From: Macrostomum lignano | Lineage: Eukaryota | Direction: 5' to 3' | Assembly: GCA_002269645.1 (NCBI GenBank) | Contig: NIVC01000978.1 | Span: 186,001 to 250,000 of the forward strand | Length of the DNA stretch: 64,000 bases | Part shown: positions 1 to 64,000 of the stretch, piece after piece | How the letters are laid out: each line of letters starts with the position of its first letter | Position numbering within the stretch: the stretch's first letter is position 1 | Translations under genes and position numbers: made by a program | Notes under the pieces: model-generated | What the model saw: the letters and a program-made list of their open reading frames with translations, nothing else | What the model was told of the DNA's origin: nothing | The model's database searches: none

Positions 1-2747
1 CTCGTCGACTGGTGGCGATGACCTCGGCGACAGTCGGGAAAGCCGGCAGGCCCGGCAAGCGGGCGCGCTGGTGGCAGCACAGCGAGTGCCCGCGGCGCAG
101 CAGCTCGGAGGCCAGCTCGCCGGACACCCAGTCGCCGTCTGTCGGGTGGAACAGCAGGCAGGCATCGCAGCGCTTGCCCTCGCCCGGACAGTCGTCCCTG
201 TCCAGCGGGTGGAAGCCCCAGCGGGCGTAGAGGCGCACCCGGACGGAGGCGGCCAGCAGCAGCAGGAGGCCGGCCGCGGCCGCCGCGGCTGCCACCAACA
301 GGAGCGACGCCCCGACGCCGCAGGCCAGCAGGCGGGCGATGAACAGGCGACGCCGCGAGGCCTCCGAGGCGGACGACATTGACGACGAAGTCGAAGAAGA
401 AGCGGACTTCGGCGGAGTGTCCGGACAGAGGTCCCGTGGCGACAGGCGCCGCAGCTGCCGGCCAGTCAGGCGACGTGGCGAAGCGCAGCGAGCGTCGGCA
501 TCGGAGCCGCGGCTGGCGAGCCAGTCCGGCAGCCAGGCCGTGCCGGCGCAGTCACAACGCCACGGGTTGCCATGGAGACGGATGTCGCGAAGCCGCCAGA
601 GGTGCGTCAGGCTGGCGACCCGGGGATCGAGCCGGGCAAGGCGGTTGTTCTGAAAGCAGACGGGGTTGCTTGCTTTCGATTCAGTGAGGTTCTGATTGCG
701 ATTGTGTCCGGGTGAAAGTACGAGGGGCATCCCAGAAGTCCGTTCAGTATGTGCCTTTTTTACCATAAACGACGAGTGAAGAGCTCAACCGCTCACGGTT
801 AAGTTTTTAAACTTTCCTGTTGCACTGTTGCGTTTTTTCGGTGACTGGACGGACTTTTGGGGTGCCCCTCGTATGTGTGCCATGGCCGGGAGACTCTCGT
901 TCCATGCGGGCTCAAATTTCGGCCATTGTTTAACTTAGCAACATGCTAAACAATATGGCTACACTCTAAGGCTACGAACCCCAGGAGTGACATTGCATAT
1001 GGCTACAAATCCAGGAGTGACATTGCATATGGCTACAAATCCAGGAGTGACATTGCATATGGCTACAAACCCGGGAGTGACATTGCATATGGCTACAAAC
1101 CCGGGAGTGACATTGCATATGGCTACAAACCCGGGAGTGACATTGCATATGGCTACAAACCCGGGAGTGACATTGCATATGGCTACAAACCCGGGAGTGA
1201 CATTGCATATGGCTACAAACCCAGGAGTGACATTGCATATGGCTACAAACCCAGGAGTGACATTGCATATGGCTACAAAGCTCATTTGCTGAAAATGATG
1301 AGCAAATAAAGAAGCTGATTTGGTATTTAAAATCCTTGGACTTTGTCAGCGGGTACGTGGATTTCGGGCCAAAGATCTCAGCCACTCGCCTGCAAGTCCA
1401 GCAGTTCCAGACGCTCCAGGCGGCTCAAAAATTTCACCGGCAGCTCCTCGAGTCCGGTGTCACTCAAGACGAGCGACTCAGCGTTGCGAAACACGTCGGG
1501 CATGCCCGGCAGGCTGGCGGGCAGCTGGCCACCGCTGAAGTTGAACCGGTAGGCGAAGCCATCGCCGAGGCGCGGCAGCTCACGCCGGTGCGGCAGCCGG
1601 TCCAGCCGAGCCCCGAGCAGTCAACGCTCACCGCGCGTCGCCAGGGCTCAACCGAGCAGGCGCACCTGTTGCCGACGCACCGGTCGGTGCAGACCAGATC
1701 CGAGCGCGGGTCCAGCTCGAGCCGGTAGCCGGCCGAGTAGATTATACGTCCAAGTAGATTCGGGGGGCTGTGACACGGTGGCAGCACCGTGTACTTCAAC
1801 AGCAAGCTGCTGATATTGCCCGCTGACGAGTTGTACAGTCGGTAGTCTCTGCAGTCGCAGCTGAGCGGGTTGCCAGCCAGATTTGAGAACACCAGAGCAC
1901 TCCGCTCGCCCAGCTGTCTGATCACCTCGCCATCGATTTCCCAACCGTCCAGGAGGTCCGTCAGGCTGACGATTCGGTTCTGCGACAAGCTGATCTCCAG
2001 TTTGATCTCCGACAGGTGGCAGTGCGACCACCAGGCTCGAGGTGACACCCGCTGTAGCCTCGAGCCGCAGCCGTCAGTGAAGAAGTCGAACTCGCCGCCT
2101 TCCAAGCTGAAATTGGCGATGCGGTTGTTGTCCAGCACCAGCACGAGTCGCTTGTCGAAATTCTGTCGCCGAATCAGCAGCGGCCAGGCGGTCAGCGAGT
2201 CCAAGGAGTTGTTGGTCAAGTTGATCTTGTTGAGCCTGACGCCGTGGAAGGCGGCTGAGGAGATCCGCGTGATGCGGTTTCTCGCCAGGCTGAGCAGCTC
2301 GAGTCCCTGCAATGCGAGGCTGCCCGGTCCCAAAGATTCGAGCCTGTTCGAATCGAGCACCAGGTGTTTGAGCTGGGGGAAGCCATGTGAGGAAAACGCA
2401 CCGACTGGCAGGCTGGAGATCCGATTGTCGCTGAGATCCAGGTACTTCAGCCGGGGAATCCTGCGCAGCTGATCAACCAGGTGCAGCACCTGCGGTCCGA
2501 TCCGAGTCAGCGAGATCACCAGGTTTTCGGCCACGCCGCCTGCGCAGCCAAGCAGCGGGCGCAGGCTCTCGGCAGCTCCGGGCGCGAAGCCGCAGTCGGC
2601 AGCCAGATGGCCCTGACCAAATTCGTACTTCCAGCTGCACTGGCACTGGCTACTAGGGAAGAACCGCTGGCAGTCTTCCAGCTGCCCGATGGCGAGCGAC
2701 CCAGCCCCTAGAAGCAGCAACACAAGCAACAGACCAGAAGCTAGCAT
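1..2747 (-). CDS. Toll-like receptor (signal peptide - LRRs - LRRCT - LRRNT - LRRs - LRRCT - TM - TIR), 3' end beyond window. Exons 2747-1390 and 649-<1; 1-nt frameshift near 1604-1605
   Basis: ATG 2747 gives MLASGLLLVLLLLGAG (signal peptide), LRRs (LKYLDLSDNRISSL, LKHLVLDSNRLESL), LRRCT GNPLSCDC and LRRNT-like CVGNRCAC...VDCSGLG. After a frameshift the frame continues LDRLPHRRELP...LERLELLDLQ. Splicing CAG|GCGAGT (1389) to tttcag| (650) yields LDLQ-NNRLARL, then LHGNPWRCDC, a hydrophobic TM (LLACGVGASLLLVAAAAAAAGLLLLLAASV) and a TIR start (CDACLLFHPTDGDWVSGELASELLRRGHSLCCHQRARLPG...VIATSRR). Family assigned from motif recall. Confidence 0.88.
978..1279. repeat. 30-bp minisatellite (ccgggagtgacattgcatatggctacaaac), ~10 copies, inside TLR intron
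   Basis: Direct tandem copies; explains ORFs 959-1285, 972-1385 and 987-1292. Confidence 0.97.
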
Positions 2748-3796
2748 TGTCAACAATTTTTTGAGCGTACAACTCTTTGCTTGCCAGAGCCTAAGTCGGT
2801 TGGTTTTAACTCTGGCCGCGGGCACAATGTCCCAGCCATAAATCTTGCAGCCCAGTCTCTGCCCGAACTGCCAAACGCTTCAAACCCTCGTCGTCCAATC
2901 CGCGATCGAGTGAGCATGAGTTTGTTCTCTCGCTATGGCGCAGGCGTACCTGGCCAAAAAAACTTATTAGCAGATGAGGCACGATGCGTCTGAGAGGAGG
3001 GCAGATGTGGCTTAGTCGGGCCAACCGTTGTTAGGAAGTTTTTGTTTCCCTCCCAGGTCCAGAAGAAAAACCCGCTCCGCTCTCGCCTCTCTCTGGCTGG
3101 GCCGGTGGAGCCCCGCAAATTCTGTTCTTCTGCCGGCGCAGTGCCGCCGTATTTTATTTAGCAAAGAAGCTACGAGAGACTGTTTGAGTGAACCAAGGTG
3201 GCCTATAAAAGCACAGTCTGGATTGAGCAGCGCTTCTCCAAAAGTGTCAGTTTTTTTAGCTACATCATTTGTTCTCCAATCAGTTCTGAGACACTTCGCC
3301 CCATTTCTTAGAAAGTCTTCGAAAGTATTCGAACTAGCAGTAAAAAAATTGCCACCACAATCTCTCTCCGAATTTTTGTTGAAAATCTCCTTGACTAAGT
3401 TGGCACAGGGGCGAGAGTTTTCTTTTGTTTTTAGCCAGCCGCGATAAATTATGCATTTTGTTGGCATGTGGTGCGGACGCCCCGTTAAAGTCTCCGGTGC
3501 AGCCAATTGATGTAGAAAGTCATTTGTGAAAACTGTTCTATGGTGCTTGTTATTTAGCTTATTGTTGCAGTTCCTGATTGAAAGCTCTAATTAGCTACCT
3601 GGCAATATTTTGTACGGCTTCCCACCTTGTCGATACATCAATGTAACCGGAGAAAATTGTTCTCAAAAGTTGTTAAAAGCAACACTTTATAGACTGCTTG
3701 GAATTTTCCTGCTTTACTCAATTTTACATATGAAATCGTTGGCAGAAACAACGTAAAGTGAAGTTTTTTTAAAGTTGGCTGCTAGCAGACCCGATC

Positions 3797-6179
3797 TTAA
3801 CCCAGGAGTGACATTGCATATGGTACAAACCCGGGAGTGACATTGCATATGGTACAAACCCAAGAGTGACATTGCGTATGGCTACGAACGCAGGAGTGAC
3901 ATTGCATATGGCTACAAACCCGGGAGTGACATTGCATATGGCTACAAACCCGGGAGTGACATTGCATATGGTACAAACCCGGGAGTGACATTGCATATGG
4001 CTACAAACCCGGGAGTGACATTGCATATGGCTACAAACCCGGGAGTGACATTGCATATGGCTACAAACCCGGGAGTGACACTGCATATGGCTACAAACGC
4101 GGGAGTGACATTGCATATGGCTACAAACCCGGGAGTGACATTGCATATGGCTACAAACCCGGGAGTGACATTGCATATGGCTACAAACCCGGGAGTGACA
4201 TTGCATATGGCTACAAACCCAGGAGTGACATTGCATATGGCTACAAACCCGGGAGTGACATTGCATATGGCTACAAACCCAGGAGTGACATTGCATATGG
4301 CTACAAACCCAAGAGTGACATTGCATATGGCTACAAACCCAGGAGTGACATTGCATATGGCTACAAACCCGGGAGTGACATTGCATATGGCTACAAACCC
4401 GGGAGTGACACTGCATATGGCTACAAACCCAGGAGTGACATTGCATATGGCTACAAACCCGGGAGTGACATTGCATATGGCTACAAACCCAGGAGTGACA
4501 TTGCATATGGCTACAAACCCGGGAGTGACATTGCATATGGCTACAAACCCGGGAATGACATTGCATATGGCTACAAACCCGGGAGTAACATTGCATATGG
4601 CTACAAACCCGGGAGTGACATTGCATATGGCTACAAACCCGGGAGTGACATTGCATATGGCTACGATCCCCGGAGTGACATTGCATATGGCTACAAACCC
4701 GGGAGTGACATTGCATATGGCTACAAACCCGGGAGTGACATTGCATATGGCTACAAACCCGGGAGTGACATTGCATATGGCTACAAACCCGGGAGTGACA
4801 TTGCATATGGCTACAAACCCGGGAGTGACATTGCATATGGCTACAAACCCGGGAGTGACATTGCATATGGCTACAAACCCGGGAGTGACATTGCATATGG
4901 CTACAAACCCAGGAGTGACATTGCATATGGCTACAAACCCGGGAGTGACATTGCATATGGCTACAAACCCAGGAGTGACATTGCATATGGCTACAAACCC
5001 AGGAGTGACATTGCATATGGTACAAACCCGGGAGTGACATTGCATATGGCTACAAACCCGGGAGTGACATTGCATATGGCTACAAACCCAGGAGTGACAT
5101 TGCATATGGCTACAAACCCAGGAGTGACATTGCATATGGCTACAAACCCGGGAGTGACATTGCATATGGCTACAAATCTAGGAGTGACATTGCATATGGC
5201 TACAAACCCGGGAGTGACATTGCATATGGCTACAAACCCAGGAGTGACATTGCATATGGCTACAAACCCGGGAGTGACATTGCATATGGCTACAAACCCA
5301 GGAGTGACATTGCATATGGCTACAAACCCAAGAGTGACATTGCATATGGCTACAAACCCAGGAGTGACATTGCATATGGCTACAAACCCGGGAGTGACAT
5401 TGCATATGGCTACAAACCCGGGAGTGACACTGCATATGGCTACAAACGCGGGAGTGACATTGCATATGGCTACAAACCCAGGAGTGACATTGCATATGGC
5501 TACAAACCCGGGAGTGACATTGCATATGGCTACAAACCCGGGAATGACATTGCATATGGCTACAAACCCGGGAGTGACATTGCATATGGCTACGATCCCG
5601 GGAGTGACATTGCATATGGCTACAAACCCGGGAGTGACATTGCATATGGCTACAAACCCGGGAGTGACATTGCATATGGCTACAAACCCAGGAGTGACAT
5701 TGCATATGGCTACAAACCCGGGAGTGACATTGCATATGGCTACAAACCCGGGAGTGACACTGCATATGGCTACAAACGCGGGAGTGACATTGCATATGGC
5801 TACAAACCCAGGAGTGACATTGCATATGGCTACAAACCCGGGAGTGACATTGCATATGGCTACAAACCCAGGAGTGACATTGCATATGGCTACAAACCCG
5901 GGAGTGACATTGCATATGGCTACAAACCCAGGAGTGACATTGCATATGGCTACAAACCCGGGAGTGACATTGCATATGGCTACAAACCCGGGAGTGACAC
6001 TGCATATGGCTACAAACGCGGGAGTGACATTGCATATGGCTACAAACCCAGGAGTGACATTGCATATGGCTACAAACCCGGGAGTGACATTGCATATGGC
6101 TACGATCCCGGGAGTGACATTGCATATGGCTACAAACCCGGGAGTGACATTGCATATGGCTACGATCCTGGGAGTGACA
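3797..6179. repeat. 30-bp satellite, same unit as 978-1279, ~80 copies
   Basis: Direct tandem copies; the long ORFs here (MTLHMATNPGV.. etc.) are repeat artefacts. Confidence 0.97.
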
Positions 6180-6850
6180 CAATTGAAATAACCAAGTGGT
6201 TATGCCAGTAATAGGATTTCTCCATAAAACACACCAGCATCTGAGAAGTCGCACTAAAAAGTCACGAGAGCTCATTAGCCAAAAGCAAAGTGCAATTCGC
6301 GCAACTTTAAAGTGCAAAAAAGATTGCAGAAATTTCAAGTAAAACCGGTTGGCTAAATAAATTTTCACTGATCGATTTCGCCGGAACACGCGCAAACGTT
6401 TCACACATTGACAGCCCGAAGCAGAATTTCCTTTTGGCATTTAATTTGCTTTTTCGTCGGCTAATCCGGAGGCCAAGTGACTAAGAAATGAAGCAGAATT
6501 GTCTTGAGCTTCCCAGCAAAGAGGCGGTCAATTTTTAAGAACAAACTGCGTGAATTTTCCAACCAATTTTTGTACGGTCTTTTACTTCTTATCGATTGTC
6601 AACTTTTTTGCTGAATTGCAAAGTGTCAATTCTTAGCGGCCATTGCAACTCTCTTTAGTGCCTCCTCTTTCTCCTATGAGTTGCTCAAAAAATGGCAGAT
6701 CTTGTTGATTCCATTCTCTGTTCATTTCTGACTCGGCAAGCTGCGACAGACACGGCTGGGGTTGACTGTGCAGACAGTGAGTCTTTAAACTGTAAAAATT
6801 CAACTATAGCTAAACATATTTTTAGAACCTATCTCACTTTTAGAAAGAGG

Positions 6851-7615
6851 CAGTTTTACAGTTGGAGTTGCATTACCAACTGGCAGTTTTACAGTTGGAG
6901 TTGCATTACCAACAGGCAGTTTTACACAGTTGGAGTTGCATTACCAACAGGCAGTTTACAGTTGGAGTTGCATTACCAACTGGCAGTTTTACACAGTTGG
7001 AGTTGCATTACCAACTGGCAGTTTTACACAGCTGGAGTTGCATTACCAACTGGCAGTTTTACACAGTTGGAGTTGCATTACCAACAGGCAGTTTTACACA
7101 GCTGGAGTTGCATTACCAACAGGCAGTTTTACACAGCTGGAGTTGCATTACCAACAGGCAGTTTTACACAGTTGGAGTTGCATTACCAACAGGCAGTTTT
7201 ACAGCTGAAGTTGCATTACCAACACACAGTTTTACACAGTTGGAGTTGCATTACCAACAGGCAGTTTTACACAGTTGGAGTTGCATTACCAACAGGCAGT
7301 TTTACACAGTTGGAGTTGCATTACCAACAGGCAGTTTTACACAGTTGGAGTTGCATTACCAACAGGCAGTTTTACACAGTTGGAGTTGCATTACCAACTG
7401 GCAGTTTTACACAGTTGGAGTTGCATTACCAACAGGCAGTTTTACACAGTTGGAGTTGCATTACCAACAGGCAGTTTTACACAGCTGGAGTTGCATTACC
7501 AACTGGCAGTTTTACACAGTTGGAGTTGCATTACCAACAGGCAGTTTTACACAGCTGGAGTTGCATTACCAACTGGCAGTTTTACACAGCTGGAGTTGCA
7601 TTACCAACAGGCAGA
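6851..7615. repeat. 35-bp minisatellite (cagttttacacagttggagttgcattaccaacagg), ~22 copies
   Basis: Direct tandem copies with 33-bp variants. Confidence 0.95.
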
Positions 7616-8038
7616 TACGAAAACAGGATTAAAAAATTCATTACCAGATTAATTTCGAGGTTGCTAGAGACTTTTGCTCCAAATCACAAAATTTAATAAA
7701 CACTCCTGAAATTTTAAAATTTTCATGACATTGAATTCGATCTGAAACTCGCAGAAATCATGCATAAGACAGCAGTTTCTTTTAGATTCCATGAAGTCTT
7801 GCCCGCAGCATGAGGAATTCTTGAGCATTGCATTATTTAACAAAGGCTTGCACAATGATGCTGAAAACTCAATTTTCTTATTTTTGAATTCAATTTTATT
7901 CCCTATTCATTTTTCACGCTGGGTGCATGCGGGCGCTTCTGAAACTCCATAGAGTATTCACTGGATCGAATGTAACGAGTGAGGTAATTAACTAATGTAT
8001 CGATCTGTCTATCTGTCTATCTGTCTATCTATCTATCT

Positions 8039-9592
8039 CCAGGCCGACCCATTGTCTCTGACTGCAACTCCGAAAGTTACATGAGTGCCAGGTTCATCGA
8101 TCTCTATCTGCAGCCTATTGCCAAGGAACAGAACTCCTTCATTAGAGACACTGATCACTTTCAAGCAGCTATTCATGACTTGACGTACGACAAAGAAGAG
8201 AGCGTCTTCCTGGTCACAATGGATGTCGAATCCTTGTACACGAACATACCTACGGATAAGGGGATTAAAGCTGTTAGGGACGCTTTTCAAAACTTTCCTC
8301 AACCATCAAGACCTGACGAGAAACTACTCGAGCTCCTTGACATCAATCTGACTAAGAATGACATGGTGTTCAACGAAAAACGCTATCTGCAGGTTAAGGG
8401 CACAAGCATGGGAAAATCTTTTGCTCCATCCTATGCCAATATTTTCATGTCCGATTGGGAGTCCAAAGCTTTGAACACAGCTCCTTTTGCCCCTCATTTT
8501 TACAAGCGCTACATTGATGATATTTTCATGACTTTCATCGGGACGGAGGCACAACTGGAGCAGCTACACAGACATCTGAACAGCTGCGACAATAACATAC
8601 GCCTCACAATGCAATACAGTAGAGATAAAATCAACTTTTTGGACTGCTGTGTCTCTTTGACTAACGAAGACAACAGGAAGAGATTAACCTGCTCGATCTA
8701 CTTCAAACCCACGGATTCCCGCCAATTATTGAACCCGAATTCTTTTCACCCAAAGCACACATTCAAAGGCATCATGAAATCTTAGTTTCTCCGCTACGCT
8801 CGCCGCTGCACCTTCAAAGAGGACTTCAAAGAGGCTAGCAGCAGCCTGATGAGCATCCTTAAAAAGCAGGGACACTCGGTCCGCTTGATCCGAGACGCTA
8901 AAAAGTCAGCTCTCATACAACTTGGACTTTACATAGATTTTCAGTGGGCTTTCGGCTTTCAAGACTGCAGAAACCGAGACTGTGCTGTATGCCGACGACA
9001 CGGCTGCTTTGGCCAAGTTTGTCCCGGTTCCACAGCAACTAAAATGGCCTACAGAATTTGCCAGAAGGTCCGCTGTGACTCCAGGTGCGCGGTCTACGCA
9101 ATTCTTTGCAACACCTGCAATGGCCGTTGCATTTATGTCGGCGAAACAGGTGGAGCTATCAAGGTCAGACTCCAGGCCCACCTAAGTGACATTAGGCTCG
9201 CTAAGGACACCCCTGTTAGCAGACATTTTTGCTCTCCGAATCACTGCCTCGACGATCTTCGCTTCATGGGGCTCTGGTATCTCAGCACCGAGAGCGAGAC
9301 CAGCAAAGAAGGAGCGCTACGCAGACGCAGGGTCATGGAACAGAAACTCATCTCCCTGCTGAGCACGCAGTCACCTGCAGGCCTCAATACAATTAACAGC
9401 AACACAAGCGCTTGTATCCCAATAGTTATTCCTTTTACGGATAGATCGACTAATATTGTACACGAAATTCGCACTGTTCTCTCAAACCATGCACATGGGT
9501 TGGACACTGTTGCTGCGTACACTCGAGCACCCTCTCTAAAGGACATTCTTTGCCCCTCAAAACTGCCTGCCCTCACTGATGGTATTGATTAA
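8039..9592 (+). pseudogene. PLE RT-endonuclease ORF, N-terminally truncated, one premature stop
   Basis: ORFs 8081-8785 and 8849-9592 are in the same frame, joined through KS*FLRYARRC (likely CAG>TAG). Confidence 0.88.
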
Positions 9593-9724
9593 ACTTTCAG
9601 AGTGAGCACTATTGAGCAACGTGCGACGGAGACGCTATTTGATTTTATAAACTAACTCACAATTCATTTTATTTCCCACTTACAATATAAACTTCGTTCC
9701 ATTTTATAGCACAATTATACTATT

Positions 9725-9770
9725 GTAAAACCCTGACGAAGGCCATTTCACGGCCGAAATATCGGTTTAC
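9725..9770 (+). ncRNA. Minimal type I hammerhead ribozyme motif, copy 1
   Basis: gtaaaacc-CTGACGA-a-GGCC(atttcac)GGCC-GAAA-tATC-ggtttac: conserved core, stem II, stem I (gtaa[a]acc/ggtttac), predicted cleavage after C9763. Confidence 0.8.
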
Positions 9771-9865
9771 CATAATTCTTATATTTTTTGACCTTTGTGA
9801 CTATCTTATTTATTTCTCAGTTACCTTGGTTAGAGCTGCCACTGCGTGAGAGGTTTTTTCAAACG

Positions 9866-10238
<373 letters not shown>

Positions 10239-10269
10239 AGATAGATACCCTGACGAAAAGTGACGAATA

Positions 10270-10315
10270 GTAAAACCCTGACGAAGGCCATTTCACGGCC
10301 GAAATATCGGTTTAC
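10270..10315 (+). ncRNA. Minimal type I hammerhead ribozyme motif, copy 2
   Basis: Identical to copy 1, offset 545 bp; predicted cleavage after C10308. Confidence 0.8.
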
Positions 10316-10410
10316 CATAATTCTTATATTTTTTTACCTTTGTGACTATCTTATTTATTTCTCACTTACCTTGGTTAGAGCTGCCACTGCGTGAGAGGTT
10401 TTTTCAAACG

Positions 10411-10467
<57 letters not shown>

Positions 10468-10881
10468 TTATCTATCCGAATGCAGGAGCCGGGGGCCAGC
10501 AGCTTTGTGTGGCATTCCATACATGCCCTGTTTGTCAAAGCAGTTTTCCATTGCGAAAGAGCCATAGCGCTCATGGTGCAAATATTGATCACAGGAAAAT
10601 AAGTCCAACTTGTTTATTCAAGTTTTCCATCAATGGATTGATTTCTGTTCGGCAGTACAGCGCCCTCAGCTCTATTATCCCTGGTGAGTTTTCAAAAAAA
10701 TTCAATTTCACAGCCGCTGCAAAGTCATGCAGTTAATGGACCTGCGGTTGCCTCTCCGTGGCGCTTTGCAGGGTCATTTGAAGGTCAAATGATGAACCCC
10801 TGGTTTAATGGAGCGAAAACTTGAGTGAAATCCAACGGAAGATCTGCTTATGGATTTTTTGAAAGCCTCTGGCCTAAGCCA

Positions 10882-11272
10882 GACTGTGTGAACCTGGCTG
10901 ATGAACTAAACTTTGTGATCCTGACTGTGTGAACCTGACTGTGTGAATCTGACTGTGTGAACCTGACTTTGTGAACCTGACTGTGTGAACCTGGCTGTGT
11001 GAACCTGACTTTGTGAACCTGACTGTGTGAACCTGGCTGTGTGAACCTGACTGTGTGAACCTGGCTGTGTGAACCTGACTGTGTGAACCTGGCTGTGTGA
11101 ACCTGACTGTGTGAACCTGACTGTGTGAACCTGGCTGTGTGAACCTGACTGTGTGAACCTGGCTGTGTGAACCTGACTGTGTGAACCTGACTGTGTGAAC
11201 CTGACTGTGTGAAGCTGACTGTGTGAACCTGACTGTGTGAACCTAGCTGTGTGAACTTGACTGTGTGAACTT
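10882..11272. repeat. 14-bp minisatellite (ctgactgtgtgaac)
   Basis: Direct tandem copies. Confidence 0.95.
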
Positions 11273-11775
11273 GTGGAAGTCTCAAAAGCAACATTTTTTT
11301 CATTTTAGTACAAAAAGTCCCCTGCTATCCCCAATGCATTCTGCGACGTCCTGCTTTTGTTTTCAGTCTGTTTGAATTTCATTTCACTTCGAATAGATCG
11401 CGGACCCCATCATCATCAGCCCAGAGTGCTTATATATTGGCAGTGCAAACACACTTTCCCGCAATCTCAGGTAATGAGAAATGTGAGAGACTGAAGTCTG
11501 CTATATGGCTGTAGTTGCACCCACACAGCTGAGCAATATCACCTATATAGGTACGGTGTAGTGAATAGTATTTTACATGTAACTATAGATTCAGAATGGC
11601 TTTTGCTCTGGTCAATTGATCATTGCAGAATTATTAAATCGTCTGGCTGGCTAAATGCACTTTTAATATATTTCCAATAAGTTCCGTATACTATATGTAT
11701 TCACTATATGTACAAAGAATGACTACATGTACATGTATAAGTTAGTTTCTATTCTATCAGTTTTTATTGATAACG

Positions 11776-14700
11776 TCAGTGGCGCCAATCAGTTTCCTTG
11801 ATGCCAATCAGTTTCATTGATGCCAATCAGTTTCATTGATGCCAATCAGTTTCATTGATGCCAATCAGTTTCATTGATGCCAATCAGTTTCATTGATGCC
11901 AATCAGTTTCATTGATGCCAATCAGTTTCATTGATGCCAATCAGTTTCATTGATGTCAATCAGTTTCATTGATGCCAATCAGTTTCATTGATGCCAATCA
12001 GTTTCATTGATGTCAATCAGTTTCATTGATGCCAATCAGTTTCATTGATGCCAATCAGTTTCATTGATGTCAGTGGCGCCAATCAGTTTCATTGATGCCA
12101 ATCAGTTTCATTGATGCCAATCAGTTTCATTGATGCCAATCAGTTTCATTGATGCCAATCAGTTTCATTGATGCCAATCAGTTTCATTGATGCCAATCAG
12201 TTTCATTGATGCCAATCAGTTTCATTGATGCCAATCAGTTTCATTGATGCCAATCAGTTTCATTGATGCCAATCAGTTTCATTGATGCCAATCAGTTTCA
12301 TTGATGCCAATCAGTTTCATTGATGCCAATCATTTTCATTGATGCCAATCAGTTTCATTGATGTCAATCAATTTCATTGATGCCAATCAGTTTCATTGAT
12401 GCCAATCAGTTTCATTGATGCCAATCAGTTTCATTGATGCCAATCAGTTTAATTGATGCCAATCAGTTTCATTGAATGTCAGTGGCGCCAATCAGTTTCA
12501 TTGATATGTCGTCAGTGGCGCCAATCAGTTTCATTGATGTCAATCAGTTTCATTGATGCCAATCAGTTTCATTGATGCCAATCAGTTTCATTGATGCCAA
12601 TCAGTTTCATTGATGTCAATCAGTTTCATTGATGCCAATCAGTTTCATTGATGTCAATCAGTTTCATTGATGCCAATCAGTTTCATTGATGCCAATCAGT
12701 TTCATTGATGTCAATCAGTTTCATTGATGCCAATCAGTTTCATTGATGCCAATCAGTTTCATTGATGCCAATCAGTTTCATTGATGCCAATCAGTTTCAT
12801 TGATGTCAGTGGCGCCAATCAGTTTCATTGATGCCAATCAGTTTCATTGATGCCAATCAGTTTCATTGATGCCAATCAGTTTCATTGATGCCAATCAGTT
12901 TCATTGATGCCAATCAGTTTCATTGATGCCAATCAGTTTCATTGATGCCAATCAGTTTCATTGATGCCAATCAGTTTCATTGATGCCAATCAGTTTCATT
13001 GATGCCAATCAGTTTCATTGATGCCAATCAGTTTCATTGATGCCAATCAGTTTCATTGATGCCAATCATTTTCATTGATGCCAATCAGTTTCATTGATGT
13101 CAATCAGTTTCATTGATGCCAATCAGTTTCATTGATGCCAATCAGTTTCATTGATGCCAATCAGTTTCATTGATGCCAATCAGTTTAATTGATGCCAATC
13201 AGTTTCATTGAATGTCAGTGGCGCCAATCAGTTTCATTGATATGTCGTCAGTGGCGCCAATCAGTTTCATTGATGTCAATCAGTTTCATTGATGCCAATC
13301 AGTTTCATTGATGCCAATCAGTTTCATTGATGCCAATCAGTTTCATTGATGTCAATCAGTTTCATTGATGCCAATCAGTTTCATTGATGTCAATCAGTTT
13401 CATTGATGCCAATCAGTTTCATTGATGCCAATCAGTTTCATTGATGTCAATCAGTTTCATTGATGCCAATCAGTTTCATTGATGTCAATCAGTTTCATTG
13501 ATGCCAATCAGTTTCATTGATGCCAATCAGTTTCATTGATGCCAATCAGTTTCATTGATGCCAATCAGTTTAATTGATGCCAATCAGTTTCATTGAATGT
13601 CAGTGGCGCCAATCAGTTTCATTGATGTCAATCAGTTTCATTGATGCCAATCAGTTTAATTGATGCCAATCAGTTTCATTGATGCCAATCAGTTTAATTG
13701 ATGCCAATCAGTTTCATTGATGCCAATCAGTTTCATTGATGCCAATCAGTTTCACTGAATGTCAGTGGCGCCAATCAGATGTCAGTGGCGCCAATCAGTT
13801 TCATTGATATGTCGTCAGTGGCGCCAATCAGTTTCATTGATGCCAATCAGTTTCACTGAATGTCAGTGGCGCCAATCAGATGTCAGTGGCGCCAATCAGT
13901 TTCATTGATATGTCGTCAGTGGCGCCAATCAGTTTCATTGATGCCAATCAGTTTCATTGATGCCAATCAGTTTCATGGATGCCAATCAGTTTCATTGATG
14001 CAAATCAGTTTCATTGATGCCAATCAGTTTCATTGATGCCAATCAGTTTCATTGATGCCAATCAGTTTCATTGATGTCAATCAGTTTCATTGATGCCAAT
14101 CAGTTTCATTGATGCCAATCAGTTTCATTGATGTCAATCAGTTTCATTGATGCCAATCAGTTTCATTGATGCCAATCAGTTTCATTGATGCCAATCAGTT
14201 TCATTGATGCCAATCAGTTTCATTGATGCCAATCAGTTTCATTGATGCCAATCAGTTTCATTGATGCCAATCAGTTTCATTGATGCCAATCAGTTTCATT
14301 GATGCCAATCAGTTTCATTGATGCCAATCAGTTTCATTGATGCCAATCAGTTTCATTGATGCCAATCAGTTTCATTGATGCCAATCAGTTTCATTGATGC
14401 CAATCAGTTTCATTGATGCCAATCAGTTTCATTGATGTCAATCAGTTTCATTGATGCCAATCAGTTTCATTGATGTCAATCAGTTTCATTGATGCCAATC
14501 AGTTTCATTGATGTCAATCAGTTTCATTGATGCCAATCAGTTTCATTGATGCCAATCAGTTTCATTGATGCCAATCAGTTTAATTGATGCCAATCAGTTT
14601 CATTGAATGTCAGTGGCGCCAATCAGTTTCATTGATATGTCGTCAGTGGCGCCAATCAGTTTCATTGATGTCAATCAGTTTCATTGATGCCAATCAGTTT

Positions 14701-17700
14701 CATTGATGCCAATCAGTTTCATTGATGCCAATCAGTTTCATTGATGTCAGTGGCGCCAATCAGTTTCATTGACGCCAATCAGTTTCATTGATGCCAATCA
14801 GTTTCATTGATGCCAATCAGTTTCATTGATGCCAATCAGTTTCATTGATGCCAATCAGTTTCATTGATGCCAATCAGTTTCATTGATGCCAATCAGTTTC
14901 ATTGATGCCAATCAGTTTCATTGATGCCAATCAGTTTCATTGATGCCAATCAGTTTCATTGATGCCAATCAGTTTCATTGATGCCAATCAGTTTCATTGA
15001 TGCCAATCAGTTTCATTGATGTCAATCAATTTCATTGATGCCAATCAGTTTCATTGATGCCAATCAGTTTCATTGATGCCAATCAGTTTCATTGATGCCA
15101 ATCAGTTTAATTGATGCCAATCAGTTTCATTGAATGTCAGTGGCGCCAATCAGTTTCATTGATATGTCGTCAGTGGCGCCAATCAGTTTCATTGATGTCA
15201 ATCAGTTTCATTGATGCCAATCAGTTTCATTGATGCCAATCAGTTTCATTGATGCCAATCAGTTTCGTTGATGTCAATCAGTTTCATTGATGCCAATCAG
15301 TTTCATTGAATGTCAGTGGCGCCAATCAGTTTCATTGATGCCAATCAGTTTCATTGATGCCAATCAGTTTCATTGATGCCAATCAGTTTCATTGATGCCA
15401 ATCAGTTTCATTGATGTCAGTGGCGCCAATCAGTTTCATTGATGCCAATCAGTTTCATTGATGCCAATCAGTTTCATTGATGCCAATCAGTTTCATTGAT
15501 GCCAATCAGTTTCATTTGATGTCAATCAGTTTCATTGATGCCAATCAGTTTCATTGATGCCAATCAGTTTCATTGATGCCAATCAGTTTCATTGATGCCA
15601 ATCAGTTTCATTGATGTCAATCAGTTTCATTGATGTCAATCAGTTTCATTGAATGTCAGTGGCGCCAATCAGTTTCATTGATGCCAATCAGTTTCATTGA
15701 TGCCAATCAGTTTCATTGATGCCAATCAGTTTCATTGATGCCAATCAGTTTCATTGATGCCAATCAGTTTCATTGATGCCAATCAGTTTCATTGATGCCA
15801 ATCAGTTTCATTGATGCCAATCAGTTTCATTGATGCCAATCAGATTCATTGATGCCAATCAGTTTCATTGATGCCAATCAGTTTCATTGATGCCAATCAG
15901 TTTCATTGATGTCAATCAGTTTCATTGATGCCAATCAGTTTCATTGATGTCAATCAGTTTCATTGATGCCAATCAGTTTCATTGATGCCAATCAGTTTCA
16001 TTGATGTCAATCAGTTTCATTGATGCCAATCAGTTTCATTGATGTCAATCAGTTTCATTGATGCCAATCAGTTTCATTGATGCCAATCAGTTTCATTGAT
16101 GCCAATCAGTTTCATTGATGCCAATCAGTTTAATTGATGCCAATCAGTTTCATTGAATGTCAGTGGCGCCAATCAGTTTCATTGATATGTCGTCAGTGGC
16201 GCCAATCAGTTTCATTGATGTCAATCAGTTTCATTGATGCCAATCAGTTTCATTGATGCCAATCAGTTTCATTGATGCCAATCAGTTTCACTGATGCCAA
16301 TCAGTTTCATTGATGCCAATCAGTTTCATTGATGCCAATCAGTTTCATTGATGCCAATCAGTTTCATTGATGCCAATCAGTTTCATTGATGCCAATCAGT
16401 TTCACTGAATGTCAGTGGCGCCAATCAGATGTCAGTGGCGCCAATCAGTTTCATTGATATGTCGTCAGTGGCGCCAATCAGTTTCATTGATGCCAATCAG
16501 TTTCACTGAATATCAGTGGCGCCAATCAGATGTCAGTGGCGCCAATCAGTTTCATTGATATGTCGTCAGTGGCGCCAATCAGTTTCATTGATGCCAATCA
16601 GTTTCATTGATGCCAATCAGGTTCATTGATGCCAATCAGTTTCATTGATGCCAATCAGTTTTATTGATGCCAATCAGTTTCATTGATGCCAATCAGTTTG
16701 ATTGATGCCAATCAGTTTTATTGAATGTCAGAGGCGCCAATCAGTTTCATTGATATGTCGTCAGTTGCGCCAATCAGTTTCATTGATGCCAATCAGTTTC
16801 ATTGATGCCAATCAGTTTCATTGATGCCAATCAGTTTCCTTGATGCCAATCAGTTTCATTGATGCCAATCAGTTTCATTGATGCCAATCAGTTTCGTTGA
16901 TGTCAATCAGTTTCATTGATGCCAATCAGTTTCATTGAATGTCAGTGGCGCCAATCAGTTTCATTGATGCCAATCAGTTTCATTGATGCCAATCAGTTTC
17001 ATTGATGCCAATCAGTTTCATTGATGCCAATCAGTTTCATTGATGTCAGTGGCGCCAATCAGTTTCATTGATGCCAATCAGTTTCATTGATGCCAATCAG
17101 TTTCATTGATGCCAATCAGTTTCATTGATGCCAATCAGTTTCATTGATGCCAATCAGTTTCATTGATGTCAATCAGTTTCATTGATGTCAATCAGTTTCA
17201 TTGAATGTCAGTGGCGCCAATCAGTTTCATTGATGCCAATCAGTTTCATTGATGCCAATCAGTTTCATTGATGCCAATCAGTTTCATTGATGCCAATCAG
17301 TTTCATTGATGCCAATCAGTTTCATTGATGCCAATCAGTTTCATTGATGCCAATCAGTTTCATTGATGCCAATCAGTTTCATTGATGCCAATCAGTTTAA
17401 TTGATGCCAATCAGTTTCATTGATGCCAATCAGTTTCATTGATGCCAATCAGTTTCATTGATGCCAATCAGTTTCATTGATGCCAATCAGTTTCATTGAT
17501 GTCAATCAGTTTCATTGATGCCAATCAGATTCATTGATGTCAATCAGTTTCATTGATGCCAATCAGTTTCATTTGATGTCAATCAGTTTCATTGATGCCA
17601 ATCAGTTTTATTGAATGTCAGTGGCGCCAATCAGTTTCATTGATGCCAATCAGTTTCATTGATGCCAATCAGTTTCATTGATGCCAATCAGTTTCATTGA

Positions 17701-18055
17701 TGCCAATCAGTTTCATTGATGCCAATCAGTTTCATTGATGCCAATCAGTTTCATTGATGCCAATCAGTTTCATTGATGCCAATCAGTTTCATTGATGCCA
17801 ATCAGTTTCATTGATGCCAATCAGTTTCATTGATGCCAATCAGTTTCATTGATGCCAATCAGTTTCACTGAATGTCAGTGGCGCCAATCAGATGTCAGTG
17901 GCGCCAATCAGTTTCATTGATATGTCGTCAGTGGCGCCAATCAGTTTCATTGATATGTCGTCAGTGGCGCCAATCAGTTTCATTGATGCCAATCAGTTTC
18001 ATTGATGCCAATCAGGTTCATTGATGCCAATCAGTTTCATTGATGTCAGTGGCGC
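11776..18055. repeat. 19-bp satellite (gccaatcagtttcattgat), ~6.3 kb, >300 copies with gtcagtggc-containing variant units
   Basis: Direct tandem copies; no ORF reported in any frame. Confidence 0.98.
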
Positions 18056-18601
18056 TTAAATTCATTTGAAATTGAGATAGAGCCAAATGAGTTTTGTAAT
18101 ATCTGGTAACATGTACTACTGTACATGTAGTTAGTTACCTGTACTGTACATGCAATATGCTGCAAGAATTCTTTGAGAAGTATTAACTAAGTAATCAAGC
18201 ATTGTTTAGGGATGTAATGCTGCAAATGGCAATAGCTTACACCATTGCTGTTCATCCCCGTTTAGAGTGTGGTTGCCCACAACTACGAGCTATAAATTAT
18301 TCTCATTAACCCAAATTGTGGTCGGCACAATAGAAGGTAAAGCTACCGCCATGCAGGTGCATTCCAATGGACGGAATCTCTGGCCGGAATGCCAATAATG
18401 GCACTCGCATTGGAGTAAAATCTGGGCTTATAGTAATAATAGCTAATCACTTGCACACTTCGTGCCATTAGCATGATGAGATGAGACATATGACTAGCGC
18501 ACCAGACTTTTATATAGCCGCCACTCTTTAGCATTGTGCACAGGTTAACTGTTATAAACATTAGGAGCTCTATGCATAAACTTCACGGCTAGGGTTAGCA
18601 A

Positions 18602-18672
18602 GCATCGGTGGTTCAGTGGTAGAATGCTCGCCTGCCACGCGGGCGGCCCGGGTTCGATTCCCGGCCGATGCA
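18602..18672 (+). tRNA. tRNA-Gly (GCC)
   Basis: GCATCGG/CCGATGC acceptor stem, D arm TGGTTCAGTGGTAGAA, anticodon GCC at 18634-18636, T arm GGTTCGATTCCC, discriminator A. Confidence 0.97.
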
Positions 18673-18674
18673 AA

Positions 18675-18679
18675 TTTTT
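18675..18679 (+). terminator. Pol III T-run terminator of tRNA-Gly
   Basis: TTTTT two bases after the discriminator base. Confidence 0.7.
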
Positions 18680-19223
18680 GTGAAGAATTTTTTATAATAT
18701 TACATTTTTTAAAAACAATTCAGATAAACAATTTAATTTTTCTGCCACTATTGTTACTAACTGAAGACTTTTTCCATTTAATTTTAGCGAAAAAAAATTA
18801 CTTTAGCTTATTCAGATAGCTTTTTACCGAATAACATGCCTTGTATGCTACTTGAAGTAAAAAGGTGCAAATATTCTTGCTTATTGCTTAAGAATCTCAG
18901 CAGGTTAAATTTAAATTTTTGTGATCATTTTTAGCATAAAAAATGAGTCGAGGGTTTATCCGAATTTATCCGAATTCCGATCTGTATAATAATAATATTG
19001 TCAGTTGAAGACTCAGTCATGTCTATTTATATATGACAAAATATAGGAAGATGATGACAAATAGAGTGCATTTACAGACAACAAATCTTAGCAAAACACT
19101 ATCTAATACAGTATATTAAGTTACAAGCAGTCGCAGTTAAATTCTAATAACAGCAGATGCTTTAGATGCAATTAGTTTCAAAAATACCATAACAATATCG
19201 ATTAGAAAGCATGGCTATCATTA

Positions 19224-26727
<7,504 letters not shown>

Positions 26728-27644
26728 ACCGCTTCATTCACTAAGCCTAGTTGTGGGCATGAATGATAATAAGAAATGTTTATTAATTAGCTAAAATTAC
26801 ACAAATCAGTTTTTACTAAGCATTACTAAGGAAATTATCAAGAGACACTAGGTTGAAAACATGAAAATGAAAAAAAGCAAAAATTAAAAAGCATAAAAGT
26901 TCTTTTCTTTTATAAGAGTAAAAGCAATTCAAACTTTAAAAAAAGTGCCCTTATTAAACAATTATAAAACACCCCATAAACTCATTTTAAAACACTAAAA
27001 AGCAATGGTATTTTAAATATTAATAAAGTAATTTTGCTTAATCATGCTTAATCATTGCTTAAATGGTTGCTTGATATATCTTGAATGTATGTTTAATGAT
27101 TCTTTGCTTTGATACAAAATTGAATTACATAAAATTATAAAAAATGGAAGAATAGAATACACTAACTAGAAGATAACTTGTAATAAACAAAAGAACTAAA
27201 TTTCTTATTAATAAATCTAATTCTAAGTTTTAATTTCAAGAAACAATAACTCTTTCAGTTTCAATCGATTAGAGGGAAAATTGTGTAAATAATTTCTTTA
27301 ATTTGGATTAATAGCCCTACTATTATCCCTCCCATATATTTTGCCAAAAAGTTCTAGGTGCCATGCTAAAACATGCAAAAACATTAAGCCACAGGTAACA
27401 CTAGACACAAAAAACCATAGTCAATTTTTTTAATTTTAAGTCACTATTGAACTTAGAAGAATTAAAGTTTGAAAGATTCTGACAAGAAATAATAATTGAT
27501 CATTAAAATAATCACAACTTGATAATTAATTCTGACTATAGAAAACATAAAATATTACGTTAAACTTCAGCATAAAATTCTAAAAATGTAGGGGGATAAT
27601 TTATAATACTAAGTCGCTTGGTCGCTTGACGCTGTTCGGACGTT

Positions 27645-28010
27645 TAGGCTTTTCACGAAGATCGGAATCAGAATAATTCCGATTCCAGAACCAGAATCGG
27701 TAGGAAAATGAAAAGCTTCGAACCTATTTTATGTTTGCCAGTCTTTACAATTTAATTTTGTCTTTCCTTGACTTTGTTTCTTCTTTGATATGAAAAAGAA
27801 CGGAATAATAATTATATACCAATAATAAAAAATTGACGATTTCAAATCTATTTTACTGTTAAAATGTAAACATGACAATGGATCTAGAAAATTCTCGATC
27901 CAAATTCCAGAACCAGAACACGGTTCTGGAACCGATTCTGAAAACGGAACAGACAATATGAAAAGCTTCGAACCGATTCTGGTTCTGGAATCGGTAATAT
28001 GAAAAGCCTA
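27645..28010. mobile_element. MITE with terminal and subterminal inverted repeats
   Basis: taggcttttca / tgaaaagccta termini (TA at both ends) plus inner IR ccgattccagaaccagaatcggt / accgattctggttctggaatcgg. Confidence 0.7.
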
Positions 28011-29241
28011 GCAAGCATGCGCGATGCGCAACACTCGAAGTGCATAGAACTTTAAAACTCGTGGTTATTTAAACTTCGCTAAGTAATGATTAAAACATAA
28101 TAGGTTTAAATATGGGTACAAAAGCAATCTACCATAAAAAATCATTCTTTATAAACTGCAAGATCTTTTTTTTGAAAATTAAAATTTTTCTTAACAAAAT
28201 CTTAACTCTATGATATTGGAAGAGTTTAAGATTTAAAACTTTGTAGCAATAAATTTCATATCAACTTGTTCAACCAAGCCGGCCGAATCTGAATTCAACT
28301 ATTTTGGACCAAGAAGCTATACAATCAAAACAAAAGTCAATAGACACAGGTAAATGAGTTAAAAAGGCAATGAAACAAAGTCAGTTTTTCAACTGAATGA
28401 AAAAAGCAGAAAATCCAACACACGTAAACCGACTGTTTTAAATGCAGGTTTTTTAAAGATTCGCTGTGCAGTGCCTATGCGTCAGTTCAGTCAGTGAGGA
28501 GCCATTGTGACAAAACAACAAGCCTCAGAATAGAAAATAGTACATATCTGTATGGTCAATGGCTAGATGGTCTAGTCATTGACTGACTCTACGATTAGAT
28601 ATTGCGAAGGTTTCTGTGACATGACAGCTTATTATTATGACATCATGAAAACTTATTATAATGTTTATATATAATTTTGGTTTAAGTAGTTCAAATACAT
28701 TGCTTTTTGGTTCAGTAAAATGTTTAGTTTGTCTATCTCGACTCGATGTACTATAACTGACTTGTTATCTAATTATCTTGCCAATTGCCATTTTGTGTTT
28801 TAACTCAAATGAAAATTAATACTCTATCTAGGTTTTTTATAGTGTGCTACTTTATTTGTTTCTTGATGTTCATATTTCATTAATTTTATACGCATATGTA
28901 CATATAAATTATAATTGTAAAGGATATTATATCAGTTGATGATTATAGAGATAGGGTCTCTATTAAAAATGAAATAGTTAACTTTACATTTTTGCTAGAA
29001 GTGTTACTAATAGTAATAGTTAGAGGTATCTATAAATATTTTTACCCACTTTTTATTTTTATTTAATGTTTCATTCCTTTAAGTACCTTGTCATAATCAT
29101 GTAGGTTAAATATTGTTTAAATATGGTGTTCATTAAAGCCTTAGATATATATAATTTGGGTAATAGAAATCATTAATTAAAGCAAAAACTAGTTTCTTTG
29201 ACAATATAGCTTTATAATGCTTTCAACTTCATTACAGAAGG

Positions 29242-30920
29242 ATGGCATCAGAAAGAATAGAGAAAAATTTTGATCCAAACACAATTGAGGTAAGTGAGGA
29301 CTTGGTGTCTATAGCTAGATATCAGCTAGACTTTCTGGAAGCAGTTGACCACAAGCCCATATTGAACAGTGATGCAGTGCTAGACAGGGCGCTACACCGC
29401 TATGAAACCATGTGGCTTCCACTGTTGTGGAGTAATAAGGACAGCTGCGATTGATGAAGCCGCCATTTGATATGGCCTGGATTGCCCACTGCCACCAGCT
29501 GGCTCCCAGGTGCTACAGGAGTGACGTCATCAACCTGATTGGTTAGTCGTGGGTGACAATTTAAGAATCCAACCTGACTAAATCCCTACATTATTTTGAA
29601 AATCGGTGCTGTTAACACATTTTGGTGCCGCAGACAGTCAACTTAGCACCGCAGACACTCATTTTAGCGCCGCAGACTCATTTTAGCGCCGCAGACACTC
29701 ATTTTAGCGCAGCAGACACTCATTTTGGCGCCGCAGACACTCAATTTAGCGCCGCAGACACTCATTTTGGCACCGCAGACACTCATTTTGGCGCCGCAGA
29801 CACTCATTTTGGCGCCGCAGACACTCATTTTGGTACCACAGACACTCATTTTGGCACCGCAGACACTCATTTTGGCGCCGCAGACTCATTTTGGCGTCCT
29901 CAAGCAAATGACTGATTTCGATAACGGGTCACAAGAAGGGGCGGGGGGACAAAGCATTGGCATGCCCCGCCCCAGCATAACTTTTACTGCTTTTACTGGG
30001 GGACATGTTCCCCCCCCCCAGGGTGGCGGCGCCCCTGTTTGCTACTATCGAGGGGATAATAGATAGTTACCAAAGTGGCGAATGCACAAACACTGCAGGT
30101 GTAGGGATGAGAGCTGGGTAAGAAAGAAATTCAGGTTAAGTAGCAGCCAATCGAAAGGAAGCTAGAGGTGAGGACAGACTCAAAAAGTAAATTGACAGAT
30201 ATCGGAGCACTGATAAAACCAATTCCTGCCACTGCATGCAAACTTCAGGCTTCGTCCCGGACACGCAGTCGCCCACTCCGGACACCGTTTCCGACGAGCT
30301 GAGCCGCAAGCTCTGGTCCAGCGCTCATCCCAGCGAGCCCTTTGACCTGGACTTGACTGCCGTGGCTGCCGCAGCTCCTGTGGATGGCGCTGGCAGCGGC
30401 TTCGCCAAGTCGCGGCTGACCTACGACATCCGCGGCGCAGCGCAGCGACAGCGGGGCTTCTTCTACAATGTGTCCCTGCCGCACTACAGGGACAGCCAGT
30501 TTCTTCAAGCCAGTCTCAGACGGTACAAACAGTTCCTCAGGCTGCAGCAGCTCTGCCCGCAGGTGAGCCGAGTTGGTACAATTCATTAATCCTTGATTAG
30601 TTGATTACCATTAATATTAATACCATGTCCTCTCCCATCTGGCCTCTCCCATCTGGCCTCTCCCCCCTGGCCTCTCCCCTCTGGCCTCTCCCCACTGGCC
30701 TCTCCTTTCTGGCCTCTCCCCTCTGGCCTCTCCCCTCTGGCCTCTGGCCTCTCCCCTCTGGCCTCTCCCCTCTGGCCTCTCCCCTCTGGCCTCTCCCCTC
30801 TGGCCTCTCCCCTCTGGCCTCTCCCCTCTGGCCTCTCCCCTCTGGCCTCTCCCTCTGGCCTCTCCCCTCTGGCCTCTCCCACTGACCTCTCCTTTCTGGC
30901 CTCTCCCCTCTGGCCTCTCC

Positions 30921-30995
<75 letters not shown>

Positions 30996-33900
30996 CCCAT
31001 CCGCCTACGCCACTGGGCAGAGTATTCAATGTAGTAAAAATACCAAGCCAGGATATACTTCAGTATCAAAACGCTGCCCAGGAGTTCCTGGTGCCCTGCT
31101 ACGACATTGACCTGATGTGGCACTCGCACCAGCTCACTCCCCTGGCGTACGAGCGAGACTGTCTGCGTCTACTCAACCGGGTGCTCAGCCACGATGACAA
31201 TGTTGGCGACCGAAGCGACGGCAGCAGACTGTCCAAGGCGTACGCCAGGACTGCTGAGCTGTGGCTGCAGCACTTTGGCCAGAGCTACGCCAGGAGCGGG
31301 TATTCAAGAAAATTCATTTTTTCTACTCAGTATTTCTTTTTATGTCAATGAGTAGAATCTTTTTGAAAACTCAAAAGTCCCATAATAGTACTTTAAGGTT
31401 TTACGTCTCCTTACACGGAGCACTTCTAAGAGTCGTAGTAACCAGCACTTATTAGCCAACACTTTTTGTCAGCAGCCTATAAGGCTTATTCACACCCACC
31501 CCATTTCTCTGTCCCCGTTCGTCACCCACCCCATTTCTCTGTCCCCGTTAATCTCCCACCCCATTTCTCTGCCCCGTTCGTCACCCACCCCATTTCTCTG
31601 CCCCGTTCGTCACCCACCCCATTTCTCTGCCTCGTTCGTCACCCACCCCATTTCTCTGCCCCTGTTATCGACCACCCACTTTGCCGCCAAATGAGGCATC
31701 AAATCACCCGACCGATATAAAAATGAATGAAATCTGATGATCACGAATTTTGGCCCTAGTTAATGTTGATATGAAGTAGTAACCTTTAGTAGTATTGTTC
31801 CAAAGTCAGTACCAACTAGTTTTTTATATATTCTAAAGAGTTACGTTTTCTTAATCCAAATCTCTAATTACCTCCAAAGCTATCGGCAAATCTTCAGTTA
31901 CGAGTAGATTTCTGACGATGAAACCCCATAACAATCCGTGACGCCCTGCAGCTGCATGTACCGCGGCGAGTCCCCAGCTGGCAGGCTGTCCAAGTTCAAC
32001 CTCAGCTGCCTCCATTCGGGCTGCCAGCGACGCTACCAACTCAGCCTGACCCGCATGGAGCTGACTGCGCCTCCAACTATCGACCGTTACAAAGTGGTCC
32101 TGCTGGCGCCCAAACTGCCGCCTTGCAAGCCTGGTAAGAGGAGACGTCTGGTCGCCATGACGCAGGCTCAGGGAACTGTCGTTGAGTCTCCCGTAACCGT
32201 CTTTGATTACCTTGTTAACGGCGATGGCGACCAGCCTCTGCTGCTAGAGCTGATTGACAAGCGAAAGAGCTCGACTGGATTGTGCGGCTGCGGCGGTACT
32301 ATGCTTGGCAATTGCAAGGTGAATGCATTGGTTGCAATTTTGTATACAGCTTGAATAAGATGCGAATGTCTAATTCTAGCATTGCACTGATAGTTCCGTA
32401 GAACTCTGAAGTTGTGTTAAGGCTAGCTGGAAAATAGTATCGGTCTTGGTCTATGTCAAGTTTGATCATACTCGTACTTTTGGACACTCACAGCAGGTGT
32501 TGAAACTCAAACAGTAAACCAATTCCTCACCGCAGGTCGCTGTATCGGACAGCATAAAGCAGTTGCCTCCCACCGAGCCAGTTTATAAGCTGGTCTGCGA
32601 CGCTTCGTTTTCTTACGAAGCTCCAAACTACGGTATCAGCAACTTTGCGGCTGAGCTGACCTTCTCGTCAAATGTGCCTTGTATTTTCGATTGTAATTTG
32701 CGTCTTGTTCCGGGCGACTGGGTTGTTGCGATTATGCCGACGGATGTGCCCAGCCTTTGGGGGCCTGTGCCGCTGGGTCAAGTGCCCCAAGGTCAGGAGC
32801 ATCGTTGCATTGTGGCGTCGCACAGGTAATAATAGATCTGTAGTTTTAGCATATGTCCAATCGAAGAAGTCATTGGTATGTGCTGTAACAATCTACTCAT
32901 TCTCTTCCAGCCTAGTCACGGAGAGCTCGCAGTTGGTTTTCACAGTTCGAGTGATTCATTCGCAACAACTGGGCCAGTCGGTAGTGCAAGTGTTCAACGG
33001 TGACAGCATGGTAACCGTAGCTTACATGATTGGCGTTGACCAGTTGCCCACGCCGTCTCAGGTGAGTCTTCAACAAACTATTATTTCTCTTGTTTAGTCG
33101 ATGCAGATTCTTAGTAGGCTACGCAAAAATTCCAGGTTTCCATTAAAACCACGCTCGAATTTTAGTGTACTTGACTAGCGTTCGCCCCCTCCAGGGGTGC
33201 TGCTTTGAAAAGGATCAATGATCACTTTATTGATTTGCCATCTGAATTTTTCTAGTGCACAAATGTAATAGTGTCCTAGCTTTGATTTTTGGCATCCTTA
33301 CTATGGACCTGCGTTGCCAAATGTCATCAACGTTCTCCAGACGAATGTTACTTACGATAAACTTGAAACGAAAACACTGGTCAGGATTTACGAGGGGATT
33401 GCTGAGATGTCAATATTCTTGACGGGGAGGAATGGCCGAGACGTCAAGGTTGATATGTCAGACGCTACACATGTATAGTTTATTCAAAAAAATTCATTAA
33501 ATTCTTCGCTGGCTCTCTAACGGGGGGGGCGCTGATTGCTATTGTGTTTCTAGAAGTAGTGTGGAGTTCCTAAAATCGTTCGCGCTGATAATTTGCATCT
33601 TGAATTTTATTTTGGCATCAAGTATTTAGGCCCACTACGCGAACACAACACAGTGTCAATGTCAACCAAATTTGAAGTTGAGAAACGTCTCTTCTGGTGA
33701 AATTGCATATATGGCCTTTTTCATTTTGTTTAAACTCTTTTCAGATCACTACAGCTAAGCGCGGCCCGCCCAGCCTCAATCCGGGCGTCAGGCAGCGCGC
33801 CTTCATCATCAAAGATGCCGCCGGAGACTGGGGTCTGTTGCTAGGCAACTGGACTGGCCGACGTCGCGGTGTTCCGGCGACGCCCATGACGCCACCCATT

Positions 33901-34992
33901 CGAGGAAGTCCGGGCTACCTAGACCTGATTCTGCACAACCTGTCGCCTGATACATCAGGTAACACCAGTCACAGGATGCGTCTGCCAAACTCGGACAGCT
34001 CAGACCAGCACGTGTTTGACTTAGGCGGTATCTACGTTGACCTCAGCAGAGGCAGCGCCTGCATCGATGCTCAGTGCCGCTCCGCACCTCAGCTAGTTGC
34101 GGCGGCGTTCTGTGCAGCAACTCTAGAGGCCATGTGTCAGCCGCTGCCACCAGCCGCAGCCACAGCCACTGGTCAGTTGGCCGACAGTGTCGATTGCCAG
34201 AACTCTCAGGTAGCCAACGCCGCTCAGAATCTTGGCGAGAAGATTCGTGTAATCGGCTCACCGAAGCTTCAATCGTTGGTGACGCACCCGACAACAACTG
34301 TGACCCGAGGCCGAGCCACCGTGCGTCGGGTTGACCCGTACTCGGTAGCTTTCTGCCAGGCTACAGGTGTGCTCTACCTGGACTGGATGCCGCTCCGGTG
34401 GCACTGGCACTGCGGCCACTGGTGGCAGAGGGCTCGGCAAGGCAGCGGCAGCAGCGGCGGCAGCGGCCACAGTTTCGGCTGCGAAGCTGACGCCGTCGGT
34501 CTAGCAACAATTGTTGCTACTGGCGGCTTCGACGATCTTCAACAATCTGTTGAAGAGTGCGGCGGTGGACTGGACGCCGTCACTGGCGAGGTGACTTTCG
34601 ATGACGAAGTCGGGATTGGAAACGACTGCTTTGACGCCAGCGGCGGTTGCGGCAGCGGTGATGATACTGGCTTTGACGCCGGCGGCTGCGGTGGTTGCGG
34701 CGGCGGCTTCGGCGGCTTCAGTGGCTTTAGCGGCGGTGATGATACTGGCTTTGACGCCGGCGGCGGCTTCGGCGGCGGCGGCGATGATACTGGCTTTGAC
34801 GCCGGCGGCTGCTTCGGCGGCGGCGGCGATGATACTGGCTTTGACGCCGGCGGCTGCGTCGGTGGAGGCGGGACATGCGCCGGCGGCGGAGATGGCGGCG
34901 GTGGCGGCTGCGGAGGAGGCGGTTGCGGAGGAGGCGGTTGCGGAGGAGGTGGTTGCGGAGGAGGCGGTTGCGGAGGCGGTTGCGGAGGCTGA
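29242..34992 (+). CDS. Glycine-rich domain-containing protein (GRDP-like, two DUF1399 repeats, C-terminal GGCGG tail). Exons 29242-29541, 30249-30562, 31082-31299, 31952-32318, 32536-32825, 32911-33061, 33745-34992; 1-nt frameshift near 29451
   Basis: DLVSIARYQLDFLEAVD..ALHRYETMWLPLL / PPFDMAWIAHCHQLAPRCYRSD, and a second repeat YDIRGAAQRQRGFFYNVS..RYKQFL..LVPCYDIDLMWHSHQLTPLAYERDC..VLSHDD, matching recalled plant GRDP1/2. GT-AG introns with matching phases (1,0,2,0,2,0). Confidence 0.88.
29625..29897. repeat. 21-bp minisatellite (gccgcagacactcattttggc) in GRDP intron 1
   Basis: Direct tandem copies. Confidence 0.93.
30628..30997. repeat. 14-bp / 7-bp repeat (ctggcctctcccct, ctggcct) in GRDP intron 2
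   Basis: Direct tandem copies. Confidence 0.93.
31490..31680. repeat. 29-30-bp minisatellite (cacccaccccatttctctgccccgttcgt) in GRDP intron 3
   Basis: About 6 tandem copies. Confidence 0.88.
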
Positions 34993-37900
34993 CAGGTACA
35001 CCGCTTGCACAAGTTTATTATGATTTATTATGTCTAATAATTCTGTTCCTTGCGATGGAAAACACCTATTGAAAACATAAGGCTGCTACATTTACATGTA
35101 AGCTTTCAAAATACGTTTGTATCAACCCCAAATCTCTGTATTTATTTTCACAAGATGTTTTACAGTTATTTTTGTTTTAACAGCTGCTGGATGCCTAGGC
35201 ACCTCTTGCACTTCAGTTCAAATCCGTTTTTTGCTCAAGAATTTTACCATTTTATGATGCAATCAATCATTGTTAATATATACAGTTAATTATAATGGAA
35301 ACTCAGCCACTCATTTTGCGTGTATATGCCTACGTCGACTGTACGTCAAGAGACATTATAAAATGATATCATAATTTAAAATCAATTTTGTTTAAACGCT
35401 AGATGTTAAATCGCAGTCACGGGAACTAAAATTCTCTGAAAAATATTTTCTTTACATTGACGCGTCTAGGATTTTAATAGCTAGCTTTAGACGATAGAAC
35501 CAATATTTTTTTGGTTTACTTATTTATTCAAGAAAAGACAATCGTTCTAGCAAAAGAGCCACGCAAGGACAACTAAAGCAACGTATATACAGGACGTGAC
35601 ACTTAAAATCTATGGAAAAAGTTTTGAAGGCCACTTTTCGCCGAAAAATACTATTATGGAGATAGGAGGTTTTCATTTTTTCAGCACAAAAATTGTTATT
35701 GCTTTCGATAGGAGGCAGACCCAATGTTGATCTTTTGATATGCTGTGCCGTTCTTATAGCTCTATTGATATTCATAAAGCTTTTCGGTCAGAAAATTAGG
35801 AATCGAAGTAATTTTTTTATTCTACGCACAGTTGCATGTGTCATGTGCCTAAAAACCATTAAAATGGCACATTGGTTTTATGAATCTATTTTATCATTCT
35901 TGGCTGGCTGTGTAGCAATATGTGTAACAGAGATGATAAATTAGATTCATAAAACCAAATATTCGGAGCTTTGCCATGCATATCTATGATATTTAGATAC
36001 AGGAAATGTACGTAGAATAAAAAATTAACACATAGAATCCTAATTTTCTGAATGTTATAGGGGGTGTTTAATTATTATAAACGATCTCACCGACGTCACC
36101 AAGTTGTCGGAGGGGTATTTGAACTAAGTTGGGAATCCTACAATTTCCACCAAATTGTGGTAGTGCTCTAAAGTTACAAGTTCTATCCTAATAGCTAACA
36201 CCAAGTTGTTGTAGGTGATTTTTATGCCTATTCACAATTTCACTGCTATTGCCAAGTGGTACTGGGGTGAAATTTGTTATGATTCTAGAATTTCATAAAA
36301 TTAGCTATTAAATTAGTTATGAACTACTAAAAGACTGGGTCACGGAGTTAGGCCTATGGGCTTTCACGTAAGCACGGATTGCCCTGGTAGCGCGCAGTGC
36401 CCGAGCGGCAAGACACTGTTTAGCTAGAAAAGGGGGGGGGTGACTAAGTCCTAAAGCAGCGCCCTCCAATGGATCGAGGTTGCCCGGTGAATTTCAGTTT
36501 CCTCTTACGGATTTGCTTTTGTCATATACGACTTCCCATTGGTTGTTCAATTCGAATATTTCTATTGGGATTTTTCTCCCTCTTCAATTGGCTCTCTACG
36601 CCTCTACTGTTCGCGGTTCCGCTATTGGCTTTTAGACTGATCGTCTTGAGCTTTCGGTAAATTCTACCTGGCCAATGAGCATTCGCTCTTTATTCTTGGC
36701 AAATGAGGAAGGCTTTAGCAAAATTCGCTTATTCAGTTTGTTAGGCAGATAGCCTTGAACCAAAAACTCGGTTGCCTCTCTGGGCGCTGAATTCGCGTCT
36801 ATTTATACTACCTAGGTCTACCTAGAATTTTAGCTATGTTTGAAGTCTAAATTTAGTCTATACTACCAAAAAGAGGGGGAGGGGGGAGGAAGAGCGTATT
36901 CAAACAAATATCTTCCAAAAAAAACGGTCACTAAGAAAAACGGCGGGGATTCAAAATAAACCCTTTCTCATGAACGAAAAGCTTTTTGAAGTGACAACCG
37001 CGCAGGCTAGGATCATCGATAAGCCAGCCATATAGGATATAGCATTGCAGTGTTCCTGTTTATGCTCTAAAATTTAAACATACGGAACGTTACAGGCTAG
37101 AGCCGCGGTGTCTACATGCAGCCACAATTGGCAGAAATACGGCAGTCGATGTTTAGGCGGCAGAGCTGCTTAAAATATTGATCAGAAAAAATCTGCACTG
37201 CACACTATAACACAGATCCACAGTCAACCATGAACGCAATTATGCTGATATGTTTAATGTACAATACACATTCTTTCGAGTCTGCATGTCGACTGCTTGA
37301 CCATAACTTTTGATATGTACTTCTTCAATATGATCGAGTATGAGTATGAGAGCGGTCACCGACAACTGCAACATAACATATATCATGTGGATGTTCTTGG
37401 GCCAAGGGCCTTGAGTCCTTAAATGATTTCGATGCTGTCCTCTCCCACCTCGATCAATTATACCTGTACACATGTAGTGCACCGGTGTCTATTTTTATGC
37501 TGCCTTTATTTTTATGGCGAATTTTCCGGACTGTGTGAGGTCTGTATGTAAAATGCACAGTCTTACAAAAAACTGAGATTTTAACATTTGTCGAATTTTT
37601 GTCTACCTAGAATTTTAGCTACGTTTGAAGTCTAAATTTAGTCTCACGGAAATTATAGTGTTGAATGAGACCGGATCAAGACAACGAACTGGCAGTATCA
37701 GCCCCGTGATGGTGACTGGGCCAATTTAGTAGGCCAGGATCCTATACATGTACTTACATGTAGACTACTAGACTAAAATATTCCAGCAGTCCTTTGGCCC
37801 ATATAGTATAGTTATATTACATGTACATGTAGAACTAGGACGGTGTTGACACATGTACCCGCGCAGTTCTACTACATTCGCGGTGGCCTAACAATTATGC

Positions 37901-39451
37901 CAATTAACAACTATTGATCTGACGCTACGGCCATGCACAGTTAAATGCAAAGTTATCAGGAAAATGTGTGTTGCATGCGCGTTACTCGTAACTGCCAGGG
38001 CAGCCGAACAATAACAATAGGGAAAATTTGTATGCCATTGTGTGCATACAGGTGCACGTCAAATATAAACAATTACTCAACTTTAGAAATCTTAAACTTT
38101 TTGCCAACTTTTGGTTTATGTATGACGTGAACGCATCATCCAGCGGACGAACACCGGGGATCAGACGACCACTCGCGGTTGAGGTAAAAATTTCTGCTGG
38201 TCGAGGCACCAACAGAGGAGACATATGGAACTGCGACTTCATATGAGTTCTAGGATTTGATTCAATTGAGTTGGAGACGTACCTGGTGGCACGCCATGCA
38301 ATTAGAAATTGTATATTTTGTAGTTTTCTGTACGTTGTCCCTATAAGTAACCTAAAGACGAGGCAGCTTAGCGGAACTGAAGTGGTGTATAGTTACTGCG
38401 TTAGTTATGACGTTATTTTCCACGAAACGACGTTTGGTACGAGACAAATGTGTTCATCTGACTTATTCTTCATTGAGCTGTACTGGAGCTGGAGGACCAT
38501 TGTTTTTTATTAAGAGTAAAACAGACCCAATTGAAAGTAAAGCAAATTGAATTTCTTATTTGCGCACTTTATTTCACATTTATCTTTGTATTACCTAGTG
38601 GAGTAGTAAAGTAAAGCTTAGGCCTAGTCATGTCATGTTAGTATAGGCCTAGCTATAGCTATAGAAATATGGACGGTATAGTATAGAATATAGACACATT
38701 GCTAGCTATCCAGCTGGCCCATTGGTATTACATGGGATGGCACATTGTCACTCATTGCTAAGATATAGGCCTAGGGCCTAGATGCCAAGCAGCCAATGCT
38801 ATGCTGCTTCTGCTATCAATATAGCCATAGGCCTAGCTAGTTAGGCCTAGTTTAATTTGATTTCATTTCCAAGAAATTTGACCATATTATTCACTTTATG
38901 AGTTGACTTGTATTTGACTCATTACAGTATCCTGTGTCAATTATAGTTATGTAATTAAAGTTTGTTTGAAATAGAAGCACTTAGTTTATTATAACAAGTA
39001 ATGCAACTATAGTATGGGTGCAATAGGGGTTATAGGCCTACAGTTAGCAAGTAAATTTTCTTCAGTAATAAGTCCAACAAATATGTAAATTGGTACAAAT
39101 TATTTAAATATAAACTTTAATTTTATTATAGGCCTATTATAATAATGATTATATAAAAATGCCTTTTGGCCTTTAAATTGCTTTTTTGGTTAGGCCTCAG
39201 TTTGTCATATTTAAATAATAAAGTCATAGACTTGGTCAAGTCATCATCATTATTATAAATGTATCTAGGCTAACAATTTTGAATATGATATTTTGATTAA
39301 GGGGTATATCTATTTAATGTAGATTGCTTGGCCTTGTTTAATGGCTAAGAGGTGATAGCCTAAGTCTATAAATAGACATTTTAGTGAGCATCATGGGAGC
39401 ATGAAAAATAGAAAAAGATAGGAAAAATTTGTGATATCAGAAAAAAACTAG

Positions 39452-39824
39452 TAGAGGTCAGACGGGATCCCGATCCTGAAATCTCGGGATCCCGAGAAAA
39501 ATTGAATTCCTGCAGGACCAGACTCCCGACCCTAAAAAACTCGAGATTCGGGAACAGGTCTTTTGATTAAAAATTTATAGAATTAGTGATTACTTGAAGG
39601 TATTTTGCTTTAACTTGTACTTGTTATATTATTTACTTTGTTGGTTACAAAACTTCATATCAATTTCGTTGTGTTTTACTTCTTGATCTTTACAATCTTT
39701 TCTCCATTTTGTTTAACTTTACATGGACAATACACTAAAAGACCTGATTCCGATCCCGATCCCGATCCCGAGAAAAAAATTATTCCCGATCCCGCCCAAA
39801 GATTTCAATCCCATCCTACCTCTA
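39452..39824. mobile_element. hAT-type MITE with 8-bp TSD
   Basis: Imperfect TIR tagaggtcagacgggat / atcccatcctacctcta, flanked on both sides by aaaactag (39444-39451, 39825-39832); internal cccgat repeats. Confidence 0.82.
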
Positions 39825-40712
39825 AAAACTAGGCCTACCTCTGTATCTGAACTTAATTTATGACAAGAACCATTATTTTGACAATTTTTTAAACTTTTAA
39901 TGATATATATATATAACAGGAGCTAGCTTTAAAAGCCAAAATTTTTTAGATTTTTATATTTTTTGTAATTATTAAAAAAACTTTAATAAAATTTTTGACT
40001 AGAAAACAGGGCAGCATTATTAGTGCATCATCAGTTTTGTTAAACTGTTTTTAACATAAAAAACAATGTAGAAAGTTATTGACTTATCTTAAACCACCTT
40101 TTCCAACTTTTCATTTAAAGATACACCCCTATGCATTATAGCTTGATATCCATGTTTGGTAATAAAAAAGTTATGCTTACTTAACTGCAAAAAATGACTT
40201 CTTTTTGCTTTTCTAGATCACAGTAGAAATAGAAATTTTACATTACAAAGGTAGCCAATTTTTTTTAATAAAAATGCCATATTTTTTTTATTAGTAGACT
40301 AAATTTCACTAGATGTCTAAAAACTCCTGTAGTCATAATCTATCTGATAAAACAAAGAAAAAATAATTTTTCTAATTTTCAAAATCTCACTAAAATGCTA
40401 TTATTAAATATAATTATTTATTTAGCTAGTATTCTATCATAAGGGGAGTCTATGTGCCATAGCTTTAGCCATAACTATGGCTTCTTTCCATTTTTTATAT
40501 TCTATTCCATAGCCATAAAGACCTTAATATTACTATATTTTTAAATCAATGGTATAGTTTATATCAAGTATATTTGTTCTACTCTACCTGTTTCTAATAG
40601 TTAATAATTTGAAAAAATAATAATAAAGTGGGAATGGAGAAAAATAAAAATAAATTTAGCAGTTGCTGGCTAGTTTTTGTAAGAATTGCAACTTCAAATT
40701 GCTACTATTCAT

Positions 40713-41321
40713 CCCTATAGGAAAAAGTTGTAAATCCGCGGACGGCGTCCGGCGCACTTTTGAAATTTTTCTAAAGCGCGGCGCGCGCACAGGCGCGCAG
40801 CGCCTGCGCGGCGTGCGCGCGCTGCCTTTTCTTGCTGGCTGCTGCTCTAGCAAATACATATGCATGGAAAAGGGTCATCTAATACCTCTGTGGAAGGGGC
40901 CTATACACTTATAATTTATAAAGCTTAGAGATGTTCCGAAATTTCAATTTGAATTTTCCAAAATTAGAATTTTTATTAAGAGCAAATTTCAATTTCGAAT
41001 AAAATTAGAAGTCAAAATTTGGAAGCTAAAATCGAAAAGTCAAAAATCGCTAAAAAAGCAGTAATTTCTGCTACATCTACGTGTATTTCATTTTGCATAA
41101 GCAGTAAATCGAATGTAAAAAGTGAGTATTGGTCATACTAAACTTTGTTTTTCTGCGTTTTGATTTCGGAAAATTTCAATTTTGAGTTTGGAAAGTTAAC
41201 GAATTTTGATTTCGAGGAAACTGCTCTTTCGGGACATCTCTAATTATCCTAAAGCGCGGGAATAATTTGACTCTATTCTAAAGCGCGCGTCTGCGGGTTT
41301 TCAACATTTATTCCAATAGGG
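40713..41321. mobile_element. Non-autonomous DNA transposon with CCCTAT.GG termini and 8-bp TSD, carrying a nested MITE
   Basis: Imperfect TIR ccctataggaaaaagttgtaaatccgc / gcgggttttcaacatttattccaataggg; TSD ctattcat at 40705-40712 and 41322-41329. Confidence 0.8.
40926..41242. mobile_element. TAGAG-ended MITE nested in the 40713-41321 element
   Basis: 16-bp TIR tagagatgttccgaaa / tttcgggacatctcta (1 mismatch); TSD not clear. Confidence 0.7.
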
Positions 41322-42151
41322 CTATTCATAACTTGGCACTTGTAAAGCCAGAAAGTTGCACAAACTTGTTTAGGTCAACTTTCTCCTTTCCCCTTAGATA
41401 TTCCATCAGCTGGGTCTAATTTTTTTTGGGGGGGGGAGGGTAGTCATATTGGCAGTTGAGTCATCATTTAGTAGGCACAGTTGTTCAGTTAGGTCTTCAA
41501 ACACTGTTAATTCAATATGTCAATTTGCTTAATGAATTACTTTCAGTAGAGTAGCACCACCACCACTGTAATTTTGTATTATAGAACATTAAGATCTTAG
41601 AGCTAATTTAGAATTAAGATTTATTTGGTTGCTTTATGCCCCACAGGCAAATGACTCAAGATAAACTAATAGGGCTTCAAATATTCAATGAGAATAAATA
41701 TTGGTTGCATTTATTAAGTATTATAATGAAATAAATTTGACCAATTGTTATTATTTACAGACTTTTTTGGTGGTGCTTGTTGTTGTAAGCTATTAATGTC
41801 AAGAACAAGTTAATGGAAAGAAAGCAAATAGGGGGCAAGACCAAACTCAAGGGAAACTCAAGGCAAAACTAAAGGCATACATAATATGTAGCCAGATCCA
41901 GCCATATAAATAATGTGTAAAAATATTAATTGGCATATAGGGCAACTGAAGTGGTGGAGAATGGGCAACTGCAAGGGCAAGGGATAGGGCAACAAATGGG
42001 GCAGCAGAAAACATTAACAACAAAATGACAAAAAATGAAAGCACACTAGAAAGGGCAAAGGATGGGGCAACTAAAGGATAGGGAGGACTACTAGAAAGGA
42101 CAAATGTCATAGTGTGAGTCATTTGCAAAAGTTAGACATTGAACTGAGTGG

Positions 42152-43421
42152 TATTCAGTTGTTAAGAAAGTTCTCACAGTTTCTAGAACCTTCCTCCAAA
42201 CTGAGTTTTTTAAATTATAGTAAGGACTTTAAGAAACGAAGTAATTGCCATCTGAATCAATCACATTCTGCCATTTTTCAGGTAGAGACAATGCTATCAG
42301 CGTAGAATTTCTCAGGTTTTGAGGCAAAAAACTCGTTGAGCCAGTTATCCAGGGCTTCCTCATCAGCAAAAGTTTTGCTCATCAAGGCATTTGTCAGGGC
42401 CGAGAAAAGATAGTAATTGCTAGGTGCCAGGTTGGGAGAATACGGAGTATGAAGCACCAGTTCCCAGCCAAGGTCCAATAACTTTTGGCAAGTCATCTTG
42501 GTAGTGTGGGGACGGCTGTTATTATATAGTCCTGAATCAGACCAGGCCATGATTTGGTTGCTTCTGTGTGATTGCGGTGGCCAATCTGTCCAGCTGTTGG
42601 CAATACAGGTTGGCTATAATCCATGTGTTGGGTGGCAGCAGCTCATAGAGGATCACACCTTTATAGTCCCACCAAACATATAGCATGACCTTGCGGGGGT
42701 AGAGTCCAGCTTTAGGCTGTGGCTCAGGGGTTGCATCAGTATTCACCCACAACTGTCAATGCTTGATGTTCACATATAAACACCATTTTTCATTGCCAGT
42801 AACAATTGACTTCAGCCAATTGTGAATGCGCCAAAAGGAGAGAAGAGTAGTGGCCATCTCTGCCCTACGTTTGCAGTCCCAGTTGGACAATTCATGGGGT
42901 ACCCATTGAATCAACTTGTGCACTTTGCCCAGTTGATACAAGTAAATGGCAATTGTTTGATTGTTTACCCCAAGGACTTGCGCCAAGTCATGTGCAGTTT
43001 GTCGGGGGTCAGCCTTAATGAGTGTGCACAGGTAGTCATCATCCACCTCAGAAGGATGCCCTAACTGGAGCAAATCTTTGAGGCTGAAATCTCCCTGGCA
43101 AAACCAAGCAAACCAATCTTGCACAGTGCATTCAGACACAATACTAGCACCAAATGCACTGTTAATGTGGCAGCTCAATTTGGCTACTTACCTGCTTTGA
43201 TGCCAAATTTGAAGTCATAGAGTAACAGACCACAAATATAGGGTCAAGAGAGATCCATGTAGTTGATCTGGCTTTAATAGCAACAATCATAAAAAGTAGT
43301 CTATCAAGATTGCACACACCCACCCTCAATATATACCCGCACAGTAAGCTTCTAGAATGTTCCATAAAGTTCTGGTATCAAATTTTCTAGAAACTGCAAG
43401 AATTTTCTCAACAACCAAATA
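42152..43421 (-). mobile_element. Full-length degenerate mariner (DD34D type) transposon, ~1.27 kb
   Basis: TIRs tattcagttgttaagaaagttctcacagtttctagaa / ttctagaaactgcaagaattttctcaacaaccaaata with TA ends. Transposase remnant 43258-42229 has WVPHEL, TGNEKW, RKVMLYVWWDYKGV and YSPNLAPSNYYLF. Confidence 0.93.
42229..43258 (-). pseudogene. Mariner transposase pseudogene
   Basis: Multiple stops (TGA probably from CGA) and frameshifts; ORF fragments 42756-43178, 42537-42752 and 42278-42550. Confidence 0.9.
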
Positions 43422-46400
43422 GATTGCCTACTACAATAACTAGAGCTATGGAAATCTACAGAATATGAATGTAATTATCATATTTCTGTAGTTGTAGCCA
43501 TAAGAGCAGAGCAGCTATATAACATAGGCATATCCATAACTGCTATAAGCACTTATTTTATCATATTTGCCAGAGGATCCATAGCCATAGCTGCAACTAT
43601 AGTGAAACACTATTATAAGCCTAGGCTAAGCCTAGTCTATGCATTATGATTCTATAATCTATAACTATCTATCTGTAGTCTATAACTAATAGGCCTAGAT
43701 AGTGTTTATTTAGCTAGCACCAATAAAAAAAACTTGCTATTATTTAGCTGACAGTCACCTCATTGCTGGGCTAGGTGCTAGTCTAATAAACTTATTAAAT
43801 AATAAAATAAATGCCAATGGCAGTAATTTGAATTTTCAGTTGAGAGTGCCAAATAAGAGTGCAAACTCTTATAAGCAATGGGATTATTTATTATATACTA
43901 ATTAATATTGAGCAATAAAACAAACTACATTATAAAAGAGTTATGTAAACTTATAAATACATACAGTAAAGAGTACAATAAAAGATAAGTATAATACATA
44001 TTTTGTAATATAAAAACAGCAGATATAAAGTAAATATGAAATTGTTTACTTTTAAATTAGATACACAGATATATTATATTATCCTCCTCTTAGAAAGGAC
44101 AATGTCCATATTGTCAATATAAGTACACGAAAAGAGTAGAATACAAAGTAAAAAAATAACTATTAAATATATCATACATGCTACAATAAGTGGTAAATTT
44201 GAAGAAAGAAATATCAAACTTGCATTCCCAACTAGACATTTGCAATGAGGTGATAGAACACATTAAAAGAACAAATGGTCTGGTACCAAAAGAGAAGCCA
44301 GTTATAACACAAAAGCCAGAACCCAACAGGGTTAGCAGAGCCCTGGGTTCTCCCCACTACAACCAGCATAGAGCATAGCATGAATCAAGCAAAAACACTT
44401 TATAGCAAAAGGAATTATTTGTACAATTTTGTGATACACTGCCATTGGGTGACCTTCACAATGAGTAGAAAATATAGTACAACACTAGCAAAGTTATTTA
44501 AAAAGTAAACTATACCATGGCCATGATGGCACGCTGCTGATTGGCTGCAATATTGTACATTTGCAGTCAATCAGATAGATCCAGCAGAGTCCTTTATGGA
44601 ATTTGAGTCTTGGACTGGTTGCCAATGTAATAATACTCTTTTTGGAGTCAAACAATTCAAACAATCAAATCAATTTAATTTCATTGTGACAACAGATAAA
44701 TGAACAAATGTGTCCTTGGCTTGGGTGAAATGCACTTTAATTTATTTCATATCTTATTTATAAAAAATTTTTTTTATAAATATTTGTATAATCTATTTTT
44801 GGAATTAAAGTAGTTAGAAATATTATTGAAACTGGATGGACTCAAATTCTGGGACAACTACACAATTTTAACAGCTACCATAGCACCTAGAAACCTAATA
44901 CCAAACATAGCACATTTGTGTTTCAAATACAAAAGGAGTTACCATATAGTAAAACAATAGTAATAGAGCATGTACAGTAAGTATTGCAGAATAGGAACAC
45001 ACTACTGAATAAATACTGACTAAAATAATTAATAGATAATTTCTAGGAATGCAGGATACATTATAAAAAAGTACAATCATTCGAATGATATCTAAAAATA
45101 CTTTACAATTACTATTTTTAGTTAATAGGTCTAGGCCTAGTCTTTGAGTCACTATTGGTCAGATTAGCTATCACTATTTAGCCAGGGGTGTTAACTAATT
45201 TGCCTTGGCAATAAACATGTTTAGCAATAGAGATTCACTAGTAAAAATATGGCAAAAGCAAATTCAGCAGCAATGTAGTCAAATTTTGGCTATAATGAAC
45301 AAAGAACAATTGTATAATCTTTTAGTACAATGGTATTAGTCAATATAAATTGGCTTTCCATTTAAATGAGTTTGTTTGATTTTTTATTTATCTTGTACTT
45401 TTAAATGTGCTTTCCAAGAAATGTATATTCATCTAGTCTTATCAATGACTTAATTATTAATTTTAATTAATAATTTTTAGCTACAAAAAGGAGTTGAATT
45501 TTTATTTTTTCTTCTTGCCTACATCCTAAGCCTAATATTTTAAGTGTATCTACTCTACCTATTATAAACTTATAATATGAACTTAATTTTGTACTTCAAT
45601 AGCCAAAAAATATAAAAAAATTCTACATATACTTTTGTGATGCTAGCTAATATTGGCACCTTGGACACTACTGACAGTATAGTCTACATCTGTGCCTAAG
45701 TCTTGAAATGTATGTTATGACATTGTTTTATCTCTTATGACTCACTCAATTGGATGGCAACATATTTTGTTGTTGTATAATAAGAGCCATTGCATGTTAC
45801 TATGACACTCTTTGCATGCCAGTGGCTTAGGATCTTTTCTTAGTCTAGTTATAATATTAATTTGGAGCTAAATTGGAAATTTGGAATCTTGGCTTGGATA
45901 AGTTGTTATAGACTGGCCATGCAATTAACCATTGTGAACCTTTGTGAACCATTGTGAACCTATCCCCAAGGCATTGTAAAGTGTACATATTGTATGTGCT
46001 TGTATGTCAACTCAGGAGAATTGGCAAATTGAGCAATGCCTCTTGATAGATGTATGACAATATTTTTTAAAGGATGCCAGGGTGCACACAGTCCTATGCC
46101 TCTAACTAAAAAACATGCTTATAAGCAAAGCAAGAAGCCCACTATCCCACTGCTAGGGTGAAGAGAGCTTTGAGTTTTGGCTCAAATGCAGCTTAATTTC
46201 AATATCCAATTCCAGCAAAAAGGCAGGTTTTTTTGTGCCTGCAAAGCAAACTTTTTTTCCTAATTTTACAATAGCAAAACTATTCTCTGATGCCTGATCC
46301 ACCCTGTTATTTCCAAGTTAATTGACCATTTTATCATTTTCCTGACTGACTGGCTGACTTCAAAGAAGTTATTATTCCAATGTGGAAAAGTTTTTTTACA

Positions 46401-46538
46401 AAAAACAACTTATTAAAGAAAAACTGGTTTTTCTCTTTTCATGCTGTTAATAATATGAATTTTCTAGTTAAATAATAGAAGTTAAATAATATCTTAACAT
46501 TGCCTACTAATAGTAGGCTTATCTGGTAAAAATAAAAA

Positions 46539-48183
46539 ATGGGTAAACCGGCAATTGCTGGCTGCTACTGCTGACTCCGGGATTCCAGCGGCCGGCGCTG
46601 AGGTTGCGTTTCAATTTTTGCACTCGGAGCTGGTCAGCTTCTTGCTGCGCGAACAGCTGCAGGGTGGCGGAGGAGGTCCCGCCACTGTTCAACAGTGCAG
46701 AGCCCAGCTATCCAAGCTGGAAACCATGGGCTTTCGAGTTGGCCAAGCCTACGTTGAAAAGATGACTAAAGATTTGCCGAGATTTCGAGACGATTTGGAG
46801 ATTGTGAAATTCCTCTGCAAAGATTTCTGGGCCAGTCTGTTTAAAAAGCAGGTGGACAACCTCAAGACTAATCACCAAGGTGTCTATGTGGTTATTGACG
46901 AGAAATTTTCCCTTCTAGTGCCCATGGCCAGAGGTAAGCTGCTAAAAGTGCTATCAATTTAAATTTTGCTTTGGATGTGATCTAGCATTTCCAATCTAAC
47001 ATTGTTTTACCTCATGAAGGTTCTCTACGAGCTAACTGAACTGTTTCACTTCGTCCTCATGAAGGTTCTCTACGAGCTAACTGAACTGTTTCACTTCGTC
47101 CTCATGAAGGTTCTCTACGAGCTAACTGAACTGTTTCACTTCGTCCTCATGAAGGTTCTCTACGAGCTAACTGAACTGTTTCACTTCGTCCTCATGAAGG
47201 TTCTCTACGAGCTAACTGAACTGTTTCACTTCTTCCTCATGAAGGTTCTCTACAAGTTACCAAAACAGAGCCCTATCCCAGATTTTTTAACCCGAAGGTT
47301 CGCCACCTGAATTTTTCACCTTCCCATGAAGGCTCTACCTGAACTGTTTCAGTCTCACGATGACTCACCTCATAAAGGCTCCCTATTTGGACTGTATCAC
47401 TTCATAAGGCTCTCTACCTGGGCTGTTCCACTTCATAAAGGCTCCCTACCTGGACTGTGCCACTTCATAAAGGCTCCCTACCTGGACTGTGCCACTTCAT
47501 AAAGGCTCCCTACCTGGACTGTGCCATTTCATAAAGGCTCCCTACATGGACTGTGCCATTTCATAAAGGCTCCCTACCTGGACTGTGCCACTTCATAAAG
47601 GCTCCCTACCTGGGCTGTGTCACTTCATAAGGCTCCCTACCTGGACTGTGCCACTTCATAAGGCTCCCTACCTGGACTGTGTCACTTCATAAGGCTCCCT
47701 ACCTGGACTGTGCCACTTCATAAGGCTCCCTACCTGGGCTGTGCCACTTCATAAAGGCTCCCTACCTGGACTGTGTCACCTCCTAAAGGCTCCCTACCTG
47801 GACTGTGTCACCTCCTAAAGGCTCCCTACCTGGGCTGTGCCACCTCCTAAAGGCTCCCTACCTGGACTGTGCCACTTCATAAAGGCTCTCTAACTGAAGT
47901 GTTTCACTAAAAGAATTTTTTCACTGAAACTGTACTTAAATATGTCTTAACATTTTGCAATATTTCAGTTTATCTTACCATGTTTAATTAACAATAGCAT
48001 ACAAAAATGCATTCTGAAACAGGTAAACAATACCTGGACCGGTGCCACCTGTACACAGCATTTCCCTGCGGTCTGATTCGCGGTGCCCTCACCAACCTGG
48101 GCCTCAGGGCCATTGTCACCGCCGAAGTTGAAGAATTGCCTCGAGTGAAATTTCAAATTCAGCTTGTTCAGCACTCGGCCTGA
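46539..48183 (+). CDS. TRAPPC6: TRAPP complex subunit 6 (Trs33/TRAPPC6). Exons ~46539-46933 and 48023-48183; start uncertain
   Basis: FQFLHSELV..KLETMGFRVGQ..RFRDDLEIVKFLCKDFW..FKKQVDNLKTNHQGVYV, G|GKQYL..AFPCGLIRGALTNLG..VTAEV. Phase-1 GT-AG intron. ATG 46539 is one base out of frame (possible extra G at 46560-46561). Confidence 0.92.
47010..47890. repeat. 45-bp (47010-47255) and 31-32-bp (47370-47890) minisatellites in TRAPPC6 intron
   Basis: Units cctcatgaaggttctctacgagctaactgaactgtttcacttcgt and cataaaggctccctacctggactgtgccactt. Confidence 0.92.
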
Positions 48184-48529
48184 TAATATTGTTATGATTG
48201 GACATTTATCTGTTTTTTCACATTGTCAGTTGTGTTGTGTATACAGTCAGTATTTGCTAACTAATAAATAACTAACTACTGAGAGTAAAGTACATGCTGA
48301 ACCACTGATTGAGGTTAGTTGAAACGTATGTATATTTTTGAACTAGCACAACAATTGCTATATTATTATATTCAATAATTTAGCTGCCCCTTTAAAAATG
48401 TGCAGATTTTCTTTGCAAAGAAATTAAATATACTATGCTTTAAGCATCTTCATTGTTATGAGTTAACTATTCATTTATTTTAATAATCAATACATGATTT
48501 CAGCGCCTAATTACAGTTAACTTAGGTAG

Positions 48530-49203
48530 CAGTACCCTACCCAAGTACCTGGGTTTGCAGGACCCTACCCTACTTGAATACCTGAGATTACAGGACCCTA
48601 CTTGAATACCTGAGATTACAGGACCCTACTTGAATACCTGAGATTACAGGACCCTACTTGAATACCTGAGATTACAGGACCCTACTCAAATACCTGAGAT
48701 TGCAGTACCCTACTCAAGTATTTGAGATTGCAAGACCCTACTCAAGTACCTGGGATTGCAGTACCCTACTCAAGTACCTGGGATTGCAGTACCCTACTCA
48801 AGTACCTGGGATTGCAGCACCCTACTCAAGTACCTGGGATTGCAGCACCCTACTCAAGTACCTGGGATTGCAGTACCCTACTCAAGTACCTAGGATTGCA
48901 GTACCCTACTCAAGTACCTGGGATTGCAGTACCCTACTCAAGTACCTGAGATTGCAGTACCCTACTCAAGTACCTGGGATTGCAGCACCCTACTCAAGTA
49001 CCTGGGATTGCAGCACCCTACTCAAGTACCTGGGATTGCAGCACCCTACTCAAGTACCTGGGATTGCAGTACCCTACTCAAGTACCTGGGATTGCAGCAC
49101 CCTACTCAAGTACCTGGGATTGCAGTACCCTACTCAAGTACCTGGGATTGCAGCACCCTACTCAAGTACCTGGGATTGCAGTACCCTACTCAAGTACCTG
49201 GTA
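48530..49203. repeat. 28-bp minisatellite (gtacctgggattgcagtaccctactcaa) between TRAPPC6 and TRUB2
   Basis: Direct tandem copies. Confidence 0.95.
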
Positions 49204-49284
49204 ATGAAGTAAATGGAGTAGAATGTACCTGAGGTTTTGTTGCCCTACTTAGTTCTGCCCTACCCACATGTACTAATTCTGCGC

Positions 49285-52200
49285 ATGCGATTCCTGCCAG
49301 CCAGCCAGCTCTATCGCAAGCTAAACGGCGTCCTCTGCATTTACAAGCCGCCTCACGTGTCGCCTCGTCAGTGCGTGAACGGCATTGTGCAGCAACTGTG
49401 CGACTCGCTTAACGACGGCCCGTTTGAACCGACTCGGCCATTCACTGAGGTGCGCCTCTAATACCTTTTAAATATTTCAGTGCCTTTACTAGGGTATATC
49501 CCTTGTTTCTCTTCCCTCCCCTCCCCTCTCTCCCCTCTCTTCCCTCTTCCTTCCCCTTTCTTCCCTCCCCTCTCTTCCCTCCCCTCTCTTCCCTCCCCTC
49601 TCTTCCCTCCCCTTTATTGCCTTCCCTCTCTTCCCTTCCCTCTCTTCCCTCCCCTCTCTTCCCTCCCTCTCTTCCCTCCCCTCTCTTCCCTCCCCTCTCT
49701 TCCCTCCCCTCTCTTCCCTCCCCTCTCTTCCCTCCCCTCTCTTCCCTCCCCTCTCTTCCCTCCCCTCTCTTCCCTCCCCTTTATTGCCTTCCCTCTCTTC
49801 CCTTCCCTCTCTTCCCTCCCCTCTCTTCCCTCCCCTCTCTTCCTCCCCTCTCTTCCTCCCCTCTCTTCCCTCCCCTCTCTTCCTCCCCTCTCTTCCCTCC
49901 CCTCTCTTCCCTCCCCTCTCTTCCCTCCCCTCTCTTACCTCCCTTTATTGCCTTCCCTCTCTTCCCTTCCCTCTCCTCCTCTTTCTTCTCTCCCTCTCTT
50001 CCCTCCCCTCTCTTCCCTCCCCTCTCTTCCCTCCCCTCTCTTCCCTCCCCTCTCTTCCCTCCCCTTTATTGCCTTCCCTCTCTTCCCTTCCCTCTCTTCC
50101 CTCCCCTCTCTTCCCTCCCCTCTCTTCCCTCCCCTCTCTTCCCTCCCCTTTATTGCCTTCCCTCTCTTCCCTTCCCTCTCCTCCTCTTTCTTCTCTCCCC
50201 TCTCTTCCCTCCCCTCTCTTCCCTCCCCTCTCTTCCTCCCCTCTCTTCCTCCCCTCTCTCCCCCTCTCTTCCCTCCCCTCTCTTCCCTCCCCTTTCTTGC
50301 CTTCCCTCTCTTCCCTCCCTCTCTTCCCTCCCCTCTCTTCCCTCCCCTCTCTTCCCTCCCCTTTATTGCCTTCCCTCTCTTCCCTTCCCTCTCTTCCCTC
50401 CCCTCTCTTCCCTCCCCTCTCTTCCCTCCCCTCTCTTCCCTCCCCTCTCTTCCCTCCCCTCTCTTCCCTCCCCTCTCTTCCTCCCCTCTCTTCCCTCCCC
50501 TCTCTTCCCTCCCCTCTCTTCCCTCCCCTCTCTTCCCTCCCTTTATTGCCTTCCCTCTCTTCCCTTCCCTCTCCTCCTCTTTCTTCTCTCCCCTCTCTTC
50601 CCTCCCCTCTCTTCCCTCCCTCTCTTCCCTCCCTCTCTTCCCTCCCCTCTCTTCCCTCCCTCTCTTCCCTCCCCTTTATTGCCTTCCCTCTCTTCCCTTC
50701 CCTCTCCTCCTCTTTCTTCTCTCCCCTCTCTTCCCTCCCCTCTCTTCCCTCCCCTCTCTTCCCTCCCCTCTCTTCCCTCCCCTCTCTTCCCTCCCTCTCT
50801 CCCCTCTCTTCCCTCCCTCTCTTCCCTCCCCTTTCTTGCCTTCCCTCTCTTCCCTTCCCTCTCCTCCTCTTTCTTCTCTCCCTCTCTTCCCTCCCCTCTT
50901 CGCCCCTCTCTTCCTCCCCTTTCTTGCCTCCCCTCTCTTCCCTCCCCTCTCTTCCCTCCCCTCTCTTCCCTCCCCTCTCTTCCCTCCCCTCTATTCCCTC
51001 CCCTCTCTTCCCTCCCCTCTCTTCCCTCCCCTCTCTTCCCTCCCTCTCTTCCCTCCCCTCTCTTCCCTTCCCTTTCTTGCCTTCCCTCTCTTCCCTCCCC
51101 TCTCTTCCCTCCCCTCTCTTCCCTCCCCTCTCTTCCCTCCCTCTCTTCCCTCCCCTCTCTTCCCTCCCCTCTCTTCCCTCCCCTCTCTCCCCCTCTCTTC
51201 CCTCCCCTCTCTTCCCTCCCCTTTCTTGCCTTCCCTCTCTTCCCTTCCCTCTCCTCCTCTTTCTTCTCTCCCCTCTCTTCCCTCCCCTCTCTTCCCTCCC
51301 CTCTCTTCCCTCCCCTCTCTTCCCTCCCCTCTCTTCCCTCCCTCTCTTCCCTCCCCTCTCTCCCCCTCTCTTCCCTCCCTCTCTTCCCTCCCCTTTCTTG
51401 CCTTCCCTCTCTTCCCTTCCCTCTCCTCCTCTTTCTTCTCTCCCCTCTCTTCCCTCCCCTCTTCGCCCCTCTCTTCCCTCCCCTCTCTTCCCTCCCTCTC
51501 TTCCCTCCCCTCTCTTCCCTCCCCTCTCTTCCCTCCCTCTCTTCCCTCCCCTCTCTTCCCTCCCCTCTCTTCCCTCCCCTCTCTTCCCTCCCCTCTCTTC
51601 CCTCCCCTCTCTTCCCTCCCCTCTCTTCCCTCCCCTCTCTTCCCTCCCCTTTCTTGCCTTCCCTCTCTTCCCTCCCCTCTCTTCCCTCCCCTCTCTTCCC
51701 TTCCCTCTCTTCCCTCCCCTTTCTTGCCTTCCCTCTCTTCCCTTCCCTCTCCTCCTCTTTATTCTCTCCCCTCTCTTCCCTCCCCTCTCTCCCAGGCCCC
51801 AAGGCACGGTGTTTATGTTTACATCCTGCCTGGCGATCAGACAGTCAGGGCCGCTGTTCGCCCTGGCTGCGTACGCATAAGTGTGCTTGCGCAGGGGTTA
51901 TCAGGAGGCATAACAGCTTTGCCTTGATCCTCACAACTACTTGATCCTCACAAGGAATTTACAGAGCTTATTTTCTAATTCAAACTCACATTCGTCTCAC
52001 CAGGTGATACGTCAACCAGCAGCTATTGAGCAGCCGTCGCATGGGCAAACTCAAATTGGCTCCCCAGCTTCCCCAGCAGCATCAGTTGAGTCCATCAGCC
52101 ATCGCCTAGTTGCCAGGCCGGATCTACGCAGTCTCAGCCAAGTGGCCGGCCCAGCCTTTGTCCCCGGCTCGAGTTTCCCCTTCACAGTGGCTGACCCGCT

Positions 52201-53434
52201 GTCCGACTGGTGCTCCGGCGTCCAGCTGGTCGGTCTCGGCCGTCGCGGCATCATCGCCTGCGAGCTTCTTGAGCGTCAGCGCCTATTGAAAGTGTACAGA
52301 GTCCGCGCTGTGCTAGGCAGGGCTACTCACGACTGTACGGGTGACGGCACCATCGTGTTGAGAACTACTTGGCGTCACGTGACTCCGGCTATGCTTGAGA
52401 GAGTCTGCACCGTGGTCGAGGCCGGCTATAAGCGGCAGCTGCTGGTAGGGCACTTCCATCGACTGGTGGTCTATTTCAATAGATTAAGACTAGATTCGAG
52501 TAGATTGGGACTAGATTCGAGTAGATTGGGACTAGATTCGAGTAGATTGAGACTAGATTCGAGGAGATTGGGACTAGATTCAAGTAGATTAAGACTAGAT
52601 TCGAGTAGATTGGGACTAGATTCAAATTGATTAAGACTAGATTCGGGTAGATTAAGACTAGATTCAAGTGGATTGAGACTAGATTCAAATTGATTAAGAC
52701 TAGATTCGAGTAGATTGGGACTAGACTCGAGTAGATTGAGACTAGATTCGAGTAGATTAAGACTAGATTAGAGTAGATTGGGACTAGATTCAAGTAGGTT
52801 AAGACTAGATTCGAGTAGATTGGGACTAGATTCAAATGAATTAAGACTAGATTCCTTCTAATCTCTTGGTGAAAAGCAACCGCAACAATTCCCCTTGCAA
52901 TTCCCCCCGTAGGCCGGCCTCCGCAATAATACCCGGGCCGCCTACGCCGCACTGGCAGCCGAAGGCGGCAGCGTTCACCGCGCCGCCCGTCAACACCTGG
53001 GCGGTCCCAGCGTGTACGCGATGCGCCTTGTTGCCTGGGATCCGCCTGGCTTCGAGCTGGAGTTCCACGTGCTGCACGAGACGCCCGGCTTCCTGCTCGA
53101 GCTGGTTGCCGACGTCGGCACCCGAGTGAAATCGTCGGCCTTCTGCGCCAGGATTCGCCGACTAAGGCACGGCCCGTTCAGCGCCGCCAAGCACAGCTTG
53201 CTGCCAGAAGAGGTCACCTTGAACTCGGCTATCAGTAACTTGAGCTGGTTGCCAAGGCTGATGCCGAAGCTGGTTGTGGGCGATGAGGAGCTGCCGGAGG
53301 CTGTGCTGACCGCAGCGGAACCGTTGGACTCTTCGCTGAAGCCGGCGCCGTCAAAGAAGCAGCGTCGAAAGAAGAGCCGGGCGGCAGTCGAGTTGAATGA
53401 GACAGCAACTGAAAGCCTGAAGATGAGTGACTGA
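49285..53434 (+). CDS. TRUB2: TruB-family pseudouridine synthase 2 (mitochondrial type), ~375 aa. Exons 49285-49449, 52004-52444, 52913-53434
   Basis: KLNGVLCIYKPP, GPAF..SGVQLVGLG, KVYRVRAVLGRAT.D..DG.IV..TTWRHVT, PPGFELEFHVLHET, SSAFCARIRRLRHGPF, resembling recalled TRUB2. Both introns phase 0, GT-AG. Confidence 0.88.
49510..51795. repeat. 2.3-kb polypyrimidine 14-bp repeat (ccctcccctctctt) in TRUB2 intron 1
   Basis: Almost pure C/T on the plus strand; explains the LPSLPS/GREER ORFs. Confidence 0.96.
52480..52855. repeat. 21-bp minisatellite (gactagattcgagtagattgg) in TRUB2 intron 2
   Basis: Direct tandem copies. Confidence 0.93.
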
Positions 53435-53627
53435 TCTGGCGGAAGCCGGGTCGAGTCTTTTTTAATTAGACTAAACAGAGTTGGCAACCATCTGCGGTGC
53501 CTTTAATCATTATAAGACTTTGTGCATGATGTAAATAAAAATTGTGGATGTGAACTGTTGGCATTTTATAGCTCATGTTTAGTATTTCTATGAAGCTTTT
53601 AGAGTTGTTTATTATTTGTTTATTTGT

Positions 53628-54687
<1,060 letters not shown>

Positions 54688-54805
54688 ATGTGGTTGATGG
54701 ACATTCAAGAAGTAAATTTTCTCACATATTGCAGCCACTGCCAAGCTAACGCTACTGAGTAAAAGAGATAAGGAAACCAGGCACTGAAGGACAAACTTTA
54801 TCAGC

Positions 54806-57800
54806 ATGGCGACAGCCTCGCCCGTGGCAACAGCCGCCGCCGCGGTGGCTCCCGGCTCCAACAGAGGCACTCCTCAGCATCAGCACCATCAAAACCATCG
54901 CCGCCAATTCTACGGGGTCCGAATCCCGGTTGAAGAGGATCCCGAAAATTTTGTCCCAGTAGCCAATGCCGACAGTCCGGCAAATGCGACCGGCGGTTCC
55001 GGTGAGAAGTTTTTCACAGCCTCAGTCAGCTCCATCGATCGCGAGTTCGCGCCCAAGCCGCCGTTCCGGTTGCCGCCGTCGTGGATTCCAATTGACCACA
55101 CCAGCGGCCTCACTATGTACCTGCACAAGCCCACTAAGGTGGTCACGCTGGCCAGGTGAGTTAGGCACCTCAGACCCATCCTCAAACCCATCCTCAGACC
55201 CATCCTCAGACCCATCCTCAGACCCATCTTCAGACCCATCCTCAGACCCATCCTCAGACCCATCTCCAGACTCATCTTCAGACCCATATTCAGACCCATC
55301 CTCAGACCCATCTTCAGACCCATCCTTAGACCCATCCCTAAACCCATCTTCAGACCCATCCTCTGACCCATCCTCAGACCCATCCTCAGACCCATCCACA
55401 GACCCATCCTCAGACCCATCCCCAAACCCATCCACAGACCCATCCTCTGACCCATCCTCAGACCCATCCACAGACCCATCCTCTGACCCATCCTCAGACC
55501 CATCCACAGACCCATCCTCAGACCCATCCTCAGACCCATCTTCAGACCCATCCCCAAACCCATCCACAGACCCATCCTCTGACCCATCCTCAGACCCATC
55601 CTCTGACCCACCCTCTGACCCATCCTCAGACCCATCCACAGACCCATCCTCAGACCCATCCTCTGACCCATCCTCTGACCCATCCTCAAACCCATTCTTC
55701 GACTCATTGTCAAGCCATTTATCCAGTCACGTCCTCGAACTCAACTTCGGACCACTTAGATGTCCATAGTACCTGTCAGTTGTATCCGTAGACTCATATC
55801 TAAGTTTAATTTTTTTATTTTCTAGCATGATTCCTACTTACAAACATTGTTAAAACTTCAGGCCGTACTTTGCCGGCTCCGTGGCCCTGCGCAATCACCT
55901 CATACCAGTGGCCTGTCTGCCCTGTCTAGGCTACAGACGCGGCCTGGAAGCTGCTGGTCTGTTGTCCTCAAATTCGGCATCATCAAAAGCTTCTAGAGGC
56001 GTTCAGACCGACTGCGACATGGTCGACATTGTCCTGCCTTTGTCGACGGACTCTCCTCAGTCGGCTGAGCCGCAGCCGCAGCCGCAGCAGCAGCCAGCGC
56101 AAGATGGCATTGAATCTGGGAAAGAACAACTAGAAGTGCCAAATGCTGCCGTTGCCGAAGACTCTCCCGCCGCTCCCGCTGCTCCCGCCGCCCCCGCCGA
56201 AAATTCTGACGCCGAGGAAGGCGAAATCACTTCGTCGGAGGACGGTAACGATAGTGATGACGCCGACAAAGACAAGAAAAAGAAAGATGATGGCAGTAGT
56301 GTTAATAACGGTAGTAGGAAGCGGCCGGTCGAAGTGGCCGCCACATCGGTTGACAATAAACGACCTCGATGGACATCGTCAACTTCGTTGGAGACCCCGA
56401 CACAACCGCCGTCATCTCCGCCGCCGCCACCGCCGCCGCCACCGCCTCGTCTTCCGTCGTCTTCTATCAGCATCTGTCCAGCGTCTTCCAGCAGAGGCGG
56501 CGCCGTGTACCTGAGTCACGCGGAAGTGCGAGAGTACTGCCGCCGGCTGTTCCTGTACAAAACTGAACAGAGACAGCTGTGCCAGCACCCGGGACAGTCT
56601 AGGTTGGTTCCACTTAAAAGAGATCGCCTACTGAATAGTATCTTGTTCTACCATGCTGAGGGGGAACTGTTTACTATGCTGAGGGGGAACTGTTCTAACA
56701 TGCTGATGGGGAACTGTTCTAACATGCTGATGGGGAACTGTTCTAACATGCTGATGGGGAACTGTTTACTATGCTGAGGGGGAACTGTTCTAACATGCTG
56801 ATGGGGAACTGTTCTAACATGCTGATGGGGAACTGTTCTAACATGCTGAGGGTGAACTGTTCTAACATGCTGAGGGTGAACTGTTCTAACATGCTGAGGG
56901 TGAACTGTTCTAACATGCTGAGGGTGAACTGTTCTAACATGCTGAGGGTGAACTATTCTACCATGCTGAGGGTGAACTATTCTACCATGCTGAGGGTGAA
57001 CTATTCTACCATGCTGAGGGTGAACTATTCTACCATGCTGAGGGAGAACTATTCTACCATGCTGAGGGAGAACTATTCTACCATGCTGAGGGGGAACTGT
57101 TCTACCATGCTGATGGGGAACTGTTCTAACATGCTGATGGGGAACTTCTACCATGCTGAGGGAGAACTATTCTACCATGCTGAGGGGGAACTGTTCTACC
57201 ATGCTGAGGGGGAACTGTTCTAACATGCTGATGGGGAACTTCTACCATGCTCAGGGAGAACTATTCTACCATGCTGAGGGGGAACTGTTCTAACATGCTG
57301 ATGGGGAACTTCTACCATGCTGATGGGGAACTGTTCTAACATGCTGATGGGGAACTGTTCTAACATGCTGATGGGGAACTTCTACCATGCTGAGGGGGAA
57401 CTGTTCTAACATGCTGATGGGGAACTTCTACCATGCTGAGGGGGAACTGTTCTAACATGCTGATGGGGAACTGTTCTAACATGCTGATGGGGAACTGTTC
57501 TAACATGCTGATGGGGAACTGTTTTAACATGCTGATGGGGAACTGTTCTAACATGCTGATGGGGAACTTCTACCATGCTCAGGGAGAACTATTCTACCAT
57601 GCTGAGGGGGAACTGTTCTAACATGCTGATGGGGAACTGTTCTAACATGCTGATGGGGAACTTCTACCATGCTGAGGGGGAACTGTTTACTATGCTGAGG
57701 GGGAACTGTTTTCCATGCTGAGGGGGAACTGTTCAAATGCCTCACTTTTTGAAGGGCTCATCAATTGTCAGTTGTACTGAACGGCCCCCAATGGGGGGGG

Positions 57801-60800
57801 GGCAGTCAGCTAGTCTAAATATACTAAAAATTCTAAATCAAACATATTCGTCAACCTTTGCAGACCAGTCCAGCTGCCTCAGGTGCTGCCGCCGCAGGCA
57901 TCCGCTGCCGTGGCAGGCTCAACCGAAGACACCCCGGGCGATAGTAGCATCGAATGCTCGCCTTTTGCTGCTGCTTCTGCGTCAACTTCACCGACTGCTG
58001 CTCAACAACAGCAGCAGAAGCAGCAGCAGCAGCCGCCTGGCCATCCGCAGCAACCATCTCCGTCTCCATCTCGCGTATCCTACCCAAACTCCAGTCGTCC
58101 CGGCGTCCGTGATACTTTAAACAGCAAATTAATTCTGGTGAATTCGGATACTGGCCGGAGGGAGCGGCTCATTAATCCGGTTGGCAAAATGCCTGCCAGC
58201 GTTATTGCCGATTTGCAGGTGCGAATGTTTTCAAGTTTGGGCAGGAGATAAAGTGGTGATAGAAGTAGATAGAGGGGTTGGCAGTGAGGGACGTAGAGGG
58301 GTAGGCAGTGAGGGAGATGAAGGGGTAGACAGTGAGGGAGATAGAGGGGTAGGCAGTGAGAGAGATAGATGGGTAGGCAGTGAGGAAGATAGAGGGGTAG
58401 GCAGTGATGGAGATAGAGGGGTAGGCAGTAAGAGAGATAGATGGGTAGGCAGTGAGGAAGATAGAGGGGTAGGCAGTGATGGAGATAGAGGGGTAGGCAG
58501 TGAGGAAGATAGAGGGGTAGGCAGTGATGGAGATAGAGGGGTAGGCAGTAAGAGAGATAGATGGGTAGGCAGTGAGGAAGATAGAGGGGTAGGCAGTGAT
58601 GGAGATAGAGGGGTAGGCAGTGAGGAAGATAGAGGGGTAGGCAGTAATGGAGATAGAGGGGTAGGCGAAGAGGAAGATAGAGGGGTAGGCAGTGAGAGAG
58701 ATGAAGGGGTAGGCAGAGAGGGAGATAGAGGGGTAGGCAGTGAGGGAGATTGAGGGGTAGGCGGAGAGGGAGATTGAGGGGTAGGCAGAGAGGGAGATTG
58801 AGGGGTAGGCAGAGAGGGAGATAAGGGGTAGGCAGAGAGGGAGATAAAGGGGTAGGCAGAGAGGGAGATTGAGGGGTAGGCAGAGAGGGAGATTGAGGGG
58901 TAGGCAGAGAGGGAGATAAAGGGTAGGCAGTGAGGGAGATTGAGGGGTAGGCAGAGAGGGAGATTGAGGGGTAGGTAGAGAGGGAGATTGAGGGGTAGGC
59001 AGAGAGGGAGATTGAGGGGTAGGTGGAGAGGGATATAGAGAAGAGTTGGAGAGTCGGGGAGGGACATTGAGAGATAACAGGAGAGATGCTGAGAAATAGA
59101 TGGAGATAGAGATATAGACACCGGCAAAGGAAGTGGATCGATAGTAAGGATGAGAAGGAATTGCTCCCCAAGTTATTAAGAGTTTGTCGATATGTTAACA
59201 AAACAACTGCCTGCACCCCGCACGTTCCAGGTCGCACCCGACCGACAATTTCGCTACGAGTACCAGCGCATATCCGACACGGAGCTCCGCTGCAACCTGC
59301 TCAGCCACGACGGCCGCCAGCTGGGCACCGGAGTTGGCAAGAACAAGCGCCTAGCCAGGCACATGGCTGCTCTCAGCGGCCTGGAAACTCTGGCGCCGAA
59401 CTTCGATCAGTTCAAGGACGACTTGTTGAAGCATCCTTCTTTGGTTGGGACTGGGTCCGCCGCTGCCGCCGCCTCTGCGGATAAAGAGTCTGGTGAGTTT
59501 GGTTGATATTTGATCTGCATGGGTCTGATTGACCTACCTGAGTCTGATTACCCACTTAAGTCTGATTGACCCACTTGAGTCTGGTTGACCCACTTGAGTC
59601 GGATTGACCTACCTGAGTCTGATTGACCTACGAGTCGGATACCTACCTGAGTCTGATTGACCTACCTGAGTCTGATTGACCTACCTGAGTCTGGTTGACC
59701 CACTTGAGTCTGATTGACCCACTTGAGTCTGATTGACCCACTTGAGTCTAGTTGACTCACTTGAGTCGGATTGACCTACCTGAGTCTGATTGACCTACCT
59801 GAGTCTGATTGACCTACCTGAGTCGGATTGACCTACCTGAGTCTGATTCACCCACTTGATTCTGATTGACCTATCTGAGTCTGATTGACCTACTTGAGTC
59901 TGTTGACCTACCTGAGTCTGATTGACCTACCTGAGTCTGACTGACCTACCTGAGTCTGATTCACCCACTTGATTCTGATTGACCTATCTGAGTCTGATTG
60001 ACCCACTTGAGTCTGGTTGACCCACTTGAGTCGGATTGACCTACCTGAGTCTGATTGACCTACCTGAGTCTGATTGACCTACCTGAGTCGGATTGACCTA
60101 CCTGGGTCTGATTGACCCACTTGATTCTTATTGACCCACTTGATTCTGATTGACCCAGCTCGTATTTCTATCTATCCTTAACCAATGCGAATGCATGATA
60201 TCCATTTTTTCCTACTTAAACTACATAAATCCAACTATTCGGCTATATTATTGACGCTTCTAATTGCATTTTTCCGCTAGAGTCTACCTATAACTATCTA
60301 CGTGTTGCTATAAAAATGACAAAATTCCAATCCCAACCTGCACCCATTAATTTGACAATCCGCAGGCGGCGGCAGTTCAATGGATCAGACAAAATCAGAT
60401 AAAAAATCACAGCAGAATCGCGGGCGACCAGACGTCGGCAACAAGTCGGTGCAAAACACCGGCCGCCCGCAGCAGCAGCAGCCTCCGTCGCCCTCGTCGA
60501 CAGCCGCCGCCTCCGCGGATTCGTCGGACCAGCCAGCCGAGGTGCCCGACGATTTCAAATCGATTGGCAGCTCGGATCCCAGAGCGGTTGAGCTGTTGAA
60601 ACGGCACAAACTGCCCAGAATGCGCTGTCTATTAAGCGACTATATGCGCCGCTATTGCATAGAGGAAAGCGAATTAAGAATCGAATACTCCACCTGCGCC
60701 CCGGCAACTAATAATCCAGCATCCGGTCGGCATCATCATCATCATCACCGGCCGCATCAGCAGCACACCTGCTGCCTAACCCTGCGCGGCAGTCAGTCCG

Positions 60801-62578
60801 GCCAGTGCGTCGGCCGCAGCAAAGCGGCAGCCTACGACTTGGCGGCGCAGCGCCTGCTGGCCCAAGCCTATCCCATGGCTGGCAGCTTCTATTCCATATT
60901 GAAACTGGTCGGGCCTTTGAGTCACGCTGCCGCTCTGGCTGGTCAGAAAAATGAATTTGCCGAGGTTTGTCAACACTTCTTTTGCCCAGATCTTCTCTTG
61001 TCTGAATTTTCGCTTTTTGGCCTTTCGTTTCATTTTTAAATGCCGACAAAAGATAGAACTCATTTTCTCTACATACCTTTCCTTTCTCTGCCCCTATATC
61101 CTTCCTCTACCTCGTCCTCTGTATCTACTCTCCTACTCTATCTCTCTCTCTCCTTTACTTCTCCCTACTCTACTCCAGTCCCCCAGTCCTTCTACCTTCT
61201 ACCCCAGTCTCCCATCCCTCCTCTACCCCAGTCTCCCGTCCTTCATCTACCCCAGTCTCCCGTCCTTCATCTACCCCAGTCTCCCGTCCTTCATCTACCC
61301 CAGTCTCCCGTCCTTCATGTACCCCAGTCTCCCGTCCTTCATGTACCCCAGTCTCCCGTCCTTCATCTACCCCAGTCTCCCGTCCTTTATCTACCCCAGT
61401 CTCCCATCCCCCTGTACCCCAGTCTTCCGTCCTTCATCTACCCCAGTCTCCCGTCCTTCATCTACCCCAGTCTCCCGTCCTTTATCTACCCCAGTCTCCC
61501 ATCCCCCTGTACCCCAGTCTTCCGTCCTTCATCTACCCCAGTCTCCCGTCCTTAATCTACCCCAGTCTCCCGTCCATCTACCCCAGTCTCCCATCCCCCT
61601 GTACCCCAGTCTCCCGTCCTTCATCTACCCCAGTCTCCCACCCCTGTACCCCACTCTCCCGTCCTTCCTGTATCCCTATATCCCTCATTTCTTGTTATTC
61701 TCCTTAACTCTGTCCTCTCTTGCCCATTCCTATCTCGGCCTCTCCTTCTCTTCTCTTCCTCATTCTCTTTCCTCGGTTGACGGTGATTGTGTTTGGTAAT
61801 TTTCGTCTACCAACTTTGTCATTTCGTCATTTCAAAGTTCGAGTCTCGGTGAGACCCTGTACCAATGATTTCAACTCAATTTTAGATGCTAGCAGTAAAA
61901 CAACAAAACAGAGTAGAAGAATGGACAGCTAATTAAAAATTAAAGTTTGAAGTGCATTCTGCATCGAGCATAAAAATAGGAAAAATGTCAAAGTTAGACA
62001 TCAATTTTCATGACCACACGGTCAAATTTAAAAACTTTTGCTTGTCGCTGCAAATTGGCAATGTATATATGTAGATGTCAAATTCAAACATAGTTAATTG
62101 ACTCCAGCAGACAATAAGGCGGCACACGAAATCGCTGCACAACCTTTCCTCTCCTTATTTTATCATAATTGTCTCGTTTATTATATTGCAAATGTCTATT
62201 CTGTAATAAGTATTTATGAAACTTCAGGTCCAAGAGCAGCTGAAGAGCTCAGACCGAGGCACTCTAAAGAAGGGCCTGCTGGACATGCTTCGGCGGAAAC
62301 TGCGCGAACTCGGCCGGAACTGGACCGAATACGGACCGCAGTTTAAAGGCAAATTCTACGACATACCGGAGCTGCTGCCCCGGATCGAGCCCCATCCGGA
62401 CTCCGCTCTGCCAACGTTCAGCATGGACGAGACCGCGGCCGCCGCGTCAGCCAAGACTGAACTAGTGGAACCCGATCCTATGGGACCTGCACCCCACGTA
62501 GCCATGGATGTGGAAGTGCCAACAAGTGGAAATCAACCGGAAAGTCAACTGGAATTGGCATCGGAACATCAAGATTAG
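54806..62578 (+). CDS. DGCR8: Microprocessor subunit DGCR8/Pasha, ~885 aa. Exons 54806-55155, 55862-56602, 57864-58218, 59231-59492, 60366-60964, 62228-62578
   Basis: WW/Rhed region LPPSWIPIDHTSGLTMYLHKPTKVVTLAR|PYFAGS..RNH..LPCLGYR, INPVGK before dsRBD1 (GTGVGKNKRLARHMAALSGLETLAP), dsRBD2 (GQCVGRSKAAAYDLAAQRLL) and C-terminal LLDMLRRKLREL. Phases 2,2,0,1,0 all match; total 2658 nt. Confidence 0.92.
55172..55690. repeat. 12-bp minisatellite (cagacccatcct) in DGCR8 intron 1
   Basis: Direct tandem copies. Confidence 0.95.
56645..57735. repeat. 24-bp minisatellite (aacatgctgatggggaactgttct) in DGCR8 intron 2
   Basis: Direct tandem copies. Confidence 0.95.
58265..59035. repeat. ~24-bp purine-rich minisatellite (gtgaggaagatagaggggtaggca) in DGCR8 intron 3
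   Basis: Degenerate tandem copies. Confidence 0.92.
59525..60155. repeat. 19-bp minisatellite (cacttgagtctgattgacc) in DGCR8 intron 4
   Basis: Direct tandem copies. Confidence 0.92.
61170..61665. repeat. 24-bp minisatellite (ccccagtctcccgtccttcatcta) in DGCR8 intron 5
   Basis: Direct tandem copies. Confidence 0.92.
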
Positions 62579-62989
62579 CTGGAAATACAAAGGAATCAGA
62601 ATCGAAGCTTGAAGTGTCATTTGCAATTAATTTCGAAAATGAAGTTTAGAAGTGATAATAATATTAATAGAAGTAATAAAAGACAGTAAAAATATCGGTA
62701 CCGAAAGTTAAATGGAGGCCATCCACGAAAATGGGACAGAAGCTGAAAACAACATTCTCTGAAATAAGGCTGTAAGGGAAAAAATCGTCAGAAAAAAGAC
62801 TGGAACTGAAATCGTGGTCTTGGAACAGAAAGAATCGTCGGAAGATATTTAAAAATGATATTTAAAAAATCAGACTGCAAATAGACAAGTTTAAAGAATC
62901 CTTATTAATGAAACAGAAACTGATGACTTCCTTGCAAATGAGACATAAGCCGAAGGAATATTTGTACTTGAAGTAAATGAGCCAAACTA

Positions 62990-64000
62990 AAAGCAATAAT
63001 GGAAATGAGACATAAGCTGAAGGCATCCTTGGAAATGAAATAAGAGCTTGAAGACATTCTTGGAAATGAAGCAGAAGCTGAATACATTCTTTGTAATGAG
63101 ACGGAAGCTGAAGACATTGGAAATGAAGCAGAAGCTGAAGACATCCTTGGAAATGAGACGGAAGCTGAAGACATTGGAAATGAAACAGAAGCTGAAGACA
63201 TCCTTGGAAATGAGACGGAAGCTGAAGACATTGTAAATTTAACAGAAGCTGAATACATTCTTGGTAATGAGACGGAAGCTGAAGACATTGGAAATGAAAC
63301 AGAAGCTGAATACATTCTTGGTAATGAAAGGGAAGCTGAAGACATCCTTGGAAATGAGACGGAAGCTGAAGACATTGTAAATTTAACAGAAGCTGAATAC
63401 ATTCTTGGTAATGAGACGGAAGCTGAAGACATTGGAAATGAAACAGAAGCTGAAGACATCCTTGGAAATGAGACGGAAGCTGAAGACATTGTAAATTTAA
63501 CAGAAGCTGAATACATTCTTGGTAATGAGACGGAAGCTGAAGACATTGGAAATGAAACAGAAGCTGAATACATTCTTGGTAATGAAAGGGAAGCTGAAGA
63601 CATCCTTGGAAATGAGATGGAAGCTGAAGACATTGGAAATTTAACAGAAGCTGAATACATTCTTGGTGATGAGACGGAAGCTGAAGACATTGGAAATGAA
63701 ACAGAAGCTGAATACATTCTTGGTGATGAGACGGAAGCTGAAGACATTGGAAATGAAACAGAAGCTGGATACATTCTTGGTAATGAGACGGAAACTGAAG
63801 ACATTGGAAATTTAACAGAAGCTGAATACATTCTTGGTAATGAGACGGAAACTGAAGACATTGGAAATGAAACAGAAGCTGAATACATTCTTGGTAATGA
63901 GACGGAAGCTGAAGACATTGGAAATGAAACAGAAGCTGGATACATTCTTGGTAATGAGACGGAAGCTGAAGACATTGGAAATGAAACAGAAGCTGGATAC
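62990..64000. repeat. 27/30-bp repeat (ggaaatgaaacagaagctgaagacatt / ...tacattctt), runs off the window
   Basis: Alternating 27- and 30-bp units. Confidence 0.93.

What the first reader, a model, noticed from the sequence alone, without database searches (positions are those of the whole stretch)
1..2747. Complete multi-cysteine-cluster Toll-like receptor missed by the ORF track
Seen: joining two exons and one frameshift gives SP-LRR-LRRCT-LRRNT-LRR-LRRCT-TM-TIR. The TM/TIR exon (649-1) is absent from the ORF list. Known: this architecture is the protostome/mcc TLR type. From memory, comparative surveys reported true TLRs as absent from Platyhelminthes. Inference: if this genome is a flatworm, as the repeat landscape suggests, this would be a retained bona fide TLR with a divergent TIR box 1 (CDACLLF).
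Basis: partly seen in the sequence, partly recalled or inferred. Interest (0 to 1): 0.72.

Follow-up and report, generated by a model that had tools for sequence, protein, structure and literature searches.

The report
Overlooked Toll-like receptor gene in Macrostomum
The first 2.7 kb of this window, from the free-living flatworm Macrostomum lignano, encode most of a Toll-like receptor, a gene family that published surveys score as absent from this species and from flatworms in general; however, the gene has a one-base frame break and its signalling domain is cut off by the window edge.

Summary
On the minus strand, 2747..1 encodes a signal peptide, an LRR block, LRRCT, LRRNT, a second LRR block, LRRCT, a membrane helix and the start of a TIR domain.

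Reading it requires:
- one 1-nt frame correction, located between 1616 and 1606;
- removal of one 740-nt intron (1389..650), which has a GC-AG boundary.

The joined model aligns collinearly over about 670 residues with bona fide Toll/TLR proteins (E down to 2e-46). It keeps every cysteine of both cysteine clusters.

The organism is Macrostomum lignano: a TRAPPC6B gene in the same window is 99-100% identical to the UniRef entry for that species. Two surveys (Orús-Alcalde 2021, Saco 2023) report no TLRs in flatworms, and the first scores M. lignano itself as 0. No matching protein exists in a collection of 5.8 billion clusters.

"Complete" is wrong. The window ends after about 59 of about 140 TIR residues, Pfam's TIR model does not fire, and close relatives have an intron about 12 codons further on. 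The TIR start is real: a custom HMM gives 32 bits against at most 4.7 for shuffles, and solved TLR TIR domains are the best matches. It has lost conserved box 1 and box 2 residues.

I could not decide whether the frameshift is an assembly error or a recent inactivation. Verdict: a new member of a known family in an unexpected lineage. Interest is moderate.

The parts
2685..2747 (-). Start codon and signal peptide (MLASGLLLVLLLLGAGSLAIG, residues 1-21)
   Evidence: Translation. One of only two hydrophobic segments in the hydropathy scan. Aligns with the N-terminal leaders of relatives.
2592..2672 (-). N-terminal cysteine cap (LRRNT-like, C26..C52)
   Evidence: C-x8-C-x-C...DC pattern aligned with the CPxxCxC...DC of relatives. 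Pfam LRRNT does not call it.
1872..2591 (-). First LRR block (about 8 repeats, with one lineage-specific insertion at about residues 216-245)
   Evidence: Pfam LRR_8 1.2e-21, LRR_4 4.4e-17. LxxLxLxxNxL motifs at residues 100, 126, 149 and 172. Collinear blastp with TLRs.
1689..1871 (-). Internal LRRCT (NPLSCDC ... LVC, residues 293-353)
   Evidence: C297, D298, C299, C325 and C353 are invariant across all 9 aligned sequences. The relative P0143 has a Pfam LRRCT hit (residues 324-347), which the collinear alignments place in the internal-LRRCT region.
1617..1691 (-). Internal LRRNT (CTDRCVGNRCAC...VDC, residues 353-377)
   Evidence: C357, C362, C364 and C377 invariant. Relatives have Pfam LRRNT hits in this region (P0145 340-372, P0151 367-400).
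1606..1616 (-). Frameshift zone (tcggggctcgg): one base missing relative to an intact reading frame
   Evidence: Frame analysis. Relatives show C-S-x-x-x-L-x-x-L-P with no gap. The zone includes a run of four G.
1390..1605 (-). Second LRR block, first part (second reading frame), ending ...LELLDLQ
   Evidence: Translation. P386, P392, L452 and N455 invariant. tblastn and blastp collinearity.
650..1389 (-). Intron, 740 nt, GC-AG (CAG|GCGAGT ... TTTCAG|AAC), 47.6% GC against 66-73% in the flanking exons
   Evidence: Sequence. Composition. The junction restores an exact LRR with no gap against relatives. No transcript evidence was available.
970..1279 (.). 30-nt minisatellite (10.3 copies) inside the intron, the same family as the 79.5-copy array at 3799-6179
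   Evidence: Tandem Repeats Finder, the repeat finder. The intron flanks are unique within the window.
425..649 (-). Exon 2 start: last LRR plus membrane-proximal LRRCT (NPWRCDC...C528)
   Evidence: C485, C487, W496, C508 and C528 invariant. Pfam LRRCT is weak, 14.8 bits. The AlphaFold2 model of this part matches the LRRCT caps of Nogo receptor, Slit and GPIb.
242..346 (-). Transmembrane segment (LFIARLL...LLAASV, residues 555-589), preceded by a Ser-rich linker (356-415)
   Evidence: Hydropathy peak of 2.65. AlphaFold2 helix at residues 92-144 of exon 2, pLDDT 93-97.
179..241 (-). Juxtamembrane motif RVRLYARWGFHPLDRDDCPGE
   Evidence: Matches the family consensus RVxLYxRWKFHPFDRDECxGE. R590, H600, P601 and R604 invariant. 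This is the best-conserved stretch in the phmmer hits.
2..178 (-). First ~59 residues of the TIR domain (box 1 CDACLLF at 169-149, box 2 LCCHQRARLPG at 82-50); the frame runs off the window
   Evidence: Custom TIR HMM: 32.4 bits at positions 1-60 of 142, against a maximum of 4.7 bits in 5000 shuffles. PDB phmmer: the top four hits are TLR TIR domains (TLR15/TLR2 entry and TLR1), E 0.002-0.03, with TLR6 further down at 0.48. AlphaFold2 gives betaA-alphaA-betaB-alphaB, and Foldseek hits TLR1 and TLR15 TIR. Pfam TIR gives no hit.

Best explanation
The locus is a Toll/TLR-family gene of Macrostomum lignano, of the multiple-cysteine-cluster (P-type) kind. Its parts, in order, are a signal peptide, an N-terminal cysteine cap, an LRR block, an LRRCT-LRRNT pair, a short LRR block, a membrane-proximal LRRCT, a Ser-rich stalk, one transmembrane helix, a conserved juxtamembrane motif, and a TIR domain of which only the first third lies inside the window.

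Inferred mechanism, by homology only:
- It is a type I surface receptor. The LRR solenoid binds a ligand, either a Spaetzle-like cystine-knot protein as for Drosophila Toll, or a microbial pattern directly.
- Ligand binding dimerises the receptor and brings the cytoplasmic TIR domains together to recruit a TIR adaptor such as MyD88.

Shown here: the domain order, the collinearity with TLRs, the host species, and the absence of any matching annotated protein.

Not shown: that the gene is transcribed, that the rest of the TIR exists, or that the frame break is absent in the animal.

I consider an intact, expressed gene (frameshift being an assembly indel in a G run) and a very recently disabled copy about equally likely. 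In either case the TIR has drifted at conserved box 1 and box 2 positions, so signalling may be non-canonical.
For: - Species. TRAPPC6B exons at 46555-46938 and 48022-48180 are 99-100% identical to the UniRef M. lignano protein. The TLR intron carries the same 30-nt minisatellite as the neighbouring intergenic DNA.
- Family. phmmer of exon 2 against 1.84 billion representatives gave 329 hits. The ten best I scanned with Pfam all carry a TIR domain, six of them together with LRR_8, and several also LRRNT or LRRCT. Named hits are Arenicola TLR13, amphioxus TLR1, octocoral toll-like and tick Toll.
- Collinearity. The joined model aligns over residues ~1-669 at 25-28% identity, with E down to 2e-46.
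- Conservation. 43 of 47 columns invariant in 8 relatives are kept, including all cysteine-cluster cysteines.
- TIR start. Custom HMM 32.4 bits against at most 4.7 for 5000 shuffles. The top four PDB sequence hits are TLR TIR domains, in register. The AlphaFold2 model (pLDDT 82) has an LRRCT cap, a TM helix and betaA-alphaA-betaB-alphaB, and Foldseek hits LRRCT caps and TLR1/TLR15 TIR.
- Coding signal. Exon GC3 is 0.79-0.86 against intron GC 0.48. There are no in-frame stops in the roughly 2 kb of coding sequence.
- Why it was missed. No identical or near-identical protein is present in the collection. The published survey was based on predicted proteins and required TIR, TM and LRR in one sequence.
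Against: - One frame break lies inside a conserved motif.
- The splice donor is GC rather than GT, and I had no transcript data.
- Pfam's TIR model does not detect the fragment.
- Three of nine invariant TIR positions are lost (F617C in box 1, F650R in box 2, I656A), against 0 of 37 elsewhere.
- The remaining ~80 TIR residues, including box 3, are outside the window, so a truncated or absent TIR cannot be excluded.
- The custom HMM was built from proteins retrieved with this exon, so it is not fully independent. The PDB and Foldseek results are independent but weak (E 0.002-0.04).
Confidence: 0.8

Rival explanations
1. Recently inactivated TLR pseudogene. The one-base deletion at 1616-1606 is real, the protein terminates after 427 residues (stop at 1466-1464), and the locus is a decaying relic of the ancestral spiralian TLR. 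This would agree with the reported absence of functional TLRs in flatworms.
For: A frame break lies within a conserved LRRNT-to-LRR transition. The splice donor is non-canonical, GC. TIR box 1 and box 2 residues are lost. The gene is absent from every protein set searched.
Against: There is only one lesion in about 2 kb and no in-frame stops. All 37 invariant non-TIR columns are retained, so the substitutions are not spread as neutral decay predicts: all three lost positions fall among the 9 TIR columns, hypergeometric p = 84/15180, about 0.006, computed by hand from the counts. The exon/intron GC3 contrast is intact. The break sits in or next to a G4 run, a typical long-read indel-error site. 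GC-AG donors with the rest of the consensus intact (AG|GCGAGT) are functional in animals (established knowledge).
Confidence: 0.4
2. A 'TLR-like' LRR-TM protein that is not a true TLR. The cytoplasmic tail keeps only a vestigial TIR beginning and ends shortly beyond the window. The protein would then act as an adhesion or co-receptor LRR molecule, comparable to the LRR-only proteins described for Hydra and planarians.
For: Only 59 TIR residues can be seen. Pfam TIR is silent. Conserved box 1 and box 2 residues are changed. Surveys report TLR-like but no TLR proteins in flatworms.
Against: The visible part aligns without gaps to TIR positions 1-60 at 32 bits. It folds as betaA-alphaA-betaB-alphaB with pLDDT around 88-91. 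The BB-loop P-G and the S-R-R (SKR) motif are kept. The reading frame is still open at the window edge. Relatives continue the TIR after an intron at that point.
Confidence: 0.12
3. The frame change is removed by splicing of a 53-nt GT..AG mini-intron (1631..1579), so no frameshift is needed.
For: GTGAGC...GTGAG|CTG has GT-AG ends, sits in phase 0, and its length of 3k+2 moves the first frame into the second (worked out by hand).
Against: It would delete VSVDCSG..LDRLPHRRE, including invariant Cys377 and P386. The 'intron' itself encodes the conserved motif in two frames, which would be an unlikely coincidence.
Confidence: 0.03
4. Contamination, chimeric assembly, or a chance run of open frames in GC-rich DNA.
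For: The TLR exons are much more GC-rich (GC3 0.79-0.86) than TRAPPC6B (0.57). GC-rich DNA gives long spurious ORFs on both strands.
Against: Collinear homology to TLRs at E 2e-46 across 670 residues. The intron carries the same minisatellite as the adjacent 2.4-kb array. The window is contiguous with M. lignano genes.
Confidence: 0.02

Closest known systems
Spiralian mcc/P-type TLRs, e.g. Arenicola marina 'Toll-like receptor 13' (UCK81512.1, P0246)
   Same: Same domain order from leader to TIR. Collinear alignment of model 1-669 with 8-622, E 3e-42. Same cysteine clusters and the same juxtamembrane HPF(D/N)RDEC motif.
   Different: Only about 25% identity. The M. lignano TIR has C for F in box 1 and AR for DF in box 2. 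It has an extra intron in the last LRR block, a frame break, and a TIR that cannot be followed to its end.
Unnamed metagenome family of 640-670-residue mcc TLR ORFs (P0143 cluster, P0145, P0151, P0304; JGI/ENA contigs of unknown eukaryotes)
   Same: Closest sequences over the TM-TIR stretch (35-41% identity, E about 1e-17). Same length and architecture.
   Different: The source organisms are unknown. Their ORFs are uninterrupted up to an intron inside the TIR (…SNFLxR|GT). Their boxes 1 and 2 are canonical (DVFLCC…, YHERDFLPG).
Drosophila Toll-type receptors / tick 'protein toll' (XP_037283965.2, P0215) and octocoral 'protein toll-like' (XP_028414772.1, P0248)
   Same: mcc ectodomain, TM and TIR. 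Significant full-length alignments.
   Different: Longer ectodomains and 24-25% identity. I made no phylogeny, so the clade (alpha, beta or gamma of Orús-Alcalde 2021) is unassigned.
Planarian 'TLR-like' proteins (TIR-only and LRR-only; Peiris 2014, Tsoumtsa 2018, as reviewed in PMC7958881)
   Same: Flatworm proteins with pieces of the TLR architecture.
   Different: Those have no LRR linked to a TIR. Here LRR, TM and the start of a TIR sit in one gene, and LRRCT, TM and TIR sit in a single exon.

Membership tests
Toll/TLR family (criterion used in surveys: LRR + TM + TIR in one protein) | Extracellular leucine-rich repeats behind a signal peptide | tested here: met
   Pfam LRR_8 1.2e-21, LRR_4 4.4e-17. 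Hydrophobic leader at residues 1-21.
Toll/TLR family (criterion used in surveys: LRR + TM + TIR in one protein) | Single transmembrane helix between the last LRRCT and the TIR | tested here: met
   Hydropathy segment 555-589. AlphaFold2 helix with pLDDT 93-97. No dedicated TM predictor was available.
Toll/TLR family (criterion used in surveys: LRR + TM + TIR in one protein) | Cytoplasmic TIR domain | tested here: inconclusive
   Only positions 1-60 of 142 are inside the window. Evidence for: custom HMM 32.4 bits against at most 4.7 in shuffles; TLR TIR domains are the top four PDB hits; Foldseek hits TLR1 and TLR15 TIR, probability 0.98-0.99. Evidence against: Pfam TIR (PF01582) and TIR_2 give no hit. 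The rest of the domain cannot be seen.
Toll/TLR family (criterion used in surveys: LRR + TM + TIR in one protein) | All parts in one uninterrupted coding sequence or transcript | tested here: inconclusive
   A 1-nt correction at 1616-1606 and a GC-AG splice are needed. No reads or transcripts were available to me.
mcc (P-type) TLR subclass | Two or more LRRCT modules, with an internal LRRCT-LRRNT pair | tested here: met
   C297/C299/C325/C353, C357/C362/C364/C377 and C485/C487/C508/C528 are invariant with relatives, and those relatives have Pfam LRRCT and LRRNT hits. Pfam itself finds only a weak LRRCT in the M. lignano protein (14.8 bits).
Signalling-competent TLR TIR (conserved boxes) | Box 1 (F/Y)D(A/V)F(I/V/L)S-type motif | tested here: not met
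   The sequence is CDACLLF. The Asp is kept, but the Phe invariant in all 8 relatives is Cys (F617C).
Signalling-competent TLR TIR (conserved boxes) | Box 2 / BB loop R-D-x-x-P-G | tested here: inconclusive
   The sequence is HQRARLPG. H, R, P and G are kept, while D becomes A and the invariant F becomes R. The functionally critical Pro is present.
Signalling-competent TLR TIR (conserved boxes) | Box 3 (FW motif) and the C-terminal half of the domain | not testable with these tools
   It lies beyond window position 1. No M. lignano sequence outside the window could be reached.
Pseudogene | Disabling lesions spread through the coding sequence (stops, several frameshifts, loss of conserved residues throughout) | tested here: not met
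   There is one frame break and no in-frame stop. 37 of 37 invariant non-TIR columns are kept. A single very recent lesion cannot be excluded.

The most novel reading that the evidence does not exclude
Macrostomum lignano retains an expressed, intact mcc Toll-like receptor. If so, TLRs were not lost at the base of Platyhelminthes, as currently stated, but later, after Macrostomorpha branched off. Its TIR, altered at box 1 and box 2, would signal through a modified or non-MyD88 partner.
Probability: 0.4. Interest if true: 0.7.

Novelty: new member of a known kind. Interest (0 to 1): 0.55.

Why it matters
Comparative immunology currently treats flatworms as a phylum that lost TLRs early. M. lignano, an early-branching lineage, is cited as the key evidence for that (Orús-Alcalde 2021; Saco 2023 concurs).

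A TLR-architecture gene in its genome, intact or freshly broken, moves the loss to a later node, or shows that loss is still in progress. It also illustrates how surveys based on predicted proteins miss genes that are split by introns, contain frame breaks, or carry divergent domains.

M. lignano is transgenic- and RNAi-tractable, so a flatworm TLR could be tested directly for roles in immunity, development or regeneration.

Tried and rejected
- Whole-model homology search. It was swamped by generic LRR words and returned only weak LRR and TLR hits, none from M. lignano.
- Word-indexed search with exon 2. Nothing at E <= 0.01. The index missed relatives that full HMMER then found.
- Exact look-ups of the 427-residue ORF and nine start variants. 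None is on record. The non-ATG variants were translated without an initial Met, so only the ATG variant was a fair test. One search already shows that no near-identical protein exists, so I ran no further search on 'repaired' ORFs.
- Reaching the DNA left of the window. This was not possible. M. lignano appears in the collection only as UniRef/MetaClust proteins, with no contigs.
- Pfam TIR on the fragment. No hit. I replaced it with a custom HMM, a PDB search and a fold search.
- A 53-nt mini-intron as an alternative to the frameshift. Rejected because it removes an invariant Cys and Pro.
- A GT donor at 1385. Rejected because it gives the wrong phase for exon 2.
- TE origin of the intron. 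Only the minisatellite is repeated in the window; the intron flanks are unique.
- Composition screen for M. lignano-like paralogues among the hits. The GC-rich-type proteins matched only the LRRCT part.
- Clade assignment (alpha, beta or gamma). Not attempted, because 59 TIR residues are too few for a meaningful tree.
Full report
**What is in the sequence**

On the minus strand an ATG at 2747 opens a frame that stays open past 1611. It encodes, in order:
- a hydrophobic leader;
- a cysteine cap;
- about eight LRRs;
- an LRRCT (NPLSCDC…LVC);
- an LRRNT (CTDRCVGNRCAC…VDC).

From 1605 the homologous reading continues in another frame (LDRLP…LELLDLQ) down to 1390. The switch must lie within tcggggctcgg (1616-1606). 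Conserved Cys377 (1619-1617) is read in the first frame, and the conserved L..LP that follows is read in the second. Relatives show the spacing C-S-x-x-x-L-x-x-L-P with no gap, so exactly one base is missing relative to an intact gene.

**The intron**

At 1390 the sequence reads CAG|GCGAGT, and at 649 it reads TTTCAG|AAC. Joining these two points gives LELLDLQ|NNRLARL, a perfect LxxLxLxxNxL repeat with no gap against any relative.
- The 740-nt intron is 47.6% GC, against 66-73% in the flanking exons. Exon GC3 is 0.79-0.86.
- The intron holds 10.3 copies of a 30-nt minisatellite. The same repeat occurs as 79.5 copies at 3799-6179.

**Exon 2 and the window edge**

Exon 2 (649..2) encodes the last LRR, a membrane-proximal LRRCT, a Ser-rich stalk, a 35-residue hydrophobic segment, the motif RVRLYARWGFHPLDRDDCPGE, and then 59 residues that run off the window.

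The ORF list lacks this exon only because the tool omits ORFs that run off an end.

**Is it more than chance?**

- Pfam finds LRR_8 at 1.2e-21, but only a sub-threshold LRRCT and no TIR.
- A full HMMER scan of exon 2 against 1.84 billion representative proteins gave 329 hits at E <= 1e-3. The best over the TM-TIR part reach about 1e-17 at 35-41% identity.
- All ten top hits I scanned carry a Pfam TIR domain. Six also carry LRR_8, and several also LRRNT or LRRCT.
- Named members include Arenicola marina TLR13, amphioxus TLR1, an octocoral 'protein toll-like' and tick 'protein toll'.
- The frame-joined, spliced model aligns collinearly from about residue 1 to 669 with dozens of these proteins, at 25-28% identity and E down to 2e-46. 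The alignments run straight across both the frameshift and the splice junction.
- In a nine-sequence alignment, every cysteine of the internal LRRCT-LRRNT pair and of the membrane-proximal LRRCT is invariant.
- 43 of the 47 columns invariant in the eight relatives are kept in the M. lignano protein.

**The TIR question**

Only the start of the domain is present. The evidence that it is a TIR start:
- A profile built from 130 TIR domains of the retrieved relatives (query excluded) scores the 61-residue fragment at 32.4 bits. It aligns without gaps to profile positions 1-60 of 142, against a maximum of 4.7 bits in 5000 shuffles. This profile is not fully independent of the query.
- Independent checks agree, though weakly. 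phmmer against all PDB sequences puts TLR TIR domains in the top four places (the TLR15/TLR2 entry at E 0.002, TLR1 at 0.03), with TLR6 further down at 0.48, all in register with box 1 and box 2.
- An AlphaFold2 model of exon 2 (pLDDT 82) shows an LRRCT cap, a long helix and betaA-alphaA-betaB-alphaB. Its Foldseek hits are LRRCT caps (Nogo receptor, Slit, GPIb) and the TLR1 and TLR15 TIR domains.

The three invariant columns lost within the window all lie in the TIR:
- F617C in box 1 (CDACLLF);
- F650R in box 2 (HQRARLPG, where D is also replaced by A);
- I656A.

That is 6 of 9 invariant columns kept in the TIR against 37 of 37 elsewhere. All three lost positions falling in the TIR has a hypergeometric p of about 0.006 (84/15180, computed by hand from the counts). 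The BB-loop Pro-Gly is retained.

The closest metagenome relatives all end at …SNFLxR followed by GT. In one contig the remainder of the TIR lies about 1.9 kb downstream. An intron about 12 codons beyond the window edge is therefore plausible.

**Whose genome**

The ORF at 46555-46962 is 100% identical to UniRef 'Trafficking protein particle complex subunit 6B, Macrostomum lignano'. Both exons of that gene lie in the window. The shared minisatellite ties the TLR intron to the neighbouring DNA. Contamination or chimerism is very unlikely.

**What is known**

- Orús-Alcalde et al. 2021 list M. lignano (genome) with 0 TLRs. They use it to argue that TLRs were lost early in platyhelminth evolution (PMC8609888).
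- Their method ran TIR and LRR HMMs on predicted proteins and required LRR, TM and TIR in one sequence.
- Saco et al. 2023 also found no TLRs in Platyhelminthes (PMC10279657). Reviews say the same (PMC7958881; PMC6043800).
- Full-text searches found no report of a Macrostomum TLR.
- No identical or near-identical protein exists in the 5.8-billion-cluster collection.

A gene with a frame break, an intron in the last LRR block, a probable intron in the TIR, and a TIR that Pfam does not detect is exactly what such surveys would miss or file as 'TLR-like'.

**Functional status**

For an intact gene:
- there is one lesion and no stop in about 2 kb;
- conservation is perfect outside the TIR;
- the coding composition is sharp;
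- the break sits in or next to a G4 run, a classic long-read indel site;
- the GC donor has an otherwise perfect consensus.

For a dead or dying gene:
- the frame break falls in a conserved motif;
- the donor is GC rather than GT;
- TIR positions have been lost;
- the gene is absent from all protein sets.

I cannot separate these without reads or cDNA. A 53-nt GT-AG mini-intron (1631..1579) would also restore the frame, but it would delete invariant Cys377 and Pro386, so I reject it.

**Mechanism (inferred from the family)**

The protein would be a type I receptor. Its LRR solenoid, built of two cysteine-capped blocks, binds a ligand. Dimerisation then brings the TIR domains together to recruit a TIR adaptor. 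With box 1 and box 2 altered, coupling to MyD88 may be weakened or rerouted.

**Verdict**

This is a real TLR-family locus in a flatworm said to have none. It is incomplete in this window and of uncertain integrity. It is a new member of a known kind, and of moderate interest.

Noticed in passing
window 970-1279 and 3799-6179: The same 30-nt minisatellite occurs inside the TLR intron (10.3 copies) and as a 79.5-copy, 2.4-kb array about 1 kb upstream of the gene. It gives long spurious ORFs in several frames on both strands.
   Followed up: partly
window 1388-1389 (donor) and 650-651 (acceptor): The only splice that restores the LRR uses a GC-AG intron (CAG|GCGAGT…TTTCAG|AAC). This intron position is absent from all relatives examined, so it is lineage-specific.
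   Followed up: partly
window 2-2747 versus 46555-48180: TLR exons have GC3 of 0.79-0.86, and exon 2 is 72.8% GC. The TRAPPC6B exons in the same window have GC3 of 0.57-0.59. I have no explanation for this compositional difference between neighbouring genes.
   Followed up: no
window 8081-9592: Two adjacent ORFs with a reverse transcriptase (RVT_1, 3.5e-10) and a weak GIY-YIG nuclease match. This is the domain pair of Penelope-like retroelements, and the copy is probably fragmentary.
   Followed up: partly
window 42756-43178 (minus strand): Remnant of a mariner/Tc1-type transposase N-terminus (weak HTH_48 and HTH_Tnp_Tc3_2 matches).
   Followed up: partly
window 46555-46938 and 48022-48180: Complete two-exon TRAPPC6B gene, 99-100% identical to the UniRef M. 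lignano protein. This is what identifies the species.
   Followed up: yes
whole window (e.g. 6848-7650, 9790-10240, 19550-21570, 30590-31130, 49480-51940, 54910-55770, 56650-57220, 58080-59240, 61000-61800, 62900-63975): Very high density of mini- and microsatellite arrays, each producing long repeat-encoded ORFs. Strong local GC- and AT-skew swings, e.g. GC skew -0.90 at 50001-52000.
   Followed up: no
L002 941-2950 and about 4785-5108; proteins P0143, P0145, P0151, P0304, P0288: A family of mcc TLR genes from unidentified eukaryotes in JGI/ENA metagenomes. All are called as ORFs that stop at the same intron inside the TIR (…SNFLxR|GT). They are the closest relatives of the M. lignano gene over the TM-TIR part, and their source organisms are unknown.
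   Followed up: partly
window 1579-1631: A 53-nt GT…AG segment in phase 0 whose removal would also repair the reading frame. It overlaps the conserved VDCS…LP motif, so I judged it a coincidence, but it could act as a cryptic rescue splice if the frameshift is real.
   Followed up: partly
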